From the NCBI GenBank assembly GCA_964509645.1, contig CAZDXV010000001.1, forward strand, positions 15,890-79,889: a DNA stretch of 64,000 nucleotides, written 5' to 3'. Of the stretch, positions 1 through 64,000 are shown one piece after another. Made by a program: the position numbers and the translations under genes. Source of the DNA: an uncultured Candidatus Saccharibacteria bacterium. GTDB taxonomy: Bacteria; Patescibacteriota; Minisyncoccia; Minisyncoccales; GWA2-38-27. The notes beneath the pieces were generated by a model that ran no database searches, had not been told where the DNA came from, and saw only the letters and a program-made list of their open reading frames with translations. Numbering within the stretch: position 1 is the stretch's first letter; the number at the start of each line of letters is the position of its first letter.

Positions 1-1
1 A

Positions 2-382
2 GCTTTTAAACTTCAGGATGAGGTTCAGTGCCGATATACAGGAGGTACTGTTTTGCACGGATTTTTAGGAGAAAGAATAAATGATCCTGAAATGGCCAAA
101 GCTCTAGTTAAAAAGATTGCTGAAAAATTCCATCTGCCTTACTTTACTCTTACTCCCACCTTTTCTATTTGCCCTACTCACGGATATATTTCAGGAGAGC
201 ATTTTTACTGCCCCAAATGCGCAATTGAGCAGCCCTGCGAAGTTTACTCGAGAATAGTAGGATATATTAGGCCCGTTCAGCAGTGGAATACGGGAAAGAA
301 GCAGGAGTTCAAAGAAAGAAAAGAGTTTAAAGTAAAAGAAGTTTCTAAGAAAAAATCTCAACAGAAGAAAATTCTGTCTTAA
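2..382 (+). CDS. nrdD: anaerobic ribonucleoside-triphosphate reductase (class III), C-terminal fragment; 5' end lies outside the window
   Basis: Frame open from base 2. C-terminal Cys cluster CPKC...C and RIVGYIRPVQQWNTGKKQEFKERKEF, the glycyl-radical C-terminus typical of NrdD. Followed directly by the NrdG activase. Confidence 0.75.
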   Translation, partial: AFKLQDEVQCRYTGGTVLHGFLGERINDPEMAKALVKKIAEKFHLPYFTLTPTFSICPTHGYISGEHFYCPKCAIEQPCEVYSRIVGYIRPVQQWNTGKKQEFKERKEFKVKEVSKKKSQQKKILS

Positions 383-431
383 TGTTTAGAAAAATATTAG
401 TTTTTACTCCGCTTGCCCGCGGAGTTTTTAT

Positions 432-1124
432 ATGAAAATAGGAGGTCTTCAAAAAAACACTTTAATAGATTATCCGGGTCTGATAGCCTGTACAGTTTTT
501 CTTTCTGGCTGCAACTTAAGATGTCCTTGGTGCTATTCTTCAGAGCTGGTTTTGCCGGAAAAAATAGAAAAACAACCGGAAATATCTAAAAAGGAGTTTT
601 TCTCTTTTTTAAAGGAAAGGAAGGGGCTTTTGGAGGGTGTTGTTGTCTGCGGAGGGGAGCCCACAACAAACAAAGAACTCCCTTCTTTTTTGAGGAGCAT
701 AAAAGAAATGGGTTTTAAAACAAAGCTTGACAGCAACGGGACGAATCCAAGTGTTTTAAAAGATTTAATAGATAAGAAGCTACTGGATTATATTGCAATG
801 GATGTAAAGCTTCCAAAAGAAAAATACCAAGAGGTTTTGGGTGTAGATCCTGAAAAAATAGACAAAAGTATTTCTATTTTAAAAGAAGGCAAAGTAGATT
901 ATGAGTTCAGAACAACTGTTGTTCCGGGCGTGCTTAAAAAAGAAGATGTTGTTGGAATCGCTCAATGGATAAAAAGAGCTAAAAAATATTATATCCAAAA
1001 CTTTAGGGCGGAAAAAACAATTGATCCTTCTTTTGAAGAAATAGAACCTTATTCTACGGAGTATTTAAAAGCCATAGAAGATATTGTCTGCCCTTGGTTC
1101 GAACTGTGCCAGATTCGTGACTAA
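432..1124 (+). CDS. nrdG: anaerobic ribonucleotide reductase activating protein (radical SAM)
   Basis: CNLRCPWC radical-SAM cysteine motif near the N-terminus, ~230 aa, immediately downstream of nrdD. Confidence 0.8.
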   Translation: MKIGGLQKNTLIDYPGLIACTVFLSGCNLRCPWCYSSELVLPEKIEKQPEISKKEFFSFLKERKGLLEGVVVCGGEPTTNKELPSFLRSIKEMGFKTKLDSNGTNPSVLKDLIDKKLLDYIAMDVKLPKEKYQEVLGVDPEKIDKSISILKEGKVDYEFRTTVVPGVLKKEDVVGIAQWIKRAKKYYIQNFRAEKTIDPSFEEIEPYSTEYLKAIEDIVCPWFELCQIRD

Positions 1125-2505
1125 ATCAAAAACTCTTTTTTATCTTTCTTTAGCTTTTATTTTGGGATTGTTTTTGTCTTTGAAGTTCAATTTTCCTTTT
1201 GTGGTTTTTCTTCCTTTGCCCTTTTTGTTTTTTAAAAAACCCTCTTTGGCTATTATTGTTCTTTTTTTGCTTTTAGGCCTTTGGCGGGGATCTTTTGATT
1301 ATCATCAGGAAATAGAAAAATACCAAGGAAAAGAGGCGCTTTTAAAGGGCAGAATATCCAAAGAGCCCGATGTAAGAGAAAATAATACAAAACTTGAAAT
1401 AGAGACAGAGCAAGGAAAAGTTTTAGCTACAGTTTCTAAGTTTTCAGATTACAGCTTTGGAGATAAAGTGGAGTTTAGGGGAAAGATTTTAGCTCCTCCT
1501 GTTTTTGAAAGTTTTAATTACAAAGATTACTTGAAAAAGGATGGTATTTCTTCTGTTGTTTATTATCCCGATATAAAACTGCTGGAAAAAGGATCTTCTT
1601 TTTACAATAAGATCCTTTCTTTGAAAGAAAGAATGAGAAACGTTCTTTACGACAATCTTTCTCCTCCTCACAGCTTCGTGCTTGGAGCCATGGTTTTAGG
1701 AGATAAATCAAGAATGCCAGATTATTTAAAGGAAAAACTGAACAGATCAGGCCTTAGGCATATTACGGCAGTATCCGGGTTTCATATAGTGGTTTTATCG
1801 GGTATTCTAATGTCTTTTCTTCTGGCCTTAGGCTTTTGGCGGGGCCAGGCATTTTATCTTTCTTTTGCGGTTATGTTTCTTTTTGTAGTTTTTGTGGGAT
1901 TTCATGCTTCAGCTGTAAGAGCGGGTTTAATGGCAGCAGCTTTTTTATTAGCAGAGAAGCTGGGAAGAAAGGGATCTGGGTCAAGGATCTTAGTTTTTAT
2001 TGCGGCTTTAATGCTTCTTTTTAATCCTTTTTTACTTTTGTATGACGCCGGATTTCAGCTTTCTTTTCTGGCTGTTCTGGGAATTATTTTTTTCAACTCC
2101 TTTTTCAAGGATTTATTTTCTTTTCTCCCTTCCTTTTTTAAGGAGATTACGGCTGTGACTTTTTCAGCTCAGGTTTTCACTTTGCCTCTTTTGATTTACC
2201 AGTTCGGAACCTTTTCTTTAGCCACTCCTCTTTCCAACCTTTTTGTTCTTCCTATAGTTTATTGGATTATGATTTTGGGGTTTGTTTTTCTTTTTTTGGG
2301 TTTACTTTCCTCTTCTTTGGCTTTTATCCTTTCTTTTCCTTGTTTTATTCTCTTGTCCTATCTTTCTTTCGTGGCAGATATTTTTTCTCGCTTCTTTTTT
2401 TCCGGTCTTAAGATCCATTGGATATGGCTTTTGGCTTTTTATCTTTTTCTTTTCTTTCTCGCCTTTATTTTGAGAAAAAAGAAATTAAGCTTTCTGAGAT
2501 ATTAA
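1084..2505 (+). CDS. ComEC/Rec2-family DNA internalization channel protein (competence domain only, no beta-lactamase domain)
   Basis: Polytopic membrane protein with LRHITAVSGFHIVVLSGIL, the ComEC competence-domain signature. Annotated start overlaps the nrdG 3' end by 41 nt, so the true start may be a downstream or alternative codon. Confidence 0.65.
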   Translation: MSALGSNCARFVTKSKTLFYLSLAFILGLFLSLKFNFPFVVFLPLPFLFFKKPSLAIIVLFLLLGLWRGSFDYHQEIEKYQGKEALLKGRISKEPDVRENNTKLEIETEQGKVLATVSKFSDYSFGDKVEFRGKILAPPVFESFNYKDYLKKDGISSVVYYPDIKLLEKGSSFYNKILSLKERMRNVLYDNLSPPHSFVLGAMVLGDKSRMPDYLKEKLNRSGLRHITAVSGFHIVVLSGILMSFLLALGFWRGQAFYLSFAVMFLFVVFVGFHASAVRAGLMAAAFLLAEKLGRKGSGSRILVFIAALMLLFNPFLLLYDAGFQLSFLAVLGIIFFNSFFKDLFSFLPSFFKEITAVTFSAQVFTLPLLIYQFGTFSLATPLSNLFVLPIVYWIMILGFVFLFLGLLSSSLAFILSFPCFILLSYLSFVADIFSRFFFSGLKIHWIWLLAFYLFLFFLAFILRKKKLSFLRY

Positions 2506-2521
2506 ATTTAAGATATAATAT

Positions 2522-3793
2522 ATGAATATGAAGAAAAAAGCTTGGGTAGTGGGCGTTAATATGGGTTACGGACATCAAAGAACGGTTCATCCATTAAGGG
2601 ATATAGCTTACGAAGGGAAAATTTTAAACGCCAACGACTATCCTAAAATTCCAAAAAAAGACAAGAGAATCTGGGTTAATACTAGAAGATTTTATGAGTT
2701 TGTTTCCAGATTAAAAGATCTTCCTTTAATAGGGAACTTTCTTTTTTCGCTTTATGACAAGCTTCAGAAAATACCCGAGTTCTATCCTAGAAGAGATCTT
2801 TCCAAGCCCATTTTAAGCATTAAGAAGATTTTTTCTACTATCGAAAAGGGATGGGGGAGAGATTTTATTGAAAGACTAAAAAAGCGCCCTCTACCCTTTG
2901 TATCCTCATTTTTTGTATCTTCTTTTATGGCAGAGGAGTTTAACTATCCAAAAAATATTTATTGTATAATATGCGATGCTGATGTTTCTAGGAGCTGGGT
3001 TTCTCTTGACCCCGAGAAAAGCAGGATAAAATACTTTGCGCCCAATAACTGGGTAGTCAACAGGTTAAAGCTTTACGGAGTTAAAGATAAAAATATACAT
3101 CTTACAGGCTTCCCTCTTCCCAAGGAAAATGCCAAAAAAGTTAAGAAAGATTTGGGCATAAGAATTGTAAAGCTCGATCCCTCAGGAGAGTACAGAGAAA
3201 AATACAGCCCCTTAATCAGAAAGTATTTGGGCAGAATTCCTTCTTCTGTTTCCCGTCCTATTACCATTCTTTTTTCAATAGGGGGAGCCGGAGCCCAAAA
3301 GGAAATGGCTTTTAAATTTGTTAAAAGTCTTTCCGATAAGATAAAGAGGGGGGAAATAAAGGTTTTTCTTTCTGCCGGAATTAGAGAAGAGGTAAGGAAT
3401 TATTTTGCCAGAGAGCTTGAGAAGGAAGGCCTAAAAGATTCTGAATTTGCTGAAATTATTTTTGATAAAGATATATGGGACTATTTTGGTAGGTTTAACA
3501 AGGCATTAAGAGAGACAGATATTCTTTGGACAAAGCCCTCAGAACTCTCTTTTTATACGGCTTTGGGTCTCCCCATGCTTTTAGCTCCTCCCATCGGATC
3601 TCAAGAGGATTTTAATAGGAAGTGGCTTTTAAGCTTGGGTTCTGGTGTTTTGCAAGAGAACCCAAAATATGCTGACCAATGGCTTATAGATTATTTAAAA
3701 AGCGGGAGGTTTGCGGAAGCTGCCATGAGGGGCTTTATATCCGCTGAAACCGAAGGAAGCTATAATATTGAAAAAATATGCTTTGGATCTTAA
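2522..3793 (+). CDS. GT-B fold glycosyltransferase, MGDG-synthase/MurG-like (GT28-like C-terminal domain)
   Basis: C-terminal ILWTKPSELSFYTALGLPMLLAPPIGSQEDFNRKWLLSLGSGV resembles the Glyco_tran_28_C donor-binding region. N-terminal GVNMGYGHQR loop. Confidence 0.4.
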   Translation: MNMKKKAWVVGVNMGYGHQRTVHPLRDIAYEGKILNANDYPKIPKKDKRIWVNTRRFYEFVSRLKDLPLIGNFLFSLYDKLQKIPEFYPRRDLSKPILSIKKIFSTIEKGWGRDFIERLKKRPLPFVSSFFVSSFMAEEFNYPKNIYCIICDADVSRSWVSLDPEKSRIKYFAPNNWVVNRLKLYGVKDKNIHLTGFPLPKENAKKVKKDLGIRIVKLDPSGEYREKYSPLIRKYLGRIPSSVSRPITILFSIGGAGAQKEMAFKFVKSLSDKIKRGEIKVFLSAGIREEVRNYFARELEKEGLKDSEFAEIIFDKDIWDYFGRFNKALRETDILWTKPSELSFYTALGLPMLLAPPIGSQEDFNRKWLLSLGSGVLQENPKYADQWLIDYLKSGRFAEAAMRGFISAETEGSYNIEKICFGS

Positions 3794-4683
3794 TTATAAT
3801 CTCAGCCTATTTTCTTTTTTCTATTAATTCTTTAGGGGACCGCTACCTTCTTATAGGTTCTCCCAATCCCAAAAACTACTCTTTTTACGTAGGAGTTCTC
3901 GGAGTTTTAGCGGTTGCTTTGATTCCTTTTGTGAGTTTTTCTTTAATTTCTTTTCTAGAACTTTTGCTTTGCTTTTTAGCCGGAGCTGTCTTTGTTCTCT
4001 TTATCTTCTCTATTTTTACCGGGCTGGAAAAATACGAAGCTGCTACCGTCGTACCCGCTTTCGGAGGCCTTCTTCCCGTTTTTACTTTTGCTTTAACTTT
4101 TTTCTTTTCCGGGGGAAATACGGTTCTAGGGGGCTGGAATCTTGTCTCCTTCTTTGTTTTGATTATTGGCAGCTTCTTGATTACCAGAGATCCGGTAAAA
4201 GAGTTTTCTTTGGGAGCTTTAAAAATTGCTTTTGTTATAGCTTTGTCTGCTTCCCTTTATTTTCTTTTGGCAAAATATGTTTATCTCCTTTTAGGTTTTT
4301 GGACAGGGTTTATCTGGATGAGAATAGGAACATTTTTAACGGCGTTGCTCTTTATCTTTTTTAAAGATGTAAGAGAAGATATTTTCAGGAAAAAGCCTGC
4401 CTTTAACAAAAAAACAGGATCTCTTTTTCTTTTTATCCAGCTTATCGGAGCCCTGGCTTTTGTTCTTCAGAACTGGGCGGTTGATTTGGCGGGCATGGTT
4501 TTTCTGCCTGTAATCAACGCTTTAATGGGAATTCAGTACGTATTTTTGTTTCTTTTCTCTTTTCTTCTTTCCTTTAAGTATCCCAGAATTTTAAAAGAGA
4601 AGATTTCAAAGAAAAAGGTCTTAAGAAAAGCTTTGGCTATATTTCTGATAGCCGGAGGATTAGTTTTGCTGTCCCTAAAATGA
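3778..4683 (+). CDS. polytopic membrane protein (~10 TM; possible DMT/EamA-like transporter)
   Basis: Hydrophobic throughout with two similar halves; no catalytic motif recognised. Confidence 0.35.
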   Translation: MLWILIIISAYFLFSINSLGDRYLLIGSPNPKNYSFYVGVLGVLAVALIPFVSFSLISFLELLLCFLAGAVFVLFIFSIFTGLEKYEAATVVPAFGGLLPVFTFALTFFFSGGNTVLGGWNLVSFFVLIIGSFLITRDPVKEFSLGALKIAFVIALSASLYFLLAKYVYLLLGFWTGFIWMRIGTFLTALLFIFFKDVREDIFRKKPAFNKKTGSLFLFIQLIGALAFVLQNWAVDLAGMVFLPVINALMGIQYVFLFLFSFLLSFKYPRILKEKISKKKVLRKALAIFLIAGGLVLLSLK

Positions 4684-5711
4684 AGATTTTAAAAAACAGC
4701 TTAATTATTTTTTTATTCTGTCTTGTTGCAGGCCTTCTTTTATCAGGATATATTTTTAAAGAAAAGGACGATATTATTATAGAAAAAGATCTTTTGGAAA
4801 ACCTTTCTTTGGAACAGAAAATAGGGCAGCTTTTTATAATAGGAATAGAGGGCAAAGAATTAGACGAGAAAACTGAGCGTTTGATGCGGGAAGTAAAGCC
4901 CGGAGGGATTCTTCTTCTAGGAAGAAACATTGAGAATAAAGAACAGCTCAAAAAGCTTGTTTCCTCTCTTCAAGAGATCTCGTTAGCTGAGACAGGTTTT
5001 CCTCTTTTTGTGGCAGCAGATCAAGAAGGAGGATTAATTTCCCGCCTTTCTTGGGTAGAAAGCACTCCCCAGTCTGAAGTTGGAGATGGGTATGAAACAG
5101 GACTTTTAAGGGGAAAGCAGTTAAAAGATTCAGGTGTTAATTTAAACTTGGCTCCTCTAGTGGAGAAAGCTTTTCTTTCCGACTTTATTTACGAGAGATC
5201 TTTTCAGGCAGAAGACAGGGAAGCTATCGAGAAAGCCTCAGGCCTGGTTAAGGGACAGAAGGAAGCCGGAATCCTAACCTGCGTTAAGCATTTTCCGGGA
5301 TACACAGGGATTGATTTTAATCCAGAAGAAGATTTAGCTTTTAAAGAAAAGATTCCTTCTCTTCATCGTTTTAGAGAGGTTTTAAAAGAAGGTCCTGAGA
5401 TGGTAATGATTTCCAACGCTGTTTACGGAGATGAAATTTTTTCAAAAAACGTTTTTAATCTTTTGAATTCAGATCTTGTTGTGATAACGGACGATTTATC
5501 TCAAAACTCTCTTTTAAAGGAGCTTTCTTTGAAAGAGATCGTGGTTTCTCCTTTTTTGGCAGGATCCGACATCCTTCTTTTTTCCGGCTGGAGATCTCCC
5601 GTAAAAGAGGGGATTGAGGTTTTTAAAGAAGCCTTTGAGGAAGGGAAGATTGCAGAAGAAAGGATTGATTCTTCTGTTTTAAAAATACTAGAATTAAAAA
5701 ATGAAATTTAA
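4680..5711 (+). CDS. glycoside hydrolase family 3 N-terminal domain protein (beta-N-acetylhexosaminidase NagZ-like)
   Basis: KIGQLFIIGIEG...FPLFVAADQEGGLISRL...KHFPGYTG motifs of GH3/NagZ. N-terminal TM anchor. Confidence 0.7.
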   Translation: MKILKNSLIIFLFCLVAGLLLSGYIFKEKDDIIIEKDLLENLSLEQKIGQLFIIGIEGKELDEKTERLMREVKPGGILLLGRNIENKEQLKKLVSSLQEISLAETGFPLFVAADQEGGLISRLSWVESTPQSEVGDGYETGLLRGKQLKDSGVNLNLAPLVEKAFLSDFIYERSFQAEDREAIEKASGLVKGQKEAGILTCVKHFPGYTGIDFNPEEDLAFKEKIPSLHRFREVLKEGPEMVMISNAVYGDEIFSKNVFNLLNSDLVVITDDLSQNSLLKELSLKEIVVSPFLAGSDILLFSGWRSPVKEGIEVFKEAFEEGKIAEERIDSSVLKILELKNEI

Positions 5712-6690
5712 AACAGTTTTTGTCATATTTTTATTTCTAGTTTTAGGTTTTATTATTTTCTTTTTTATAGGTTTTTCTGAAAAAGAAGAAGATATTTTGT
5801 GGGGAGTCAGCTTTTCTGAAAAGCATTCTTCTCAGATGGGTTTTGATTGGAAGAAAAATTATTCATCTTTGCTGGACGATTTAAATATTAAAAGAATTAA
5901 AGTAGCGGCTCACTGGGATCTTTTAGAGCCAGAGAAAGACGAATTCTTTTTTGACAATCTGGATTGGCAGATTAAAGAAGCGGAAAAAAGGGGAGCTAAG
6001 GTTATGCTGATTTTAGGGATAAAGACCTCTAGATGGCCTGAATGCCATATTCCTTCCTGGGTTTTAAAGCTTGAAGAGCAAGAACAAAAAGAACGAGTTT
6101 TAAACTTAATAGAAAAGACAGTTTCAAGGTATAAAAAAGAGGAAGCTGTTTGGGCTTGGCAGGTAGAAAACGAGCCCTTTTTCCGTTTCGGAGAATGCCC
6201 CTGGGAGATAGACGAGGATTTTTTGAAAAAAGAGATAGCCAGAGTTAAGTTCTTCGACTCCTTAAAAAGACCTGTTGTTGTTTCAGAGTCCGGCGAGTTT
6301 TCTTTTTGGTTTAAGGCAGCTAAGCTTGGTGATGTTGTTGGGACTACTCTTTACAGAAAGGTCTGGTCGGATCAGCTAAAAAGACATTTTACCCATATTT
6401 TTCCTCCTCTGTTTTATTCCAGAAAAGCTTCTCTTGTTAATTGGCTTTTCGGCAAAAAAGTTATTTGCGTTGAAATGCAGGCAGAACCTTGGGGACCCAG
6501 GCTTTTATATGATTCTCCCTTAGAAGAGCAGTTAAAAAGCATGGATCTTAACCAGCTAAAAGAAAATATATCTTTTGCTAAAAAAACAGGCTTTAAAGAG
6601 ATTTATCTATGGGGAGGAGAGTGGTGGTATTGGATGAAAGAAAGGGGAGACCCCCGTTTTTGGGAGGAAATTAAAAGATTAACAGAATAA
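5701..6690 (+). CDS. secreted/anchored TIM-barrel glycoside hydrolase (GH5/GH42-like)
   Basis: N-terminal TM, then WQVENEPF (catalytic-acid NEP motif of clan GH-A hydrolases). Confidence 0.45.
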   Translation: MKFKTVFVIFLFLVLGFIIFFFIGFSEKEEDILWGVSFSEKHSSQMGFDWKKNYSSLLDDLNIKRIKVAAHWDLLEPEKDEFFFDNLDWQIKEAEKRGAKVMLILGIKTSRWPECHIPSWVLKLEEQEQKERVLNLIEKTVSRYKKEEAVWAWQVENEPFFRFGECPWEIDEDFLKKEIARVKFFDSLKRPVVVSESGEFSFWFKAAKLGDVVGTTLYRKVWSDQLKRHFTHIFPPLFYSRKASLVNWLFGKKVICVEMQAEPWGPRLLYDSPLEEQLKSMDLNQLKENISFAKKTGFKEIYLWGGEWWYWMKERGDPRFWEEIKRLTE

Positions 6691-6718
6691 GTTTATCTTT
6701 TTTAAAAGATAATGTATA

Positions 6719-7429
6719 GTGAACTTGATGTTAAGCATTGTCATACCTTCTTTAAATGAAGAAAAAGAACTTTCTTCTCTGCTAGACTCCATTAAAGCTC
6801 AGGGCTTTTCAGATTATGAGATAATTTTAGCTGACGCAGGATCCAGAGATAAAACCCTTGATATTGCCAAAGAGTACGGGTGTAAAATAATCAAAGGGGG
6901 CCTTCCTGCTCAAGGAAGGAATAAAGGAGCTTCTGTTTCTTCGGGAGAAATTATCCTTTTTCTTGACGCTGACGTAGTTTTGCCTCCCGCTTTTCTGAGT
7001 TCCGCTTTAAAGGAGTTTAAAAAGAGAAAGCTTGATATCGCTTCCTTTAATTTGCTTCCTAAAAAAAGAGGTTCTTTTCTTTTTAATTTTTTCTATAATC
7101 GGCCCATGATTTTCTTGGAAAAAGTTCTGCCTCATGCCGCTATGGGAATTTTAGTTAAAAAAGATGTTTTTGAGAAAATAGGAGGGTTTGACGAAACAAT
7201 AAAAATGGCAGAAGATCATGAATTTGCCAGGAGAGGAAAAAAAATAGCTAGCTACGGGGTAATAAGGTCTGTTCCTCTTTTTGTATCCGAAAGAAGATTT
7301 GAAAAAGAGGGCTGGATTAAAACAGCTTTAAAGTATCTGTTTTACGAGCTTTACACTATCTTTATAGGACCTATAAAATCGGACAAGGTTGCAAATCTTG
7401 ACGACTATTTTAAAAACAGAAAGAAATAA
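6719..7429 (+). CDS. family 2 glycosyltransferase
   Basis: LSIVIPSLNEE...DYEIILADAGSRDKT...FLDADV, the GT2 DXD architecture. Confidence 0.75.
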   Translation: MNLMLSIVIPSLNEEKELSSLLDSIKAQGFSDYEIILADAGSRDKTLDIAKEYGCKIIKGGLPAQGRNKGASVSSGEIILFLDADVVLPPAFLSSALKEFKKRKLDIASFNLLPKKRGSFLFNFFYNRPMIFLEKVLPHAAMGILVKKDVFEKIGGFDETIKMAEDHEFARRGKKIASYGVIRSVPLFVSERRFEKEGWIKTALKYLFYELYTIFIGPIKSDKVANLDDYFKNRKK

Positions 7430-7446
7430 GTTATAATAATATAATT

Positions 7447-8730
7447 ATGTACGAACTCCCCGTTTTTAAAAAAAAGAAATCTTCTTTAAAAAAACTTAAA
7501 AAAAAGAAAACTGTTCTTTTTGCCTTTTTGATTATTATATTTTCTTCTGTTTTCGGTTTTGGAGCAGGAGTTCTTTCTATCTATTATTTTGTTCCCCAAT
7601 CTAGAGATATTATCGGGAAAGATTTGGGCATTCCTAGAATAGTGGAAAAGGAGACCGTAATAGAATATGTTCCTCAGACCACCCACGAGGAAGCTATTAT
7701 CCAATCTGTTAAGGAAGTATCTCCTGCGGTAGTAAGCATTGTTATTTCAAAAGATGTTCCTGTGATAGAAAGAAGAATTGAAGAGTTTGGCCCTTTTGAG
7801 ATAGAAGTTCCAGAACAAAAAGGGTTTGAAAGACAGGAGATCGGAGGAGGAACCGGATTTATTGTTTCAGAAGAGGGGCTGGTTCTTACTAATAAGCACG
7901 TTGTTCTAGATGAGGAAGCAGAATATACTGTTTTTTTTAAAAACGGAGATAGGTATCCTGCCAGGGTCTTGGCTAAAGATCCTTTTCAGGATATAGCTGT
8001 TCTTAAGATAGCTCAGGAAGAAAGGGTAAATGAAAAAGGAGAGATTACCAGAGAAAAGTTTCCTACAGTAAAACTAGGAGATTCTGACAGCTTGAAAATG
8101 GGGCAGACAGTAATAGCCATAGGAAATGCTTTGGGAGAATTTAAAAACACGGTTTCTGTGGGGGTTGTTTCCGGCTTGGGAAGAACTGTTACAGCTTCTG
8201 GCGGAGATTTTGTGGAAACTTTAGAGAATGTTATTCAGACAGACGCCGCTATTAACAGGGGAAACTCAGGAGGGCCTCTTTTGAATCTTAACAAAGAAGT
8301 AATAGGAATAAATACAGCAATGGTTAATCAGGCTCAAAGCATAGGTTTTGCTATTCCAATCAACAAAGCTAAAAGAGACATAGACCAAGTTCAAAAACAG
8401 GGGAAAATTGTCTATCCATTTTTAGGGGTACGCTACACCTTAATTACAGAAGAAATTAAAGAGTTAGAAGAACTTCCAATTGATTACGGAGCTTTGATTG
8501 TAGCAGGTTCACAGGGAGAACCTGCTGTAGTGGAAGACTCTGCTGCTAGCAGAGCGGACCTTAAAGAAGGAGATATTATTTTGAGAATAAACGGAGAAGA
8601 GATTAGACAAGAAAATTCTTTGGGAGATCTTGTAAGGTTATACAACCCGGGAGAAAGGATAACTTTAAGGATTTTAAGAAACGGACAGGAATTTGATCAG
8701 GACATAATTTTAGGAGAGAAGAGCGGATAA
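7447..8730 (+). CDS. htrA: HtrA/DegP-family serine endoprotease with C-terminal PDZ domain
   Basis: GTGFIVSEEGLVLTNKHVV (His region), D in FQDIAVLKI, GNSGGPLLN (catalytic Ser), C-terminal PDZ-like segment. N-terminal TM anchor. Confidence 0.85.
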   Translation: MYELPVFKKKKSSLKKLKKKKTVLFAFLIIIFSSVFGFGAGVLSIYYFVPQSRDIIGKDLGIPRIVEKETVIEYVPQTTHEEAIIQSVKEVSPAVVSIVISKDVPVIERRIEEFGPFEIEVPEQKGFERQEIGGGTGFIVSEEGLVLTNKHVVLDEEAEYTVFFKNGDRYPARVLAKDPFQDIAVLKIAQEERVNEKGEITREKFPTVKLGDSDSLKMGQTVIAIGNALGEFKNTVSVGVVSGLGRTVTASGGDFVETLENVIQTDAAINRGNSGGPLLNLNKEVIGINTAMVNQAQSIGFAIPINKAKRDIDQVQKQGKIVYPFLGVRYTLITEEIKELEELPIDYGALIVAGSQGEPAVVEDSAASRADLKEGDIILRINGEEIRQENSLGDLVRLYNPGERITLRILRNGQEFDQDIILGEKSG

Positions 8731-8776
8731 TTTTGAGTTCTTTTTAAATAAAGCTCTTTCAAAAAAGGAGAAAAAA

Positions 8777-9403
8777 ATGAAAAACGCGTCAAAACTTGCT
8801 GTGTTTTGCTGGGAAGTTTGCATTTTTTTGGTCTTATTCTTTGCTCTTTGGTGGTTTTTCATTTCGGCAGAAATAATAGAGCCGGTGGAAGAGATTACGA
8901 TAAACGAAAAATCTTTTAGAATGCCATTTGTATTTTCTCGATGGCTGGATTTTATTGCCCTTTCTTTTTTCTGGTTGATTCCTCTTTCTGCTTTGGTATT
9001 TTTTCAGAAACTGGAAGACGAGGTAGCCTTAAGGGATTTCGGTATCGTTATGGGGATTATGATGGCCATACTCTCTTTCAGCCTTTTTTTTCTGGTAGAG
9101 AACCCCTTTATTTTCATAGCTTTCTTTGCTTTGATTTTTCCCTTTCTGTTTGCTTTTTTAACTAGGTTTCTTTACGGAGAGATGGGTCTTTCCTGGAACA
9201 TGAATCTGAGGTTTTCCGTAACATTCCTTATTGTTCCCGGATTTTGTTGGGGCTTTCCTTTTATGATTCTTTTTTTTGTAGGCTCCTGGGTCGTCTTTCT
9301 TGCTGGAATCTGTCTGGATCTTTTAATCCGTGGAGTGAAAGCTTTAAGACTGATTATTCAATATGGAAAGGACTGGAGAAACTATTCTTCTTTGATGGTC
9401 TAA
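8777..9403 (+). CDS. hypothetical polytopic membrane protein
   Basis: Long ORF, several predicted TM helices, no recognisable motif. Confidence 0.35.
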   Translation: MKNASKLAVFCWEVCIFLVLFFALWWFFISAEIIEPVEEITINEKSFRMPFVFSRWLDFIALSFFWLIPLSALVFFQKLEDEVALRDFGIVMGIMMAILSFSLFFLVENPFIFIAFFALIFPFLFAFLTRFLYGEMGLSWNMNLRFSVTFLIVPGFCWGFPFMILFFVGSWVVFLAGICLDLLIRGVKALRLIIQYGKDWRNYSSLMV

Positions 9404-9408
9404 GTTAA

Positions 9409-9437
9409 AGAGCTTCAGGTTTTAACTGAAGCTCTTT
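9409..9437 (+). terminator. intrinsic terminator-like hairpin after the membrane protein gene
   Basis: agagcttcag / ctgaagctct 10-bp inverted repeat with 7-nt loop, followed by a T-rich stretch. Confidence 0.5.
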
Positions 9438-9441
9438 CTAT

Positions 9442-9469
9442 TTGACATTATTTTTAAAAAGAGTATACT
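9442..9469 (+). promoter_or_regulatory. sigma70-like promoter upstream of the PilZ gene
   Basis: TTGACA, 16-nt spacer, TATACT. Confidence 0.4.
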
Positions 9470-9511
9470 TTGTAATTAGGTATCTAAGAACTCTAAATAA
9501 GGAGAGAAGAC

Positions 9512-9844
9512 ATGCTGCGATCGCAAGAAAGAGGAGAATCTCATTTTTTTCAGGGTGATTTTGTTTTAGAAGGACAGGGGGGTTTGAAGGATATTTCCGT
9601 GGGAGGGGCCTGCATTAAAGTGACTCACCCTCTTCCCGTGGGAAAGATTATTAGTCTGGAGATTAAGCTGCCAGAAGAATCTTTTAGTGCGCAATCTGAG
9701 GTGAGATGGTGCTCAAAAGAGGGAACAGACTATTTAGTTGGGCTTCAGTTTATGGACCTTGAAGAAAAAGAGAAGGAAATCATCCAGGTCTTAGTTTCTG
9801 TTCTTAAAAAATTAACCTCCGCAAAAAATCCGGAGGTAAATTAA
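9512..9844 (+). CDS. stand-alone PilZ-domain protein (predicted c-di-GMP receptor)
   Basis: N-terminal RSQER (RxxxR) and DISVGGA (D/NxSxxG), the two c-di-GMP-binding signatures of PilZ domains. Confidence 0.65.
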   Translation: MLRSQERGESHFFQGDFVLEGQGGLKDISVGGACIKVTHPLPVGKIISLEIKLPEESFSAQSEVRWCSKEGTDYLVGLQFMDLEEKEKEIIQVLVSVLKKLTSAKNPEVN

Positions 9845-9898
9845 AGCACAAGGGACACCCCCCTTGAGCTTTTTCCCCCGGAGTCAACCCTTCGGGAA

Positions 9899-9930
9899 GG
9901 CCCCTCACTACTAAATGAGGGGCTTTTATT
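9899..9930 (+). terminator. rho-independent terminator
   Basis: gcccctca-N8-tgaggggc stem followed by TTTTATTT. Confidence 0.6.
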
Positions 9931-10070
9931 TGACATTTTTTTTAGGAGGAATAAAATAATTACAGGAAGTTGTTTCAAACCGCTTTCACGAAGGCGGCTT
10001 GAAACAGCTTCTTTGCGGAGAAGAGCTGTTTTTTTTAAGGTTCTTTTACATTAAGGATGGGAGAGAAAAA

Positions 10071-10424
10071 ATGAGTGAGCTAGTGAAAATGTCTGAAAAA
10101 TTGAAGCCCGGAACAAAAGTGCTAATCAACAAAGGAAGAAAGAAAGGAGAGTTTGGCGTAATAATTCCGGACACAGAAAAAGTTTGTTGTAACGACACAA
10201 TTCTTGTTGAGCTGGGTCCTCTCTCTGGCGGGGTTTTTGATCTTAGAGACCTCGAAGTTTTAAAAAGAATCGATTGGAGCGAAGTCAATCTTCGAAGATG
10301 TATGGGGTGTATTTTTGAAACTGCGAGCGGATGCGGAAGATACAAGCGCTGTAGAGGAGATCTTTTGCAGCGCATGGTAGGCTGGATTCCTTCCGGCGTA
10401 CCTCCTCGTTGTAGAAAAAATTAA
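10071..10424 (+). CDS. small hypothetical protein, KOW-like N-terminus plus Cys-rich C-terminal (possible zinc ribbon)
   Basis: Likely start at the ATG at 10071, preceded by aaggatgggag. KPGTKVLINKGRKKGEFGVII resembles a KOW motif; C-terminal CMGC...CGRYKRC. The ORF-track start at 9999 lies inside an upstream hairpin region. Confidence 0.4.
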   Translation: MSELVKMSEKLKPGTKVLINKGRKKGEFGVIIPDTEKVCCNDTILVELGPLSGGVFDLRDLEVLKRIDWSEVNLRRCMGCIFETASGCGRYKRCRGDLLQRMVGWIPSGVPPRCRKN

Positions 10425-10430
10425 AATTAG

Positions 10431-10460
10431 AGCGGTCTTGTTTGAGGCCGCTTTTATTTG
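10431..10460 (+). terminator. rho-independent terminator
   Basis: gcggtc-N8-ggccgc stem followed by TTTTATTTG. Confidence 0.5.
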
Positions 10461-10476
10461 ATTTTAGCTTAATTTT

Positions 10477-13191
10477 ATGTTAAAAAGAGGTATTATGATG
10501 AATATGCAAGGAGGAAATTTTACCCATAAAGCCCAGAAAGCAATACTTTCTTCTCAGAATTCTGCCCAGAATAACGGTCAGCAGCAGGTGGATGCTTTGC
10601 ACTTGCTTAGCGCTTTGCTTTCTCAGCAGGAAAGCATTGTTTTGACGCTGATGGACAAGCTGGGTGTTGACAAGGACAACTTAAAAGAAAAAACGAGAAA
10701 AGCCTTAACTCAAATTTCCAGCGTGTCTGCTGCTAAAGGACAGGGACAGTTCTATCTGACTCAAGATATGGCGAAAGTTTTGGAAAGAGCCAGCAAGGAG
10801 GCTATGAGAATGGGAGATGAGTTTATTTCAGTAGAACATTTGTTTTTAGCTTTATTAGCTGTTGAGACCAAAGCTAAAGAGATTTTAGATAAAGCCACTT
10901 TTGTTAAGGGATCGGGGAGCGCAGGAACTTTGGAGGTCTCCAATCTTGATTATGAAGCGGTTCTCAAAAATTTATCTAAGATAAGAGGCAATTCTAGAAT
11001 TACAGATCCGGATCCTGAGTCCAAATATCAAGTTGTAGAGAGGTACACCAAGAGCCTTGTCTCTCTTGCCAGGCAGGGCAAATTGGACCCTGTTATAGGA
11101 AGAGAAGACGAGATAAGGAGGTTGATGCAGGTTTTGTCTAGAAGGACCAAGAATAATCCTGTCTTGATAGGGGAAGCCGGTGTGGGAAAAACAGCTATTG
11201 TAGAAGGGCTTGCCCAGAGAATAATAAAGGGAAATGTTCCTGAAAGCTTAAAAGATAAAGAAATAATCAGTTTAGATTTGGGTGCCTTAATTGCCGGTAC
11301 AAAATACAGGGGAGAATTTGAAGATAGGGTAAAAGCTTTGCTAAAGGAAGTTGCCAGAGCTTCAGGAAAATACATCCTCTTTATAGACGAGCTTCATACT
11401 CTTGTGGGAGCCGGAGGAGCTGAAGGAGCTATCGACGCTTCCAATCTTTTAAAACCCGCCTTAGCCAGAGGAGAATTGAAGGCTATAGGAGCTACAACCT
11501 TGAAAGAATACCAGAAGTATATAGAAAAAGATACAGCTTTGGAAAGAAGATTCCAGCCTATTTATGTAAAAGAGCCCTCCGTAGAAGATACAGTATCTAT
11601 TTTAAGAGGCATTAAAGAAAAATACGAAGTTCATCACGGCCTTAAGATAAAAGATTCAGCTTTAGTAGCTGCAGCCGAGCTTTCTTCCCGATATATTACA
11701 GACCGGTTTCTGCCGGATAAAGCGGTGGATTTAATGGATGAAGCCATGTCTGCTTTAAGACTGGAAATAGAATCAGAACCCACTAAGCTTGACGATCTTA
11801 AAAAAGAGATTCAGAAGTTGGAAATAGAAAAAGAAGCCATTAAAAAAGAAAAAGGTTCTTCTAAAAGATTGAAGGCCATAAAAAGATCTTTGGCTGATCT
11901 GAAAGAGAAAGCCGAGGAGTTTGAAACCAAGTGGAGGTCAGAGAAAGATCTTATTCATGAGATAAGAAACAAGAAAAAGAAAATAGACGATCTTACCTTT
12001 CAATCAGAGATAGCTCAAAGAGAGGCCGATTTGCAGCAAGTAGCTGAAATAAAATACGGCAAAATTCCAGAGCTTTTAAAAGATATAAGGAAAGCTGAAA
12101 AAAAGCTTGGCAGAATACAAAAAAGCAGGCAGATTCTTAAAGAAGAAGTTTCAGAGGAGGATGTAGCCATAATTGTTTCTCGCTGGACAGGAATCCCCGT
12201 TACCAAGCTTATAGAAGCTGAAGCCAAAAAGCTAGAAAAGATGGAAGATATACTTTCAAAAAGAGTAATAGGGCAGTCAGAAGCGATCTCTGCCACATCT
12301 AACGCTCTAAGAAGGGCAAGAGCCGGGATATCAGAGGAAGATAGGCCTTTGGGTTCTTTTATGTTTTTAGGTCCTACCGGTGTAGGTAAGACGGAAACCG
12401 CTCGCGCCCTAGCTGAGTTTCTTTTTAACGACGAAAACTCCTTAGTTCGCCTTGATATGTCAGAGTATATGGAAAAGCACGCCGTGTCCAAAATGATAGG
12501 TTCTCCTCCTGGTTATGTTGGTTTTGACGAAGGAGGACAGCTTACAGAAAAGATAAGGAGAAGGCCTTACAGCGTTATTCTTTTGGATGAAATTGAAAAA
12601 GCTCATCCAGATGTTTTTAACATCCTTCTTCAGATTTTAGAAGACGGAAGGCTTACTGACGCTAAGGGGAGAACGGCTTCTTTCAAGAACGCTATTTTAA
12701 TAATGACATCCAACATTGGTTCTGAGCATATAGCAAAGATGGGTTCTTTGGGATTTTTGGGAGACAGTAAGGGCCAGGAAAGAGAAAGCTTGAAAGATAA
12801 AGTAATGGGAGCTTTAAAAGAAAGCTTTAGGCCTGAGTTTATAAACAGAATAGATGATATCGTTATATTTAATTATCTGAGCCAAAAAGAGATTAAGCAA
12901 ATTGTAGAACTTGAGATTGATAAAGTCAAAGCTCGTTTAAAGAAGAAAAATATTAAGATAAAGGTTTCAGAAAAAGCCAAAGGTCTTTTAGCGGAGCAAG
13001 GCTTTGATCCTAATCTTGGAGCAAGGCCGCTGAAGAGAATTATTCAGCAGAAGGTTTTAAATCCCTTGTCTTTAAAGATTGTAGCCGGTGTTATAAAGGA
13101 GGGAGAAAGGGTTTTGATTGATGTTGAAAAAAAGAAGATTACAGTAGAAGCTCCTTCTGAAACAAAGAAGAAAACCACTGTTTTAAAATGA
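10477..13191 (+). CDS. clpB: ATP-dependent chaperone ClpB (two AAA+ modules with coiled-coil middle domain)
   Basis: Clp N-domain repeats; Walker [19 protein letters not shown] and [17 protein letters not shown]; [17 protein letters not shown]; long coiled-coil M-domain between the NBDs. Real start possibly a few codons downstream (MMNMQ). Confidence 0.9.
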
Positions 13192-13871
13192 AAAAAATAG
13201 TTTATTTGATCTTAGCTTTTGTTTTCGGTTCTGCCGGAGGCGTTTTTGCTACTCACATTTTTCAAAATTACTTTATCAAATATGAGAGACCTGTAGAGAT
13301 AGTAGAGAAAAAAGAGATTATTATAGAAGAAAATACAGCCTTGCAAGATAGCGTTTCCCAAATAGAAAAAGCTGTTGTCGGAGTAAGGACTGAAACCTTG
13401 TCGGGGATAATAGAAGGATCTGGTTTGGTTGTAACTACAGACGGCCTGATGGTTACCTTTTCCGACTTAATCCCCAGAGGAGGGGAATTTTCTTTTTACG
13501 TGGAAGGAGAAACTCCTTCCTACCAAGTTTTAAAAAGAGACGAAGAAAGCAATCTTGCCTTAATAAAGCTGGATAAAAACAATTTGGCTACAGTGGGATT
13601 TACCGAGTTTGGAAGTTTAAGATTCGGGCAAAGAGTGTTTTTAATAGGAAAAAGCTTAGAAAAAGGAAAAATTGTTGAAACAGTTAACGAAGGGATTATT
13701 AAAAGATACGATTTAACAGTTATTAAAACAAATATATTAGAGAGCCGGAACCTTGAAGGAAGCCCTTTGTTTAATATCAAGGGTCTTTTGGTAGGATTAG
13801 TTAGGGTTGATTCTTACGGGCAGGTTTCAGCTCTTCCCATTTCCAAGATAAGAGAATTTGCGGGATTTTAA
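13188..13871 (+). CDS. trypsin-like serine peptidase domain protein (small, possibly degenerate, no PDZ)
   Basis: N-terminal TM; [13 protein letters not shown] and LEGSPLFN segments resemble an S1C fold with a GxSxxP-like Ser region. Overlaps the clpB stop by 4 nt. Confidence 0.45.
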
Positions 13872-13872
13872 C

Positions 13873-13901
13873 TTGACAGAATAAAATCTTCTCCTTATAA
13901 T
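13873..13901 (+). promoter_or_regulatory. perfect consensus sigma70 promoter (TTGACA-17-TATAAT)
   Basis: TTGACA at 13873-13878, exact 17-nt spacer, TATAAT at 13896-13901. Predicted TSS ~13908, directly into a 10-bp perfect hairpin (13906-13932) and the GC-rich island. Confidence 0.6.
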
Positions 13902-13986
13902 CAAAACACATCAGGTACGGTGCCTGATGTGTTTTAAATTAGTTCTTTGTCATAACCCGCAAGGCGGGTAGAAAGGAGCAGTCGCG

Positions 13987-14843
13987 ATGAGAGAATCGAC
14001 GGCGCTCAAGATGACCGAAGGCCAAGAAAGAGAGATTGTTCGGCTTTTTGAGGAGGGAGGAAGATGGGCTTTAGGAATTGTTAAAGAGAATTAAGCAGAG
14101 AGGAAGCTCAGGTTATTATCAACAAAGGGAACGAGCTTCGTGAAGATTTCCCTGAACTTCTCAGGAAGCTGGGAAAAGGCAAATTCTCCGACGAAGAAGC
14201 GGAGTCTGACCATGTTTATCCTTCAGGCTACAGCCACAAGGATATCACAGCTCAGACAGATATCCTTCAATCCTTCTTCTCTGGTTTAGGACGAGCCAAA
14301 GAAGAACTGGCAAAAGCTTCTCTTCCCAAGGGAGCAGAAGCCTTTTTCGCCATTCCCCAATGGCAAAAGCTTGGCCAAACTTACGAAGAAGCGGTTGAGA
14401 AGGTTTTCGGGGCTATTGCCTCAAAGAGAGCTTTCCATAGCCTCAGAACCGACTATCTCAGAAGAAACGAAAAAACAGAGAGAATGCTCCAAACCCTGGC
14501 TTAACAGCAAGGAAATCCGGACATCCTTGTGGTTCCCGCCCAATTCGGTCTCAGACACCGAGGAAGGTCTATCAGAAGGGCAAGAGAGATGTTTACAGCC
14601 CAAGAGTTCGGGCTGGGAGCATTCGAAGTGGGGATTATGCTCCTCACTCATCTACACCGCCTGACAGATTACAAAGATCTCTGGGTTGACTGTCCCGGAG
14701 ACGAATATTCTCCGACTGTCGACGGCCAGTTTGTCGACGCATTCTACTTTGGCTTTCACGGCGGTGGGGACGGGTTCTTTGCCCGCTGGGCTGGCAGTGC
14801 CTACGGCCTCTTTGGCTCTGTGTCGGCCTTCCTGCCGCAGTAA
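13987..14843 (+). pseudogene. GC-rich (~50-55%) disrupted coding region of unknown function: SD+ATG at 13987, one frameshift near 14085-14094 and one in-frame TAA at 14502-14504
   Basis: AAGGAG 8 nt upstream of the ATG at 13987. A 35-codon ORF is followed by a 250-codon open frame (14085-14843) with a single stop, far fewer than the ~12 expected by chance at this GC. No start codon in the second segment. Composition very different from the flanking ~33% GC genes. Confidence 0.35.
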
Positions 14844-15149
14844 ATTGGATTTTGGGCTTTGGTTCTTGTCTGGAATCTTGGCTCTTGGATTCAAAATTAA
14901 GGGGCTGCTTGAAAGAGTAGCCCTTTTTGTTTTGGTTGATTAATGTGTTTTAGGGGTTTAGAATGGAATAAAGGGTAAATCCTGGCTAATTTTATGATAA
15001 AAATAGCGGGAATCATTCTCCTTATAGGTTTTATACTGCTTTGTGTGCTAGGTTTTAGGAAGGGATGGGACGATAAAAACAAACAGTTTTAGCAATTTGT
15101 TTTTGACAAAAATTGTTTTTTGGATAGAATAAGCTTGGAACCTTTAAAG

Positions 15150-16235
15150 AACATTCAGTCCTCAAATAGGACACCTGCGATAGGTGTTTTTTTGTTTTGT
15201 AATAGTACCAAAATCTTTTAATGTTTTAAATTGATTATTTTCTAACATTACTTCCAGGGGTGTCTTGTATTTTAAACCTTTTCTCGGCCTGCTGTTGAGT
15301 TTTCTTTCAATTTCTCTGATGTAGCCGTCGCTGTATTTAGAAATGTCGCTGCCTTTGGGAATATATTGCCTGATTAGTTTGTTGATATTTTCAACCCCTC
15401 CTTTTTCCCAGGAATGATAAGGATGGCAGAAGTAAACCGGAGCTCCTAGAAGTTCAGACAATTCCTCGTGTTTTCTGAAAGAGATGTCATTGTCTATGGT
15501 TAGAGAATTAAAACAAACAAATCCACCGGTCATTTCTTTCAGGTAGCGATTAACGACTGCGCAGCTGCGAGTCATTAATCTTTTAATCATCACATACATC
15601 GCTTTTCTTTCGTAAAGGACAATTAATACTCCTTTGCCAGTTTTGTTGGAGACGATGAAGTCTCCTTCCCAATCGCCGAATCTTTGCTTTTTCCCGATTA
15701 TTTCAGGCCTTTCATCAATAAAGACCCTGTTTTTTAGTTGGTTGACTTTTACTCTTCTGCCACTCTTTCTTTTTCTACCTTTGTAGCGAAGATGCTGTTC
15801 CAAAGATCTGCCGTAGACTGAATAGACGAATTTGTAGATGGCTTCCCGGCTGGCGTATTTAATGTGTCTGTCAACTTCTTTTAGTCTGCCGGCTATTTCT
15901 TCTGGCGACCAGTCTGTTTTCAAGTTTTCCTCAACGTAGTTTCTTAATTGTCCATCTTCAACAACTTTCATTCCTTGATATTTGGAATATTTCCTCTTTA
16001 CATAGGCCTTGTGCTGGGCCTTGTAGGGATCATATTTTCCCCTGACGCTGTTTTTAGATATTTCAAGCGAAATGGTGTTGGGGCTTCTTTTGAGTACTTT
16101 GGCAATATCTCTGTTGCTGTACCCTTTCCCTTTTAACAGAGCAATCTCCAGACGCTCTGTTTTTGTTATGTGTTTGTAGTTTCTCATGGCGGTATTTTAC
16201 ACCACCAAGTGTCCTACTTCAAACATGAATTTACG
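15150..16235 (-). mobile_element. IS30-family insertion sequence (single transposase, imperfect terminal inverted repeats)
   Basis: Transposase ORF on the minus strand flanked by similar inverted ends containing TAGGACAC (aaataggacacct near 15165; aagtgtcctactt near 16207). ~1.08 kb, typical IS30 size. Boundaries approximate. Confidence 0.7.
15162..16187 (-). CDS. IS30-family transposase (HTH plus DDE)
   Basis: N-terminal HTH (ERLEIALLKGKGYSNRDIAKVLKRSPNTI); GDWEGDFIVSNK (IS30 GxWEGD motif); downstream D...E catalytic residues; 341 aa. Confidence 0.9.
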   Translation of the reverse strand: MRNYKHITKTERLEIALLKGKGYSNRDIAKVLKRSPNTISLEISKNSVRGKYDPYKAQHKAYVKRKYSKYQGMKVVEDGQLRNYVEENLKTDWSPEEIAGRLKEVDRHIKYASREAIYKFVYSVYGRSLEQHLRYKGRKRKSGRRVKVNQLKNRVFIDERPEIIGKKQRFGDWEGDFIVSNKTGKGVLIVLYERKAMYVMIKRLMTRSCAVVNRYLKEMTGGFVCFNSLTIDNDISFRKHEELSELLGAPVYFCHPYHSWEKGGVENINKLIRQYIPKGSDISKYSDGYIREIERKLNSRPRKGLKYKTPLEVMLENNQFKTLKDFGTITKQKNTYRRCPI

Positions 16236-16563
16236 TTTAAAAAAGGAGAAAGCTCTGGCAGAGGATCGAGTGATTTCGGAGGATAATTTCGTGGAATTGG
16301 TGGGAGAAAAGCTTAACATTTTGCAGTTTTCCCGGACTCTGGATCTTTTTCGAAAATTTGGTCCCAGATTATCATGGGACGTGACTAATGTTTTGCTTTA
16401 TGCCGCAGAGCAGGATAAAGCGCAAGACGTTTTGAATATTCTGGAAAATCATTTTAAAGCAGATCTTTCTTTTCAGCACCCTGATGCAAGGGGGCTGAAC
16501 AAAAGGACAGAGATTATGTTTCACGATCTCTGCGTTAAAACGCTTGGTCTTAAACCCTCTTGA
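16225..16563 (+). CDS. hypothetical protein (possibly 5'-truncated by the IS30 insertion)
   Basis: ORF 16186..16563 begins inside the IS30 terminal repeat. First internal ATG at ~16225 (MNLRL...). No recognisable domain. Confidence 0.3.
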   Translation: MNLRLKKEKALAEDRVISEDNFVELVGEKLNILQFSRTLDLFRKFGPRLSWDVTNVLLYAAEQDKAQDVLNILENHFKADLSFQHPDARGLNKRTEIMFHDLCVKTLGLKPS

Positions 16564-16571
16564 AAGAAAAA

Positions 16572-16600
16572 GAGCTCTCCTACGGGAGAGTTTTTATTTC
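16572..16600 (+). terminator. rho-independent terminator
   Basis: ctctcc-TACG-ggagag stem-loop followed by TTTTTATTT. Confidence 0.6.
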
Positions 16601-16732
16601 TGTCTAGGTCCAGGTACATATGATACAATAGGCATAAGTTTATGTTTAGAAAATCAAAAAGAAAGATAAAAAGAGATATTAAGAAAGAAAATTACCAGAA
16701 AGAGATAATAGATTTTACTAAAGTGAAAAAAA

Positions 16733-16740
16733 GGGGGGGG
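16733..16740. repeat. G8 homopolymer in an AT-rich intergenic region (A7 immediately upstream)
   Basis: aaaaaaagggggggg read directly. Unusual in this low-GC background; ~135 nt upstream of the 16875 gene. Confidence 0.9.
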
Positions 16741-16825
16741 TTAATATTGAAGAGATTCTAAAACGTTTATAGATTTTCTATAGAAGAAAAACTCTTCACA
16801 AAGTTAGTTTTCCACAGGGTTTTGC

Positions 16826-16854
16826 TTGAACCTTGTGTTTTTTGTTTGTAGAAT
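16826..16854 (+). promoter_or_regulatory. sigma70-like promoter for the 16875 gene
   Basis: TTGAAC, 17-nt spacer, TAGAAT. ATG 21 nt downstream. Confidence 0.5.
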
Positions 16855-16874
16855 AGAGAAATTAACTCGTACTT

Positions 16875-17516
16875 ATGACTAAAAAGAAAAAGATTGTTGT
16901 CATATCTTTGTCTATTTTTATTTGGCTTCTTCTTTTTGGAGGAGCTTATTTTCTTTATGAATGGATATACTTTAAAATATCTGAAGGACCTGATCTTTCT
17001 TATGAAAATGAATTTGTGAAGGCAGAAGAGTTTGAGGTTATAGAGAAGCTAGAGGGGAGGTTTGTCAAATGCGAAAAATATTCTTTAAAGGTTAAAGTTC
17101 CCGAGAACTGGACTGTAAAAATTTATAATGGAGTAGCTCTTTATGATCCTAATACTGATGAAGATAATCTGTTAGAAAGCGCGAGGCAGGGAGCTTGCGG
17201 TATGGGAGTTGAGATTTACGAAAATAAAAAAAACAGCTCAGAGTCTACAACCTATGCTGATTATTTGAATAAATTGATTAAATCCTTGGAGAATAGCGGA
17301 CCCCGAGAAGATTCAGAAAGCAGAGAAGAGGTTGTCCTAATTGATGGAAACAAAGGGATTAAGAAAACTTTGTTTCATGAAGAAAAGGTTTCTTTTGTTA
17401 ATATAGAAATGCCTATAAATCAGACAATTTATGGTTTTACGAGTGGTTTTATTGGTTCAGAAAAATGTGTTGATGCTTTTAATAGCATTATGGAAACTGT
17501 AGAGATTAATAAATAG
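16875..17516 (+). CDS. hypothetical membrane-anchored extracytoplasmic protein
   Basis: N-terminal Lys-rich signal anchor (KKKKIVVISLSIFIWLLLFGGAYFLY), then a soluble domain with two Cys. Confidence 0.45.
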   Translation: MTKKKKIVVISLSIFIWLLLFGGAYFLYEWIYFKISEGPDLSYENEFVKAEEFEVIEKLEGRFVKCEKYSLKVKVPENWTVKIYNGVALYDPNTDEDNLLESARQGACGMGVEIYENKKNSSESTTYADYLNKLIKSLENSGPREDSESREEVVLIDGNKGIKKTLFHEEKVSFVNIEMPINQTIYGFTSGFIGSEKCVDAFNSIMETVEINK

Positions 17517-17604
17517 TTCTTTTATAGCTCTTTCTAATAGTTCTTTAAGATAAGAATATCAAGCTTTATAGAAATTAGATTCTAAAACTAACCTTGATTT
17601 ATTT

Positions 17605-20600
17605 GTGCGGATTTTAGCTAAAAGAGCAATTTCCTATGCTTTTCTTTTAATTTTTATAGGCAGTTTTTTGTTTTTGCCTAAAATTGGAATAGCTAAGGAA
17701 ATTTCGGTAGAAGATTTGATCGCCAATTCAGAGAAAATACAGCTAGAAGAGGACGAGGGAAAGCATATATTAAGATCTCTTCTACAAGAACTTCATGATG
17801 AATGGGAAGCTGTTGTAGTAGAAGGAGGAGAGAAAGTTAAAGAAAAGGAAGTTATTTTACTTGCAGTAAAGAAAGCTGTTCAAAAAGATTTATTCAATTA
17901 TGTATTTTTAGAGGCCCCTAAAGAAATAGGGAAAGAAATTATTAAAATAGGGGCGAAAATAGTAGCTATAGTTTGGGGGGGAGATCCTTCTACTATTACC
18001 AAAGAGGCTTTAGAGGAAATAGAGAAATTATCTGTAGAGAAGGCAAAAGAATATGTGATGGAGTGGCTTCTACAGAATCAGATTAAAGTTATTGGGGGAA
18101 ATCTTTCTGTTTCTTATTACTCTCTTAAAGCAGAGTTTCAGCATATCATTATCTATAGACCGGTAGCTGTTAATGAGGGAAGAGTAAATATTAGTATCTA
18201 CTCTTCTTCTGTTATTAATAACATTCCTTATCCTGGACCTTATTTTCAATGGGAAGGAGGCATAGATAAATTACCTCCCTTTATACTTGAAATAGAAGGA
18301 ATGGTTAAGAAAGATAGATATGGAAGCTATGTTTGGACAGAGGGACCTGAAATGAACTACATATTTGATCAGAGGGTGCCAGAGTTTACTTTTAAAGAGA
18401 TTGGCTTTTTTGATAAGTGGAGAGCTGAAATAAAGAAGAGTCTGTTGGCTTTTGATAAATTGAAGGGAATAATAGAGGAAATAAGCAAAAAAGGGCAGGA
18501 ATACGGAGGAGATTTCTGGGAGGAATTTAGGTCTGTTCTATCTGATTTAAATCCATTTCAGGCTACAGTTAATCCAGAAAACCTTTTTCCGGAAGGCTAC
18601 TCGGAAGTAGATTTTTCTGAAATTGAAGCAGAAGAGCCTTCTTCTGAGACTCCTCAAGAAGATTCAGAGGTAGAAGAACTAGAAAAAGAACCGGAAGAGG
18701 AACTGGATCAAGAATCCGGGGAAGTTTTAGAAAAAGAAGGAAAATCAAGACAGGATGTTATGGATGATATTTTAGAAAGAATAGATATTTTAAACAGCAG
18801 GATTGATAAATTAAATCAAAAAAATGAAGATAGTGGTTCTGGAGAGGAGAAACAAGAAGAGAAGGAGGATAGAGATTATGAAGAAGACGAAAAAGAGGAA
18901 GAAGAAGACGAAGAAGAGGAAGATGATGAAGAAGACGAAGAGGAAAACCAAGAGGAAAGCAATACAGGAGGAGGCGGAGGATCTTCAGAGCCTGATTATT
19001 GTAATATTCCGGCCTCAGATCCTTCGAAAGAAAGGGTAATTTTAAACGAAATAGCTTGGATGGGAACAGAATCTTCTTCTAATGATGAATGGATTGAGCT
19101 TAAGAATATTTCAGATGAAGCTGTTAATGTAAACGGATGGCAGATTATAGACAGGGACGGACAGATAAAGGAAATTTTAGTTTCTAAAGAGCTTCAGCCA
19201 GGAGAATTCTATCTTTTAGAAAGAACAGACGATAGTTCGGTTCCAACTGTTTTAGCCGATCTTATTTACACAGGAGGTTTAAACAATACAAATGAGGCTC
19301 TTTATCTTTTTGACAATAATTGTCAGCTTCAAGATAAAGTAGAAGCTGATCCTGATTGGCCGGCAGGCAACAACGAGAATAAAAAAACAATGGAAAGGGG
19401 ACCGGATTTGAATTGGCATACTTTTTCAGGAGAGGGCAATGGAACGCCGAAATCGGAGAATAGCTCTCTTCTTTCTGTAGCTGTTTTAGATGTTTCACCT
19501 AAAACCCTTTTATTTGAAAGTAAATCATCTTCTTCTGCAATAATAAGAGTAGACACCAAGGGGAAGAATCTGGGGTGGACTGCCAGTTCTTCTGCGGCAT
19601 GGCTTGAGATAAACCCTGTTTCCGCTACCAGTTCTCAGGATGTTAGCGTATCGGTTGACTGCGGTAATTTATCTCCAGGCGATTATTCTGCCGATATTAT
19701 CTTTTCAACAGAGGATTTGGAAGAAACAGTAGAAATTGACTTAATTGTTGAGCCGGAGATAAAACCTTTAGATCATTTAGTTATTTCAGAGGTTCAACTG
19801 GGAGATAAAGAGTTTGTAGAACTTTACAATCCAAAAAACCAGGATATAGACCTTTCTTCCTTTTACTTCTCTTATTACTCTTCCAGTAGAGAAGAGTGGA
19901 ATAATCCTTATCGCAACAAACAGTTTTCTGCAAGCTCAACTATCTCTGCCAAGGGGCATTATTTAATAGGATTTAAGGGCTACCCTGATGTTTTAGGCAA
20001 TCCTGCTAGCGATTGGCAGATTTATTCTTCTTCCCAATTAAGCGACTCTGAAGGAAGTATAGCTATATTTCCTTGGAATCCTTTAGAAAAGTCCTCAGAA
20101 GAGGCGGAAGAAGGAAGAATAGATGCAGTAGGCTGGGGAAATGTTTCTATAAAAGAAGGCGAGAGTTGCGGTTCTGTCTCTGAGGGAAAAAGCTTAAATA
20201 GAATTAACGGGCAGGATACAGATTTTAACAGTTTTGACTTTGAGGAAAAAGAACCAACTCCCATTAATTCAAAAAATGAAACGTATTCTATTCCTTCTTC
20301 TGATAAGTTTGCCTGGCCCATGATTCAACAAAATCCAAAACATACAGGCAGGAGCAAGCATTCTATTCCAGAAAACTTGGAAGAAAAATGGAGTTTGGTT
20401 TTAGAAGACTCTATTTCAGGAAGGAACATAGGAGCGAGTTATCAGCCGATAATAGGAAAAGATGACATTGTTTATTATGTTTTAAGAGAGTCCTCAGACA
20501 ATGTTTGGGGCAGAATTTGTGCTGTAGATCCAAACGGCAATAGAAAATGGAGTTATGAACTAGATGGAGATTTTCCTTATGCACCAAGTATAGGTTCGGA

Positions 20601-21933
20601 CGGAACAATTTACGTCCCCACCCATAGAGGTTTTGTTTATGCTCTTAACCCTCAGGGAAAAGAAAAATGGAGGTTTGATACGGGAGAGGAAGACTGGATA
20701 TCTAAAATTTCGATAGGGGAATATCATAATATTTATTTTACAGATTACAAGTATGTCTATAGCGTTGACTCTAAGGGCGATCTCAACTGGAAGAATACGG
20801 GAGTAACAAGAGGGGGTTCGGCTAATCTAGGTCCTGCCATAGGGGAAGATGGAACAATTTATGTTTCTTGGACGGGGTTTAAGAATTTTCAAGATGCACG
20901 GACAGGAGCTTTGTACGCCTACAACCCAGTGGACGGGAGCGAAAAATGGCATACTCTTCTTGATCATGATGCTACATCTCCCGTTGTAGGAGCAGACAAC
21001 AAAATATATCTTATAGCGGGAGATCCCTGGGCGGGACATGAATACCGCACTTTAAGAGCTTTTAATCCAGACACAGGAGAAGAAGCGTGGAGGAGTGAAA
21101 AGGCTTCAGACGGAAGTATTAAAATTCCTCTTTTAAGTTCTGATAATAGGATAATTATAACAGACAGCTGGGGAGAGTTTGTAGGATGGTCCTGGGGAAG
21201 CCAAGTTTATCAGCCAGTTTCTAATATGACATCGTATAACTTTGATGGAGACATAGTTTGGGAGTCTGAAATAAAGAAAAGCCTTACCTTTTACAAAAAT
21301 ATTTTAGTTGGAAACCAGAATAAGATTTTAACTCAAAGAAAAGTTTATGATAAAGAATGGAAATTTCCATTTATTAAAAACGAAATAGAGCTTTTCGGTG
21401 CTGATTACAGTTCTTTGGAGAAAATAGATATCTCAGGAGAGTTTTTGTCTTCTTTTTCAGCGGGGGAAAACCACATTTATTTTATAGTAAAAGATAATGA
21501 TAAAATAATGCTCAAAGCTTTTGGAGAGGGGCCTAAGAAAGTAAAAGGATGTACAGATCCCGAAGCTTTAAATTATAACCCAGAAGCTGTTACTGATGAC
21601 GGCTCCTGTATCGTTCCAGAAGTCGAAACAGATAATTTAAATTCTGTTCCTCCCTTAGAGTCTCTTGCTCCTCTTTCAAGTTCTTCTACTCAGCTTGATT
21701 CTTCTTCTATTCCTTTTGAAATAAAAGAGGAAGAGAGCAGTAGCTCCACTGTTCTTAAAGAAGAAGAAAGCGTGCAGATAGAAAGCGGGTCTTCTACTCC
21801 CGACATTTTTCTTAAAAAAAATAGCAGTTCTACGCAAGAAACCTCTTTTGTTTCAGGATCATCTTCTGCGGTAGAGGAATTAAAGACAGAGAAGATTGAA
21901 GATGGTTCAGCAAGTTCTACTGCCGGCTATTGA
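17605..21933 (+). CDS. giant secreted surface protein (1442 aa): N-terminal anchor, acidic low-complexity tract, two lamin-tail-domain (LTD)-like modules, Ig-like module, PQQ/BamB-like beta-propeller repeats, C-terminal CTDPxALNYNPxAxxDDGSC motif and Ser-rich tail
   Basis: LTD-like segments VILNEIAWMGTESSSNDEWIELKN...NGWQI and LVISEVQLGDKEFVELYNPKNQDIDLSSFYF. Repeated GSDGTIYV / GEDGTIYVS / DNKIYLIAG motifs typical of PQQ-like propeller blades. (E/D)n tract at ~18830-18960. Hydrophobic N-terminus. Confidence 0.7.
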   Translation: MRILAKRAISYAFLLIFIGSFLFLPKIGIAKEISVEDLIANSEKIQLEEDEGKHILRSLLQELHDEWEAVVVEGGEKVKEKEVILLAVKKAVQKDLFNYVFLEAPKEIGKEIIKIGAKIVAIVWGGDPSTITKEALEEIEKLSVEKAKEYVMEWLLQNQIKVIGGNLSVSYYSLKAEFQHIIIYRPVAVNEGRVNISIYSSSVINNIPYPGPYFQWEGGIDKLPPFILEIEGMVKKDRYGSYVWTEGPEMNYIFDQRVPEFTFKEIGFFDKWRAEIKKSLLAFDKLKGIIEEISKKGQEYGGDFWEEFRSVLSDLNPFQATVNPENLFPEGYSEVDFSEIEAEEPSSETPQEDSEVEELEKEPEEELDQESGEVLEKEGKSRQDVMDDILERIDILNSRIDKLNQKNEDSGSGEEKQEEKEDRDYEEDEKEEEEDEEEEDDEEDEEENQEESNTGGGGGSSEPDYCNIPASDPSKERVILNEIAWMGTESSSNDEWIELKNISDEAVNVNGWQIIDRDGQIKEILVSKELQPGEFYLLERTDDSSVPTVLADLIYTGGLNNTNEALYLFDNNCQLQDKVEADPDWPAGNNENKKTMERGPDLNWHTFSGEGNGTPKSENSSLLSVAVLDVSPKTLLFESKSSSSAIIRVDTKGKNLGWTASSSAAWLEINPVSATSSQDVSVSVDCGNLSPGDYSADIIFSTEDLEETVEIDLIVEPEIKPLDHLVISEVQLGDKEFVELYNPKNQDIDLSSFYFSYYSSSREEWNNPYRNKQFSASSTISAKGHYLIGFKGYPDVLGNPASDWQIYSSSQLSDSEGSIAIFPWNPLEKSSEEAEEGRIDAVGWGNVSIKEGESCGSVSEGKSLNRINGQDTDFNSFDFEEKEPTPINSKNETYSIPSSDKFAWPMIQQNPKHTGRSKHSIPENLEEKWSLVLEDSISGRNIGASYQPIIGKDDIVYYVLRESSDNVWGRICAVDPNGNRKWSYELDGDFPYAPSIGSDGTIYVPTHRGFVYALNPQGKEKWRFDTGEEDWISKISIGEYHNIYFTDYKYVYSVDSKGDLNWKNTGVTRGGSANLGPAIGEDGTIYVSWTGFKNFQDARTGALYAYNPVDGSEKWHTLLDHDATSPVVGADNKIYLIAGDPWAGHEYRTLRAFNPDTGEEAWRSEKASDGSIKIPLLSSDNRIIITDSWGEFVGWSWGSQVYQPVSNMTSYNFDGDIVWESEIKKSLTFYKNILVGNQNKILTQRKVYDKEWKFPFIKNEIELFGADYSSLEKIDISGEFLSSFSAGENHIYFIVKDNDKIMLKAFGEGPKKVKGCTDPEALNYNPEAVTDDGSCIVPEVETDNLNSVPPLESLAPLSSSSTQLDSSSIPFEIKEEESSSSTVLKEEESVQIESGSSTPDIFLKKNSSSTQETSFVSGSSSAVEELKTEKIEDGSASSTAGY

Positions 21934-21983
21934 TAATATATTTAGTTGTACGTTATAATGTACACACAATAAAGAACAACAAT

Positions 21984-22331
21984 ATGAGCCCTAAAAATAC
22001 TCTTCCAATTTCACAAGCAAGAAAGGAAATATTTAAGATTGCAGATAAAGTTCAAAAACCCTCTAATTATTATACTTTGACCGAGAAGGGAAAACCCAAA
22101 GCTGTAGTTATCTCTGCAGAAGAGTTTGATTCTTGGCAAGAAACTTTAGAAGTAATAAAAGATTTTCCTAATCTTGAAAAAGAAGCTAAAAGAGCTGAAA
22201 AGGATCTTGAAAAAGGAAATTTTTCTTCCCTAGAAGAAGTATTGGCTGAAGAGGGCTTTATTTTTTCTAAAAAGCAGTCTAAAAATGTATCAAATAGTTT
22301 TTCCAAAAAGGGCGGAAAAAGACATAAATAA
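21984..22331 (+). CDS. type II antitoxin, Phd/YefM family (with unusual C-terminal extension)
   Basis: From MSPKNTLPISQARKEIFKIADKV...KPKAVVISAEEFDSWQETLEV, the Phd/YefM fold signature. Overlaps the toxin start by 47 nt. Confidence 0.65.
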   Translation: MSPKNTLPISQARKEIFKIADKVQKPSNYYTLTEKGKPKAVVISAEEFDSWQETLEVIKDFPNLEKEAKRAEKDLEKGNFSSLEEVLAEEGFIFSKKQSKNVSNSFSKKGGKRHK

Positions 22332-22536
22332 AATTGACAAAAAGTACAAGCCGCGAATTATCGCGGCTCTTTTTGATCTAAAAGAAGATCCTTTTTTGGG
22401 AAAACTCTTAAAAGGAAAACTAAAGGGTCTTTATTTTTTAAGAATTTATCCTTACAGGATTATTTATAAGGTTTACAGAAAGAAGCTTTTAATTATTGTG
22501 ATAAGAATAGCTCATCGCCAAAAAGCTTATAAGTAG
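22285..22536 (+). CDS. type II toxin, RelE/ParE (YoeB-like) family
   Basis: MYQIVFPKRAEKDINKIDKKYKPRIIAALFDLKEDPFLGKLLKGKLKGLYFLRIYPYRIIYKV, the canonical RelE/ParE pattern; 83 aa. Confidence 0.7.
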   Translation: MYQIVFPKRAEKDINKIDKKYKPRIIAALFDLKEDPFLGKLLKGKLKGLYFLRIYPYRIIYKVYRKKLLIIVIRIAHRQKAYK

Positions 22537-22608
22537 CCGTTTTAAAAGTTTTCCACAGAAAAAACTTTACAGAGAAACAAGTTTGTGTAAAATAAGAAAC
22601 CACAGATT

Positions 22609-23067
22609 ATGGATTTTGAAAGAAAATCTTTTCTTGCCAATATAGATTATAAGGAAATACTGTCTTTTTTCCTTATTTTCCTTGCTTTGGCTGTAGTTGT
22701 TCTTCAGCTTACAGACAGAGTGGATATAAATAAATTTACAGCAGAGGTTTACAACAATCTCGCTTTTTTGCTTCCCGGAGCTTCTTCTAAAACAGAAGAG
22801 CTTTTTGAAGAGAGCGCAATCTTTAATATTAATTTAGAGGCTCTGGAAAAGAACAATGCCGAAATGGAAGCTGAAGTTTCTCAAGGAGTTAATCTTCAGG
22901 AAAAAGTCGGAAAAAAAGAAAACCCCGTTCAAAAGTCTCAGACAGAGCAGATGAGAGACAAAGTAAAAGAGCTTAGGAATGAAATAACTGTTCTCCAGCT
23001 TGAGCTTAATCAAACTCAAAAGAGGGTAAACGGCCTTCAAGAGAGAATAAATCAGCTTCAAAGCTGA
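22609..23067 (+). CDS. hypothetical single-pass membrane protein with C-terminal coiled coil (FtsB/DivIC-like architecture)
   Basis: TM ILSFFLIFLALAVVVL, then heptad-rich KVKELRNEITVLQLELNQTQKRVNGLQERINQLQS. Confidence 0.4.
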   Translation: MDFERKSFLANIDYKEILSFFLIFLALAVVVLQLTDRVDINKFTAEVYNNLAFLLPGASSKTEELFEESAIFNINLEALEKNNAEMEAEVSQGVNLQEKVGKKENPVQKSQTEQMRDKVKELRNEITVLQLELNQTQKRVNGLQERINQLQS

Positions 23068-23172
23068 TTTTGAATATTATATTCAACTGCTTTTTGGCAG
23101 TTTTTTATTTGACTTTAAGTTAAAGATATAATAGTATTTTTCTTATGAACCTTAAAAACAGAAAGGGAGGAA

Positions 23173-23448
23173 ATGGTAAACAAAAACCCTGCTCACGAAA
23201 TTATTATGAGAGAAATTGAAGATCTTTCCCAGTCTAGAGGAAACGCCTTTTTTCGCGAAGTTATGACAGCAATGATTGAATTGTTTTGTGATACTTTAAG
23301 AAATATTATCATTCCAAGAGAAGAAATTCCCGCTTTGATCGAAAGAGTGGAAAGATTAAGAAGTTCGTCTTCTCCCGGACGAGAAAAACCTCTTGCCAAA
23401 CTCAAAAAAGAACTGGAAGAATACCTGGAAAAAGGAGAAAGAGAATGA
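23173..23448 (+). CDS. hypothetical protein (91 aa)
   Basis: SD GGGAGG 6 nt upstream of the ATG; charged, helical-looking; no known motif. Confidence 0.35.
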   Translation: MVNKNPAHEIIMREIEDLSQSRGNAFFREVMTAMIELFCDTLRNIIIPREEIPALIERVERLRSSSSPGREKPLAKLKKELEEYLEKGERE

Positions 23449-23663
23449 TGTTTCTTGTAGAGGAGGTGAGGAAGAACGTCTCAGGATCTTGGGATTTTAC
23501 TAACAGGAGAATTCTGGGATATAAGGAGGCCCCCTCTTTGAGAGAGGCCACAAAAGAGCTGGGAGCTATTACTACCTGTTGCGGAGAGAAGGCAAAGCTG
23601 TTTGTTGAAAAATGGACCGGAAATACCAGGGGATGGATTCTTACTCCCCTAGAAAAGATTTAA
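23445..23663 (+). CDS. hypothetical protein (72 aa), start overlaps the previous stop (ATGA)
   Basis: Translationally coupled small ORF; no known motif. Confidence 0.3.
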   Translation: MMFLVEEVRKNVSGSWDFTNRRILGYKEAPSLREATKELGAITTCCGEKAKLFVEKWTGNTRGWILTPLEKI

Positions 23664-23774
23664 CGGTTCCAAAAAAGCTCCTGACAAAGGAGCTTTTTAT
23701 TACTTTTCCACAGTTTTACTTTTTTATTCTTTTGATATAGAATAATTAAATTAGGTTCAACTAATTGTTTTTTT

Positions 23775-24386
23775 ATGAACAAAAAAGAGCTTACAGATTT
23801 AACTAACAAGGTTTACAAAATTACCCTGCTTTTCCCAAAAAAGGATCCTTTAAGGTATAAGGTAAGAGAAAAAGCAAATGATCTTTTGGCCGGTTTTGTT
23901 GCTTGGGAAAGCTATTGCAGTCCGAATCCGGGAAGCATTTTGGGAACTAAAAAAGATGAAAGAGAAATTCTTTTTTCTTTGGAAAAAGATTTTGATATAA
24001 TAAGAAGCTATTTTGAGGTAGCCAAATGGCAGAACTGGGTAAACTATTTTGACATATTGGAGCTTCAGGAAGACTATGATAAGATAAAGGGAGCGTTGAA
24101 AGAAGAAATAGGAAAGCTTAAAAAAGACAGTCCGAAAGGGGAAGAGCTTAAAAAGGTTAAAACAGAGCAGGTTGTGGAGGAAGATTTAGATGGAAGAAAA
24201 GGAGAAATAATCAAGATTCTTAAAAAGGTTAACAGGATTCAAGTCGGAGAAATTACAGATCTTCTTCCAAGTGTCTCCAAAAGAACTTTAAGGCGTGATT
24301 TCCATAAATTAGTGGAGCAGGGGACAGTTGAAAGGGTAGGAGACAAAAACAACACCTTTTACAGGTTAAGAAATAAAGAAGTATAG
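23775..24386 (+). CDS. four-helix-bundle (23S rRNA-IVS/Avd-like) N-terminal domain fused to C-terminal winged-HTH DNA-binding domain
   Basis: N-terminus LTNKVYKITLLFPKKDPLRYKVREKANDLLAGFVAW matches the FPKxE(R)y...niaEG four-helix-bundle family pattern. C-terminus EITDLLPSVSKRTLRRDFHKLVEQGTVERVG is DeoR/wHTH-like. Confidence 0.45.
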   Translation: MNKKELTDLTNKVYKITLLFPKKDPLRYKVREKANDLLAGFVAWESYCSPNPGSILGTKKDEREILFSLEKDFDIIRSYFEVAKWQNWVNYFDILELQEDYDKIKGALKEEIGKLKKDSPKGEELKKVKTEQVVEEDLDGRKGEIIKILKKVNRIQVGEITDLLPSVSKRTLRRDFHKLVEQGTVERVGDKNNTFYRLRNKEV

Positions 24387-24470
24387 CAGGACAGAGTAGG
24401 ACAGATAGTAGGACAGAATATCTTTTGTTTCTGTCCTAACTGTCCTAACCTCTGTCTTAATTGTCCTAAT
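24387..24470. repeat. array of seven ~10-bp TTAGGACAGA units: three direct (24388-24417) and four inverted (24430-24467) at ~10-12-bp phasing, forming a large imperfect palindrome that ends 3 nt before the ECF sigma start codon
   Basis: Read directly: cAGGACAGAg tAGGACAGAt agtAGGACAGAa then tatcttttgtt, then TCTGTCCTaa CTGTCCTaa cctCTGTCTTaa TTGTCCTaa. Confidence 0.75.
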
Positions 24471-24472
24471 AA

Positions 24473-24988
24473 ATGGCAAACCCTAAAAAAACATTCAGTA
24501 AGCTGTACGATAAAAACATCGATCAAATATATCGGTTTATTTACTTTAAAGTAGAATCTGAGGAAATAGCTCAGGATATATGCGCTGAAGCCTTTACTCG
24601 GGGATGGGAAGCTTTTAAAGAAAAGCATGATCAAATAGACAATCCCAGAGCTTTTCTGTATCGGATAGCCCATAACCTTGTAGCTGACCATCATAAAGCT
24701 AGGACAAGGGTAGAGTTTGTTTCTGTTGAAAATATTTCCTTGTCCGATCCGGATACTGACATAAAAGAAATGTCCGAAGTTAATTCTGACTTTAACAATA
24801 TTAAAAAAGCTCTGGAGGGGATAAATGAGGACTATAAAGAGATTATAGTGATGCACTATTTAAATGATCTTCAAATACCCGAAATAGCTCAAGCTTTAGA
24901 TAAATCAGAAGGAGCTGTAAGGGTCCAACTTCACCGGGCTATTAAATCTTTGAGAAAAACCCTTGAAAAAAATATAGAAATGTGCTAA
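24473..24988 (+). CDS. ECF-type RNA polymerase sigma-70 family factor
   Basis: Region 2 FTRGWEAFKEKHD...FLYRIAHNLVADHHKARTR and region 4 HTH EIIVMHYLNDLQIPEIAQALDKSEGAVRVQLHRAIKSLR; 171 aa. Confidence 0.85.
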   Translation: MANPKKTFSKLYDKNIDQIYRFIYFKVESEEIAQDICAEAFTRGWEAFKEKHDQIDNPRAFLYRIAHNLVADHHKARTRVEFVSVENISLSDPDTDIKEMSEVNSDFNNIKKALEGINEDYKEIIVMHYLNDLQIPEIAQALDKSEGAVRVQLHRAIKSLRKTLEKNIEMC

Positions 24989-24989
24989 T

Positions 24990-25745
24990 TTGTGGGGTGT
25001 AACAAAAAGCCCTTTATTTCGTCATAACTATACAATGGAGGACAAAAAGCTTCTCAACGAGTTAAAGCAACTAAAAGAGATTAAACCCAGAAAAGACTGG
25101 GTTAGTTTGACTAAAAAAGAGATTTTAGGCGAAAATCCTTCTATTTTCAGTATAGAAGAGCTTATTTTAGGAGCTAAAATGGTTTTAAGGCATAAAGCCG
25201 CTTTTTCTTCTCTAGTTGTTCTTCTTGTTATTATAGGAACTTTCGGCTTTGCTCAGAATTCAATGCCGGGAGATATGTTTTTTAGTATTAAGAAAGCGGG
25301 AGAAAAGGGAATGAGTATTTTTGCCTCAGACAAAGTAGAAAGGAGTTTTGATATAGCAAACAAAAGATTAGAGGAGTTAACCCTCATATCCCATCAGAAT
25401 AATATAGATAAGCTGGCTCCAGCCATAGAAGAATATCAGACTTCAGTCTCTGAAACGGCAGAAAGCATAAAAAGGGAAGCGGAATCAGGCTCTGCGGACA
25501 AGCTGGCTAGAGAAATAGAGGTTTTAGCTTCAAAAAGAGTAGAACTGGAGGAAGAAGGAGTTGAAATACCCCAAAACGAGTCATATAACGCAGCTATGGG
25601 GAGGTTATTGAAAAGAGAGGTAGCAGATCTTGAAAACAGGTCTTTGATTGAAGAAAATGTTTCTGTTTTAAAAGAAGTTAAAGAGCTGATTGAAGAAGGC
25701 AAATTGGATCAGGCTTTTGTAAAGCTGATGAGCATTAAAAACTAG
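24990..25745 (+). CDS. single-pass membrane protein with DUF5667-like extracytoplasmic helical domain (candidate anti-sigma factor); probable start at 25035
   Basis: Immediately follows the sigma gene. TM SLVVLLVIIGTFGF and a long helical C-terminal domain, the sigma-adjacent architecture common in CPR. Likely start is MEDKKLL at 25035. Confidence 0.45.
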   Translation: MWGVTKSPLFRHNYTMEDKKLLNELKQLKEIKPRKDWVSLTKKEILGENPSIFSIEELILGAKMVLRHKAAFSSLVVLLVIIGTFGFAQNSMPGDMFFSIKKAGEKGMSIFASDKVERSFDIANKRLEELTLISHQNNIDKLAPAIEEYQTSVSETAESIKREAESGSADKLAREIEVLASKRVELEEEGVEIPQNESYNAAMGRLLKREVADLENRSLIEENVSVLKEVKELIEEGKLDQAFVKLMSIKN

Positions 25746-25769
25746 TTGAGTTTTCCACATTGACATTAT

Positions 25770-25796
25770 TATAGGACTGGTATAATGAAAGAATAT
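25770..25796 (+). promoter_or_regulatory. strong promoter with -35 TTGACA and extended -10 (TGgTATAAT)
   Basis: TTGACA at 25770-25775; cTGGTATAAT at 25788-25796 (spacer 15 nt, compensated by the TG extension). Confidence 0.5.
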
Positions 25797-25802
25797 TTGT
25801 AT

Positions 25803-26108
25803 TAATCCGCCGCAGTTCTATTTGATACCAAAAATATCAGATAGTCTCGCGGGTTGAAAAAGTCGTTGTTTTCTTGATTTTTTGAGTATTGGGCCCATGC
25901 ACTATAAGGTGCATAGGGTAAACAGAAAGGTTCTGTTAACTCGCACCTGTATGGTGCAAACCGCCTCGCAAGAGGCAGCCAAAAATATTTATACTCAAAA
26001 GTTCGAGACAAGGTCGACGACGACACATTATAAAAGGTCAAAAAAAGTTAAATAATTATCAACTGAAGATCGACAGATTAAAAGGTTGGTAATTACACAT
26101 TACAAATC
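25803..26108 (+). promoter_or_regulatory. ~300-nt structured 5' leader upstream of the putative S-layer gene, with several hairpins including a GNRA (GCAA) tetraloop stem
   Basis: Locally GC-rich. Hairpins atgcac-tataag-gtgcat (25897-25914), aacag-aaaggtt-ctgtt, gcacc-tgtat-ggtgc, gcctc-GCAA-gaggc (25963-25976). No forward ORF. Confidence 0.4.
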
Positions 26109-28130
26109 ATGAAAAAATTAATTGCAACAGCTATTACATTAGCCGTCGTTGCAGTTGTCGCTCCAGTAGCAGCTAGCGCTGTTGATGTCAGCGGAATGGA
26201 TCTTTCAGAGTTGCAGGATTTACTTGCAGCTATTGAAAGCCAGATCGCTGCTCTTTCAGGAGATACAAGTGGAGATGGAGTTGCAGTATCCTGCAATTTT
26301 ACCAGACCTCTTTATCCCGGAAGTACAGGAGCTGACGTTCAGTGCTTACAGCAGTACCTGAATGCCGAAGGGTTCACAGTAGCTTCTTCAGGCGCAGGTT
26401 CTCCGGGAAGTGAGACCATGTATTATGGTTCTCTTACCCAGGCTGCAATAGGCAACTGGCAAGACGCTAATGGCGTAGCTTACGGTAACTACAGAGGTTA
26501 CTTCGGTCCTGTTTCACAGGCCAAGTACGATGCTTTAGCTGCCGCAGATACAGAAGATGAAGATGAGGATGAAGATGAAGATGAGGATGAAGATGATGAA
26601 GATGATGAAGAACTCTCTGGTGGTGAAGCTACAGTTACTCTTACCGCAGCAGCTAGTCCTGCTTCAGGTACAGAGCTGTACACTTCAAATAACGACGTCG
26701 CAGTTGCTGCTTTCAACGCACAGGCTGTAGAAGGCGATGCCAGAATCGAAAGGTTAGATCTTAACTTTAGAACTGGTAACAGTGGAAATGCAAGAGTATG
26801 GCTTTATGTTGACGAGATTTCAATTTGGAATGGCGATGAAGAGGCAGCTAGAAAAAGTATTACTGAGAGCAGTGTTACTACAGTAACAACAGCTTCAGAT
26901 TACATGGTTCGTTTCACCGGTCTTGACATTATAGTTAGGGAAGATGAAACAGAAGAAGTCACCATTAAAGTTAGTGGCAAGAGTTTTCCTGATGGAGGTA
27001 CTGCTACTTCTTACATAGGTGATGTTGACGTTCTAGCAAACGCCGTGAGAGTAACTGACGGAACAGGTGTTACTTCTTACGAACCGACAAGTATGCTTCT
27101 TGACAGCCAGTACTTTACTGTCAAAGAGGGTGATACTGCTGCATTAGAGGGTTCTGTCAATACAGATAATCCTGACGAGCAGTCAGTACAGGTTTCTGAG
27201 TCAGGTACCACAGAGGATATTGTTTTATTGAGGCACGACCTTAAAGCTAAGAACAATAATGTTGTGATCAATAAGGTAGCAAGTGAAATATCAAGTTCTA
27301 CTTCTACTCCAAACACTGTTCTCTCAACGCTGTACTTATATGCTGACGATACTTTGTTAGCTAGCACCAGTGTTCCAAGCACTGTTGGTCGTTTAGCTGT
27401 ATTCACTGGTTGGGGCGATTACACTGTTGAAAAAGACGAAACAGTAACTCTTACTGTAAAGGCAGACGCAAAAAAGCGCCTGATGACTAATTACAATGAG
27501 GGTGCTGCCGCTTCAGCTCTTCTAGATGTTTCAGCTAATGTTGTTGCTTACGATGCAGACAACTATACTGCTATTACGCCCACGGGGTCAGATGGCACAG
27601 GTAAAGATCAGCATCTTTACAGCAAGGGTGTTAGGTTAGCCTTGAACGGCACTCCTTCATTAACAACAGTAGATTTGCCAGGTGCTAGTTCCAGTAGTGG
27701 TCCTATTAGAGCTACAGGTACTATGAAAGTAGATGTTACTGCTTTTGGTGGAACCGTTTATATCAAGGATGATTCTGACGCTAACGCTGCTAGTAGTGGT
27801 GTGTACGCAACTTCAAGTGAAACTGCCAGCACTACAACTACCTTTAGCGTGGTTAGTAACGCAGACACGGGAAGCAATAACAACTGGGTGGTTAGTGAGA
27901 CAGAGACATTTACAGTTACTTTCGACATTGCAAGTAGCGAAGTCTATGGTACTATGGGTGTAGCTGAAAAGTTCAGCGTTAGAGGCATTGTGCCTTATCT
28001 CAGATGGAGCACTACTGATTCAGCAGATGGAGGAATATTGACTAATACGACTAATGTTAGTAACTACGTATATCAGAATTGGGGCAAAAAGGATCTTAAG
28101 ACAGATCCGGTAATAATCTACGCTAAGTAG
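26109..28130 (+). CDS. secreted S/T-rich surface protein with N-terminal peptidoglycan-binding domain (PG_binding_1) and acidic (DE)n linker; candidate S-layer/major surface glycoprotein
   Basis: Signal peptide MKKLIATAITLAVVAVVAPVAASA. PGBD LYPGSTGADVQCLQQYLNAEGF...GYFGPVSQAKY. DEDEDEDEDEDEDDEDDEE tract. Remaining ~480 aa rich in T/S/V/A/G/N/D with no Cys. Noticeably higher GC and different codon usage from neighbours (GCT/GCA/GTT/ACT-rich). Confidence 0.5.
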   Translation: MKKLIATAITLAVVAVVAPVAASAVDVSGMDLSELQDLLAAIESQIAALSGDTSGDGVAVSCNFTRPLYPGSTGADVQCLQQYLNAEGFTVASSGAGSPGSETMYYGSLTQAAIGNWQDANGVAYGNYRGYFGPVSQAKYDALAAADTEDEDEDEDEDEDEDDEDDEELSGGEATVTLTAAASPASGTELYTSNNDVAVAAFNAQAVEGDARIERLDLNFRTGNSGNARVWLYVDEISIWNGDEEAARKSITESSVTTVTTASDYMVRFTGLDIIVREDETEEVTIKVSGKSFPDGGTATSYIGDVDVLANAVRVTDGTGVTSYEPTSMLLDSQYFTVKEGDTAALEGSVNTDNPDEQSVQVSESGTTEDIVLLRHDLKAKNNNVVINKVASEISSSTSTPNTVLSTLYLYADDTLLASTSVPSTVGRLAVFTGWGDYTVEKDETVTLTVKADAKKRLMTNYNEGAAASALLDVSANVVAYDADNYTAITPTGSDGTGKDQHLYSKGVRLALNGTPSLTTVDLPGASSSSGPIRATGTMKVDVTAFGGTVYIKDDSDANAASSGVYATSSETASTTTTFSVVSNADTGSNNNWVVSETETFTVTFDIASSEVYGTMGVAEKFSVRGIVPYLRWSTTDSADGGILTNTTNVSNYVYQNWGKKDLKTDPVIIYAK

Positions 28131-28205
28131 TAATTGCCTTTCCCAATTGATATACTTGATGCTCTGAAAGCAAGTTTCTGGTTGAACTTTAAAGCCAGGG
28201 GAAAT

Positions 28206-28245
28206 CCCTCCGATTGCAATCGGAGGGTTTTCTTTTAAGTTTTTT
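28206..28245 (+). terminator. strong rho-independent terminator
   Basis: ccctccga-TTGCAA-tcggaggg perfect 8-bp stem followed by TTTTCTTTTAAGTTTTTTTT. Confidence 0.7.
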
Positions 28246-28300
28246 TTGGTATACTGTCTATTAGAAGCTAGAGATTTTTTTATCCTAACTTTTAGCTAAA

Positions 28301-30541
28301 ATGATAGAAAAAATTACAAAGTTTTTAATTCTATTAGCCTTAATAATACCTCCTTTTGTTAAGACAGATTATTTATTTTTTCCTTTTTCTTCAGGAAAGG
28401 TGTTTTTTTTCCGCTTCTTTTTGTTTTTAGCTCTTTTAGGATGGGTTATTTTAATGTTAAGAAATAGGGAATTTAGGCCTCAGATGAATATTTTAACAAT
28501 TGCCCTTATTTTATTTGTTATTGGAATGCTGGTAACAAGTTTTACGGGAGTGGGTATTATGCGTTCTCTTTTTTCTAACTTTGAAAGGCACGATGGAACA
28601 ATTCAGTTTTCTTTTTTCGTTTTATACTTTTTAATGCTGATTTCAGTGTTTAAGTCTAAAAAAGATTGGCAGGTATTGATTGGCAGTTTTTTATTGACAG
28701 CATTTGCTATTTCTATTTATTCTTGGATAAGTCAGGGAGAGCAGACTAGATTATCCGGTCTCTTTGGGAACCCTTCCTATCTCGGTGCTTTTTTGCTAAT
28801 TGCTATAGGGTTTTCTGCCGTCGGTTTAAGAGAAAGCTTCAGAAATTTTAACGGCTTTTTAGGAAAGAAATATATTAAAGTTAGCTTAATAACCTTAATC
28901 TTATTTTTCTTAATAACCTTATTTTATACGGGCACTAGAGGTTGTTATGCAGGTATCGCCGTTGCTTTCTTATTAATGGTTATTTTTTCTATATTCTTTT
29001 TCAGAAAGAACAAAAAGGTATTTATTTCTTTGATTTTTGTTGTTGTTCTTTTAATTTTCTTTTTAAGTTTAATATTCATTTTTTCAGATCATTCTTTTGT
29101 AAGAAGCCGTTCAAATCTTAAAAGAATAGCTGATTTAAAAAATCCAACAGAGATTTCTTCGGTTAGCGAAAGATTGTCTGTTTGGAATATGGCTCTAAAA
29201 GGATTTAAGGATAAACCTGTTTTTGGCTGGGGTCCCGAGAACTTTGAAGCTGTTTTTAACAGGCACTATGATTATAAGGTTGGTTTATCAGAGCCTTGGT
29301 TTGATAAAGCCCATAATCAGTTTTTAGAAGTTTTAGCTACGGGAGGAATATTTCTTTTTTCTATTTATCTTTTTTTAATTTTTTCCGTATTTTATTTAAT
29401 ATTTAAAATATTTAAAAAAGAGAAACTGTTAGCTGTTATTTTGACTTCTATTTATTTTGGCTATTTAGTCCAAGGAATGTTTTTGTTTGATACTCTCCAT
29501 TTATATCTAGCACTTTTCCCTTTCTTAGCTTTTATTTCTTTTGAATACAAAAGACTATATCTTTCTTCCGGGGAAAATAACAGAAAAACAAATAAAGAAA
29601 ATCCTTCTTTGTTTAAATTTTTTACAGGGGTAACTGTTTTGGTTGTTATCTTTTTGCTTTATACGACCGTCTGGCTTCCTTATAAAGCAAATGCTTCGGC
29701 TTTAAACTGTTTGATGGCCACAAGAGAAGGTAATTTTAAAGAAGCAAAAGAGTTTTTAGAAGAAGCGATTGACAATGATACGCCTTTTTCTTTTGTTCCG
29801 ATAAGAATTAGAGTTTCTTGGGACTTCTTTTCAGGATTAGCTCTCATAGAAGAGGGTGTACCTCCCGAAAAAATAAAGCCCGCTATAAAGGATCTTTATC
29901 GTCTTTTAACGTCAGAATTAGAAAAAGTAGTGATTAGTTCTCCTTATAATTCTAGGGTTTATTATGTTTTAGGAGTACTTTATCAATTAGGATTTGAAAA
30001 ATTAGGAATAAACGACTTAGATAAAGCAGAAGAAATTTTTAAAAAGTCTTTAAACTACTCTGACAAAAGAACCGATTATTACAATGAGTATGCTAAGGTT
30101 TTATTAGCGATGGAAGAATATAAAAAAGCGGAAAAATTAGTTAAAGAATATTTAGAGAGGACAGGTAGAAAAGATCCTACTGTTTTATTTACTTTGGGTA
30201 ATATAAATTTTAATCAAGGAAATTATGAGTTAACTATAAAATATTATGAAAGAGCGCGTGAAGAAGGTTACGATTTTCTAAAAACGGAAGGATCTTATTC
30301 TCGTTATCTCTTATCTGCTCAGGAGATTGGCGACTACCAAAAAATTATTGATGCAGCCAAGGCTTATTTAGAAAAAAATAGAAGTCTTCTTGAAGGGAAA
30401 AAACTGGCTAATACTTATTACAACATAGCTTTGGGTTATATGAAAATAGGTAAAAATGATGTAGCTAAAGAATATTTTTACAAAGCTTTAGAAATAGAAG
30501 AGGGGTACAAAGAATATAAAAGTATTTTTGATAATCTTTAA
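28301..30541 (+). CDS. O-antigen ligase/Wzy_C-domain polytopic membrane protein with C-terminal TPR repeats (candidate O-oligosaccharyltransferase or polymerase)
   Basis: ~12 TM helices with the Wzy_C-like segment YTGTRGCYAGIAVAFLLMV...WGPENFEAVFNRHYD...HNQFLEVLATGGIF. C-terminal ~250 aa made of TPR-like repeats. Confidence 0.6.
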   Translation: MIEKITKFLILLALIIPPFVKTDYLFFPFSSGKVFFFRFFLFLALLGWVILMLRNREFRPQMNILTIALILFVIGMLVTSFTGVGIMRSLFSNFERHDGTIQFSFFVLYFLMLISVFKSKKDWQVLIGSFLLTAFAISIYSWISQGEQTRLSGLFGNPSYLGAFLLIAIGFSAVGLRESFRNFNGFLGKKYIKVSLITLILFFLITLFYTGTRGCYAGIAVAFLLMVIFSIFFFRKNKKVFISLIFVVVLLIFFLSLIFIFSDHSFVRSRSNLKRIADLKNPTEISSVSERLSVWNMALKGFKDKPVFGWGPENFEAVFNRHYDYKVGLSEPWFDKAHNQFLEVLATGGIFLFSIYLFLIFSVFYLIFKIFKKEKLLAVILTSIYFGYLVQGMFLFDTLHLYLALFPFLAFISFEYKRLYLSSGENNRKTNKENPSLFKFFTGVTVLVVIFLLYTTVWLPYKANASALNCLMATREGNFKEAKEFLEEAIDNDTPFSFVPIRIRVSWDFFSGLALIEEGVPPEKIKPAIKDLYRLLTSELEKVVISSPYNSRVYYVLGVLYQLGFEKLGINDLDKAEEIFKKSLNYSDKRTDYYNEYAKVLLAMEEYKKAEKLVKEYLERTGRKDPTVLFTLGNINFNQGNYELTIKYYERAREEGYDFLKTEGSYSRYLLSAQEIGDYQKIIDAAKAYLEKNRSLLEGKKLANTYYNIALGYMKIGKNDVAKEYFYKALEIEEGYKEYKSIFDNL

Positions 30542-30570
30542 TTGTTTCTAATTTTTTGTTAACATAGATC

Positions 30571-32295
30571 TTGATGAAAGACTTTTTTAAGAAAACAATC
30601 CTTTTGGGTTTTATTTTATTTTCTCTTTTTATTGGAGGAAAAGTTTTAGCTTCAGAAGGTTTCCATGTGGATCCAGATTACGATCTTTTTAAAAGAAAAG
30701 AAATAGAAGCAGTAAAAATTGATTCATCTGACAAATTGTACTTTTATATTGATAACAGCTGGTGGGAAGATCTTTTTTCTGAAGAAAAAGAGAAGATAAA
30801 GGATTCTTTGGAAAAATTAGGGAAAGAGTTTGATGATAATATTTATCCTATTTTAACTTCAGATTATGGATCTGAATGGAACCCTGGCATTGATAATGAC
30901 AACAGGATTACAGTTTTAATCCATCCGATGAAAGGAGGGGTAACGGGATATTTTAATAGTGGAGACCAGTATAGTGTTTACCAAAATTCGGCTTCTAACG
31001 AAAGAGAGATGGTTTATCTAGATGTTAGGCGTATTACAGATGAGGCAGTAGAAAGCTATTTAGCTCATGAGTTTACTCACTTGATTACTTTTAATCAGAA
31101 GCAAAATTTAAATAATATTCAAGAAGAAGTGTGGCTGAATGAAGCAAGAGCAGAATATGCTTCTACTTTGTGTGGATATAACGAAGAGTACGAGGGAAGT
31201 TATCTTGAATCAAGAGTAAATGATTTTATAAAAACTCCTTCTGATTCTATTACAGAATGGCAGGGAAAAACTGACGACTATGGTGCTCTTTCTATGTTTA
31301 TTCACTATTTGGCGGATCATTACGGTAAAGAGATTCTTACCAAAAGTATTAGATCTTCTAAAATAGGAATTGAGAGTATAAACGAAGCTTTAAGAGACAA
31401 TGGATCTAATAAAAGATTTTCAGAAATATTTATTGATTGGACAATAGCAGTGTTTGTAAATGATTGTTCTATGAACGAGAAATATTGTTATTTAAATAGT
31501 AACCTAAAAAACTTGAGAGTTTTCCCCCAGAGTAATTATTTGCCGGTAGAATCCCAAAGCATTCTTTCCGTTTTTTATCAGACAAAAGATTGGACAGGAA
31601 GATGGCATAAAATATTCGGAGGGAAGGGCAACCTGGAATTTGAATTTGACGGAGAAGATGATATAAGTTTTAAGGCCCCTTTTATTCTTTGTAGAAAGGG
31701 AAATAACTGCTCAGTAGATTATTTGGAATTAGATAGCAAACAAAAAGGACAGATTAAAATATCCGATTTCGGAGAAGATTACAATTATTTTACTATCATT
31801 CCCGTGGTTAGAGAGAAAATTTCAGGATTTGACGGTTCAGAAACTAATTACAGCTATTCTTGGCAAGCTAATTCCTCTGGGCTGAAAGATGATGCTGTTG
31901 ATGAGCACCAAAACAATATTCCTATAGAAGATCAGGTGGGAGAAACAAAAGAAGAAAAGCTTAGCAGGCTTTTACGCCTTTTAGAGTTGGTAAAAGAGAG
32001 AATAGCTGAGATTATTTCAGGGGATTCTTATTGTCAGAGAATTGATAACAATCTTTATTACGGAATGAGAAATAATAATGAAGTAAAATGTTTACAGAAA
32101 TTTTTAAAAAATCAGGGTTCTGACATCTATCCTGAAGGATTAGTAACCGGTAACTATCTCTCTCTGACAAGAAAAGCCGTAGTTCGTTTTCAGGAAAAAC
32201 ATAAAGACCAAATACTGACTCCGCTTAATTTAAGTCAGGGAACAGGTTATTTTGGGCCCAGGAGTCGGGAAGTAGCCAACGAACTAATGGATTAA
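30571..32295 (+). CDS. secreted putative zinc metallopeptidase (HEXXH) with C-terminal peptidoglycan-binding domain
   Basis: Signal anchor; AHEFTHLITF...EEVWLNEARAEY (HExxH plus downstream Glu). C-terminal CLQKFLKNQGSDIYPEGLVTGNYLSLTRKAVVRFQ...GYFGP PG_binding_1. Confidence 0.45.
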   Translation: MMKDFFKKTILLGFILFSLFIGGKVLASEGFHVDPDYDLFKRKEIEAVKIDSSDKLYFYIDNSWWEDLFSEEKEKIKDSLEKLGKEFDDNIYPILTSDYGSEWNPGIDNDNRITVLIHPMKGGVTGYFNSGDQYSVYQNSASNEREMVYLDVRRITDEAVESYLAHEFTHLITFNQKQNLNNIQEEVWLNEARAEYASTLCGYNEEYEGSYLESRVNDFIKTPSDSITEWQGKTDDYGALSMFIHYLADHYGKEILTKSIRSSKIGIESINEALRDNGSNKRFSEIFIDWTIAVFVNDCSMNEKYCYLNSNLKNLRVFPQSNYLPVESQSILSVFYQTKDWTGRWHKIFGGKGNLEFEFDGEDDISFKAPFILCRKGNNCSVDYLELDSKQKGQIKISDFGEDYNYFTIIPVVREKISGFDGSETNYSYSWQANSSGLKDDAVDEHQNNIPIEDQVGETKEEKLSRLLRLLELVKERIAEIISGDSYCQRIDNNLYYGMRNNNEVKCLQKFLKNQGSDIYPEGLVTGNYLSLTRKAVVRFQEKHKDQILTPLNLSQGTGYFGPRSREVANELMD

Positions 32296-32316
32296 TCTTA
32301 TATGAACCTTTTTGAC

Positions 32317-32345
32317 ACCTCTTGACAAGAGGTTTTTCTTTTTTT
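32317..32345 (+). terminator. terminator hairpin plus T-run
   Basis: cctct-TGACA-agagg followed by TTTTTCTTTTTTT. Confidence 0.5.
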
Positions 32346-32358
32346 AAGATGAAGCTGT

Positions 32359-32604
32359 ATGGGAAAGATTAAACCAGACGAATTATATACAACAAAAGAA
32401 GCGAAAAGTTTTTTGAAGATATCAGAGAGCACTATGAAACGTCTTTTAAAGAAAGGTATAATTAAGGCTCACAAGGTCGGGGGGCAATATAGAATTTGGG
32501 GTAGTGAAATATTACAGCTTGTTTCTCCCAAGCTAGAGTCGGGTGTTTATCGAGTTTATAAAAAGGCCAAAGATAAAACTAGAGAAAAAATAGAAAAATG
32601 GTAA
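32359..32604 (+). CDS. small excisionase/MerR-like HTH DNA-binding protein
   Basis: ELYTTKEAKSFLKISESTMKRLLKKGIIKAHKVGGQYRI matches the HTH_17/excisionase-type helix-turn-helix pattern; 81 aa. Confidence 0.5.
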   Translation: MGKIKPDELYTTKEAKSFLKISESTMKRLLKKGIIKAHKVGGQYRIWGSEILQLVSPKLESGVYRVYKKAKDKTREKIEKW

Positions 32605-32635
32605 TCGGAGACAATAAATTAAAAAATAAAATATT

Positions 32636-33628
32636 ATGAAAAAAAGAATTTTAATTACGGGCGGAGTAGGATTTATCGGCGCTCATTTAATAGAGGGTAT
32701 TTTGAAGGATACGAATTGGGAAATTGTTATAATAGATAGGTTAGATATATCAGGAAATACAAAAAGACTAACAGATATTGAGCTTTGGGATGAAGAAAAA
32801 GATAGAATTAAATTTATTTGGTGGGATTTAAAATCAGAGGTAAATAATTCTATTAAAAAAGAGATAGGAGAGGTAGATTATATTTGGCATTTAGCCGCTT
32901 CTAGTCATGTAGATAGAAGCATAGAGGATCCTCTATTGTTTGTAATGGATAATGTAGTAGGAACATGCAATCTTTTGAATTTTTCAAAAAAACTCAAAAA
33001 TTTAAAGCAGTTTATATATTTTTCCACTGATGAAGTATTTGGACCAGCTAAGAGCGGAGTATCTTATAAAGAGTGGGATAGATATAAATCAGGCAACCCT
33101 TATGCTGCCACCAAGGCCGGTGCTGAAGAATTATGTGTTGCCTTTCAAAACACTTATAAACTTCCAATAATTATTACTCATACTATGAACGTGTTTGGTG
33201 AAAGACAACATCCAGAGAAATTTATCCCTCTTGTTATTAAAAAAGTTCTAGTTGGTGAAAAAGTGTTTATCCATGCCGACAAGACAAAAACAAAATCAGG
33301 AAGTAGGGCATGGATACATGCTAGAAATGTATTTTCAGCACTATTTTTTCTAACAAAAAAGGGGAAACCAGGCGACAAATACAACATAGTAGGGGAAAAA
33401 GAAGTAACTAATTTAGAAATGGCTCAGTTTATAGCTAGGGTTATTGGAAAAGAATTAAAATATGAGTTAATCGATTTTCATTCTTCAAGACCAGGGCATG
33501 ATTTAAGATATAGCTTGGACGGTAAAAAAATGAGAAAAATGGGTTGGCAGCTTCCTAAGACATTCGAGCAATCATTAAAAAAAACTATTAAATGGACATT
33601 AGATCATCAAGAATGGATAAACATTTAG
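32636..33628 (+). CDS. rfbB: dTDP-glucose 4,6-dehydratase (SDR family)
   Basis: ILITGGVGFIGAHL Rossmann motif; HLAASSHVDRSIEDP (RmlB signature); YAATKAGAEEL catalytic YxxxK. Confidence 0.7.
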   Translation: MKKRILITGGVGFIGAHLIEGILKDTNWEIVIIDRLDISGNTKRLTDIELWDEEKDRIKFIWWDLKSEVNNSIKKEIGEVDYIWHLAASSHVDRSIEDPLLFVMDNVVGTCNLLNFSKKLKNLKQFIYFSTDEVFGPAKSGVSYKEWDRYKSGNPYAATKAGAEELCVAFQNTYKLPIIITHTMNVFGERQHPEKFIPLVIKKVLVGEKVFIHADKTKTKSGSRAWIHARNVFSALFFLTKKGKPGDKYNIVGEKEVTNLEMAQFIARVIGKELKYELIDFHSSRPGHDLRYSLDGKKMRKMGWQLPKTFEQSLKKTIKWTLDHQEWINI

Positions 33629-34038
33629 GTAATAAAAAAATTAGACACAAAGTTAAAGAAATAGAACTCCATTCAGATGAAAGGGGTTGGTTGGCAGAGG
33701 TATTAAAAAGAAACGAAATAAAAGAAGACATAAAGCAGATTTATGTTGCTACCATTAAACCGGGTTATATTAGGGGTAATCATTATCACCTAGAAAGAAC
33801 CGAATGGTTCTTTGTTGTCGGTGGCAGGGCTAATCTATATCTTGGAAATCCCGAAAACAAAGAAAATATTTGTTTAGAAATTTCCTCTGGGAAACCTAAA
33901 GTAATAACTATTTTCCCCAAAACAGCTCATGCTGTAAAAAACACAGGAGAAGAAACCATTTATTTAGTAAGTGCTCGAAATACTATTTATGATCCGGAAA
34001 ATACGGACACATTTTATTATTCGCTTTGTGAAAAATAA
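33592..34038 (+). CDS. cupin-fold sugar-nucleotide 3,5-epimerase/3,4-ketoisomerase (RmlC/FdtA-like)
   Basis: HSDERGWLAEV and RGNHYH cupin motifs; small size favours an FdtA/QdtA-like ketoisomerase. Probable start downstream of the annotated one. Confidence 0.45.
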   Translation: MDIRSSRMDKHLGNKKIRHKVKEIELHSDERGWLAEVLKRNEIKEDIKQIYVATIKPGYIRGNHYHLERTEWFFVVGGRANLYLGNPENKENICLEISSGKPKVITIFPKTAHAVKNTGEETIYLVSARNTIYDPENTDTFYYSLCEK

Positions 34039-34055
34039 TTTCTAAGAATTTAAAA

Positions 34056-35345
34056 ATGAAAAATTTAGAATATTTGATTAAAAATAAAAAAGCTAAAGTT
34101 GCTGTAGTAGGTTTAGGATATGTGGGGTTGCCTCATGCCGTGGAATTGGCTAAGGCAGGATTTAATGTTTTTGGAATTGATATTAAGAAGGAGAGAGTAG
34201 ATAGAGCAAACAAAGGAGATTCTTATATTGGGGACGTAAAAGACGAAGATCTTAAAAGTGTTCTAGGTAAATTTAAGGCGTTTAATAATTTTGAAAAATT
34301 AAAAGAAGTTGATGTTGTTTTGATTTGTGTTCCTACTCCTCTTGATAAGCACAAGGTCCCTGATATTTCTTATATTAAAAAATCGAGTCAAGAGATTAAA
34401 AAAAGATTGAAAGATAAAAAATTAATAATTCTTGAAAGTACTAGCTATCCTGGCACAACAGAGGAAATTATTCTGGCTATGCTTCAAAAAGAGGGGTTAA
34501 AAGTAGATCAAGATTTTTATTTAGCTTTTGCTCCGGAAAGAATTGATCCCGGAAATAAAATGCCTTTTTATGATATTCCTAAAATAGTTGGAGGAGTGAC
34601 AAAAGAGAGCACGAAACTGGCTCAAATTTTTTATGAACAATTTATAAAAAAAGTTTATTCTGTATCCTCCTCTAGAGCAGCGGAAATGACCAAACTTTTA
34701 GAAAATGCCTATAGGTTAGTGAATATTTCTATGGTTAATGAACTGTCTCTTCTTTGCGACAAAATGGGAGTTGATATTTGGGAAGTAATTAGAGCCGCAG
34801 AAACCAAGCCTTATGGGTTTACTCCTTTTTATCCCTCTCCCAAGATAGGGGGGCATTGTATTCCTCTTGATCCTTTTTATCTTTCTTATAAGGCAAAAGA
34901 ATATAATTTTTGGGCTCGATTTATTGAATTAGCGGGAGAAATTAACGATCATATGCCGCATTTTGTGGTTACAAAAATTAATTATCTTTTAAACAAAAAT
35001 AAAAAATCTATTTCTGGATCTAAAATTTTAATTTGGGGAGTAAGCTACAAAAAAGATATAGGAGATATCAGAGAATCAGCTTCTTTAAGAATAATCCCTG
35101 ATTTGATAAGAAAAGGAGCTGAGATTTCTTATTTTGATCCTTATGTTCAAAAACTAAACATAGGAAGGAAGGTTTTTAATTCTATAAATTATTTGTTAAA
35201 AGAATTAAAAAAATACGATTTGGTTTTAATTATAACTGATCACTCTGATTTTGATTACAATAAGATAGCAAAAAATTCTAATTTGGTAGTAGATACTAGA
35301 AATGCGATTAAATCCAGGGATCATAATAATGTTTTCTGGCTATAA
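34056..35345 (+). CDS. nucleotide-sugar (UDP-N-acetylhexosamine) 6-dehydrogenase, WbpA/TviB/WecC family
   Basis: VAVVGLGYVGLPHAVELA Rossmann; catalytic Cys in GGHCIPLDPFYL; 429 aa. Confidence 0.75.
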   Translation: MKNLEYLIKNKKAKVAVVGLGYVGLPHAVELAKAGFNVFGIDIKKERVDRANKGDSYIGDVKDEDLKSVLGKFKAFNNFEKLKEVDVVLICVPTPLDKHKVPDISYIKKSSQEIKKRLKDKKLIILESTSYPGTTEEIILAMLQKEGLKVDQDFYLAFAPERIDPGNKMPFYDIPKIVGGVTKESTKLAQIFYEQFIKKVYSVSSSRAAEMTKLLENAYRLVNISMVNELSLLCDKMGVDIWEVIRAAETKPYGFTPFYPSPKIGGHCIPLDPFYLSYKAKEYNFWARFIELAGEINDHMPHFVVTKINYLLNKNKKSISGSKILIWGVSYKKDIGDIRESASLRIIPDLIRKGAEISYFDPYVQKLNIGRKVFNSINYLLKELKKYDLVLIITDHSDFDYNKIAKNSNLVVDTRNAIKSRDHNNVFWL

Positions 35346-35347
35346 TT

Positions 35348-36130
35348 ATGAAATTTTTTTTAATAGGAAAAGGATTTATTTTTCCGCGCCATAAGAATGC
35401 TATAGAAAGTATAGGCGGTGAGATAATAGATATAGTAAGTAAGGAGGATGGTGAAGAAAAGTGGAAAGAAGTCTTAGATAATACGTTAGCTGAGTATGTT
35501 TCTATTCTGACCCCCAACTATCTTCATTATGAAATGATAGAAAGAGCTTTAAGTAGGGGAAAAAGAGTTCTTTCCGAAAAACCCTTAGTTATAAATTCAA
35601 ACAACGCAAAAGAATTAATAGGAAAAGATGTTTTTTGCGTTTTACAGCTAAGGTATCATCCTCTGGTTAAGAAAATTAAAAAAAAGATAAGTAAAACCGA
35701 AAAAAACAAAATAGATATAGATGTTTCAGTTTTTAGAGATAGGGATTACCATAGAGGTTGGAAAGGAAATACAGAAAAGTCCGGAGGCTTACTATTTAAC
35801 TTAGGTATTCATTATTTTGATCTTCTCTTATATCTTTTTGGGAAAGAAAAAGAAGCAAAAACCCTTTTCTTAAAAGAAAAGAGTGGGCAAGGGATTATTC
35901 GCGGAGAAAATTATGTTTGTAATTGGCGAATAAGTACAAACGAGAGAAGAGATAACCAAAGAAGAATTTTTAGGATAAATGGCGAAGATTATAATTTTTC
36001 TTCTAAAGATAATCTTTCTTATGAAAATCTTCATAAATTTGTTTACAAGGATTTTGTTCAAGGAAAAGGAGTTAAAGCAAAAGAGGAGATAGAATCAATT
36101 AAATTAGTAGAAAGGCTTTATGAAAAATAA
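35348..36130 (+). CDS. Gfo/Idh/MocA-family oxidoreductase (WbpB-like 3-dehydrogenase candidate)
   Basis: N-terminal [16 protein letters not shown] dinucleotide fold, EKP motif. Sits between the WbpA-like and WbpD/E-like genes. Confidence 0.5.
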
Positions 36131-36701
36131 ATTTCACAAGACGGTAAAAATTCAGAGGGGTGCCAAAATAGGAAAAGGTACTGAAATTTGGCATAATTCT
36201 CAAGTTTTGAAAGAGGCTGAAATAGGCAAGGGCTGTACAATAGGCCACAATTGTTTTATTGGATCTGGGGCACGATTAGGAAATGGTGTAAAACTTCAAT
36301 CAAACATAGATATCTGGGATCGGATTGTATTGGAAGATTATGTTTTTGTGGGGCCTTCAGCTGTTTTTACTAACGATCTTAATCCTAGATCTAAATATCC
36401 GAAATCGGAGTATCAAGAATATGGGCAATGGTTACCTACCTTAGTTAAGAAGGGATCTTCAATTGGAGCTAACTCTACAATTATTTGTGGTGTAACTGTT
36501 GGTAGCTGGTCAATGATAGGAGCTGGTGCTGTAGTAACTAAGGATATACCTGATTATGCCATTGCAGTGGGTAATCCTGCAAGAGTTATTGGTTGGGTTT
36601 GTGAATGCGGTAATAAACTTAATCTTGAAAGAGGAAAATCAGAATGTCCAATTTGTCATAGAAAATATAAAAAAGAAGAAAATAAAGTATGGCAAGAATA
36701 A
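36120..36701 (+). CDS. hexapeptide-repeat sugar N-acetyltransferase (WbpD/FdtC/PglD-like) with C-terminal CxxC...CxxC zinc-ribbon
   Basis: Left-handed beta-helix repeats ([32 protein letters not shown]...). C-terminal CECGNK...CPIC. Confidence 0.65.
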
Positions 36702-37801
36702 ATTTTTTAGATTTTAAAAAGCAACATTTCTCAATAAAAAAAGAAATTGAACTAGGTTTCAAAAAGGTTTTGGAAAGCCAAATTTTTATAAACGGAGAAG
36801 AAGTGGAAAAGTTTGAAAAAGAAGTAGCTGATTTTTGTGGTGTTAAAGAAGCTGTTGGTGTAAACTCCGGTACCGATGCTCTTTCTCTTTCTTTGAAAGC
36901 TTTTGGCATAAAAGAAGGAGATGAAGTAATAACCACTCCTTTCACTTTTATTTCTACAGCAGAAACCATTATTAATTTGGGAGCGAGGCCTGTTTTTACG
37001 GATATAAATAAAGATTTAAATATTTCTCCTGAAGAGATAGAAAAGAAAATTACAGATAGAACAAAAGCAATTATCCCCGTTCATTTATTTGGATTAGTTT
37101 CTCAAATGAATAAAATTTTAAAAATAGCTAGGAACCATGGTCTTTATGTGATAGAAGATGCAGCTCAAGCTTTTGGGTCGGGATACAAAGGGAAAAGAGC
37201 GGGTTCTATGGGGGATATAGGATGTTTTAGTTTTTTTCCGACAAAAAATCTAGGAGCGCTGGGGGACGGAGGCATGGCGGTTACAAATAATGAAAAATTA
37301 GCTGAGAAGATAAGACTTTTAAGAAATCATGGTTCTGATTTCGAAAATAAATATCGAAATTTAATCTTGGGAACTAACTCGAGATTGGATTCTATCCAGG
37401 CAGCTATTTTAAGAACCAAATTAAACTATATTGAAAGTTGGATTAGGGAAAGGAGAAATATTGCAAAAAATTATAACAAAAGACTGTCCGCAATAAAAGA
37501 AATTAAAACGCCTTCTTTTGCGAAAGACGATTATCATTCTTTTAATTATTATACAATAAGAGCTAAAAGAAGAGATGAATTAAAAATTTTCTTAGAAGAA
37601 AAAGGAATCGAGACCAAAATTTATTATTTTCTTCCCCTATATTCTCAACCAGCTTTAAATTTTTTAAAAGTCGATAAAAATTATTTTTCTGAAACAGAAA
37701 AGGCAGCTAAGGATGTTCTTTCTCTGCCCATTTATCCCGGTTTTGAAAATCAAGATTTTGTTGTTAATAAGATAAAAGAATTTTATAAAAGAATTTTATA
37801 G
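36689..37801 (+). CDS. DegT/DnrJ/EryC1/StrS-family PLP-dependent sugar aminotransferase (WbpE/FdtB-like)
   Basis: [15 protein letters not shown]...[16 protein letters not shown] (PLP-Lys region); 370 aa. Confidence 0.8.
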
Positions 37802-37810
37802 ATTTTTAAA

Positions 37811-38968
37811 ATGGCAAAAAAATATCAAATTTGTACAAAATGTATTTTAGACACTACGGCTCCCTATATTCATTTCGATGAAAAAGGAGTTTGTAATTAT
37901 TGCAGAAAAGAAGGATCTTTTGTAAAAAAGTATCTTTCTATATCACCTCAAAAAAAAGAAAAAGAATTAAAGAAAATAATCAATAAAATCAAAGAGCAAG
38001 GAAAAGGTAAAAAATATGACTGCATTGTAGGACTTAGCGGGGGAGTAGATAGCACTTATCTTACTTATATAGCTAAAGAAATGGGCTTAAGGCTTCTGGC
38101 TGTTCACTTAGATAATGGATGGGATGCTGAGATGGCAGTTGATAACGTTAATGATATTGTAAAAAAGCTTAATATCGACCTCTATAATTATAAGATAAAC
38201 TGGGAAGAATTTAAAGATTTACAATTAGCATACTTAAAATCTTCAGTGGTTGATATAGAAGCTATTACAGACCATGCAATAAAAGCCCTTTTGTATAATA
38301 CTGCCCAAAAAAGAAATATTAAATATATCTTGAGCGGAGGAAATATTGCAAGCGAAGGAGTTTTACCCAAGGGGTGGGCTCATAATAAAAATGATTTAGT
38401 AAACCTGAAAGATATATACGGTCGTTTCGGTACGCTTAAGCTGAAGACATTTCCTACTTTAGGTTTTTGGAAAAAAAGGTATTATGAAAAAATTAAAGGA
38501 ATTCAGAGAATAGCAATTTTGAATTATATTCCTTACGTTAAAAAGGATGTTAAAGATTTTCTTGTTAAAGAAATTGGATGGAGAGATTATGGCAGTAAAC
38601 ACTATGAGTCTATTTTTACTCGATTTTACCAAGCTTATATCCTCCCCAGAAAGTTTAATATTGATAAAAGAAGAGCTCATTTATCAAGTTTGATTTACTC
38701 GGGCCAGATGACTAGGGAAGAGGCCCTAAAAGAAATAGAAAAAGATCCTTATCCGGACAAGGGAATGATGGAAAAAGACAAAGAGACAGTTTTGAAGAAG
38801 CTTGGGTTTACCAAAAAGGAGTTTGAGAAGATAATGAAACTTCCCATTAAAAGTCATTTTGATTACAAAACTGACGCAAAAACAGTAAGTTTTGCAAGAG
38901 CTATTTATAAACCGGTGAAACTATTCAAAAACTTTGTGAATGTTTTGAAAAATTATGGCAAAAGATAA
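37811..38968 (+). CDS. N-acetyl sugar amidotransferase (PP-loop ATP pyrophosphatase, WbpG-like)
   Basis: N-terminal Cys4 cluster CTKC...CNYC; PP-loop DCIVGLSGGVDSTY; 385 aa. Confidence 0.6.
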   Translation: MAKKYQICTKCILDTTAPYIHFDEKGVCNYCRKEGSFVKKYLSISPQKKEKELKKIINKIKEQGKGKKYDCIVGLSGGVDSTYLTYIAKEMGLRLLAVHLDNGWDAEMAVDNVNDIVKKLNIDLYNYKINWEEFKDLQLAYLKSSVVDIEAITDHAIKALLYNTAQKRNIKYILSGGNIASEGVLPKGWAHNKNDLVNLKDIYGRFGTLKLKTFPTLGFWKKRYYEKIKGIQRIAILNYIPYVKKDVKDFLVKEIGWRDYGSKHYESIFTRFYQAYILPRKFNIDKRRAHLSSLIYSGQMTREEALKEIEKDPYPDKGMMEKDKETVLKKLGFTKKEFEKIMKLPIKSHFDYKTDAKTVSFARAIYKPVKLFKNFVNVLKNYGKR

Positions 38969-40145
38969 AAGGTTGAAAATTCTTTTTATAGCCAGTCATT
39001 ATCCAGAAAAAAGGAGTCCTCTGGAGGGAATTTTTACTAGAGAACATGCAAAAGCAGCTTCTTTATACAATCAGATTACTGTCTTATACAGTGGGGAGAA
39101 GGTTGGAAATCAAAAAAAGTTGTGGTGCGTTGTTTCTGATAAAGAAGAAGGAGGAGTTAGCACCATTAGAGTAAAACATAAAATTTCTTCTATTTCAAAG
39201 TTTTTTTCCTATTTTTTATATCTTTCTAGTATTTTTTTTACCTTTAGAAAATTAAGAAAGGAAAATGGAAAACCAGATATAATTCATGCTCATATTTATG
39301 TGGCAGGTGTGCCCGCAGTAATTTTGGGTAAAATTTATCATATTCCTGTAGTTCTTACAGTTCATTCTTCAACTTTCCCGAGACGAGCTTTAAGGCCTAA
39401 TCAGAAAAGACAAGCTAGGTTTGCTATAAACAATGCAGATCTGGTTCTTCCTGTTAGTAATTTTTTAAAAAAGAGTATTGGGGATTATGGTTTTAAAAAT
39501 GAATTTCAAGTAGTTCCAAATACTATAGATACAAAACTATTTTCCCTTCTTCTTAATGGGAAAAAATCAAAGAAAAAAGAGATATTGACAATAACTTCTT
39601 TTAAGCCAAAGAAAGGAAACCTATATCTGCTAGAAGCTTTGTCAATAATTAAAAACAAAAGAAACGATTTTTGTATTAACATTATAGGGGACAGTCCAGA
39701 GAAGAAAGAATATGAAGAAATGGTTAATAACTTGCAGTTACAGGATTTTGTGAAATTTTGTGGTTTTAAAAGAAAAAAAGAAGTTGTTCATTTGATAAGA
39801 CAATGTGATTTTTTAGTATCACCTAGTCTTTTTGAAACTTTTGGGGTATCAATTATAGAAGCTTTAGCCTGTGGGAAACCTATTGTTGCTACAAAATCTG
39901 GAGGACCTAATGAAATTATAGATAAAAAAGTAGGTGTTTTAGCCGCTACAAAAAATTCGGAAGATTTAGCAAAATCAATCGATTACATGTTGGATCATTA
40001 TCAGGATTATTCACCCGAAAGATTAGCTAATTATGCACAAGAAAATTTTAGTTACGAAAAAGTCGGCTGGACATTAAATAGAATATATAGGAAATTAATT
40101 AAAAATAAGCAAAATAATTATGAATCAAGAGAAGAAAAAGAATAA
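38955..40145 (+). CDS. GT4 (GT-B) glycosyltransferase
   Basis: C-terminal KKEILTITSFKPKKG...FGVSIIEALACGKPIVATKSGGPNEII, the Glycos_transf_1 EX7E region. Confidence 0.7.
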   Translation: MAKDKRLKILFIASHYPEKRSPLEGIFTREHAKAASLYNQITVLYSGEKVGNQKKLWCVVSDKEEGGVSTIRVKHKISSISKFFSYFLYLSSIFFTFRKLRKENGKPDIIHAHIYVAGVPAVILGKIYHIPVVLTVHSSTFPRRALRPNQKRQARFAINNADLVLPVSNFLKKSIGDYGFKNEFQVVPNTIDTKLFSLLLNGKKSKKKEILTITSFKPKKGNLYLLEALSIIKNKRNDFCINIIGDSPEKKEYEEMVNNLQLQDFVKFCGFKRKKEVVHLIRQCDFLVSPSLFETFGVSIIEALACGKPIVATKSGGPNEIIDKKVGVLAATKNSEDLAKSIDYMLDHYQDYSPERLANYAQENFSYEKVGWTLNRIYRKLIKNKQNNYESREEKE

Positions 40146-40950
40146 TTCATATAACCATGAAGTGAAACGTTTACTTGCTCCATATAAAGCAGTGCTTCCT
40201 TTGGTTTCTGGAAAAAGAGTGCTTGATCTTGGTTGTGGGCGAGGACGGGGTTCTAGTGTGTTAGCGGATTATGCTGAAAAAGTAGTAGCTATTGATATTT
40301 CAGCCGATACCATATCTGAGAATAAGAGGAGGTATGTAAACAAAGGAAATCTTGTTTTTAAAGAAATGAATGCCGAAAAATTAGAATTAGAAGATAATAA
40401 TTTTGATGTTGTTATTTCCTTTGAGGTTATTGAGCACGTGGATAATCCTGATATCTTTTTAAGAGAGATCAAGAGAGTTCTTAAGTCCTCAGGATTTGCG
40501 TTCTTGACAACGCCGAATAGAAAGGTGCGTTTACTTCCTTTACAAAAACCATGGAATCCCGAACACAAAAGAGAATATTATTTAAAAGAATTTCGGAAAG
40601 AATTAGAATCTGTTTTTTCAAATACAACAATATTGGGTATTTTTGGAAGAGGAAATTTACATGATTTGTTTTTAAAAAAGCAGAAACAAAATATACTGGG
40701 AGTTTATGGAACAATGATTTTTACTCCTCGATTAGCTGGTTTTGTTAAATTTCTTCTTGGTAAAGAAAAGAAAAAATATATTCAGGGAAAAAATCAAGGG
40801 ACACAGGAAAAATCCTTTGGCAAGCTAGATGACAAGCAATCGCTGATCGTGATAAAAGAAAATTTAAAATCCTGCCTTAATTTTTTTGCTATTTGTACCT
40901 TAGATAAAAACATAAACATTAGGAAAATTAAAAAAATATTGTTTAATTAG
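40120..40950 (+). CDS. class I SAM-dependent methyltransferase
   Basis: VLDLGCGRGRGS motif I, FDVVISFEVIEH motif II. Confidence 0.6.
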   Translation: MNQEKKKNNSYNHEVKRLLAPYKAVLPLVSGKRVLDLGCGRGRGSSVLADYAEKVVAIDISADTISENKRRYVNKGNLVFKEMNAEKLELEDNNFDVVISFEVIEHVDNPDIFLREIKRVLKSSGFAFLTTPNRKVRLLPLQKPWNPEHKREYYLKEFRKELESVFSNTTILGIFGRGNLHDLFLKKQKQNILGVYGTMIFTPRLAGFVKFLLGKEKKKYIQGKNQGTQEKSFGKLDDKQSLIVIKENLKSCLNFFAICTLDKNINIRKIKKILFN

Positions 40951-40956
40951 TACGAT

Positions 40957-42294
40957 ATGACAGAAGATACAAAAAATCTATCCAGAAACAGCTTGATAAC
41001 TTTTGTAAGCAGAATAATTATGATAGTGGTAGGGATTTTAAGCTCTATTATTCTGGCCAGAGTTTTGGGTCCGTCTGAAAGGGGGGTCTATGCATTGATT
41101 TTTTTGTTTCCCGCGATTTTTTCAATGATTGGCAGCTTTGGGGTAGGAACATCTAATACTTATTTTACGGGCAGCAGAAAATATAAAATAAACGATATTG
41201 TTTCGAATTCTTTAATTTTTGCTTTTGGGATGAGTTTTATTGTTATTTTATTTTTTTGGGGAGCGACTGAAACAAAAATTTTTCAGCAATATCTTTTATC
41301 AAATAAAATTCCCTTGAATTATTTATGGTGGGCAGTGTTGCTTTTGCCAATTCTTTTGTTGTCAAATTTTTTAAAGCAAATTATCTTAGGAAAAGAAAAA
41401 ATTAAGAATTTCAATAAGATAGGTATATTTGAAAAAATCTTTGAACTTTTTTTGATAATTCTGCTCTTAATAATTTTAAACAAGGGCTTATTTGGTGCTG
41501 TTATTTCTTTTATATTTACTGCTTTGGGTGTTGCTTTAATAATATTTTTACTTGTAAGAAAAATGGGTCAGCTTAATTTTTCTTTTAATTCTAAATTAAT
41601 GAAAGAATCGATTAAATACGGCGGTAAAGCCTATATCGGGGATTTTGTTCAGTTTTTAAATTATCGTCTAGACATGTTTTTAGTCGCTTGGTTTTTAGCT
41701 CCTGTAGCGGTGGGATATTATGTAATTGCTGTTGGACTAGCTGAAAGAATTTGGTTAATACCTGGCTCCATAGGATTAGTTTTGTTTCCTCGTGTTTCTT
41801 CAGTAGGAGGAAAAAGAGCTAACTTATTTACTCCTAAAATAGCTCGGAATATTTTGTTTAGTCTTCTTCTTATTTCTATTCCTATTATTTTTTTGGTGAA
41901 GCCTTTCGTCGGATTATTGTATGGTATTAATTTTCTTCCCTCCGTTACCCCCTTTTTAATTTTACTGCCCGGCATAATAGTTCTTGGTTTTGCTAAAATA
42001 TTGGCTAGTGATTTAGCTGGTAGAGGCAAACCGGAATTTTGTACTTATTCTGCTTTGATTTCTTTGGCGATTAATATTCCCTTAAATATTGTTTTAATTC
42101 CAAAATGGGGTATTTCGGGAGCAGCTTTCGCTTCTTCGGTAGCTTATTTAACAGCAACCATTGTATTATTGCTTTCATTTTTAAAGCTTTCGAAAAGCTC
42201 TTGGCGAGATACTCTTTTGATTAAAAAAGAAGACCTTAATAATTATTTAAATTTATATTTCATAATTAGAAACGCTATCAAAACCAGACTATGA
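40957..42294 (+). CDS. Wzx-like oligosaccharide flippase (MOP/PST family)
   Basis: 445 aa, ~12-14 TM, Polysacc_synt-like N-terminus (ILARVLGPSERGVYAL). Confidence 0.65.
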   Translation: MTEDTKNLSRNSLITFVSRIIMIVVGILSSIILARVLGPSERGVYALIFLFPAIFSMIGSFGVGTSNTYFTGSRKYKINDIVSNSLIFAFGMSFIVILFFWGATETKIFQQYLLSNKIPLNYLWWAVLLLPILLLSNFLKQIILGKEKIKNFNKIGIFEKIFELFLIILLLIILNKGLFGAVISFIFTALGVALIIFLLVRKMGQLNFSFNSKLMKESIKYGGKAYIGDFVQFLNYRLDMFLVAWFLAPVAVGYYVIAVGLAERIWLIPGSIGLVLFPRVSSVGGKRANLFTPKIARNILFSLLLISIPIIFLVKPFVGLLYGINFLPSVTPFLILLPGIIVLGFAKILASDLAGRGKPEFCTYSALISLAINIPLNIVLIPKWGISGAAFASSVAYLTATIVLLLSFLKLSKSSWRDTLLIKKEDLNNYLNLYFIIRNAIKTRL

Positions 42295-43304
42295 TAAAAA
42301 AAAGAAAAATTCATAATTACCTAAGAAGAACTGTATTTAAAAATAAAGAATCAGTTTTTTCTCGTATCTTGGCAAGATATCAGTCGCTTAGCTATCCGGA
42401 ATATTGTCCTAAGACAAGTCTGGAGGGAAACAGTTCCTCAGGGCCGAGGATAGCCATAGCGGCTTGTTCTGATATAGCGTCCGAAAAAGAGCAACCGCAA
42501 TGGGGAGATTACTGGGTTAAATATCGATTAACCGAAGAGTTGGAGAAATTGGGATATGCGGTCGGCGATACAGATCCCGATATTATTATTCATCTTTTTG
42601 GTAGCCCCGTTAAACTGCCTAAAAACACTTTTAATATTGCCTGGATATATAGCCATCCGAACTGGGTTAGTCCTTACATTCTTAAGCAGTATGATAAAAT
42701 ATTCTGTTTATCTTCTTCTTTTGCAGAAAAGATTGAGAAATGGGGATTAAATACAGAGTTGATGATTGGGGCGACAGATAAAAAGCCCGCTCAGGAGGAT
42801 GTAAAATATGATGTTGTTTTTGTTGGAAACGTCCATTCGGCTCCTGAAAGAGGAAAGATTATTCAGTATCTCGCAGGAATCCCCTGTAATTTTAAATTAT
42901 GGGGTAAGGGATGGAAAAATATAATACCCGAAAAGTGCTACGGGGGAGACTATTTTGATAATAGAAAATTAGATAAACTGTACGCCTCTTCTTTGATTAG
43001 TTTAAACGATCATCATGAGGATATGGCTCGAGAAGGTTTTGTCGCAGTAAGAGTATTCGACATCTTAGCTAGTGGGGGTTTTTGCATCTCAGATAAAAAT
43101 TCAGGCATCGAGGAAATTTTTGGAAATGCGGTGCCTCAATATAAATCCCCCGAGCATTTAAAAGAGCTTATTGATTTTTATCTTAAAAATCCAAGGGAAA
43201 GGGAAAAATTAATGAAAAAAGGGAGAGAAGTAGCTCTCTCTCATACTTGGAGAAAAAGAGCAGAACAATTTTCAAATGTTATAAAAAGAAAAAATGTTAA
43301 GTAA
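42291..43304 (+). CDS. CgeB-like glycosyltransferase (Glyco_trans_1_2/DUF3880 family)
   Basis: C-terminal RVFDILASGGFCISDKNSGIEEIFG...ELIDFYLKNPREREKLMKKGRE pattern. Confidence 0.45.
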   Translation: MIKKRKIHNYLRRTVFKNKESVFSRILARYQSLSYPEYCPKTSLEGNSSSGPRIAIAACSDIASEKEQPQWGDYWVKYRLTEELEKLGYAVGDTDPDIIIHLFGSPVKLPKNTFNIAWIYSHPNWVSPYILKQYDKIFCLSSSFAEKIEKWGLNTELMIGATDKKPAQEDVKYDVVFVGNVHSAPERGKIIQYLAGIPCNFKLWGKGWKNIIPEKCYGGDYFDNRKLDKLYASSLISLNDHHEDMAREGFVAVRVFDILASGGFCISDKNSGIEEIFGNAVPQYKSPEHLKELIDFYLKNPREREKLMKKGREVALSHTWRKRAEQFSNVIKRKNVK

Positions 43305-44358
43305 TAAGAAGGAAAAAAAATTTATTGAGAGTTACAAGTCGAGAGAATTACTCGGTTTTTCTAAAAACCTCTTGGTTTATATTTTAAGTAAACATCAACC
43401 CTTATATTTTCTGAAAAATCTATTCAAATATAAAAAACGGAAAGATATAAAGATATTCTATATAGATTATTTTACCCCTGAGAATTCTAATTTTTATTGG
43501 CTAAGAGCTTTTAGAAAAGTTGGGCAGGTGATGATATTTGATGTTGGTAAAGATAATCTTAAAAAACTTCAAAGCAAGATTTTAGATTTTAAACCGGATC
43601 ATATTCATTTAGGGGGTAGTGTTAAGGATAATCATATTACTCCACAGTTTCTAGCTGGTTTAAAAGAAAAATTAAACTTTACCGCTTCTGCCTTTTATGG
43701 AGATGGATCATATTCTTTTTATCATTTTAAATTAGCAGAGATTGTTGATTATATTTATCTGTCGAATAAAACTCACATTAAAATCAATCAGGAGAGAGGA
43801 TTGAATAATTTTAAGTATATGCCGTGTCCTACATACCCTGACATTTTTAATCATCAAAAAGGTAGAAAAATATACGAGATAATTTTTATCGGTAATAATA
43901 ATCGGTCGGAACGGCTTATTCTCCTTAAAAAAATAGCTGAAAGATACAATCTGAGAGTATTCGGTAATGGCTGGGAGAAAACAGGGCTTGACTGGGGTAG
44001 CCCGGTTTATGGAAAAGATTTTAGCCGGATTTGCAGTCAAGCTAAAATATGTTTAGGAGAAAAACAACCATCTTGCGCTGAATTAGAGGCCTGTTTTTCT
44101 AACCGCTTGATAAATACTCTAGCCACAGGTTCTTTCTATGTTAATCCTTATAGTCGGAATCTGGAAAGCATTTTTACTAATAGAGAGCATTTGGTTTGGT
44201 ATGAAAATGAAGAAGAGTTATTTAAGCTGATTGATTACTATTTAGAGAATCCAAGAGAGCGGGAAAGAATTGCCCGCGAAGGCCAGAAGGAGGTTTACGC
44301 CAAATATACTTATGATAAGAGCGTAAAAATAATTTTAAAAAATGTAGGTATTAAATAA
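43294..44358 (+). CDS. CgeB-like glycosyltransferase, paralog of the previous gene
   Basis: C-terminal INTLATGSFYVNPYS...LIDYYLENPRERERIAREGQKEV, parallel to the previous protein. Confidence 0.45.
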   Translation: MLSNKKEKKFIESYKSRELLGFSKNLLVYILSKHQPLYFLKNLFKYKKRKDIKIFYIDYFTPENSNFYWLRAFRKVGQVMIFDVGKDNLKKLQSKILDFKPDHIHLGGSVKDNHITPQFLAGLKEKLNFTASAFYGDGSYSFYHFKLAEIVDYIYLSNKTHIKINQERGLNNFKYMPCPTYPDIFNHQKGRKIYEIIFIGNNNRSERLILLKKIAERYNLRVFGNGWEKTGLDWGSPVYGKDFSRICSQAKICLGEKQPSCAELEACFSNRLINTLATGSFYVNPYSRNLESIFTNREHLVWYENEEELFKLIDYYLENPRERERIAREGQKEVYAKYTYDKSVKIILKNVGIK

Positions 44359-44367
44359 TTTAAAAAT

Positions 44368-45492
44368 ATGAAAAATATTCAATTATTTAGAACAAATATA
44401 TCTGAAAAGTCTATAAAAGCAGTAATTAAGGTTTTGCGCTCTGGCTGGCTCAGCTTAGGCCCTAAAACAGCTGAATTTGAAGAAAAGTTCGCTGAATATG
44501 TAGGAGCAAAATATGCCGTAGCTCTCAATTCTTGTACAGCTGCTCTGCACCTTGCTTTAATCATCAGTGGTGTAAAAGAGGGAGATGAGGTTATTACTAC
44601 TCCCCTTACTTTTGTTTCTACCAATCATGTTATCTTATATCAAGGAGCACTTCCTGTTTTTGCTGATGTAAACCCTAAAACTTACTGTATTGATCCAGAA
44701 TCAATCAAGAAAATGATTACAAAGAAAACAAGGGCTGTAATAGTTATGCATTACGGAGGCCATCCCTGTGAGTTGGATAAAATATATAAAATAGCCAAAA
44801 AGCATAATCTTAAAGTAATTGAAGATGCAGCTCACGCTTGTGGTTCATCTTATAAGGGTAAAAAAATAGGTTCTTTTGGATTAACTTGCTTTAGTTTTCA
44901 TGCGGTCAAAAACTTGCCTACGGGTGATGGAGGAATGATAACAACAGATAATAAAAACTATTACGAAAGGTTAAAGAAATTAAGGTGGTTAGGCATAGAT
45001 AAGAGTACTTATGAGAGGACAAAAGCTGATAAAAAAAATTCAGATATCTATGCTTGGAAATATAATGTACCGGAAGTAGGATATAAATATCATATGAATG
45101 ATATTAATGCAGCGATTGGTATAGAACAATTGAAACTGTTAGACAAAGAAAATGCTTACCGAAGAAAATTAGCTAAAATATATAATCAGGGGTTGAGCCA
45201 CCCGGATATTATTTCTCTTCCCCACGTATCGCCAGATGTGGTTACTTCTCAACACTTATATGTAATTCAGGTTAAAAAAAGAGATGGCCTCATTGTTAAG
45301 TTAAAAGCTAACGGTATTGCTCCAGGAGTTCATTATAGGCCGAATAATATTTACCCTATGTATAATGGGTATAAGGCCGACATAGGAGTTGTTACAAAAA
45401 TATCGGGAAATATCATTTCTTTGCCAATGCATACGTTATTATCAAAAAAAGATGTTTCTGAAATAGCTAAAATAATTAATCAAGGTTGGTAA
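44368..45492 (+). CDS. DegT/DnrJ/EryC1/StrS-family sugar aminotransferase (second copy; ArnB/PseC-like)
   Basis: DAAHACGS...FSFHAVKNLPTGDGG PLP-Lys region; 374 aa. Confidence 0.8.
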   Translation: MKNIQLFRTNISEKSIKAVIKVLRSGWLSLGPKTAEFEEKFAEYVGAKYAVALNSCTAALHLALIISGVKEGDEVITTPLTFVSTNHVILYQGALPVFADVNPKTYCIDPESIKKMITKKTRAVIVMHYGGHPCELDKIYKIAKKHNLKVIEDAAHACGSSYKGKKIGSFGLTCFSFHAVKNLPTGDGGMITTDNKNYYERLKKLRWLGIDKSTYERTKADKKNSDIYAWKYNVPEVGYKYHMNDINAAIGIEQLKLLDKENAYRRKLAKIYNQGLSHPDIISLPHVSPDVVTSQHLYVIQVKKRDGLIVKLKANGIAPGVHYRPNNIYPMYNGYKADIGVVTKISGNIISLPMHTLLSKKDVSEIAKIINQGW

Positions 45493-45493
45493 T

Positions 45494-45988
45494 ATGAACA
45501 TAAGCTTAAAGCCTTTAAAAAAAAATTATATAGAATTTTTAAGAAAGGTAAGAACTAACCCAAAAATTAATAAGCATTTATTTACGGATGTTTATAACTC
45601 TTCGGAGAAGCAAAAAAAATGGTATAAGGATGATTATTTAAAAGATAAAAGCTACCTAATATTTATCGCCTTCGATGGAAAAACTCCCATTGGATACGGT
45701 CAGATAAACCATATAGATTATCATAATTATTCTTGCGAGGTAGGTTTTTGTGTCGCCCCGGAGTTTCAGGGGAGAGGGTACGGAAAGATCTTAACAAAAA
45801 GGATAATTAATTATTCTATTAAAGAACTAAAAATGCATAGAATATATCTAGAAGTTTTTACTACAAACAAGAAAGCAATTAAGCTATATGAAAAGATTGG
45901 ATTTAAAAAAGAGGGTGTTCTGAAGGACAAAGTATTTAAAAATGGAAAGTTTCATAATGTGCTTTTGATGAGTATTATAGCTAAATAG
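45494..45988 (+). CDS. GNAT-family N-acetyltransferase
   Basis: QGRGYGKILTKRIINYSIKELKMHRIYLEVFTTNKKAIKLYEKIGF (acetyl-CoA motif A region). Start overlaps the aminotransferase stop. Confidence 0.6.
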   Translation: MNISLKPLKKNYIEFLRKVRTNPKINKHLFTDVYNSSEKQKKWYKDDYLKDKSYLIFIAFDGKTPIGYGQINHIDYHNYSCEVGFCVAPEFQGRGYGKILTKRIINYSIKELKMHRIYLEVFTTNKKAIKLYEKIGFKKEGVLKDKVFKNGKFHNVLLMSIIAK

Positions 45989-46019
45989 AGCTGATTATGA
46001 GTTTTAAATCTTAAAATTA

Positions 46020-46937
46020 TTGATGAAAAAGAAACCAGAGATAAGCGTTATTATTCCTACTTTTAATAGAGAAAATTTATTATCACAATCTATTAAAAGT
46101 ATTTTGAGTCAATCTTATCAAGATTTTGAAATTATCGTTGTGGATGATGCTTCGACTGATAATACTAGAAAAATTGTTGAAAGTTTTAACGTTGATAAAA
46201 TAAGATATATTCGGCATAAAAAAAATAAAGGAGGAGCGATTGCAAGAAACACTGGGATCAAAACTGCTAAAGGAAAATATATTGCTTTTCAAGATAGTGA
46301 TGATAGATGGCTACCCATGAAACTAGAAAAACAGATAAAGATTTTTGAAAATTCGCCGCCGGAAATAGGTCTTGTCTATACCGGTCTTTGGAAAATAAAA
46401 GGAGATAAGAAGATCTATATTCCATCGGGAGCAAATAAAAAAGACGGGGATGTTTACAAGGAACTTCTTAAAAGAAACTTTGTGGCTGCTCCGACTATTT
46501 TAGTGTCTAAAAGATTTCTTGATAAAGCAGGCATGTTCGATAAAAGATTATCGCGACTTCAAGACTGGGAATTGGCTATAAATCTTTCAAGATACTGCAA
46601 ATTTAAATATATAAATAAACCCTTGGTAATTTCATCCTACACATCAAATAGTATTTCCAGTGACAGGGAAGCATTAATCGAGTCATTTAAAATTATTTTA
46701 GCTAAATATTTCAAAGATATTTCCAAAAACAAAAAACTTTTATCAGATTACTATTTTAGAATTAGTGTTAATCTTTGCTCTAATGGGGAAGTTAGAGAAG
46801 GAAAGAAATACCTTAAAAAGGCTTTTCATGCTTGTTTTTGGAATATTAAAATATTGCTGGTATTTTTCGTTTTGTTATTCGGCCATAATTTTTATAGTAA
46901 AGTTATAGAAAAGTATCGAAAGATCAAAAATGAATAA
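46020..46937 (+). CDS. family 2 glycosyltransferase
   Basis: ISVIIPTFNRENLL...DFEIIVVDDASTDNT...QDSDD. Confidence 0.75.
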   Translation: MMKKKPEISVIIPTFNRENLLSQSIKSILSQSYQDFEIIVVDDASTDNTRKIVESFNVDKIRYIRHKKNKGGAIARNTGIKTAKGKYIAFQDSDDRWLPMKLEKQIKIFENSPPEIGLVYTGLWKIKGDKKIYIPSGANKKDGDVYKELLKRNFVAAPTILVSKRFLDKAGMFDKRLSRLQDWELAINLSRYCKFKYINKPLVISSYTSNSISSDREALIESFKIILAKYFKDISKNKKLLSDYYFRISVNLCSNGEVREGKKYLKKAFHACFWNIKILLVFFVLLFGHNFYSKVIEKYRKIKNE

Positions 46938-47904
46938 AAAAGAAAAGTCTAAAATTGATATTTCTATTGTTGTCGGGAAGGGAAATAAAGAATTTATTTT
47001 ACCTTGCTTGCAGTCAATTTATGAAAACTATAGTAAAACGGCGGAAGTTTTTGTTATATCTAATTTGGCCTCTCAAGATACAATAAAAGAAATTAAAAAT
47101 CGGTTTCCACGTGTTTATCTTAAAATGAATAAAGAGAAAAAAGGGTTTGCTGAAAATCATAATAATATCATAGAAATAACCGAGAAGAAATATATTCTTA
47201 TTCTCAATGATGATACAATAGTATTAAAAAATGCTATAGATAAAATTGTAGATTATATGGACAAGCATCCTAAGGTAGCAGTAATTAGCCCAAAACTTTT
47301 AAATCCAGATTTATCTTTACAGCAATCTACTTATAGCTTTCCCAGTTTATTTACAATTTTCTTAAAGTTTTTTGGAATTAGAAGGTTAATTCCATTTAAT
47401 AAATTTACATATAAAATAGCGTCTTGTTTTTATAAGAAAGGAAAATCAAGATTCTGGTCGCACGATAAAACATGTCAAGTAGATACCTTGCGAGGAGCTT
47501 GTGTTCTAGTAAGAAGAAAGGCTGTAGAAGAAGTAGGATTAATGGATGAAGTTTCTTTAGCTTACGGGGACGAAACAGAATGGCATTATAGATTTAAAAA
47601 AAAGGGGTGGAAAGTTGTTTTCTATTCTAAAGCCAGCATAATTCATTATGGAGAACAAACTACCAAAAAACAACATTTGCATATAAAAGAAGAAGAAATA
47701 AAAGGACTGCTAAACTTTTATAGAAAGCATAAAAACATAGTAAGCTATTGTTTTTTAAGAGGAATAATTATATTTATCTTTTCCTTTCTTTCCTTATTTT
47801 CTTTAATGACTTCTAAGAAAAAAATATCAGAATCATATCTTAAAATTGTAAAAATCTCTTTCTGTTTTAATAAAATTCTAAAAGAAAAAAGAATATTTTA
47901 CTAA
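46930..47904 (+). CDS. family 2 glycosyltransferase with C-terminal hydrophobic segment
   Basis: ISIVVGKGN...ILNDDT (DXD region), C-terminal TM. Confidence 0.65.
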   Translation: MNKKEKSKIDISIVVGKGNKEFILPCLQSIYENYSKTAEVFVISNLASQDTIKEIKNRFPRVYLKMNKEKKGFAENHNNIIEITEKKYILILNDDTIVLKNAIDKIVDYMDKHPKVAVISPKLLNPDLSLQQSTYSFPSLFTIFLKFFGIRRLIPFNKFTYKIASCFYKKGKSRFWSHDKTCQVDTLRGACVLVRRKAVEEVGLMDEVSLAYGDETEWHYRFKKKGWKVVFYSKASIIHYGEQTTKKQHLHIKEEEIKGLLNFYRKHKNIVSYCFLRGIIIFIFSFLSLFSLMTSKKKISESYLKIVKISFCFNKILKEKRIFY

Positions 47905-47918
47905 TCAATTTTTAAGAA

Positions 47919-49190
47919 ATGAAATCAATATCAATCCTATTCGGGTATATCTATAGAGATAAGAAATTATTATTACTCTTGATTTTTCTTATTTCTCTCT
48001 TTGCTTCGCTAATTTTTTTATTGTTATTAAAAAATGTAGGACCGTCTCAACATAATATTCCTGGTACTGACTATTTAAGCTTATACAAGCCAGTTACTCA
48101 GAGTTTGCTTGAGGGAAAGGGTTTTACCAAAGAAGGAGAGCTAATTACTAAAATCCCTCCCGGTTATCCCATTTTCTTGTCGGTGATTTTTGGTTTATCT
48201 TTTTTCTTGGGGATTGAAGAGCTTCAATTAATAGTGTTTTTTAATATTTTTATTAGCGCTTTAGCTGTTTGTTTTTTATTTCTTTTGGTGAATTCTATTT
48301 TTAATAAAAAAATAGCGTTAATATCCGCAATTTTATGGGCGAGCTATCCCTTTAATCTCTGGTTTATTAAAAATCCAAACACTGAAATTCCTTTTATCTT
48401 TTTTTTGTATTTGGGAATTTGGCTTTATATTCTCGCCGTTAAAAAAAGACATATTGGGTTTGTTTTTCTTGCTGGAGTTTTTATTGGTTTAACCTCTTTA
48501 ATTCGTCCCATAAGCATGCTTCTTCCTCTCCTCTTATTTTTCTTAGTTTTTTTCTTATTAAAGAAATCTTCAAGAAAAATTAAGATTTTCCTAGCTTTAT
48601 TTTTATTACTAGGCAGTCTGGTGACAATTATTCCCTGGGAAGGATATATTTTATTAAAAACGGGAAACATTATACCTCTTTCAACGAACGGATCTTCTTC
48701 TATTGTTGGTGGTTTTGCTTTTGCGCTCAGACCGACTGAAAGCGGGGAAAGAGCACCTGTTCCTGACGATGTCTTAGTTCTTATGAAGAAAATTAAAAAA
48801 GAACAACCGAGCAGCTTGGGAGAAGTTTTCAAATTTTTTAATCATGAACTAAAAAACAAACCCATATCATTTTTTAAGCTTATAGGAATAAAGATAACCA
48901 GAGCCTGGTATGCCACTTCTCAAATGTGGCATGAAAAGGAAATATTAACAGTTCAACTTTTCTATCTTGCGTTTGCTGTTTTGGGGTTGGTGCATGTGTT
49001 TAAGAAAAATAAAGAAAAAATTAAATATATTCTTTTACTATTAGTTATAATATTTTTCTTCTGGGGCATGACTATTATTGCTCTTTCGATATTGCGTTAT
49101 ATGGTTCCCGTTATGGGATTAGTTTTTATTTTTTCAGCGTTTTCAGTAGAATATATATTAAGTTGGTTTAAGAAAAAATATGCTGATTAA
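47919..49190 (+). CDS. GT-C fold polytopic glycosyltransferase (GT39/ArnT/PMT-like, polyprenyl-phosphate-sugar dependent)
   Basis: ~12 TM, first-loop GKGFTKEGELITKIPPGYPIFL typical of ArnT/PMT-like enzymes; 423 aa. Confidence 0.5.
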   Translation: MKSISILFGYIYRDKKLLLLLIFLISLFASLIFLLLLKNVGPSQHNIPGTDYLSLYKPVTQSLLEGKGFTKEGELITKIPPGYPIFLSVIFGLSFFLGIEELQLIVFFNIFISALAVCFLFLLVNSIFNKKIALISAILWASYPFNLWFIKNPNTEIPFIFFLYLGIWLYILAVKKRHIGFVFLAGVFIGLTSLIRPISMLLPLLLFFLVFFLLKKSSRKIKIFLALFLLLGSLVTIIPWEGYILLKTGNIIPLSTNGSSSIVGGFAFALRPTESGERAPVPDDVLVLMKKIKKEQPSSLGEVFKFFNHELKNKPISFFKLIGIKITRAWYATSQMWHEKEILTVQLFYLAFAVLGLVHVFKKNKEKIKYILLLLVIIFFFWGMTIIALSILRYMVPVMGLVFIFSAFSVEYILSWFKKKYAD

Positions 49191-50127
49191 AAGGTGCTTA
49201 AAAGTTTTAGGATTAATTCTATTTATTTATATTCTTTCTAAAATTAATTTCAAAGAATTATTTTTTATCTTGAAGAATATAAATTATTTTTATTTTTTGT
49301 TGGCGCTTATTTTATGGTTTTTCGTATTTATTTTAAAAGTTTTAAAATGGAAAATATTAATTAATTCTCAATGCATAACAATTTCTCGGACTGATTTCTA
49401 TAAAATATCTTTTTTAGGCCAGTATTTAGGAATGATTACCCCCGGAAAATTAGGAGAATTTTGGAAAGCTGAATATCTAACTAGAGTTTCTAGGGTTTCT
49501 CGGGGAAGGGCCTTCTATACTACTTTAATAGATAGATTGATAGATTTAATTATTATTATACCGATAAGTTTAATAAGCATTTCTGTTTTATCTCTCTTTT
49601 ATAAAATAAAAATAGGCTGGTTAATAATATTTTTAGTTTTAGTTTTAGGAACTTTTCTTGTTTATTTTTTAACAAAAAAAGAGAATATCAAAAGATTTTT
49701 TGAATTTTTTATAAAAATCTTTCTTCCAGGGCCTTTAAAGAAAAAAACTAATTTGTTTTTTGATGAGTTTTTTAAAGAGTTGGAAAAACTTAATTTCACT
49801 TTATTTTTAAAACTTATAGTCTGTGGGATGGGCTATTATTTTACGGCTGTTCTTGTTTATTACTTCGTGGCAATTTCTTTAGGAATAAGTGTTCCTTTTT
49901 GGTTTTTGTTTTTGATTGTAGCTTTAGTTTGGCTAATCCTTGCTCTTCCTATTACCGTTCTGGGCTTAGGAACCAGGGAGGCAAGTTATATTTTTTTCTT
50001 TTCCATTTTTGGAATAAACCCTCTTCAAGCAGTTACTTTTTCATTGCTTATTTTATTTTTAAACATTCTCTTTGCTGTTCCTGGGGCGGTATTATCTATT
50101 AAAAATAGTTATTTTAATTTTTCTTGA
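49180..50127 (+). CDS. flippase-like polytopic membrane protein (UPF0104/lysyl-PG-synthase transmembrane-domain family)
   Basis: 8 TM, GKLGEFWKAEYL loop motif. Often paired with GtrB-like and GT-C enzymes. Confidence 0.4.
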   Translation: MLIKRCLKVLGLILFIYILSKINFKELFFILKNINYFYFLLALILWFFVFILKVLKWKILINSQCITISRTDFYKISFLGQYLGMITPGKLGEFWKAEYLTRVSRVSRGRAFYTTLIDRLIDLIIIIPISLISISVLSLFYKIKIGWLIIFLVLVLGTFLVYFLTKKENIKRFFEFFIKIFLPGPLKKKTNLFFDEFFKELEKLNFTLFLKLIVCGMGYYFTAVLVYYFVAISLGISVPFWFLFLIVALVWLILALPITVLGLGTREASYIFFFSIFGINPLQAVTFSLLILFLNILFAVPGAVLSIKNSYFNFS

Positions 50128-50175
50128 TTAAAATCTATAAAAGAATTAAAATTTTAAATATAGAAACAAACATCT

Positions 50176-51129
50176 ATGAAATTAATTATTCTTATTCCAG
50201 CCTATAACGAAGAAGATGCTATTGGTTCTGTAATTAATAAAATACCCGATGATATTTTTGGTATTGATGAAAAAGAAATTGTAGTGATTAATGATGGTTC
50301 TTCTGACAATACGGCTTCGAATTCAAAAGGGGCAGGAGCTCAAGTTTTTTCTCATCAAGAAAATAAAGGAGTAGGGATAGCTTTTCGAACAGGAATAGAA
50401 CAGTCATTAATAAGGAAAGCGGATCTTGTTGTAACTATTGATGGAGATGGGCAATTTAATCCAAGTGATATTTCAGAATTGATTAAGCCGGTGATTAAAA
50501 AAGAAGCAGATTTTGTTACGGCATCTCGTTTTTTAAAAAAAGAATTTATTCCTTTCAATATGCCCAAGATTAAAATTTGGGGAAATAAAATAGTAAGTAG
50601 GATAGTTAGTTTTTTGGTGGGAAAAAAATTTTATGATGTGACTTGTGGCTTTAGGGCTTATTCGAAAGAAGCTATATTAAATCTTAATTTATTCGGTGAT
50701 TTTACTTATACTCAGGAAACTTTTTTAGATTTAAGTTTTAAACAATTAAAAATAAAAGAAATTCCCATAAGAGTTCAGTATTTTTCTGATAGAAAATCAA
50801 GAGTTACAAAGAGTTTACTTAAGTATATTTTTCAAGTTTTTAAAATTATTCTTAAAACACTTAGAGATTATAAGCCCCTTAAATTTTTTGGTTCAATAGG
50901 GATTTTTATATTTTTATTGGGTATATTTGCGGATGTTTATATTTTTATATATTTTTTAAAGACAGGATTTTTTACCCCTTATAAATTTTTAGCTTTTATC
51001 GGAGGATTTTTAAATGCTTTAGGAGTGGGGATTTTTATACTTGGTTTAGTAGCTGATATGCTTTTGCGGTTAAGAAAAAATCAAGAAAAGCTGTTATATT
51101 ATCAGAAAAAAAAATTTTATGAAAATTGA
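50176..51129 (+). CDS. polyprenyl-phosphate glycosyltransferase (GtrB/ArnC/DPM1-like GT2 with C-terminal TM hairpin)
   Basis: LIILIPAYNEEDAIG...VVINDGSSDNT...TIDGDGQ (DXD), two C-terminal TM helices. Confidence 0.7.
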   Translation: MKLIILIPAYNEEDAIGSVINKIPDDIFGIDEKEIVVINDGSSDNTASNSKGAGAQVFSHQENKGVGIAFRTGIEQSLIRKADLVVTIDGDGQFNPSDISELIKPVIKKEADFVTASRFLKKEFIPFNMPKIKIWGNKIVSRIVSFLVGKKFYDVTCGFRAYSKEAILNLNLFGDFTYTQETFLDLSFKQLKIKEIPIRVQYFSDRKSRVTKSLLKYIFQVFKIILKTLRDYKPLKFFGSIGIFIFLLGIFADVYIFIYFLKTGFFTPYKFLAFIGGFLNALGVGIFILGLVADMLLRLRKNQEKLLYYQKKKFYEN

Positions 51130-51724
51130 AGAAAAATTTAGCGGCAAATATTTGTCAAAGAGTTTCATTATTAAGAAATTGGTTAAAAATTATTTTAATA
51201 ATATTGATGATATTATTTCCAATCTTGATGTTGAAAAAGTACTAGAAGTTGGTTGTGGTTTAGGATTTTCCACAGAGTATTTATCAAGAATGTTTGAAAA
51301 TAAAAAATTCCAGGCATCAGAATTTAATGACCGCTTATTAAAAAAGGCAAAAAAGAAAAACCCTTGTGTGAAAATAATCCAGGAATCTGTTTATGATTTG
51401 AAGAGAGAAGATAATTCTTTTGACTTGATAATGGTTTTAGAGGTTTTAGAACATCTAAAAAAACCTGAGTTAGCTCTAGAAGAAATTCATCGTGCAACTA
51501 ATCGTTATTGCTTAATAAGTGTTCCCAATGAACCCCTTTGGAGATTTCTAAATGTTATTAGGTTAAAGTATCTGAAGCGATTGGGTAATACGCCAGATCA
51601 CTATCAACATTGGTCAGAAAAAACCCTAGTGCGTTTTTTAGAGCCCCTTTTTTTAGTAAAAAAAATTAAAAAACCATTACCGTGGATATTTATTTTAGGA
51701 GAAAAAAGAAATTTTAAGATATGA
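51119..51724 (+). CDS. class I SAM-dependent methyltransferase
   Basis: VLEVGCGLGFST motif I, FDLIMVLEVLEHL. Confidence 0.6.
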   Translation: MKIEEKFSGKYLSKSFIIKKLVKNYFNNIDDIISNLDVEKVLEVGCGLGFSTEYLSRMFENKKFQASEFNDRLLKKAKKKNPCVKIIQESVYDLKREDNSFDLIMVLEVLEHLKKPELALEEIHRATNRYCLISVPNEPLWRFLNVIRLKYLKRLGNTPDHYQHWSEKTLVRFLEPLFLVKKIKKPLPWIFILGEKRNFKI

Positions 51725-52683
51725 ATTCTAATAAGATAAAATTTAATTCACCGTTTGTTTCAATAATTATTCCTTGTCGTAACGAAGAAAGATTTATTAA
51801 GGCGTGTCTAGATTCTATAATTAAAAATAATTTTCCTAAAGCAAACCTTGAGATTTTAGTAATAGATGGGTCATCAGAAGATAAAACCAAAGAGATAGTT
51901 AGTTTCTATATAGAAAAATATCCTTTTATTAAACTGTTTAATAATTCTAGAAAAATAAAGCCTGTTGCCTTGAATATAGGGATTAATAACTCAAGAGGGA
52001 GATATATCTTAATAGCGGATGCTCATTCTGTTTATCGAAAAGACTATATTTCCAAATGTATATATTATTTAGAAAATTACGGGGCTGATAATGTCGGGGG
52101 GGTGATAAAAACAAAACCTGCTTCTAGCAGTTTTATTGCAAAAGCTATTGCTCTTTGTTTGAGCCATTTTTTTGGAGCTGGAAATTCTTATTTCAGAACA
52201 GGCTCTGAAAGACCACAATGGGTAGATACTGTTTTTTGTGGTTGTTATAGAAGGGAAGTTTTTAATAAGGTAGGGCTTTTTAATGAGAATCTTGTGAGGT
52301 CTCAAGATATGGAATTTAACCTGAGATTAAAAAAAGCAGGAGGTAAAATTCTTTTAGTGCCTGATATTGTGAGTTATTATTACCCCAAAAGTAATTTAAA
52401 AGATTTTTTTCTTCATAACATAAAAGATGGAATATGGTCTATTTTTCCCTTAAAGTTTATTAAAACGCCATTTAAAATAAGGCATTATATCCCCCTTATT
52501 TTTGTTTTAACCTTGCCCTTGAGTATTTGGCCCTACATTATTCTTTCTATTTATTTCTCCTTGAAGATTGCTTTTAGAGATAAAGATTGGCGATATTTTT
52601 TTGTGATGCCACTTGTTTTTGGAATCCGCCATATTGGATATGGATTGGGTTCTCTTTTTGGTTTATTAAAGCTGATATTTTAA
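51721..52683 (+). CDS. family 2 glycosyltransferase with C-terminal membrane anchor (intact copy)
   Basis: VSIIIPCRNEERFI...EILVIDGSSEDKT...ADAHS, C-terminal TM helices. 3' 390 nt duplicated exactly at 59967-60356. Confidence 0.7.
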   Translation: MNSNKIKFNSPFVSIIIPCRNEERFIKACLDSIIKNNFPKANLEILVIDGSSEDKTKEIVSFYIEKYPFIKLFNNSRKIKPVALNIGINNSRGRYILIADAHSVYRKDYISKCIYYLENYGADNVGGVIKTKPASSSFIAKAIALCLSHFFGAGNSYFRTGSERPQWVDTVFCGCYRREVFNKVGLFNENLVRSQDMEFNLRLKKAGGKILLVPDIVSYYYPKSNLKDFFLHNIKDGIWSIFPLKFIKTPFKIRHYIPLIFVLTLPLSIWPYIILSIYFSLKIAFRDKDWRYFFVMPLVFGIRHIGYGLGSLFGLLKLIF

Positions 52684-52702
52684 TGCAAAGGAGAAAAGAG
52701 AA
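52271..52702. repeat. direct repeat copy 1 (~430 bp, perfect identity to 59943-60375)
   Basis: Base-for-base comparison from TAGGGCTTTTTAATGAG through the GT2 3' end and the first 20 nt of the methyltransferase gene. Confidence 0.85.
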
Positions 52703-53414
52703 AGAAATACAGCATTATGATAAAGCGGCGAACAGGTTTGAGAATAGAAGTTTGAGTCTTTTTTCTTTAGGCAGTTATGCTTTTCTGAGAAGCATTTTTA
52801 ATGATAATTACGGTAATGTTTTAGATTACGGTTGCGGAACAGGAGTACATTCTCAATGGCTAAAAGAGCATGGAGAGAGAGTAATGGGAGTTGATCTTTC
52901 TCAAAAATCAATTAATTTTGCTAGGAAAAAGGTGGAAGGCGTTGAGTTTTTGGTGAAAGATTGCGAAGAAACCGGATTTGACGATAATTATTTCGATATG
53001 GTTTTTGACGGAGGAACTTTTTCTTCTTTAGATTTAAACAAAGCTATAAAAGAGATAGTAAGAATTTTGAAGCCTAACGGAACTTTAGTTGGGATTGAAA
53101 CCCTGGGCCACAATCCACTTCTTAATTTGAAAAGAAGGATTAACAGATTGATAGGAAAAAGAACTAAATGGGCAACAGAACATATACTAAAAACGAAAGA
53201 TTTTGAAATGATTAAAAACCATTTTAGCAGGGCAGAAGCCCATTTTTTTCATCTTGTTTCTTGGTTGGCTTTTCCTTTTTTAAAATATCCTGGAGGAAAG
53301 TTTTTTTTGAGGTTTTTAGAGAAGATAGATATAATTCTAATTAGTTTATTTCCTTTTTTAGAGAAACATTCTTTTAAAATAGTGTTTATTCTCTCAAATC
53401 CTAAAAAGAAGTAA
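52683..53414 (+). CDS. class I SAM-dependent methyltransferase (allele A)
   Basis: VLDYGCGTGVHS motif I, FDMVFDGGTFSSLD. Start ATG overlaps the GT2 stop (TAATG). Paralog at 60356-61096. Confidence 0.65.
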   Translation: MQRRKEKEIQHYDKAANRFENRSLSLFSLGSYAFLRSIFNDNYGNVLDYGCGTGVHSQWLKEHGERVMGVDLSQKSINFARKKVEGVEFLVKDCEETGFDDNYFDMVFDGGTFSSLDLNKAIKEIVRILKPNGTLVGIETLGHNPLLNLKRRINRLIGKRTKWATEHILKTKDFEMIKNHFSRAEAHFFHLVSWLAFPFLKYPGGKFFLRFLEKIDIILISLFPFLEKHSFKIVFILSNPKKK

Positions 53415-54222
53415 TTAATGCATAATGCCACAAAGATGCTAACGATCGGCGAAGGCGGTATAATTATTACCGATGACAAGAAAATAGCAGATATAGTTAG
53501 AGAGTTAAGAGACTATACGGTCATACTGAATTCAAAATAAGGTATAATTACAAAATGACTGATATAGCGGCGGTTACGGATATTGCTTGGTTAAAGAAGC
53601 TGGATGGATTTATAGTGTGGAGACCTTAATTAAAGCAGTACCTTTTGTTTTAAATAAGTTGCCTGAAACAAAATTTATTATTGCAGGGGAGGGATTTGAG
53701 AGAAGAAAACTAAAAAAGCTGGCAGAATCTTTAAGAATATCAAAGAATATTAAGTTTGTGGGTCAGCTTTTTGAAAAACAGATTCCAGATTACTTAAAAT
53801 TAAGCGATATTTATGTGTCTACTTCTTTATCTGACGGTTCTTCCCTCTCTTTGATAGAGGCGATGTTTAGCGGTAGTTTTCCAGTGGTTACTCGTATTCC
53901 GGCCAATGAGGAATGGACTAAGGACGAAGTAAATGGTTTTTTGCGAACCTAGAAATTATCTCCAACTAGCGGAAAAGATTTTGAAGACTTTCTCAGTTTC
54001 TTTCTAGTGATATTAGGAAAAAAGTAGTTAAAAAAATCAAAAACTGGTTAAAAAAAGAAGATCGTCAGAAAAACATAGAATTAATGGAAAAGTATTATTC
54101 TCAATTAATTAATAAAAAAAGAGTTTTGATTAAACTAAAAATTTTACTAAAATCTAATAATAGGATATAAAGAATATATGTAAAAAGGTTGAATTAAAAA
54201 TTATTAATCTTTTTTTAAAAAA
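53415..54222 (+). pseudogene. decayed remnants of a DegT-family aminotransferase and a GT4 glycosyltransferase C-terminal domain
   Basis: Short frames MHNATKMLTIGEGGIIITDDKKIADIVRELRDY and MTDIAAVTDIAWLKKL (DegT PLP-region fragments). 53587-53952 encodes only a GT4 C-terminal half (KFIIAGEGFERRKLKKLAESL...LIEAMFSGSFPVVT). Broken frames continue to ~54150. Confidence 0.55.
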
Positions 54223-55239
54223 ATGAAAGGAATATCTCAAATTGTATTATGGGTTATTGTTATTTTGGTTATAGGAATCGGAGTTGCTTTATATTATTCT
54301 TTTCAGGAATCGACTGCGCCTGAAGAAGAAAAAACTGAAGGGGATAAGCTGGAAAAAATTAGATACGGAGGGCAATATTATCCTGGGGAGTTTGTGCTAT
54401 TTGGCGAACCTTCTTTTTGGTCAGATCGAGGCGTAGAGGTAGAGCATACTTTGTTTAGCTCAGGCGCTGAAAATAATGAAGCATTAGTTGCAGGAAACCT
54501 TGATATTAATTGTGGCTCTGACAGCAAAACCGTTGCTATATTCAACGCTATTCCAAACAAGGCCTTGATTATTGGTATTCTTCAGAGAGGGGACAGATAT
54601 GCTACTGTAGTAAGAGAAGATTCTAATTATGACAGCTGGAACGACTTAGCTGGTAAAAAGGTAGCTACTAGATTTGGTACTGGAGCAGAGGGAGTGTTGA
54701 GAAAATATTACGAAAGAGAAGGTTATTCCTGGGAAAATTTTCAGTATGTGAATCTTAAGATAGAAGATATGGCTGCTGCTCTAGAGAGCGGGCAGATTGA
54801 GGCTTTTACTGCCTGGGAACCTACTCCGGGCATAGTCGAAGCAAAAGGAATTGGGAGAGTGATGAGAACCTATGGAGATGTAGCTTTAGTGCCGGTATCA
54901 ATCCATACTACCAGAAAGTATGCTAGGGAACATCAAGAAGAGATAGTCAGATTTTTAGCAGCTCAATTAGATAAAGCGGAACTAATTAGGGAGAATCCCA
55001 AAGAAGCCGCGAAGATTGCTAGTACTGCTGCGGCTAAAAAAGGTATTACCGTATCTTCTGAAGCATTTGAAAAAGTATTTAGCAGAATTGATTTTACCAT
55101 TGAGTTCGACCAAAAGATTATTGATGCCATAAACCAAACTGCTGACTTTTTAGTGTCTCAAGGAAAGATTCAAGAGAAACCGGAGTTAGAATGGGATACT
55201 AGTTTTATTGAGGAGGCAAAAAAACTTCGGCAGGAATAA
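54223..55239 (+). CDS. ABC transporter substrate-binding protein, NitT/TauT (SsuA/NMT1-like) family
   Basis: N-terminal TM/signal, NMT1-like fold segments; followed by two permeases and an ATPase of the same family. GC visibly higher than neighbours. Confidence 0.7.
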   Translation: MKGISQIVLWVIVILVIGIGVALYYSFQESTAPEEEKTEGDKLEKIRYGGQYYPGEFVLFGEPSFWSDRGVEVEHTLFSSGAENNEALVAGNLDINCGSDSKTVAIFNAIPNKALIIGILQRGDRYATVVREDSNYDSWNDLAGKKVATRFGTGAEGVLRKYYEREGYSWENFQYVNLKIEDMAAALESGQIEAFTAWEPTPGIVEAKGIGRVMRTYGDVALVPVSIHTTRKYAREHQEEIVRFLAAQLDKAELIRENPKEAAKIASTAAAKKGITVSSEAFEKVFSRIDFTIEFDQKIIDAINQTADFLVSQGKIQEKPELEWDTSFIEEAKKLRQE

Positions 55240-55278
55240 AATCCTAAAAGCGCTTTTAATTCCAAAACTGTTTGATCT

Positions 55279-56097
55279 ATGGATAAATTAAAAGAAAAGT
55301 TTATCACGGTTTTATATTGCTTGATTCCTCTTGCGTTTGTTTTTGTGGGATGGGAGATATGTTCTAGATTAGAGATTGTAGAACCTGCTTTGCTTTCCAG
55401 GCCTTCCGAAATAATGAGAGTGCTTAACAGGTTACTTACCGAACAAACTGATGCTCAACATTCAGTCTTATTAACCCATATCTTTTCTAGTCTTTACCGT
55501 TTGTTTTTATCTTTAATTTTAGCTAGTTTGATAGGTATTAGCTTGGGAATTTTAATGGGAATTAACCGCTATGTTCGTAAATTTTTTGATCCCTTGCTGA
55601 GCGCTTTGGCACCTATCCCGGGGATAGCCTGGACCCCGCTTTTTTTAATCTGGCTGGGATTTGGTGACCTTACTATTATTACTGTTGGTTTTTTGGCTGC
55701 TTTTTTTCCTATTGTTTATAATACTGCAGCCGGAGTAAGAAGTATTAATCAAAAATTGGTTTGGGCGGCTCAGTCAGTAGGAGTTAATAAATTATCTCTT
55801 TTAATAAAAGTATATATTCCCTCTTCTTTAAACTATATTTTTACCGGTTTCAAACTTGGATTGGCTCGAGGATGGAGGACGATTATTGCTGTAGAAATGA
55901 TAGCGGCTACTCTTTGGGGTTTAGGTTTTATGATTTTTGACGCGAGAGAATATTTACAGTCCTCTGTTATCTACGGAGGTATAATGATTTTAGCTTTTAC
56001 CTATCTTTTTATTGAAAAAGTCATAATTAGCTGGATGGAAAAAAAGACTGTAACCAAATGGGGGATGGTCAGAGAAATTAACGAAAAGCAACAATGA
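55279..56097 (+). CDS. ABC transporter permease (NitT/TauT family)
   Basis: BPD_transp_1 EAA-like loop ...GLARGWRTIIAVEMIAA; 6 TM. Confidence 0.75.
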   Translation: MDKLKEKFITVLYCLIPLAFVFVGWEICSRLEIVEPALLSRPSEIMRVLNRLLTEQTDAQHSVLLTHIFSSLYRLFLSLILASLIGISLGILMGINRYVRKFFDPLLSALAPIPGIAWTPLFLIWLGFGDLTIITVGFLAAFFPIVYNTAAGVRSINQKLVWAAQSVGVNKLSLLIKVYIPSSLNYIFTGFKLGLARGWRTIIAVEMIAATLWGLGFMIFDAREYLQSSVIYGGIMILAFTYLFIEKVIISWMEKKTVTKWGMVREINEKQQ

Positions 56098-56882
56098 AGA
56101 AACTAAAAGATAAAATTAGAGAGTTAATTTTTTTCTTGATTCCTTTTGCGGTAGTGATTATTATTTGGCAACTAATTGTGGATTTTAGTTTGGTTAAATC
56201 CTCAATTCTTCCTTCTCCCTGGCAAGTAGTTTCGCATTTTTTTTCCCTGGTTTATCCAGAGCCAATTTTGCTTACTCATCTCAGTAAAAGTTTTTATAGA
56301 TTGATTTTTGGTTTTATCTTAGGGGCTTGTGGTGGTGTTTTGTCGGGAATTTTAATGGGGAGTTTCCGATGGGTAAGACGGGCCTTTTCTCCTCTAATTA
56401 GTTTTTTTATTTCCGTTCCTACTATTGCTTGGGTTCCTATACTATTGATTTTTCTTGGCATTGGAAATAAAAGTATTATTATTGCAATTTTTCTTGGCTG
56501 TTTTTTCCCAATAGTATATAATACAATGGAAGGGATAAAAGGAGTGAATAAGCATTATATCTGGGCTTCCAAAACAATGGGAGCTAAGAATTTAGTTATT
56601 TTTGCTAAAGTCCTTTTCCCCTGCTCTCTGGTTTCAATTTTAACCGGTTTAAGATTGGGACTTGGTTATTCTTGGAGAGCTTTGGTCGGAGCGGAGATGT
56701 TAGCGGCTGCCAGCTGGGGTTTGGGCTATATGATTTACAATGCTAGGGCTTTCTGTGATATAGAGACAATGTTTTTGGGTTTAATATTAATATGTTTAGG
56801 AGGGACGGTTTTAGATCAATTAATAATAAGAACAATAGAAAAGAAAACCATAGAAAAATGGGGATTGGTAACAAAAAAATAA
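56094..56882 (+). CDS. ABC transporter permease (NitT/TauT family), second copy
   Basis: Paralogous to the previous gene (GLGYSWRALVGAEMLAA). Confidence 0.75.
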   Translation: MKKLKDKIRELIFFLIPFAVVIIIWQLIVDFSLVKSSILPSPWQVVSHFFSLVYPEPILLTHLSKSFYRLIFGFILGACGGVLSGILMGSFRWVRRAFSPLISFFISVPTIAWVPILLIFLGIGNKSIIIAIFLGCFFPIVYNTMEGIKGVNKHYIWASKTMGAKNLVIFAKVLFPCSLVSILTGLRLGLGYSWRALVGAEMLAAASWGLGYMIYNARAFCDIETMFLGLILICLGGTVLDQLIIRTIEKKTIEKWGLVTKK

Positions 56883-57658
56883 AAATTGCTGCTGTAAATC
56901 TAAAAAAAAGTTTTGTGGATAGTGAAAATAAGAAAGTACTGGCTTTAGATAATTTTAATTTAGAAATCAAGGAAAAAGAATTTGCAGTAATAGTAGGGCC
57001 TTCTGGTTGCGGGAAGTCCACTTTTTTGTATATGGTGGGTGGTTTTGACCAGCCGACCAGTGGCCAAGTTCTAATTCAACAAAAACCGGTTACAAAACCG
57101 GGTCCAAACAGAGGATTTATTTTTCAGGAATATGTTTTGTTTCCCTGGTTAAATGTTTTAAAAAATGTTAGTTTTGGACTGAGAAATCAGGGTTTTTCTA
57201 GGAAGGAAGCAGAAAAGGTAGCTGGGCAATATATTAAAATGGTAGGATTAGAAGGGTTTGAAAGATCTTATCCTCACACTTTATCTGGGGGAATGAAACA
57301 GAGAGTGGCTATTGCTAGAGCATTAGCTTATGATCCAGAGATTTTATTGTTGGATGAACCATTTGCTTCTTTGGATGCCCAGACTAGAAAGATTATGCAG
57401 CAGGAATTGGTAAGAATTTGGCAGAAAACTAAAAAAACGGTAGTATTTGTTACTCATTCTGTAGTAGAGGCAGCTTATCTTGCTGACCGAATTTTTGTAA
57501 TGACCGCTAGACCAGGTAAAATAAAAGCGGTAATCGAGGTAAATATTCCAAGGCCAAGAGATTACTCAGGAAAAAAATATCTGACTATTAGAAAAAGAGC
57601 TCTTTCTCTTTTGGATCAAGAAGTTAAAAAGGAAAGAAAACTGGATAAAAATTATTGA
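56858..57658 (+). CDS. ABC transporter ATP-binding protein (NitT/TauT family)
   Basis: Walker A GPSGCGKST, signature LSGGMKQRVAIARAL, Walker B ILLLDEP. Likely start ATG at 56858 (ORF-track start 56792 is upstream, in frame). Confidence 0.8.
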   Translation: MGIGNKKIKIAAVNLKKSFVDSENKKVLALDNFNLEIKEKEFAVIVGPSGCGKSTFLYMVGGFDQPTSGQVLIQQKPVTKPGPNRGFIFQEYVLFPWLNVLKNVSFGLRNQGFSRKEAEKVAGQYIKMVGLEGFERSYPHTLSGGMKQRVAIARALAYDPEILLLDEPFASLDAQTRKIMQQELVRIWQKTKKTVVFVTHSVVEAAYLADRIFVMTARPGKIKAVIEVNIPRPRDYSGKKYLTIRKRALSLLDQEVKKERKLDKNY

Positions 57659-57661
57659 AAC

Positions 57662-58306
57662 ATGTTTAATAATTTTAAAAAAATATTAGTATTAGCTCCT
57701 CATACGGATGATGGAGAATTGGGGTGTGGAGGGAGCATTGCTAAGTTTTTAGAAGAAGGAAAGGAAATTTATTATATAGTTTTTTCTACGGCTCAGACCT
57801 CGGTTAAAAAAGGATTTTCTAAAAATATTTTAGAGATTGAAGTTAAAAAAGCCACAAGCATATTGGGAATTTCTCCTGAAAACTTAATTATTTATCATTA
57901 TCCAGTCCGTCGTTTTCCTCAATACCGGCAAGAGATTTTAGAAGAGTTAATAAAACTTAAGAGAAAAATTAACCCCAATCTAGTTTTTATTCCCTCTATA
58001 AATGATATTCATCAAGATCATCGGGTTATAGCCGAGGAAGGATTAAGAGCTTTTAAAAGACAAAGCCTCTTGGGATATGAAGAGCCTTGGAATAATATAG
58101 TTTTTGCTACAAGAAGTTTTATTCCTTTAGAAAAAAAACATGTGGAGAAAAAAGTTGAAGCATTGAACTGTTACCGGTCTCAAAAACATCGGGCTTATTT
58201 AAATCAAGATTTAATTTGGAGTTTGGCGAAAACTAGAGGAGTACAAATAGAAGGAGAATATGCTGAGGCCTTTGAGGTAATGAGATGGATTTTTGATGGA
58301 AAATAA
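57662..58306 (+). CDS. PIG-L/LmbE-family N-acetylglucosaminyl deacetylase
   Basis: LVLAPHTDDGELGCGGSIAKF and HQDH metal-binding motifs. Confidence 0.75.
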   Translation: MFNNFKKILVLAPHTDDGELGCGGSIAKFLEEGKEIYYIVFSTAQTSVKKGFSKNILEIEVKKATSILGISPENLIIYHYPVRRFPQYRQEILEELIKLKRKINPNLVFIPSINDIHQDHRVIAEEGLRAFKRQSLLGYEEPWNNIVFATRSFIPLEKKHVEKKVEALNCYRSQKHRAYLNQDLIWSLAKTRGVQIEGEYAEAFEVMRWIFDGK

Positions 58307-58336
58307 GACAAATTATACAATTTTTAGTACTCCTTA

Positions 58337-59401
58337 ATGGTTGATAAAAATATGAAAAAAATTAAAGTTATCCTTACTGCTTGTGGATGTCCTGGAGCAT
58401 CTACTTTTATTCAAAAATTAAAAAATAATAAAGAAAGAGAAATAGAGATTGTGGGCGTAGATGCAGATAGTCAGGCCACAGGCCGATTTTTAGTTGATGA
58501 ATTTTACAAAGTACCCTTAGCTGACTCCAAAGAATATATTCCTGCTATGCTTGACTTGGCAGAAAAAGAGAAAGCAGATGTTTTATTTCCAGAATCAAGT
58601 TATGAAATGTATCCATTGGCTATTAATAAAAGAAAGTTTGAAAAACTGGGAACTGAGGTTATAGTTTCTGATCCAGAGCCTATAGCTATCGCCAATAATA
58701 AGTATAAAATGTATGAAATACTCAGAAAAGAAACAGATATAAAATTGCCAAAGTACTACTATCCTAAAAACTTAGATGACTTTGTCAATCTTGTTTATGA
58801 GTTGGGATATCCTAAAAGGCCAGTTTGTTTTAAGCCTCACATAGGAAAAGGAAGTCGGGGTTTCCGTTTTATTGATGCTGTCGTAGACAGAGAGGAATTA
58901 TTGATGAAATATAAACCAAACAGCAGATATATGTCCCTAGAAGAATTTATTGAGATATTTAAAAACAAGAAGAATTTTCCAGATCTTCTTTTGATGGAAC
59001 GAGTGAGAGGAATGGAGTATACTACAGATCCTATTGCTTTGAACGGCAAAATGCTTATGTGCACCACTAAAACAGTAGAAGAGGCCAGATGGGGAATTAT
59101 TGTTAGGGGTGAGTTAGTAGATAGACCAAAATTAGTAGAGCAAACTAAGAAAATATTAGGTTCTATTAAGTTAAGTTACAATGTAAACCTTCAGTTTATA
59201 GAAGATAAACTTATAGAAATAAACCCTCGGGTTTCCACTTTTATTTATCAGGATGATTTGATTGCTCCTTACCTTTCTATTAAGTTAGCCTTAGGTGAGC
59301 TAATCCCAGCTCAAGTAGCAAAATACCAAGATAAAATTGATTACGGTAGGAAAATGGTGAGATATATGGATCAGGCTTTCTGGAAACCAAAGAAAAAATA
59401 A
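58337..59401 (+). CDS. ATP-grasp fold ligase
   Basis: ATP-grasp architecture with pre-ATP-grasp N-domain and EINPR-type C-terminal motif (LIEINPRVS); 354 aa. Confidence 0.55.
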   Translation: MVDKNMKKIKVILTACGCPGASTFIQKLKNNKEREIEIVGVDADSQATGRFLVDEFYKVPLADSKEYIPAMLDLAEKEKADVLFPESSYEMYPLAINKRKFEKLGTEVIVSDPEPIAIANNKYKMYEILRKETDIKLPKYYYPKNLDDFVNLVYELGYPKRPVCFKPHIGKGSRGFRFIDAVVDREELLMKYKPNSRYMSLEEFIEIFKNKKNFPDLLLMERVRGMEYTTDPIALNGKMLMCTTKTVEEARWGIIVRGELVDRPKLVEQTKKILGSIKLSYNVNLQFIEDKLIEINPRVSTFIYQDDLIAPYLSIKLALGELIPAQVAKYQDKIDYGRKMVRYMDQAFWKPKKK

Positions 59402-59408
59402 TGTTTCC

Positions 59409-60356
59409 ATGAAAAATAATGACCCTTTTGTTACAATTATTATACCCTGCAGAAATGAGGAGAAATATATTAAAAAATACCTGAATTCTATTATTGCTAA
59501 TGATTATCTAAAAGAAAAGTTAAAGGTTTTAGTGATAGAGGGGATAAGCGTAGATAAAACAAGAAAGATTTTAAAGAATTATCTAGATAAGTATTCTTTT
59601 ATTAAAACTCTAAATAATCCTAAAAAGATTACTCCTGTTGCTTTTAATCTTGGAGTAAAAAACTTTTATGGAGATTTAGTATGCTTATCGGAGCTTGTTC
59701 TGAAATCAGTAGAAAATTTACAAGTAGAAGCGTTAAAGCCATAAAAAAATATAATATGGATTGCATAAGTAGGTATTTCTAAAGTTCTGGTTCTAGAGAA
59801 TACATTAATTTCTAGAAGTATAGCAATAGTACTTCGCTCTTTTTTTGGCATGGGTAATGTTAAATATAGATTGAATCCTCAAAAGGTCGGATCAAGCGAT
59901 ACAGTCACAAAACCCTGATACAAAAAAGAAGTTTTCAAAAAAATAGGGCTTTTTAATGAGAATCTTGTGAGGTCTCAAGATATGGAATTTAACCTGAGAT
60001 TAAAAAAAGCAGGAGGTAAAATTCTTTTAGTGCCTGATATTGTGAGTTATTATTACCCCAAAAGTAATTTAAAAGATTTTTTTCTTCATAACATAAAAGA
60101 TGGAATATGGTCTATTTTTCCCTTAAAGTTTATTAAAACGCCATTTAAAATAAGGCATTATATCCCCCTTATTTTTGTTTTAACCTTGCCCTTGAGTATT
60201 TGGCCCTACATTATTCTTTCTATTTATTTCTCCTTGAAGATTGCTTTTAGAGATAAAGATTGGCGATATTTTTTTGTGATGCCACTTGTTTTTGGAATCC
60301 GCCATATTGGATATGGATTGGGTTCTCTTTTTGGTTTATTAAAGCTGATATTTTAA
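59409..60356 (+). pseudogene. disrupted paralog of the GT2 at 51721: N-terminal 111 codons (59409-59744), scrambled middle, then a C-terminal 129 codons identical to the intact copy
   Basis: 59409 ORF VTIIIPCRNEEKYI...VLVIEGISVDKT parallels the intact GT2 N-terminus but terminates. 59745-59942 has no frame. 59967-60356 is identical to 52294-52683. Confidence 0.6.
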
Positions 60357-60375
60357 TGCAAAGGAGAAAAGAGAA
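59943..60375. repeat. direct repeat copy 2 (~430 bp, perfect identity to 52271-52702)
   Basis: See copy 1. The copies are ~7.67 kb apart in the same orientation. Confidence 0.85.
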
Positions 60376-61096
60376 CGAAATACAGCACTATGACAAAGCT
60401 ACTCATAGCTTTAAGGGAAGAGGGGATTTCGAAGGTTTTAGCCCTTCTTTTTTGGCCAGCCACAAGTTTTTGAGAAAGATTTTAAAAGGAAAATCAGGAA
60501 TTTTTTTAGATTACGGATGTGGAATAGGAATTCACTCTTGCTGGCTAAAAGAAATAGCGGATGAATTAGTCGGCATTGATCTTTCCAAAAAATCTCTTGA
60601 TATTGCAAGACAAAATGTAAAGGGAGTCAGTTTTTTGTTAATGGATTGTGAGAATATGGAGTTTGAGAATAATTCCTTTGATATTATCTTTGACGGAGGA
60701 ACTTTCTCTTCTTTGGATTTAAACAAAGCTCTTTCTGAAATGGCCCGAGTTTTAAAACCCGAGGGCTTCTTAATCGGCATTGAAACTCTTGGTCACAATC
60801 CCATACTTAACCTCAAAAGGAAGATTAACAAAGTAAGGGGCAAGAGGACAGATTGGGCGGTAGAACACATTTTCCGGATGGAAGACCTGGAAACAGTAGA
60901 AAAGTATTTTGGTAAAACAGAGCTTTATTTCTTTCATTTTCTTTCCTGGATAGCATTTCCTCTTTTAAATTGGCCGGGAGGGAAGATTTTTTTAAGAGTG
61001 ATGGAAAAGATTGATAAATTCTTTTTAAAAATCTGCCCTTATTTTAAAAAATATTCTTTTAAGCTAGTTTTTATTTTTTCAAAACCTAAAAAATAG
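60356..61096 (+). CDS. class I SAM-dependent methyltransferase (allele B, diverged paralog of 52683-53414)
   Basis: MQRRKENEIQHYDKA..., FLDYGCGIGIHS motif I, IFDGGTFSSLDLNKA. Roughly half the residues identical to allele A, despite an identical 5' leader and first 7 codons. Confidence 0.65.
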   Translation: MQRRKENEIQHYDKATHSFKGRGDFEGFSPSFLASHKFLRKILKGKSGIFLDYGCGIGIHSCWLKEIADELVGIDLSKKSLDIARQNVKGVSFLLMDCENMEFENNSFDIIFDGGTFSSLDLNKALSEMARVLKPEGFLIGIETLGHNPILNLKRKINKVRGKRTDWAVEHIFRMEDLETVEKYFGKTELYFFHFLSWIAFPLLNWPGGKIFLRVMEKIDKFFLKICPYFKKYSFKLVFIFSKPKK

Positions 61097-61379
61097 GAGA
61101 AAACCTGTCTAAAAAATCAGCAAGAAGAATAATGGCGGGTTTAAGATTTTTAAAAGTAAAAACTGACTTTTTCTGTTAAAATTAAGTTATTTTAAGAGAA
61201 AGATTCTTTGATTTGCCAGAAATGAATTCTTACTAGAAAAGAAAATCTCCTTGTTCGTATTAGGGTTTGCTTTTATAGCGAAACTTTAGGACGAATAATA
61301 CTTTTTTATGGCTTGAAAAAAAGGCGCAAAAGAGGTAAATTAAATGTATTATACTAAGATTTATTTGTTAATTTAAAAA

Positions 61380-61973
61380 ATGAGTAAGCGTTTATTTGAC
61401 ATATTTTTTTCTTTTTTTGGATTAATAATTCTTTCTCCTTTGTTTTTGATATCAATTATTCTGGTAAAAATCTTTTCTCCAGGACCTGCTTTTTACAAAT
61501 CTAAAAGAATAGGGAAAAAAGGCAAAGAATTCAATATGTTAAAGTTCAGAACAATGGTTGTAGGAGCTGATAAAATTGGTGGACCTTCTACTGCAGCGGA
61601 TGATGAAAGGCTAACTAAAATAGGGTGGTTTTTAAAGAAGTTCCAACTTGATGAATTGCCTCAATTATTTAATGTTTTAAAAGGCGATATGAGCCTTGTA
61701 GGTCCTAGGCCTGAAGTTCCCTTTTATGTTAATATGATGACAGAAGAAGATAAGAATATTATCCTTTCTATCAGGCCGGGAATAACAGACCTAGCTTCCT
61801 TATGGAATTTCCATGAAGGAGAGATATTGAAAGGAAGTCTTGATCCCGAAAAGACCTATCAGGAGAAAATAAGGCCTAAAAAGCTGGAGCTTCAGAAAAA
61901 ATATGTCAGAGAGAGCTCCTTGCTATTGGATATTAAAATAATTTGTAAAACTATTTTAAAGATATTTAAATGA
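61380..61973 (+). CDS. small monotopic polyprenyl-phosphate sugar-1-phosphate transferase (PglC/WbaP C-domain-like, initiating enzyme)
   Basis: KRLFDIFFSFFGLIILSPLFL re-entrant helix, MLKFRTM, DELPQLFNVLKGDMSLVGPRP (Bac_transf signature). Confidence 0.75.
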   Translation: MSKRLFDIFFSFFGLIILSPLFLISIILVKIFSPGPAFYKSKRIGKKGKEFNMLKFRTMVVGADKIGGPSTAADDERLTKIGWFLKKFQLDELPQLFNVLKGDMSLVGPRPEVPFYVNMMTEEDKNIILSIRPGITDLASLWNFHEGEILKGSLDPEKTYQEKIRPKKLELQKKYVRESSLLLDIKIICKTILKIFK

Positions 61974-62758
61974 AAGATTACCAAAAAATAGCAGAAGAAG
62001 CCAGAAAAGCTGTTTTAGATATGATTTACAAGGCACAATCTTCTCATATAGGATCTAATTTTTCTTGCATAGATATTCTTTCTGTCCTTTATAATATAGC
62101 CGATGTAGACAAGGATTTAAAAGAAGACAGAGATAGGATTGTAATCTCTAAAGGATGGGTGGCAGCTTCTGTATACTACTTTTTAGCAGAAAAAGGGATA
62201 ATTCCTAAAGAAGCTCTTAAAGAATATTATAAAGAAGGAAGCAAGTATATAGGGCTTTTAGAGCCCACGATTAGAGGAGTAGAAGCTGCAGGAGGATCTA
62301 TGGGTTTTGGCCTTCCTTTTGGAACAGGGTTTGCTTTAGCAAAAAAGATTAAAAAAGAAAAAGGAAAATCCTTTGTTTTAATGGGAGACGGAGAAATGAA
62401 CTGCGGTACTACTTGGGAGTCTGCTTTAATAGCTGCTCACCACAAGCTGAATAATTTAATAGCTATTGTGGATTTTAATGGATTACAGGGAATGGGAAAA
62501 TCTGAAGAGATACTTAATACAGAACCTTTGAAGGAAAAATGGGAAGCATTTGGATGGGATGCTAGAGAAATTAATGGCCATAACTTTAGCGAGATAGAAG
62601 AAGCCCTAACTTTAGAATCTGACAAACCCTTAGCTGTTATAGCTAGAACAGTAAAAGGAAAAGGAGTAAGCTTTATGGAAAATGACAATATATGGCATTA
62701 CAAAGCTCCTTCCAAAGAGGAGTATAAAAAAGCAATCGAAGAATTATGTCAGAAATAG
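61970..62758 (+). CDS. transketolase, N-terminal (ThDP-binding) subunit of a split enzyme
   Basis: SSHIGSNFSCIDIL (transketolase His motif), GDGEMNCGTTWE ThDP-binding GDG motif; 262 aa. Confidence 0.7.
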   Translation: MKDYQKIAEEARKAVLDMIYKAQSSHIGSNFSCIDILSVLYNIADVDKDLKEDRDRIVISKGWVAASVYYFLAEKGIIPKEALKEYYKEGSKYIGLLEPTIRGVEAAGGSMGFGLPFGTGFALAKKIKKEKGKSFVLMGDGEMNCGTTWESALIAAHHKLNNLIAIVDFNGLQGMGKSEEILNTEPLKEKWEAFGWDAREINGHNFSEIEEALTLESDKPLAVIARTVKGKGVSFMENDNIWHYKAPSKEEYKKAIEELCQK

Positions 62759-63249
62759 TTCAAATAAAAGACACAAGAAGAGAGTTTATAGATACCTTAA
62801 TCGAGTTAGCTGAAAAAGACGAAAGGGTTGTTTTAATAGTGCCAGATGTGGGTTTTAACTATATTGAAGAATTCAGGAAGAAGTTTCCCAATAGATTTTT
62901 CAATTTAGGGGTGACAGAACAAACAACAATGACAATTGCAGCCGGTATGGCTTTATCCGGTCTAAAACCCTATGTGTATTCTATGATAAATTTTGTAGTT
63001 TTTAGGCCTTATGAGATGCTAAGAAATGCTGTCTGCCTTCATAACGCCAACGTTAAGGTTATAGGGGTAAAAGGAAGCGAGAAGTATAAGTTTCTTGGCT
63101 TTTCTCATAATTTAATTTCAGATGACGAAGATATCAAAGCTTTAGAAGAGCTTTCTATTGACTGCTTTGTTGTTTCAGACCCTGAAAAGGTAAGAGACAC
63201 TATTTTAAAAACATATAATAAGAAGGGTCCTGCTTATATTAGATTATGA
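62746..63249 (+). CDS. transketolase, C-terminal (pyrimidine-binding) subunit, short form
   Basis: FNLGVTEQTTMTIAAGMALSGLKPYV, the transketolase pyrimidine-binding domain; 167 aa. Confidence 0.65.
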   Translation: MSEIVQIKDTRREFIDTLIELAEKDERVVLIVPDVGFNYIEEFRKKFPNRFFNLGVTEQTTMTIAAGMALSGLKPYVYSMINFVVFRPYEMLRNAVCLHNANVKVIGVKGSEKYKFLGFSHNLISDDEDIKALEELSIDCFVVSDPEKVRDTILKTYNKKGPAYIRL

Positions 63250-64000
63250 AAGTTCCATTTGTAAACTACGGATTACAGTACAAAAACTTAAAAGAAGAGA
63301 TAGATAAAGCTATCTTCAAGGTTTTAGAAGGGGGAGATTTAATATTAAGAGAGGATGTGGAAGAATTTGAAAAGAAATTAGCTGATTTTGTAGGAACAAA
63401 GTTTGCTGTTTCCTTAAACAGCGGAACGGACGCTTTATTCTTTTCCTTAAAAGCTTTAGGGATAGGAAAAGGAGACGAAGTAATAACTGTCTCTCACACT
63501 TTTGTAGCTTCAATTTCTACAATAGTTCAGGCGGGAGCTACTCCTGTTTTAGTTGATGTAAAGGAAGACTATTTAATGGATGAAAATAAGCTGGAAGAAG
63601 CTATAACAGAGAAGACAAAAGCTATTATGCCTGTTCATTACAATGGAAGAATGTGTAATATGGAAAAGATCAAAGAAATTGCAGATAAACACAGCCTTTA
63701 TATCATAGAAGACGCAGCTCAGGGCTTAGGATCTTCTTTTAAGAATAAAAAGGCAGGCTCTACGGGCATTACAGGATGCTTTAGCTTTTATCCTGCTAAA
63801 ATACTGGGTTGTTTTGGAGACGGTGGAGCTTTAACTACAAATTCTGAGGAGATAGCAGAAGAAGTAAAACTTTTAAGAGATCATGGTCAGAAAACTAAGA
63901 CTAACATAGTTGAATTCGGTTGGAATTCCAGATTAGATAATATTCAGGCAGCTGTTTTGAATATTAAAATAGATCAGCTACCTTCCTGGATTGAGAGAAG
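63246..64000 (+). CDS. DegT/DnrJ/EryC1/StrS-family sugar aminotransferase (third copy), 3' end beyond the window
   Basis: ATG at ~63246 (MKVPFVNYGLQYKNLKEEIDKAI...); DAAQGLGS...FSFYPAKILGCFGDGG; frame open to the window end. Confidence 0.75.
   Translation, partial: MKVPFVNYGLQYKNLKEEIDKAIFKVLEGGDLILREDVEEFEKKLADFVGTKFAVSLNSGTDALFFSLKALGIGKGDEVITVSHTFVASISTIVQAGATPVLVDVKEDYLMDENKLEEAITEKTKAIMPVHYNGRMCNMEKIKEIADKHSLYIIEDAAQGLGSSFKNKKAGSTGITGCFSFYPAKILGCFGDGGALTTNSEEIAEEVKLLRDHGQKTKTNIVEFGWNSRLDNIQAAVLNIKIDQLPSWIER

Follow-up and report, generated by a model that had tools for sequence, protein, structure and literature searches.

Diversity-generating retroelements (DGRs) are mutagenesis systems that work through a reverse transcriptase (RT), and they are common in Patescibacteria. 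The DGRs of Patescibacteria (CPR) correspond to 'clade 2' of Roux et al. 2021 (PMC8144416), and a CPR DGR set with the unclassified VR classes UVR1-6 was published by Wu et al. 2018 (PMC5758913). Targets that lie remote from their DGR are known in Treponema denticola and in Legionella (PMC5758913, PMC4891356). GC stems of 7-10 bp with 4-nt GRNA loops, located 4-34 bp after the variable regions (VRs), were described by Guo et al. 2011 (PMC3240598). Herein, these systems are compared with a GC-rich block in the window, that is, the whole 64-kb stretch of DNA that was analysed. The block is most probably a damaged gene for a DGR variable protein in a Patescibacteria (CPR) genome. With this reading, what had been a GC-rich foreign island of unknown function would receive a testable identity, that of a decayed remote DGR target, and a candidate large RNA gene or IS cargo would be removed from the window.

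The translated frame was compared with known proteins and matched 907 of them, with a best E of 8.3e-105 at 67% identity. The homologs are hypothetical proteins of Patescibacteria with a typical length of 281-299 aa, around 288 aa. The profile search of 1.84 billion representatives returned 2046 clusters, and for 1024 of these E was 1e-30 or lower. Identity is 65-67% over the full length to P0002, which is an adjacent DGR target, and to P0001, which is a remote target. A search for protein homologs had been proposed as a check on the block, and the more than 900 homologs found indicate a protein gene. The family is among the commonest DGR targets in Patescibacteria.

Sequence searches against Pfam, NCBIfam and PDB with the translated frame, single members, a 120-member alignment and its profile gave nothing meaningful, and no Pfam model matched consistently in any of the 120 members. 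Weak and scattered Pfam matches to YcaO_C and His_Phos_1 lay far below threshold and were set aside; the family motif is RHRG and not the RHG of a histidine phosphatase. The AlphaFold model of P0002 shows an alternating beta/alpha body followed by a C-terminal three-strand meander, and the pLDDT of the family-member model is 82.6. Foldseek with the predicted structure of a family member found no solved structure at E < 1, the solved DGR variable proteins included, and gave no match that would assign a C-type-lectin (CLec) fold to the VR-bearing domain. The protein may bind a ligand. The protein search with the C-terminal 112 aa revealed truncated copies of the family; near-identical VR variants were not among its matches, the best of which had 65% identity over the full query. 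Short members with only the C-terminus also exist, with 111 aa in L012 and 164 aa in L013, and one of them adjoins an RT.

The association with DGRs was determined in the relatives. The order in contig L002 is target, template repeat (TR), bAvd and RVT_1, and 19 of its 20 TR/VR mismatches are located at TR adenines. The same architecture is present in L003, with 17/20 mismatches at A. In L009, an RT and an unannotated 157-aa ORF lie upstream and the TR is on the opposite strand; here 18 of 23 mismatches are at A. Because the template repeats in these three unrelated loci differ from the 3' end of the gene almost solely at adenines, the family is recognised from its sequences as a variable-protein target of DGRs. 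The function that was called unknown in the initial annotation can thus be named, though the protein family itself is uncharacterised. The L002 TR reads AAC or AAT codons at the variable positions. The intact relatives encode a protein of about 288 aa with a conserved alpha/beta body, and the VR codes for its last ~45 residues. The RT and its Avd partner copy the TR RNA into cDNA with misincorporation opposite adenines, and the mutagenised cDNA then replaces the VR, so that a wide range of codons arises where the template has AAY.

The template does not have to be adjacent to the target in the related MAG. The VR of P0001, located in contig L001, matches the TR of L002, which is another contig of the same assembly, and 20 of the 26 mismatches are at A. 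The RT of this MAG is likewise on a different contig from P0001. On these alignments, P0001 is targeted remotely, by a DGR that is located on a different contig. It is intact, and it is encoded in the same order as in the window, after clpB and a trypsin-like gene (Trypsin_2). The flanks of L001 are collinear with the window, and the flanking proteins are about 72-91% identical. Judged by gene order and homology, the window gene is the positional ortholog of this remote target.

The VR of the window gene was located at 14711-14842 on the forward strand, collinear with the L002 template repeat at 9177-9311, where the limits of TR-VR homology were read. The two align without gaps and are identical at 95 of 135 positions. 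The mismatches number 40: the window differs at 24 of the 33 TR adenines, compared with 16 of the 102 remaining template bases (Fisher p = 2.5e-9). This bias is measured against the template of another genome and may in part reflect sites that already varied in an ancestor rather than rewriting in this lineage. The VR extends to the stop codon, and L001, L002 and the TR all conserve its adenine-free 3' end, GCTCTGTGTCGGCCTTCCTGCCG. The window VR would bear the imprint of adenine-directed rewriting, presumably by a DGR of its own genome. The machinery was not detected nearby: tblastn with four family-associated RTs and two Avds gave no RT or Avd match at E <= 0.05 within the 64 kb, and no TR was found there, the best non-self match to the VR being 54/132. 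A weak RT-like tblastn match at 63339-63425 was rejected, as its translation resembles an aminotransferase by eye. Searches for the cognate template with the adenine-free VR end GCTCTGTNTCGGCCTTYCTGCCG returned only the related MAG from the genome contig collection and no match from the metagenome contig collection. The RT, Avd and TR of the window gene must lie elsewhere in the genome or be lost.

The signals around the gene were mapped, all on the forward strand. The sigma-70-type promoter, TTGACA-17-TATAAT at 13873-13901, matches the consensus at 12/12 positions. This sequence without mismatch is unique on both strands of the 64 kb, with 0.05 expected by chance, and both closest homologs also have a perfect promoter match upstream (L001, 7954-7982; L002, 7899-7927). 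The 5' leader (13908-13986) holds the two hairpins that had been noticed earlier. Hairpin 1 (13908-13930) has 10 bp including one G-U pair, and in the alignment its pairing survives in ortholog L001, where one A-T pair has become G-C and one C-G pair has become T-A, both changes being compensatory. The second structure (13942-13979) contains a 6-bp stem, ACCCGC/GCGGGU, and pairs GUUCUUU with the Shine-Dalgarno region, AAGGAG at 13973-13978, which is followed by the ATG at 13987. The fold of 13908-13995 has an energy of -29.4 kcal/mol and z = -3.7, and 0/200 shuffles were as stable. The Shine-Dalgarno sequence is similarly paired in the folded leaders of L001 and L002. No leader structure common to the whole family was found; the structure is shared solely by the clade of the window, L001 and L002.

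The stop codon is followed at 14844-14898 by a non-coding element of CTTG(R) repeats, which is conserved among the family genes and present after the stop codon in 8/9 of them. The first 75 nt after the stop contain 4 CTTG, where the background would give 0.28, and nowhere else on the two strands of the window does a 72-nt span hold 4 or more. No CTTG enrichment was found downstream of the template repeats, which have 0, 0 and 2 CTTG in 90 nt. The terminator scan and the folds place a GC hairpin of 12 pairs with the loop GAAA, followed by a T run, at 14899-14935. The hairpin (14899-14926) is conserved with changed stem bases in L001 and L002, where the loop is GCAA, and in L008, where it is GAAA. 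It is a putative intrinsic terminator and possibly also a DGR post-VR hairpin; since the T run follows, it is probably a terminator first of all. The block is thus one transcription unit, in which the gene is preceded by a promoter and a structured leader and followed by the 3' element and a terminator, and not the island of foreign DNA proposed initially; as the initial annotation had it, the consensus promoter is perfect and is followed by AAGGAG and the ATG. The promoter and the terminator presumably work. In the window copy, neither the expression signals nor the cis elements around the VR are damaged.

The coding part of the unit is damaged. The sequence contains a 35-codon ORF at 13987-14094 and, in another phase, an open frame of 253 codons at 14085-14843 with TAA at 14502-14504 as its sole stop, as first described, and the alignments with intact relatives explain this arrangement as three fragments of one gene on the forward strand. 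Fragment 1 (13987-14082) encodes the true N-terminus, MRESTALKMTEGQEREIVRLFEEGGRWALGIV, which aligns with MTVSTTLGMTEGQKKEIVRLFENGGRRALEIV of P0001. It ends at a 1-nt deletion at 14082/14083, after codon 32, visible as a single-base gap after ATTGTT in the nucleotide alignment with L001. The frame change that had been placed at about 14085 is in all probability a real deletion, and its region is base-for-base identical in the Logan contig L005, an independent assembly from SRR7048227 that differs from the window by 13 SNPs outside this region. Fragment 2 (14083-14501), defined by translation and homology, continues in the shifted frame without a start codon of its own. Near 14452 it has lost 15 nt in frame, so that the KGQLG of the relatives is gone in both nucleotide and protein alignments. 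The premature TAA at 14502-14504, also recorded earlier, corresponds to a Gln codon, CAA, in which C has become T: L001 and L002 have GCT CAA CAG CAA at the place of GCT TAA CAG CAA in the window, and P0001 and P0002 have MLQTLAQQQG at the site. The CAA>TAA change and the 15-nt deletion were each seen in one assembly. Fragment 3 (14505-14843, with the stop at 14841-14843) contains the conserved core, starting with VVPAQFGLRHRGRS, and the variable C-terminus. The exact products of the two possible C-terminal gene calls, spanning the TAA and the VR, are not on record elsewhere.

The divergence of the copy was also measured. Of 124 alignment columns with a conservation of 90% or more, the window copy misses 25, compared with a family mean of 4.3. 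Outside the VR it has 18 lineage-specific departures from the consensus, against 8 and 3 in two intact relatives; the significance of these surplus changes at conserved positions is only moderate (p = 0.05 and 0.0015). The dN/dS between the window copy and the intact relatives is 0.26-0.28, and between both intact relatives it is 0.47. Since the value of the window is not above that of the intact pair, relaxed selection is not evident at the pairwise scale, which is compatible with the earlier view of a recent inactivation. After the rewriting of its VR, the copy would have been inactivated by the 1-nt deletion, the CAA>TAA change and the 15-nt deletion; several family-invariant residues are lost as well. 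It is presumably non-functional.

Two other readings keep the gene in use. The gene could be intact in the organism, with the frameshift and the stop as errors of sequencing or assembly. The frame is broken by only two point lesions, the promoter, Shine-Dalgarno sequence and terminator are perfect, the dN/dS is low, and both the TAA at 14502 and the loss of 15 nt come from a single assembly. However, the frameshift region recurs unchanged in a contig from a separate SRA run that carries SNPs elsewhere, neither a C>T substitution nor the clean loss of 15 nt is typical of assembly errors, and many family-invariant residues are missing; the error reading is improbable. To the same low degree, the split gene could still be used, either by programmed -1 frameshifting and stop read-through to a full-length protein or by translation of the C-terminal VR part from the GTG at 14529. 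The fully conserved expression signals, an AAGGA located 13 nt before this GTG, and the existence of the short C-terminal-only members, one of them beside an RT, fit such a use. Against it, the shift would be confined to 14084-14094, which has no X XXY YYZ slippery heptamer, and the ortholog and all other relatives are single-frame with Gln at the stop position, so that neither event is conserved. Reassignment of TAA is not apparent either, as neighbouring ORFs end in TAA. A decayed copy therefore remains the preferred reading of the lesions.

Two further readings concern the origin and nature of the block. The GC content is 50.1% in the gene and 55.8% in its last third, compared with 34.6% in the window, and the gene is the highest-GC 857-nt stretch of the window. 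The GC3 of the gene (0.43-0.59) is far beyond the range of the 52 window ORFs of at least 150 aa (0.285 +/- 0.05, maximum 0.42), so the GC-rich block in an AT-rich genome was correctly noticed. An IS30-family element also lies nearby, as reported, at approximately 15148-16265 on the reverse strand and outside the gene unit; its transposase (15162-16187; NF033563, 237.6 bits) is about 320 nt downstream of the gene. A recent horizontal acquisition of foreign DNA, carried by IS30 or arriving alongside it, would account for both observations. But the same gene occupies the same site between collinear flanks in the related genome, which lacks this IS, and collinearity with L001 is lost only past the terminator of the gene, in a stretch that contains the IS30. 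A 1118-nt Logan contig consists of the IS30 alone without the gene and sets the approximate IS limits; the gene is neither inside nor bracketed by the IS ends, and no second IS30 copy is present in the window. The GC excess, about 15-20 points, is common to 9/9 family copies examined, in hosts with 35-47% GC, and the partner RT and Avd genes have a GC content near that of the host. Being common to every family copy examined, the GC excess does not indicate a recent transfer. Arrival with IS30 is thus highly improbable, more so than either reading that keeps the gene in use. What stands of the inactivated foreign gene first suggested is an inactivated protein-coding gene, by its lesions relative to intact relatives; its arrival as foreign cargo is not supported, as the synteny is shared. 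The last alternative, which the initial annotation itself ranked as less likely, is a structured non-coding RNA gene in which the open frame is incidental. The promoter and the terminator are strong, the GC content is high for an AT-rich genome, and the leader and 3' folds are significantly stable, all of which would suit an RNA. However, Rfam gave no match at the gathering score in the whole window, and a permissive search (E <= 10 over 13700-15200) gave only chance-level matches with a best E of 0.75. It is the protein that is conserved: hundreds of homologs are intact and in a single frame, and the dN/dS is well below 1. A structured RNA is already effectively refuted, and its chance is close to nil.

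The consequences of the damaged-target reading are of two kinds. The GC excess, the CTTG element and the frequent truncated or broken copies could bear on target recognition in CPR DGRs, and the same three features could bear on the role of cytoplasmic-looking variable proteins. The current understanding of DGRs is not overturned, and the element is of an ordinary kind. A broader proposition can be put forward only tentatively, and it is rather unlikely to hold: that the family, with more than 2000 clusters at 50% identity, is a scaffold other than C-type lectin and Ig, that the CTTG element and the hairpin form a target-site signal, that GC is raised by a process at the nucleotide level, and that a dead copy can be rewritten. 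If this is true, a nucleotide-level process would hold a whole gene 15-20 GC points above its host, and the window copy would be a dead member with cis signals that could still be rewritten.

Compared with the variable proteins of the C-type-lectin type, Mtd, TvpA, AvpA and TaqVP (PMC5006420, PMC6328139), the family shares the C-terminal VR, and its AAY-encoded positions are similarly spread over ~45 residues. Unlike these proteins, it has no match to a solved structure and no consistent Pfam match, and the predicted family fold does not match Mtd. At the nucleotide level, the comparison is with Mtd of the Bordetella phage BPP-1 and its target-site elements, the IMH and a post-VR hairpin/cruciform (PMC3240598). 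As in BPP-1, a GC-rich stretch without adenines, in which VR and TR are identical, closes the VR at the stop codon, and a GC hairpin with a 4-nt GAAA loop, whose stem bases are changed in the relatives, lies downstream. Both target-site cis elements, the adenine-free VR end and the hairpin with a 4-nt loop, are thus found in the window; unlike the BPP-1 hairpin at 4-34 nt, the window hairpin is located 56 nt after the VR and is followed by a T run. The loop is GCAA in the closest relatives L001 and L002, unlike the GRNA loop of BPP-1, and the CTTG-repeat element between VR and hairpin has no BPP-1 counterpart.

The closest likeness is with the CPR DGR targets (PMC8144416, PMC5758913). The host group is the same, the family loci carry the cassette of target, TR, bAvd and RT, the TR-VR differences are likewise adenine-specific, and the VR is at the extreme C-terminus. 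In line with what the surveys report for CPR targets, no domain, signal peptide or transmembrane segment is recognisable in the family target. Unlike the CPR cassettes, the window copy is a disrupted target without a DGR within 64 kb. Service in trans, as for the remote targets of Treponema denticola and Legionella, is demonstrated for the ortholog P0001, and the CPR DGR of the related MAG has at least one adjacent target and one target off its contig.

The initial annotation took the GC-rich block at 13873-14943 for a broken gene or, less likely, a structured RNA. Every sequence feature that it described was confirmed. The Rfam scan gave no match at the gathering score in the whole window, and the best result of a permissive regional scan (E = 0.75) was at chance level. 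When the long reading frame was searched against a collection of 5.8 billion sequences, 907 proteins were matched. The best were P0001 (8.3e-105, 67% identity) and P0002 (1.5e-100, 65%), the intact homologs on loci L001 and L002. Nearly all of the matching proteins are 281-299 aa long and unnamed or "hypothetical", and they belong to Parcubacteria/Patescibacteria where the record is named. A profile searched against 1.84 billion cluster representatives returned 2046 clusters, 1024 of them with E <= 1e-30, and sequence searches of the family against Pfam, NCBIfam and PDB gave zero matches. The presence of homologs, together with the empty Rfam, Pfam, NCBIfam and PDB results, indicates that the region encodes a protein from a large family without annotation. 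The broken gene was thus upheld, and the structured RNA was not.

A function can also be assigned to this family, for which none had been proposed. At L002, downstream of the P0002 gene, come a 135-nt repeat of the 3' end of this gene, bAvd on the opposite strand, and an RVT_1 reverse transcriptase (RT). Of the 20 mismatches between the repeat and the gene end, 19 are at adenines of the repeat, and the repeat in frame places AAC/AAT codons at the variable positions. L003, from a JGI metagenome, has the same architecture, with 17/20 differences at template adenines. L009 carries an RT and an unannotated 157-aa ORF upstream, with the template on the other strand and 18 of 23 differences at adenines. 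This context and the adenine-specific differences are the signature of a diversity-generating retroelement (DGR), and three unrelated cassettes have this family as their variable protein. A hairpin with the arms AAAAG(N)C.. and ..G(N)CTTTT lies 3' of the template repeats (L002 9312-9350; L003 about 7415-7445; L009 minus strand, just below 5411), and it is presumably part of the DGR RNA used by the RT. The members at L004 and L010 have no RT within 6 kb. Those of L010 are tandem paralogs (6001-6870 and 7014-7907) with identical CTTG-repeat 3' elements. Two further copies on long contigs are 5'-truncated and C-terminal-only, with the N-terminal part absent in every frame: L012 3001-3336 (111 aa), which abuts an RVT_1 gene, and L013 3001-3495 (164 aa). 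These copies indicate that degenerate or minimal target copies are not rare.

The gene order clpB, Trypsin_2, P0001 in L001 is the same as that of the window, and P0001 is the positional ortholog of the broken gene. By tblastx, window 5457-14878 is collinear with L001 4-8992 and window 17130-20940 with L001 13142-16953, and the flanking proteins are about 72-91% identical. P0001 and P0002 lie in one MAG (GCA_964609075.1) on separate contigs. The variable region (VR) of P0001 differs from the template beside P0002 at 26 positions, 20 of them adenines. This match to a template on another contig indicates that P0001 is a remote target served in trans. The window VR spans 14711-14842 by the L002 template-VR limits and 14707-14841 in the template comparison, where it aligns without gaps to the L002 template with 95/135 identical positions. 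With this template, which comes from the related MAG, 24 of the 33 template adenines and 16 of the 102 other bases differ, 40 positions in all (Fisher p = 2.5e-9). The 64-kb window contains no RT, no Avd and no template copy, the best non-self match to the VR being 54/132. When the adenine-free VR end was used as a search pattern, the related MAG was the only hit in the genome collection, and the metagenome collection gave none. These scans thus did not locate a DGR belonging to the window's genome, if one still exists there.

The lesions of the window copy were defined against its relatives. The 35-codon ORF at 13987-14094, beginning MRESTALKMTEGQEREIVRLFEEGGRWALGIV, is the true N-terminus, as shown by protein alignment with P0001, which past a mis-called extension starts MTVSTTLGMTEGQKKEIVRLFENGGRRALEIVEGELDSEKAQ. 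The frame then changes, and the second frame is open over 14085-14843 with one TAA at 14502, as had been described. Nucleotide alignment attributes the frameshift to one base missing between 14082 and 14083 (ATTGTT-AAAGAGAA in the window, ATTGTTGAGGGAGAG in the ortholog). Where the window has this TAA, both close relatives read CAA (GCT CAA CAG CAA); 15 nt encoding KGQLG, within a conserved loop, are missing in frame, and the middle gene fragment lacks a start codon. L005, an independent Logan contig (run SRR7048227, separate assembly), covers window 11342-14266 without a gap and with 13 substitutions, all in clpB. Its sequence is identical at the frameshift, so the frameshift is not an artefact of the window's assembly. 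The damage goes further than these three lesions. Of 124 columns conserved at >=90%, the window copy departs from the family consensus at 25, against a family mean of 4.3 and 19 and 14 in the two intact relatives; lineage-specific departures outside the VR number 18, versus 8 and 3. Compared with these relatives, however, the window copy has a dN/dS of 0.26-0.28 at a dS of about 0.7-0.8 (Nei-Gojobori). This indicates that the divergence was mostly built up under purifying selection and that the inactivation is recent on that scale. The window gene is likely a recently inactivated remote DGR target.

The transcription unit is well preserved in its signals. The perfect promoter TTGACA-17-TATAAT was found at 13873-13901; it is the single such site on both strands of the 64 kb (0.05 expected) and is common to the window copy, L001 and L002. 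The predicted transcript (start about 13908) opens with the 10-bp hairpin, whose pairing is kept in L001 via two compensatory changes read from the nucleotide alignment. The second structure includes an ACCCGC/GCGGGU stem and a pairing of the Shine-Dalgarno (SD) region, AAGGAG at 13973-13978, upstream of the ATG at 13987. The leader folding energy is -29.4 kcal/mol (z = -3.7). The predicted SD pairing with upstream UUCUUU/CCUUUC occurs at window 13942-13979, L001 about 8040-8078 and L002 7973-7988, and is absent from more distant family members; it may represent a clade-specific form of translational control. The unit ends with a hairpin and T run at 14899-14926.

The high GC content and the adjacent IS30 had been read as signs of a foreign gene that may have arrived with the IS. 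Against 34.6% GC for the window, the target gene indeed has 50.1%, rising to 55.8% in its last third; GC3 is 0.43-0.59 in this gene, versus 0.285 +/- 0.05 (maximum 0.42) in the 52 long ORFs of the window. Next in GC within the window is a stretch at about 26150-27000, with about 46%. However, GC is 50-63% and GC3 0.45-0.84 in each of the nine family copies examined, in loci of 35-47%, an offset of 15-20 points (window 13987-14843; L001 8082-8957; L002 8001-8846; L003 6001-6873; L004 6001-6690; L008 6001-6855; L009 6001-6885; L010 6001-6870). The GC of the partner RT and Avd genes is close to that of the host, e.g., 32% and 29% in L002. With an offset common to all copies and a window copy syntenic with its relative, the GC excess does not indicate recent horizontal transfer. 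The IS30-family transposase (15162-16187, minus strand; NF033563, 237.6 bits) sits downstream of the gene terminator in the sole stretch that is not collinear with L001 (window about 14940-16875), and the IS30 assembles alone as a 1118-nt contig (about window 15148-16265). This indicates that the target gene was in place before the IS arrived.

Several other features were observed nearby. Between the target gene and IS30 (window 14936-15092, plus strand), a promoter-like TTGATT-17-TAGAAT, also conserved at L001 9020-9060, lies upstream of a hydrophobic ORF of 32 codons, MIKIAGIILLIGFILLCVLGFRKGWDDKNKQF. The near-consensus TTGACA-16-TAGAAT (11/12; window 15103-15190, plus strand) is situated slightly outside the IS end inferred at ~15148 and is followed after about 40 nt by a T-run hairpin (15168-15190) overlapping the transposase 3' end on the other strand; the pair may represent a small transcript or a feature of the IS end that faces outward. 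The spot between the target gene and a conserved 213-aa gene is variable (L001 11480-12765 versus window 16186-16563), with IS30 and a 125-aa orphan ORF on the window side and three small ORFs, an rve-type transposase, a 193-aa ORF and an AbiEii toxin gene in the related MAG.

Conservation among the genes of the window, L001 and L002 is high over roughly 100 nt past the stop codon. The motif CTTG(R) occurs in 2-5 copies within the first 75 nt past the stop in 8/9 family genes (window 14844-14898; L001, L002, L003, L008, L009 and both L010 paralogs; missing in L004), against a background of about 0.3 per 75 nt. Within the window, a density of at least 4 per 72 nt is reached only past the target gene stop. 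Downstream of the templates, CTTG shows no such enrichment (0, 0 and 2 in 90 nt), and a different conserved hairpin is found there. The L009 and L010 elements contain an inverted repeat (GAATCCTTGGATC ... GATCCTTGGATTC). This conserved non-coding element may act as a target-site signal or belong to the 3' UTR. Beyond it, most copies have a GC hairpin whose 3-4-nt loop reads GAAA (window, L008) or GCAA (L001, L002). In phage BPP-1, homing requires a GC hairpin that has a GRNA loop and lies 4-34 bp past the VR (Guo et al. 2011, PMC3240598), whereas the window hairpin is 56 nt from the VR and terminator-like. A homing role of this hairpin and of the CTTG repeats is conjectural.

The AlphaFold2 model of P0002 (120 homologs; pLDDT 82.6, pTM 0.78) predicts three N-terminal helices, an alternating beta/alpha body and a C-terminal three-strand meander holding the VR, with low confidence from about residue 220 into the first part of the VR. 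This model gives no support for placing the family in the C-type-lectin fold class. The DGR targets of CPR "clade 2" typically have no recognisable domain (Roux et al. 2021, PMC8144416), and most CPR VRs were left unclassified (Wu et al. 2018, PMC5758913). The remaining interest is in the uncharacterised family, with its fold, GC offset and 3' element. The window gene itself is a DGR variable-protein gene of Patescibacteria, probably a remote target now decayed, and is a new member of a kind of system already known.

Follow-up and report, generated by a model that had tools for sequence, protein, structure and literature searches.

The 64-kb stretch of DNA analysed here (the window) contains a module of three consecutive forward-strand genes, encoding a 203-aa protein with a winged helix-turn-helix (wHTH) domain, an ECF-type sigma factor and a DUF5667 membrane protein. 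The 84-base gap between the first two genes (region 24387-24470) holds seven units of the TAGGACA type, located at 24387-24468, of which five are exact and two carry one mismatch. The features of the locus are as follows.

23672-23698, forward strand: intrinsic terminator (stem and T-run, from a terminator scan) that ends the preceding transcription unit
23704-23743, forward strand: promoter-like region of the HTH gene, TTTTCCACA and then TTTACT-17-TAGAAT (23715-23743), from a consensus scan; putative function
23775-24386, forward strand: gene of the candidate regulator, 203 aa, four-helix bundle and DeoR-type winged HTH (Pfam, AF2, Foldseek)
24387-24393, forward strand: unit 1, CAGGACA, one mismatch, abutting the stop codon of the HTH gene
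24397-24403, forward strand: unit 2, TAGGACA, exact
24409-24415, forward strand: unit 3, TAGGACA, exact
24416-24431, no strand assigned: central spacer, 16 bp, A/T-rich, which parts the direct and inverted arms; predicted hairpin loop
24432-24438, reverse strand: unit 4, exact, TAGGACA when read on the bottom strand (top strand TGTCCTA)
24441-24447, reverse strand: unit 5, TGTCCTA, exact
24453-24459, reverse strand: unit 6, TGTCTTA, one mismatch
24462-24468, reverse strand: unit 7, TGTCCTA, exact, ending 4 nt 5' of the sigma ATG
24473-24988, forward strand: gene of an ECF-type sigma factor of 171 aa (Pfam, NCBIfam), the presumed target of regulation
24990-25745, forward strand: DUF5667 membrane protein, presumed anti-sigma partner (Pfam DUF5667, E 1.7e-9), the conserved third gene of the module

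The array extends from the TAG stop codon of the HTH gene (24384-24386) up to 4 nt before the sigma ATG (24473), and consists of three direct units, read on the top strand, followed by four inverted ones, read on the bottom strand. The order on the top strand is CAGGACA gag TAGGACA gatag TAGGACA gaatatcttttgtttc TGTCCTA ac TGTCCTA acctc TGTCTTA at TGTCCTA ataa ATG, which gives start-to-start distances of 10, 12, 23, 9, 12 and 9 and a spacing of 9-12 bp within the arms. Exact TAGGACA/TGTCCTA words occur 12 times in the 64-kb window, five of them inside the 84-nt gap, and no second TAGGACA cluster was found in the window. The level expected by chance, taken from 300 first-order Markov simulations of the window, was a maximum of two units in any 84-nt stretch. 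Both the sequence and the simulations therefore confirm the original prediction of seven repeats, three direct and four inverted, filling the whole intergenic gap. The predicted unit of about 10 bp, TTAGGACAGA, proved too long, since relatives keep only the 7-mer TAGGACA and the flanking GA/TT is specific to the clade. The predicted span from stop codon to start codon holds: the gap is filled, and the last unit ends 4 nt before the ATG.

The sigma protein matches Sigma70_r2 and r4_2 in Pfam and sigma70-ECF in NCBIfam (88 bits); its N-terminus is conserved in orthologs from the ATG at 24473, and an exact look-up of the protein matched no record. The true start of the DUF5667 gene may lie a few codons 3' of 24990. 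A consensus scan found neither a sigma70-like promoter nor a terminator inside the gap, and the promoter-like block of the HTH gene is conserved in loci L002 and L003. In orthologs the terminator at 23672-23698 retains its hairpin while its stem sequence has changed, even between close orthologs, and for this reason it serves as an internal control for the evolution of a purely structural hairpin.

Shine-Dalgarno-like sequences are absent before the genes of the window (ORFs of at least 250 aa, e.g. those at 2522, 7447 and 35348), so that a sigma start lacking one is normal here. The regions upstream of window genes are A/T-rich, several having TATAAT-like hexamers that abut the ATG, and initiation in window genes may be Shine-Dalgarno-independent or leaderless. 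The 9-mer TTTTCCACA is found just 5' of the -35 element at two promoters, that of the HTH gene (23704-23712) and that of a candidate structured RNA described below (25751-25759). L002 and L003 keep the 9-mer at both promoters, and it could be a common upstream promoter element or a factor site.

Conservation and architecture of the array in Patescibacteria

Homologs of the 203-aa protein form 257 clusters, all within Patescibacteria. The two closest (77% and 74% identity) retain the gene order HTH-sigma-DUF5667; their arrays, of 3+3 and 2+3 units, are built from the TAGGACA/TGTCCTA words of the window but have different spacers. The central spacer has kept its length, but not its sequence, in L002 and L003. 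When species-representative genomes were searched with the family alignment, 80 loci were recovered, which belong to Nealsonbacteria, Paceibacterota and further Patescibacteria. Of the 80, 78 were analysable, and in all 78 the same sigma ortholog lies directly 3' of the HTH gene.

An unbiased count of 7-mers in the 78 HTH-sigma gaps ranked TAGGACA/TGTCCTA first; it was found in 66 of them and was enriched 133-fold (191 in 5,450 gap positions versus 142 in 543,698 background positions). The k-mers ranked next were either overlaps of the same unit or parts of an alternating TATATA tract. At least one exact unit lies within 120 nt of the sigma ATG in 67 of the 78 loci, compared with 2.3% of control windows from the same loci, and at least two are present in 59 loci, compared with 0.3% of control windows. 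Among the 11 loci that have no exact unit within this distance, some have units elsewhere, e.g. inside the sigma gene. The unit sequence is kept down to 36% identity of the HTH protein.

JGI metagenomes were scanned for the tight palindrome GGTAGGACA-N0-4-TGTCCTACC, which returned 120 stretches, 80 of them listed. Among the matches listed, 41 of the 80 are situated exactly between a homolog of the HTH gene and a homolog of the sigma gene, and the others belong mostly to GC-rich unrelated organisms or are hairpins followed by T-runs. The palindrome matches outside the module provided no evidence of a wider regulon in the metagenomes. The identical palindrome, as GGTAGGACA-(A/T)3-TGTCCTACC, is conserved in GC-rich bacteria (GC 0.57-0.65) at L089 1762-1782, at L121 8015-8035 and at about ten similar metagenome loci. 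There it precedes the gene of a membrane protein whose C-terminus is cupredoxin-like (..FYCxxPGHxxAGMxGTLxVEP), and it probably serves as operator for an unrelated regulator.

Conservation upstream of sigma orthologs, which the original prediction had proposed to check, was observed in 67 of the 78 loci, and the array is not part of a dispersed repeat or MITE, being the sole cluster in the 64-kb window and syntenic in orthologs. Since the motif precedes sigma orthologs and is not dispersed, neither of the observations that the original prediction had named as speaking against it was made.

Arrays elsewhere in the family contain from 0 to 6 exact units and vary in number, orientation and spacers, the largest being found in the clade of the window. 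The commonest layouts are ++- (20 loci), +- (14 loci) and +-- (7 loci), and about ten loci have direct units only. A typical array of a distant relative has the form GGTAGGACA-TACATATATA..-GGTAGGACA-N1-3-TGTCCTACC. The commonest core is a tight palindrome with 0-3 nt between the half-sites, which is, judged by its sequence, the signature of a symmetric DNA-binding dimer. The distance between units of the same orientation is 9-13, 19-24 or 26-30 bp and hardly ever 14-18 bp, and the spacings of the family cluster near 10, 21 and 31 bp. Because these same-orientation spacings are periodic across relatives, helical phasing is a property of the family. The convergent pairs are spaced by 8-10, 22-25 and 33-37 bp (about 9.5, 23 and 35), which is not a clean 10.5-bp series.

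The position of the array relative to the two genes also follows a pattern. In many loci a unit opens with the TAG stop codon of the HTH gene. At the other end, 4-9 nt separate the last unit from the sigma ATG in the window and about 16 related loci, and across all loci this distance ranges from 4 to 144 nt. Where no gap exists and the HTH stop overlaps the sigma start, the units are found either upstream of the HTH gene (L048, L057, L073, L075, L061 and L063) or inside the last 40-60 nt of its coding sequence (L016, L051, L063 and L032).

Several variations on this architecture were observed. An alternating pyrimidine-purine tract, TACATATATA(TA), is located between the first direct unit and the palindrome in, e.g., L040, L043, L046, L047, L054 and L062, and is missing from the array of the window; it may act as a flexible or bendable spacer, and the wHTH model also matches Z-alpha and DsrD. 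One subclade has an intragenic site, TAGGACA-N14-TGTCCTA, in the codons of sigma region 4.2 (D/G-R-T-E-x-A-T-R-V-L), at L027 5107-5134, L036 5039-5066, L049 5028-5055, L066 5155-5182, L073 4989-5016 and L080 1131-1158; the sigma gene of the window is without it. The codons cgT GTC CTA are used in 13 of about 28 loci with R-V-L, and T AGG ACA in 9 of 12 loci with R-T, while the codons between the half-sites are synonymously variable. This codon usage suggests that the intragenic site is under selection, including at loci without gap units (L049, L080).

A second tight palindrome, TAGGACAnnTGTCCTAcc, was found at L008 104-119 and L009 3248-3263, upstream of a gene for a membrane-anchored coiled-coil protein that directly precedes the HTH gene. 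Since TAGGACAnnTGTCCTAcc thereby precedes a coiled-coil-protein/HTH operon, the regulator gene of these two loci may itself be behind a site. A similar coiled-coil ORF exists in the window at 22609-23067, with no unit near it.

The candidate regulator and its relation to known systems

The 203-aa protein contains a Pfam HTH_DeoR domain (PF08220) at aa 141-188 (E 1.2e-8, 35 bits against a cut-off of 21), and its residues 1-130 have no Pfam match. The AF2 model, built with 26 homologs as input (pLDDT 76.6), has four long helices at aa 3-118, a disordered linker and a winged HTH at aa 140-198. In Foldseek comparisons with the PDB, the N-terminal bundle gave 2GSC and 2RLD as top matches, with TM(target) of 0.73-0.81 and rmsd of 1.9-2.4 A over about 110 residues; the E-values are weak, all at least 1e-3 (1e-3 to 6e-2 for the bundle). 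The C-terminal domain matches the wHTH proteins DsrD, MarR, AspA and Z-alpha, and its recognition helix SKRTLRRDF (SKRT[LI]RRDF) is invariant in the 26 homologs.

The proteins 2GSC and 2RLD, each with five chains per entry, are 23S rRNA IVS / S23 ribosomal proteins, on which the N-terminal 118 aa superpose. The profile of the 23S-IVS family (PF05635) had no Pfam match in the 203-aa protein at E <= 0.01, and a profile search of PDB sequences gave neither a significant relative nor a PF05635 member. In the model the protein shares the four-helix-bundle fold of the 23S-IVS family but lacks the sequence signature of that family. The known 23S-IVS proteins are stand-alone, without a DNA-binding domain, whereas the bundle here is joined to a wHTH. 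The DGR accessory protein Avd belongs to the same fold family. Avd forms a pentameric barrel (PMC6182149).

With the DeoR family (E. coli DeoR/GlpR, L. lactis FruR, C. glutamicum SugR) the 203-aa protein shares the HTH_DeoR winged helix. The HTH is C-terminal here and N-terminal in the DeoR family; Pfam detects no DeoRC domain, a four-helix bundle taking the place of the sugar-phosphate sensor; and the NCBIfam matches are to the HTH only and far below cut-off. The protein consequently has the HTH domain of the DeoR family without the architecture of its members. The targets differ as well, DeoR acting on sugar catabolic operons and the presumed target here being a sigma factor. The sites bound by DeoR-type HTH proteins are palindromes or sets of four repeats (PMC2222622).

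The closest functional analogy to the array is the Fur box. Fur represses the ECF sigma genes fecI and pvdS, so in both cases a repressor site would be placed at an ECF sigma gene, repression being proposed for the present locus. Fur boxes are arrays of GATAAT hexamers in forward-forward-reverse order, tolerant in orientation and number, of which about three are needed (PMC7536154). The short unit of 6-7 bp, the forward-forward-reverse order and the addition of units in longer operators are common to both. Fur belongs to another protein family and its unit has another sequence, and no metal-sensing domain is evident in the 203-aa protein. Moreover, Fur hexamers are contiguous, while TAGGACA units are 9-12 or about 21 bp apart, and, unlike Fur sites, the array lies between the stop codon of the regulator's own gene and the start of the sigma gene.

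The locus resembles autoregulated ECF modules in that a sigma gene and a membrane protein gene (DUF5667) are adjacent, and differs from them in the strictly linked wHTH gene and in the presence of a repeat array in place of a recognisable -35/-10 ECF promoter. Plasmid and phage iterons, which are direct repeats of 17-22 bp accompanied by a rep gene and an A/T-rich unwinding region, were considered and rejected: the units are 7 bp long and of mixed orientation, and the neighbours of the array are a regulator and a sigma factor.

No description of the TAGGACA module or motif was found in the literature searched, and searches on DUF5667 with sigma, on ECF with Parcubacteria and on four-helix bundle with HTH found nothing relevant; the lineages concerned go unmentioned in the main text of the ECF re-classification paper.

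Proposed mode of action and alternative readings

The array is probably an operator of TAGGACA units to which the 203-aa protein binds, limiting expression of the sigma/anti-sigma pair. As far as the sequence comparisons go, it is most likely the candidate binding site of the HTH protein and a switch of the sigma factor of a kind not yet described. Sequence-conserved inverted half-sites at orthologous loci beside a regulator gene, as expected of a repressor operator, are present. The suggestion made earlier of a phased site of the cooperative-regulator type, tied to the sigma/anti-sigma pair, agrees with the periodic same-orientation spacing and with the linkage in 78 of 78 loci. The 203-aa protein is taken as the binder because its gene is the only DNA-binding one that travels with the site and because its recognition helix is invariant, like the unit. 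The upstream wHTH protein, always encoded next to the array, was already named as a possible repressor in the original prediction and is, from these comparisons, the obvious candidate binder. Since unit and recognition helix are both invariant in all loci retrieved, no covariation of specificity links the protein to the site, and another conserved factor could bind it.

According to the proposed mechanism, each unit would be contacted by one winged-helix domain of the protein encoded immediately upstream, in which the four-helix bundle, fused to the DeoR-type wHTH, would serve as the oligomerisation domain. Convergent units (TAGGACA...TGTCCTA) would be recognised by symmetric pairs of subunits, and further units one or two helical turns away would be filled cooperatively; in the organism of the window the array would have grown from the usual two or three units to seven. 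The occupied array would limit transcription into the ECF sigma and anti-sigma genes, most likely as an intra-operon roadblock to RNA polymerase arriving from the HTH gene's own promoter (23715-23743), and occlusion of a weak internal start site may contribute too. By either route the regulator would set the amounts of sigma and anti-sigma. Roadblock or occlusion is the simplest assumption, since the gap has no recognisable promoter, the promoter block of the HTH gene is conserved and units can lie inside coding sequence; a gap in which the scan found neither promoter nor terminator, together with that block, is compatible with co-transcription and a roadblock. The choices of repression over activation and of roadblock over occlusion are guesses.

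A more far-reaching version of this proposal, based on the structural model, is a conceivable but doubtful one. The 203-aa protein would then be a new type of transcription factor, whose Avd/23S-IVS-like bundle would bring several, perhaps five, winged-helix domains together in one particle, wrap helically phased arrays and form a roadblock behind its own gene. This would make up a self-contained circuit, found throughout Patescibacteria, that gates the ECF sigma/anti-sigma module. The roadblock sites of such a particle could lie in the gap, near the end of the HTH coding sequence or in the sigma gene. By analogy, a pentameric assembly as in Avd would explain phased arrays of many units, and if the bundle oligomerises like Avd, this would be the first DNA-regulatory role for a fold family of otherwise unknown function.

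Convergent units also fold at the RNA level, and the top strand is predicted to form a hairpin of -40.3 kcal/mol (z -5.8) spanning 24388-24458. It is accordingly conceivable, though unlikely, that the element acts in a read-through transcript, where the hairpin would attenuate, mark a processing site or hinder the 30S at the SD-less sigma start, uncoupling sigma from the HTH gene. Besides the predicted stability, the short distance (4-9 nt) between last unit and AUG in the window and about 16 relatives points in this direction, as do the arrangement of three direct and four inverted units, which in a slipped register could pair the AUG-adjacent unit, and the SD-less genes of the window, whose initiation may need an unstructured leader. 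However, the AUG is outside the stem in both the MFE and centroid structures, no T-run follows the stem and nothing resembling a terminator was reported for the gap by the scan. The distance between last unit and ATG varies from 4 to 144 nt, some palindromes have only 0-2 nt between half-sites, and at least 6-10 direct-only arrays (L026, L028, L053, L060, L064 and L067) are unable to fold. The stem sequence is invariant in very divergent genomes and shows no compensatory changes, unlike the neighbouring terminator: the units do not vary among genomes whose proteins are 36-45% identical, and the spacers are not complementary between the arms. Nor does the element match an Rfam family, a search of 22.5-26.5 kb at E <= 1 having given only sub-threshold miRNA-like hairpin matches for the array. 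Invariant words, direct-only arrays and abutting half-sites are to be expected if a symmetric protein reads the sequence of double-stranded DNA. Of the claim that an mRNA hairpin sequesters the sigma start, the predicted hairpin stands, but it leaves the AUG outside the stem and is not conserved, direct-only orthologs being unable to fold. An RNA-level contribution may exist alongside protein binding, because convergent units necessarily yield an RNA hairpin. The imperfect palindromic look might also suggest a MITE or other dispersed repeat, an intrinsic terminator or a low-complexity tract due to chance, all of them very unlikely given that the array is the only cluster in 64 kb, that the simulations never reach three units per 84 nt, that the array is syntenic in orthologs and not mobile, and that it has no T-run. 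For the terminator in particular, the stem is followed by AATTGTCCTAATAA and not by a T-run, its sequence is conserved and not covarying, and the scan reports none.

The units could alternatively constitute the autoregulatory promoter of the ECF sigma factor, with a GGAC-like -35 and a GTC-like -10 element. ECF sigma genes are commonly autoregulated, and the central pair AGGACA-N15/16-TGTCCT of the window clade and its neighbours is loosely like GGAAC-N16-GTC; in compact loci the motif precedes the whole HTH-sigma operon, where an autoregulated promoter is expected, and the gap has no other conserved motif. This identity is nevertheless improbable, since the commonest layout, a palindrome of 0-3 nt with an extra direct unit, lacks the -35/N16-17/-10 geometry, nothing is conserved at a fixed distance 3' of the palindrome, and the AAC-to-GTC distance between alternate TGTCCTAAC units is 12-13 nt instead of 16-17. 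Unit orientation and number vary, some units are inside coding sequence, and the sigma 4.2 helix is variable (RVQ/M/L/T-LHRA) while the unit is invariant. The array thus lacks the single orientation and the 16-17 nt spacer that define an ECF promoter (-35 ..AAC, -10 CGT/GTC), and the resemblance to ECF -35/-10 elements noted originally does not hold. A unit serving as a sigma70 -35 element (xxGACA), with a -10 element 16-17 nt downstream, fits L073 only and is not general. About equally improbable is binding by a different, unlinked DNA-binding protein, with the adjacent HTH gene as a bystander. The same 18-nt palindrome occurs in unrelated GC-rich bacteria that do not have this HTH protein, e.g. 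before the cupredoxin-like membrane proteins; against this stand the about 120 independent loci in which the site is strictly adjacent to the HTH gene, the use of the HTH stop codon TAG as the first three unit bases in many loci, and the small number of regulators encoded by Patescibacterial genomes.

An operator bound by the 203-aa protein, the preferred reading, is in kind an operator for a helix-turn-helix protein and so not a new principle; what would be unusual for the operator array of a wHTH regulator is the architecture of the regulator and the placement. The genomes of Patescibacteria (CPR) are tiny and encode few regulators, and to our knowledge hardly any of their cis-elements have been defined by experiment. 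The locus offers a concrete conserved circuit: a 7-bp word with its arrangement in arrays, a candidate binder whose domains are fused in an unusual way, and the ECF sigma and anti-sigma genes as target. This circuit is shared by about a hundred or more uncultured lineages and provides an entry point into gene regulation of organisms that cannot be grown alone.

A structured RNA candidate beside the module

The non-coding region 25746-26108, located between the anti-sigma gene and a gene for a PG_binding surface protein, resembles a conserved structured RNA or leader of about 320 nt. Counterparts are present at L002 5975-6317, L003 5955-6273 and L082 6094-6411. Three genomes share the region with 87% identity, the flanking proteins having 74-77%, and a distant relative has it as well (nhmmer E 1.5e-65). 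The region starts with a near-consensus sigma70 promoter (TTGACA at 25760-25765, TGgTATAAT at 25779-25786), the spacer of which includes a one-mismatch unit, TAGGACT, at 25772-25778; this word is also found in L003, is replaced by TAAGACT in L002, and may be due to chance. No Rfam family matches the region. Its predicted fold has an energy of -108 kcal/mol (z -8.4), with seven predicted pairs that show compensatory changes, and on these sequence features the region is a candidate for a new structured RNA or a long 5' leader linked to the module.

Follow-up and report, generated by a model that had tools for sequence, protein, structure and literature searches.

Organization of the locus

S-layers are visible by cryo-EM on cells of CPR bacteria, Nealsonbacteria included, and no name for an S-layer protein of Paceibacteria was found in the literature searched. 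This raises the question of whether the locus described here encodes such a protein, as an original prediction on this DNA had proposed. The window is the whole stretch of 64,000 nucleotides that was analysed. We lean towards the view that the locus, with its signals for expression and its accessory genes, encodes a major wall-anchored surface protein of S-layer type in a CPR bacterium of the Paceibacteria. No better candidate for the S-layer protein of Paceibacteria was found than the 673-aa product of what we call the coat gene. The genes and signals around it are as follows.

23775..24386, + strand: 203-aa protein, DeoR-type winged HTH at its C-terminus (Pfam HTH_DeoR, E 1.2e-8)
24473..24988, + strand: ECF-type sigma factor, 171 aa (Pfam Sigma70_r2 and r4_2)
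24990..25745, + strand: DUF5667 single-pass membrane protein, 251 aa (Pfam DUF5667, E 1.7e-9)
25750..25786, + strand: coat gene promoter, with a conserved GTTTTCCACA box, TTGACA at 25760-25765, a 15-nt spacer and the extended -10 TGgTATAAT at 25778-25786
26109..28130, + strand: coat protein candidate, 673 aa (ORF, Pfam, AF2 model with pLDDT 82, fold comparison)
28206..28236, + strand: intrinsic terminator of the coat gene, a 9-bp stem (28206-28227) with 6 GC pairs, then TTTTCTTTT
28247..28255, + strand: second extended -10 (TGgTATACT), some 45 nt upstream of the Wzy_C gene
28301..30541, + strand: Wzy_C (WaaL/PglL-type GT-C) membrane protein, 746 aa, with a 287-aa C-terminal TPR domain (Pfam)
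30574..32295, + strand: zinc metalloprotease of M30-like fold, to which a beta-sandwich, a helix (460-482) and a C-terminal PGBD (503-573) are added

The three predicted open reading frames were correctly placed at 26109-28130 (673 aa), 28301-30541 (746 aa) and 30571-32295, except that the last of them, the PGBD metalloprotease, most likely starts at ATG 30574 rather than 30571, because the identical database protein P0068 has 573 aa.

Structure and composition of the coat protein candidate

The 673-aa protein comprises a signal peptide (residues 1-24), a short coiled coil or amphipathic helix (32-52) that may oligomerise the subunits, a PGBD (approximately 62-146), a (D/E) linker (147-170) and an all-beta body of three Ig-like beta-sandwich domains, D1 to D3 (approximately 171-343, 344-514 and 515-673). 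Pfam places PG_binding_1 at residues 73-123 (E 1.5e-6, passing the curated cut-off) and finds no SLH domain, and the same HMM searches matched the Wzy_C and TPR domains predicted for the neighbouring protein. In the body (residues 171-673), S+T make up 23.9%, compared with 10.5% for the other genes, and Cys is absent; the protein's two sole cysteines, C62 and C79, lie within or adjoin the PGBD. With 99 D+E against 40 K+R over its full length, the protein is acidic, Cys-poor and S/T/A/V/G-rich. All of the parts that had been predicted, from the signal peptide and N-terminal PG_binding_1 domain to the acidic linker and the S/T-rich, Cys-free body, are thus present according to Pfam, the AF2 model and composition.

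Atypical GC content and codon usage had also been claimed, and both do differ. The GC content of the coat gene is 0.438 against a mean of 0.337, with the excess at codon positions 1 and 2 (GC2 z = 4.4) and an ordinary GC3 (0.316, z = 0.7). Because the excess is confined to positions 1 and 2, the high GC stems from amino acid composition and not from codon usage, and the normal GC3 gives no sign of foreign origin. The ratio NNC/(NNC+NNT) is 0.42, the highest among 29 genes (mean 0.24, sd 0.07), as is the GGT fraction of 0.51, and the coat gene of the relative L010 has a matching codon pattern; this bias fits high expression.

The coat family is very large and uncharacterised, with at least 3,586 clusters at 50% identity (E<=1e-30), and the best 150 of these are 528-800 aa long, nearly all matching the full profile. 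Pattern scans detected the family in at least 361 GTDB species genomes and at least 426 metagenome stretches, and all taxon-labelled records among them were Patescibacteria except one labelled Pacearchaeota. Two deeply diverged classes of about 650 and 1150 aa have only the ~145-aa anchor in common. Compared with L010 and L009, the anchor is 83-86% identical, D1 42-51%, D2 40-42% and D3 29-34%, so that the distal domain is the fastest-evolving part of the protein; for the flanking proteins, L010 and L040 show 72-81% identity.

Promoters, terminator and expression

The TTGACA/extended -10 promoter of the original prediction is present and near-consensus, with a perfect extended -10, and its arrangement is repeated in L010, L040, L009 and L023. 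It was read by eye, since the automated promoter scan required 16-18-nt spacers and skipped the 15-nt spacer found here. A terminator with a T-run likewise stands where one was predicted, its stem having 9 pairs instead of 8. These signals read as a strong promoter and a terminator that belong to the coat gene alone, a monocistronic, high-expression design, and the second extended -10 suggests that the Wzy_C gene is transcribed separately. In a published metatranscriptome (Kuroda et al.), a look-alike gene of Ca. Yanofskyibacterium, matched by size, signal peptide and gene order and not by sequence, is among the top five expressed signal-peptide genes, with an apparently log-scaled value of 16.7 compared to 12.5, 7.6 and 10.4 for the three genes upstream.

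A conserved structured leader RNA

The leader separating promoter and coat gene is approximately 316 nt long, its 5' end being placed from the position of the promoter. The hairpin-rich leader of about 300 nt that had been predicted is borne out, in that the region 25793-26120 has a folding energy of -108.6 kcal/mol (z = -11.6 against 100 dinucleotide shuffles). Its elements are given below.

25802..25857, + strand: element 1, a 5'-proximal hairpin (RNAalifold on five relatives), with compensatory changes in its distal half
25862..26024, + strand: element 2, a long rod closed by helix P1 (GUCGUUG 25862-68 with CGACGAC 26018-24)
26012..26017, + strand: GGUCGA motif, 3' side of the rod, adjoining P1
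26053..26095, + strand: element 3, a hairpin with UCGAC in its loop, 13 nt upstream of the AUG (RNAalifold)

Across 17 leaders, P1 and P3 are paired at 91.8% of positions, against about 40% when the strands are slid, and 7 of the 17 pairs show compensatory changes. A covariance model of the element (R1) found seven extra non-seed copies in 1.3 Mb, every one just upstream of a coat gene, and no other significant match in that 1.3 Mb. Element 3 has compensatory changes in L009 and L023 and no T-run 3' of the hairpin. GGUCGA is the most enriched 6-mer 5' of coat family genes (91 of 138 leaders, 4.9 expected) and is seen there across Paceibacteria. The density of GGTCGA is 2.93 per kb in leaders and 0.098 per kb elsewhere, and the leader copy is the sole intergenic plus-strand GGTCGA of the window. 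Single-sequence folds leave the whole motif unpaired in 4 of 17 leaders and pair part of it in the others. Judged by covariation, the leader is a conserved structured RNA element in its own right, matching no Rfam family, and it is the main new point of the locus. The original prediction had not recognized it as a conserved RNA element.

The GGTCGA copies and inverted repeats could instead act as DNA, either as operators for the DeoR-type HTH protein or as promoter elements of the ECF sigma factor, which we consider improbable. The most conserved upstream neighbour is indeed an HTH gene, GTCGAC is palindromic, and in L002, L003 and L013 a sigma-70-like TTGAAA-N18-TAATAC overlaps the 5' strand of P1, which might stay untranscribed there. 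Against this, GGTCGR is almost purely strand-specific (129 sense, 5 antisense), which would be unusual for dimeric HTH sites, and no element lies at a fixed -35-like distance from GGTCGA. The two strands of P1, 65-290 nt apart, maintain their pairing by G-U wobbles as well as compensatory changes, and it is as RNA that the 328-nt stretch reaches its z-score.

As an RNA, the leader would shield the mRNA from 5'-end-dependent decay by means of its 5' hairpin and rod and so raise output, and GGUCGA may be a recognition site for a trans-acting factor that tunes coat synthesis. Stabilisation against 5'-end-dependent decay is described for other S-layer mRNAs, and Lactobacillus slpA has an S-layer mRNA with a long stabilising 5' UTR. 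The present leader resembles that of the very highly expressed slpA type in being long, hairpin-rich and attached to a monocistronic coat gene, and differs in its conserved multi-helix architecture with covariation, its class-wide strand-specific GGUCGA and its lack of an Rfam family. This architecture and the motif suggest specific recognition rather than generic stabilisation.

Upstream regulator genes

The recurrent gene order in relatives is DeoR-type HTH, ECF sigma, DUF5667, coat gene, often Wzy_C-TPR, and M30-like protease. Of the genes upstream of the coat gene, the DeoR-type HTH gene is conserved most widely (20/26 loci of the 650-aa class and 12/44 of the 1150-aa class) and occupies the equivalent position in Ca. 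Yanofskyibacterium, and the ECF sigma gene is upstream in 19/26 loci of the 650-aa class. The DUF5667 gene starts 2 nt past the sigma gene stop and its position is conserved among relatives; its product has a single hydrophobic segment (approximately residues 64-93) and is a putative anti-sigma factor. The original prediction had passed over these regulator genes. In Streptomyces, the BldN-RsbN sigma/anti-sigma pair controls the chaplin and rodlin surface-layer genes, and here too an ECF sigma factor and an adjoining membrane protein are encoded beside a surface coat gene. BldN is the best NCBIfam match of the sigma factor, but at 111 bits it falls below the cut-off of 206; DUF5667 is not RsbN, and the coat gene has a sigma-70-type promoter and not an obvious ECF one. 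The sigma/DUF5667 pair and the DeoR-type protein may tie the locus to envelope status.

Surface layer or adhesin

Secretion, the PGBD, the all-beta body, the strong promoter and terminator, the codon bias, the fast evolution of the distal domain, the high expression of the look-alike gene and the S-layers seen on CPR cells all speak for the S-layer reading; the emphasis on atypical GC content was misplaced. That the locus encodes a major wall-anchored surface protein is supported, and formation of a lattice is plausible. The PGBD would hold the protein non-covalently on peptidoglycan, with the three beta domains projecting outward and packing into a surface coat, the fast-evolving last domain outermost. 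No characterised S-layer is known to be anchored via PG_binding_1, and adhesins and fibrils are just as typically built of tandem Ig-like domains. The protein might be an abundant wall-anchored adhesin or fibril for host attachment, with a different protein building the S-layer seen by cryo-EM, an alternative that we regard as unlikely without being far-fetched. Foldseek ranks integrin legs and antigen I/II highest among its matches, strings of Ig-like domains such as also occur in pilus adhesins, and a hypervariable distal domain is to be expected where host or phage is contacted. Other CPR lineages are thought to make their S-layer with SLH proteins, and Kuroda et al. proposed host attachment for highly expressed PGBD proteins, whose membership in the present family was not matched by sequence. 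That length and architecture vary so little across thousands of clusters argues for a structural coat, which the composition and the monocistronic high-expression design also fit better. Many known S-layers are themselves arrays of Ig domains, among them Deinococcus HPI, Bacillus anthracis Sap and Geobacillus SbsC, which, according to excerpts of PMC10120038, PMC11665858 and PMC13635256, likewise combine immunoglobulin-like beta-sandwiches as beads on a string with a separate anchoring module. The coat protein differs from them in having three body domains only and no detectable sequence similarity, and its lattice is a predicted one. An extracellular peptidoglycan hydrolase or other enzyme is suggested by the frequency of PG_binding_1 in wall hydrolases and by the name 'peptidoglycan hydrolase-like protein with peptidoglycan-binding domain' that some sources give to relatives. 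This is very improbable for a protein whose predicted fold is beta-rich, and neither the AF2 model nor structure comparison revealed an enzyme or catalytic fold.

The Wzy_C-TPR protein and the glycan cluster

The predicted Wzy_C-TPR membrane protein is confirmed by Pfam, with Wzy_C at residues 200-357 (E 4.8e-25) and several TPR families at 540-740. It has about 13 hydrophobic segments, a large loop (261-349) and a TPR domain predicted to lie outside. Downstream, the claimed glycan cluster of more than 30 kb is found at 32.6-53.4 kb and 57.7 to approximately 62 kb, broken by an ABC transporter.

32359..32604, + strand: 81-aa HTH_17 protein at the head of the cluster (Pfam; 53-84% identical in six relatives)
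32636..53414, + strand: block 1, with sugar-nucleotide modifying enzymes, GT4 and GT2 glycosyltransferases and methyltransferases
40957-42294: Wzx-type flippase, block 1
47919-49190: PMT_2 GT-C, block 1, an alternative protein glycosyltransferase
54.2-57.7 kb: ABC transporter that splits the cluster
57662..61973, + strand: block 2, with PIG-L deacetylase, ATP-grasp and methyltransferase
61380-61973: PglC-like initiating Bac_transf, block 2

The 746-aa protein groups by sequence with WaaL/PglL-type ligases. It shares with WaaL, PglL and PglS (GT-C_B) the Wzy_C domain, the number of helices and the large outward loop. Aligned with C. metallidurans WaaL (7TPG), its R291 corresponds to R265 and its H338 to H313. 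PMC12800693 proposes that WaaL and PglS have arginines in the active site and use a histidine for catalysis, without numbering the WaaL residues. A dedicated O-glycosylation system is plausible, in which the enzyme would move an undecaprenyl-pyrophosphate-linked glycan, the product of the cluster, onto an acceptor outside the cytoplasm. For this acceptor, the S/T-rich coat protein would be the best candidate, with the outward TPR domain as a protein-binding module.

There is a considerable chance, somewhat short of even, that the enzyme is not a protein O-oligosaccharyltransferase and instead polymerises a surface polysaccharide of the Wzx-dependent cluster or ligates it to a lipid or wall acceptor, adjoining the coat gene only because envelope genes cluster. 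The window contains a Wzx flippase and a PglC-like initiating transferase with no second Wzy-family gene, which may leave the Wzy_C protein as nothing more than the polymerase; among PDB entries it matches by sequence only WaaL, a ligase with a lipid acceptor, and all its NCBIfam matches are under cut-offs. A Wzy_C homolog is directly downstream of the coat gene in 14/32 and 18/51 loci (~35-45%) and missing beside it in 18/32 and 33/51, but where present it is on the same strand, in both diverged coat classes. The aligned Arg and His are common to the ligase and OTase branches, and the C-terminal TPR is a protein-binding type of module; O-OTases such as PglS likewise carry a large extra C-terminal periplasmic domain (PMC12800693), although here a 287-aa TPR domain takes its place.

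In Bacillales, the S-layer glycoprotein loci of Geobacillus stearothermophilus (sgsE with the slg cluster and WsaB) and Paenibacillus alvei (spaA with WsfB) use a WaaL/Wzy_C-type enzyme to O-glycosylate the S-layer protein. The present locus has the same succession of a strong-promoter coat gene and a glycan cluster with such a membrane enzyme, and its coat protein is similarly acidic, poor in Cys and rich in S/T, and combines a conserved wall anchor with a body that diverges. It differs in that the anchor is PG_binding_1 after a helix and not SLH on a pyruvylated wall polymer, and in the TPR domain of the enzyme, the Wzx-type cluster and the CPR host, and it is known from sequence.

The metalloprotease

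The third protein carries PG_binding_1 at residues 502-544 (Pfam). It gave no Pfam or NCBIfam M30 match, is only 19% identical to M30 metallopeptidases (hyicolysin, lugdulysin; PDB 7BB8) and has the beta-sandwich, helix and C-terminal PGBD in addition. As this PGBD is of the coat-anchor type, the protease would occupy the same wall compartment as the coat protein, where it may process or turn over coat subunits.

Gene content, expression signals and composition of the locus

As originally predicted, the locus contains three ORFs, at 26109-28130, 28301-30541 and 30571-32295, and Pfam assigns one PG_binding_1 (PF01471) domain to the first protein and another to the third, the second having Wzy_C and TPR repeats. 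The PG_binding_1 domain (PGBD) scores 28.7 bits in the first protein, the 673-residue candidate surface protein referred to here as the coat protein, and 25.1 bits in the third, an M30-like protease, against a gathering cut-off of 23. The start of the third ORF is most likely ATG 30574, because the identical database protein has 573 residues. The window is AT-rich and its listed ORFs of at least 100 residues lie nearly all on one strand.

The TTGACA/extended -10 promoter proposed for the coat gene is present, with TTGACA at 25760-65, a 15-nt spacer and TGgTATAAT at 25778-86 as a perfect extended -10 element; a consensus promoter scan passed over it only because the scan demands spacers of 16-18 nt. 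A regular-expression search found extended -10 promoters in 22 of 141 leaders (the RNA upstream of the coat gene), so that this promoter type cannot be generalised. The predicted terminator is present after the coat gene at 28206-28227, with a 9-bp stem. Between this terminator and the Wzy_C gene there is a second extended -10 element, TGgTATACT (28247-28255), which suggests that the Wzy_C gene is transcribed separately. On its 5' side the -35 hexamer of the coat promoter is abutted by the box GTTTTCCACA (25750-25759), found in about a dozen related loci from other genomes and metagenomes, including L010, L040, L009, L023, L001, L018, L104, L109 and L091. The box may be an activator or UP-like site; TTTCCAC occurs in the sense orientation in 17 leaders and in the antisense orientation in 8.

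The Ser/Thr-rich, Cys-free body described in the original prediction corresponds to residues 171-673, which contain 23.9% Ser+Thr and no Cys, and the coat protein is acidic overall (99 Asp+Glu versus 40 Lys+Arg). The GC content of the gene is indeed atypical (0.438 versus 0.337), but the excess resides in codon positions 1 and 2 while GC3 is ordinary, and it therefore reflects amino-acid composition. A foreign origin was rejected as the cause of the anomaly in view of the normal GC3. Codon usage is distinct, as had been claimed: C-ending codons account for 0.42 of the two-fold pyrimidine codons (mean 0.24) and the share of GGT is 0.51, both the highest values among the 29 genes of the window. 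The coat gene of L010 has the same synonymous codon pattern, and this codon choice is the usual signature of translational selection.

Architecture and divergence of the coat protein

The coat protein begins with a signal peptide (MKK start, hydrophobic core at residues 4-22, ASA motif at 22-24) and contains a dedicated envelope-anchoring module; no SLH domain was found with Pfam at E<=0.01. The AlphaFold2 model has a mean pLDDT of 82 and features a helix (32-52), the PGBD (about 62-146), a disordered (D/E) linker and three all-beta domains (D1 to D3). Residues L35, I39, L42 and L49 of the helix, together with L46 and L53 in the family consensus, follow an alternating 3- and 4-residue spacing, which suggests that the modelled helix forms a coiled coil. 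The (D/E)-only linker (26549-26620, residues 147-170) shows no sequence conservation, being T/P/G-rich or E-rich and of differing length in relatives. Since linkers of such varied sequence and length occupy the same place, apparently only a flexible-spacer function has been kept.

Besides PG_binding_1, no Pfam or NCBIfam family spans the coat protein. A profile of 41 family members retrieved at least 3,586 clusters (50% identity) at E<=1e-30; the best 150 listed clusters are 528-800 residues long and nearly all were aligned over the full profile. Scans with a pattern built from an 11-sequence alignment, the 41-sequence alignment being too divergent for pattern design, gave lower bounds of at least 361 GTDB species genomes and at least 426 metagenome stretches, and a scan of genome contigs with the single coat protein sequence gave no match. 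The relatives belong to the Patescibacteria, class Paceibacteria, and include Nealson-, Harrison-, Jorgensen-, Giovannoni-, Sung-, Kaiser-, Lipton-, Niyogi- and Colwellbacteria as well as Minisyncoccales. A second type of coat protein, of ~1,150 residues (the 1150-aa class, beside the 650-aa class), has only the first ~145 residues in common, comprising the signal peptide, helix and PGBD.

Compared with its closest relatives, in L010 and L009, the coat protein is 83-86% identical in the anchor, 42-51% in D1, 40-42% in D2 and 29-34% in D3, and the flanking proteins of L010 and L040 are 72-81% identical to those of the window. DNA similarity with L010 is continuous from the HTH gene through the leader to the anchor and is then lost. 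As judged from these alignments, the gradient is the pattern expected of a conserved wall-proximal anchor bearing an exposed, diversifying outer domain, and this hypervariable outer domain probably helps to determine interactions with host or phage. One MAG (MFD04408.bin.1.52) has two contigs, L012 and L014, each carrying a whole locus at about 95% DNA identity; the pair could represent a duplication or two strains binned together and is uninformative on cassette variation.

A conserved structured leader RNA

The hairpin-rich leader of ~300 nt noted in the original prediction is strongly folded, the region 25793-26120 having a folding energy of -108.6 kcal/mol, 11.6 sd below dinucleotide shuffles. 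The consensus structure of five close relatives contains 77 base pairs, nine of which show compensatory double changes, arranged in three elements:

25802-25857, leader 5' hairpin
25862-26024, leader long rod
26053-26095, leader 3' hairpin

In the leader of L023 the distal rod is absent and the rod base is kept. The analysis was extended to 17 leaders, taken from organisms in which coat protein identity is only 30-50%. In these, P1 (the basal helix of the rod) and P3 (a further helix) are paired in 91.8% of cells, compared to about 40% in slid controls. Compensatory changes occur in 7 of the 17 P1+P3 pairs, a level attained by 2 of 500 shuffles, and the covariation score lies above all 500, such shuffles overstating significance for related sequences. 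Single-sequence folds mostly agreed with this layout, P1 closing the rod in 15 of the 17 leaders, and RNAalifold recovered P1 alone from the 17-sequence alignment. Another helix, P2, was not included in the counts because its alignment is disturbed by the variable distal domain. Testing for any 7-nt stretch able to pair with the strand after GGTCGR gave no discrimination (66 loci versus 41-53 in shuffles), and pairing was then assessed by class-specific alignment and covariation counts. The P1+P3 covariance model found seven non-seed leaders, all directly upstream of coat genes, and nothing else significant on both strands of 1.3 Mb. No gathering-score match to Rfam 15 was obtained in the window or in 16 related loci, and the single leader match at E<=10 was a chance miRNA (E 6.2). 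A leader peptide was considered and rejected, the 52-codon ATG ORF keeping neither frame nor start in L010, L040 and L023.

The GGUCGA motif and other leader classes

When all 6-mers in the 250 nt preceding 138 non-redundant family members were counted without bias, GGTCGA ranked first, being found in 91 leaders versus 4.9 expected; 129 sense and 5 antisense copies of GGTCGR were counted. The density of GGTCGA is 2.93 per kb in leaders versus 0.098 per kb elsewhere in the same loci. The copy in the window, at 26012, lies on the 3' side of the rod beside P1, and the related UCGAC is found in the loop of the leader 3' hairpin. In single-sequence folds of 17 leaders, all bases of the motif are free in 4, and in the remainder some of them are paired. 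In other lineages GGUCGA is present in two or three copies, within A-rich stretches or following a hairpin whose loop is CCUCAC.

The strand specificity of the motif, the wobble pairs and the separation of the P1 strands by 65-290 nt argue for a function at the level of RNA, a role as DNA operator of the neighbouring HTH protein being less probable. Two other roles were rejected: an ECF -10 element, there being no -35-like element at a fixed distance, and a general translation signal, the motif being 30-fold sparser outside leaders and having a single intergenic plus-strand copy in the window.

Some leaders of the 1150-aa class share another conserved layout, a CCUCAC-loop hairpin followed by GGGUCGAU and a short hairpin ending in CCAGAAAA. 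This layout is seen in L103, L046, L052, L155, L160, L077, L056 and L060, and further in L044, L087, L152, L163, L049 and L074, and these leaders have no Rfam match. A third block conserved among leaders, CUGGAGWYUCRAGKCCGGUCGAUCC, which has GGUCGA within it, lies 150-290 nt upstream of the gene in L047, L059, L061, L069, L075, L076, L133, L136, L148 and L149.

Genes neighbouring the coat gene

Upstream of the coat gene, loci of the 650-aa class contain a DeoR-type HTH gene (20 of 26), an ECF sigma factor gene (19 of 26) and a DUF5667 gene (16 of 26), and a 574-residue protein is encoded downstream in 16 of 25. The sigma factor comprises only sigma-70 regions 2 and 4 (Pfam r2 and r4_2) and scores 88 bits with TIGR02937 (cut-off 42.9); its best NCBIfam match, the BldN family, is under that family's cut-off. 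The DUF5667 gene starts 2 nt past the stop codon of the sigma gene and encodes a single-pass membrane protein, a putative anti-sigma factor in an arrangement typical of such factors.

The gene that comes immediately after the coat gene, in the same orientation, encodes a Wzy_C homolog in 14 of 32 loci with a 650-aa-class protein and in 18 of 51 with one of the 1150-aa class, both counts being lower bounds from single-query tblastn. Its recurrence beside the coat gene in both classes argues for a functional link, and its frequent absence indicates that the link is not obligatory. In the window this 746-residue Wzy_C-TPR protein scores 88.5 bits with Pfam Wzy_C (PF04932; cut-off 31.7) and has about 13 hydrophobic/TM segments, a large outward loop (261-349) and a C-terminal TPR domain predicted by the positive-inside rule to be outside. 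The sole PDB sequence match outside the TPR region is the WaaL ligase of C. metallidurans (7TPG), with R291 and H338 aligned to R265 and H313 of that structure, which we take to be the proposed active-site arginine and catalytic histidine. Active-site arginines and a catalytic histidine have been proposed for WaaL, in unnumbered form, and for the O-OTase PglS, which has a large extra C-terminal periplasmic domain (PMC12800693).

By sequence, the Wzy_C-TPR protein falls in the ligase/OTase branch, within which lipid-acceptor ligases, polymerases and protein OTases are inseparable. Adjacency to the coat gene and the outward TPR domain are only suggestive of a PglL-type protein O-OTase. The window encodes a Wzx flippase, a PglC-like initiating transferase and a PMT_2 GT-C enzyme, and no second Wzy-family gene was found in it, which makes a polymerase role, or protein glycosylation by another transferase, possible. 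That the enzyme acts on no protein at all is a serious possibility, falling somewhat short of an even chance.

The row of genes at 46930-51129 encodes a GT2, the PMT_2 GT-C enzyme, an LPG_synthase_TM protein and another GT2. It resembles three-component systems that add a polyprenol-phosphate-carried sugar outside the membrane and would, by this analogy, be an alternative route for protein or polymer glycosylation. The glycan cluster is headed by an 81-residue HTH_17 (excisionase/MerR-like) protein (32359-32604), a possible cluster regulator that is among the better conserved proteins of the locus (53-84% identity in relatives).

The protease has the zinc-binding HExxH motif with a Glu further downstream, and its catalytic domain has the M30 fold; after this domain come a beta-sandwich, a helix (460-482) and, at the C terminus, a PGBD. 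No M30 model in Pfam or NCBIfam matched it, nor did any PDB entry by sequence; DUF2268, the MXAN_6640 HExxH family and flagellinolysin gave weak matches, all under cut-offs. Its PGBD is homologous to that of the coat protein (30% identity, E 2e-6), and the presence in both proteins of a helix and homologous PGBDs suggests a shared location.

Relation to published expression and S-layer observations

Kuroda et al. (PMC10936435) reported PGBD proteins in the top five expressed signal-peptide genes of three Paceibacteria and remarked on the similar predicted structures of these highly expressed proteins. In their supplementary table, Ca. Yanofskyibacterium has the order 00353 (DeoR HTH), 00352 (ECF sigma), 00351 (DUF5667) and 00350 (2,079 nt, predicted signal peptide), which is identical to that of the window. 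The tabulated expression values, apparently log-scaled, are 10.4, 7.6, 12.5 and 16.7, respectively (PMC10936435), and expression of 00350 far above its upstream neighbours is as expected if it has its own promoter. We assign 00350 to the coat family by its size, its signal peptide, its PGBD and the order of the genes rather than by sequence comparison. With the strong promoter and the codon bias of the window gene, this published expression is the evidence bearing on whether the coat protein could be among the most abundant of the cell.

Cryo-EM studies have shown S-layers on CPR cells from groundwater and on Ca. Nealsonbacteria, and the authors of the Nealsonbacteria study speculated that PGBD proteins may be involved. 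In the literature searched, no paper names a Paceibacteria S-layer protein or mentions DUF5667. The reading of the locus as that of a major wall-anchored surface protein is well supported, and two further parts of the original prediction, that the protein forms an S-layer sensu stricto and that a dedicated system O-glycosylates it, are reasonable hypotheses. We consider it unlikely that the coat protein is an abundant adhesin or fibril and not a lattice subunit. The best explanation of the locus in its full form is, on balance, slightly on the probable side.

What is new here is an S-layer-type locus with a new anchor, protein family and accessory set, of which the leader RNA is the most novel component and the least expected result. 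The leader would stabilise the coat mRNA and may carry a recognition site for a factor. A broader reading, tentative and on the doubtful side, is that the leaders form a new cis-regulatory RNA class specific to Paceibacteria coat genes, in which a class-wide factor binds GGUCGA and matches synthesis to surface growth, with the coat protein forming a PG_binding_1-anchored S-layer. The precursor of the coat protein might itself act as the factor, or a dedicated RNA-binding protein might, and the protein family would be the PG_binding_1-anchored S-layer of a large part of the CPR.

The CPR/Patescibacteria account for a large part of the diversity of bacteria and have S-layers visible in cryo-EM, and in the literature searched their PGBD proteins have so far been flagged only as highly expressed 'extracellular enzymes'. 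The locus offers a concrete candidate family that numbers thousands of proteins and in which anchor and body are clearly divided. It is accompanied by a conserved accessory set of the sigma factor with DUF5667, the HTH regulator, the Wzy_C-TPR enzyme, the wall-anchored M30-like protease and the glycan cluster. The leader motif is a possible marker of the gene and an entry point to regulation in organisms whose cultivation is very difficult.

Other features of the region

The segment 13872-15161 (~1.3 kb) has 48% GC versus about 36% nearby and lacks a convincing ORF. It adjoins a minus-strand transposase-like gene with an N-terminal HTH_38 (15162-16187), has no Rfam match at E<=1 and may represent either a gene in decay or an RNA that has yet to be described. 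In the window (17605-21933), L003 (3985-7647) and L005 (5483-7855), the HTH-sigma-DUF5667 genes are closely preceded by genes for large secreted proteins that carry Lamin Tail Domains. The window protein has 1,442 residues with BACON and beta-propeller matches, and these proteins may contribute to the cell surface alongside the other products of the region.
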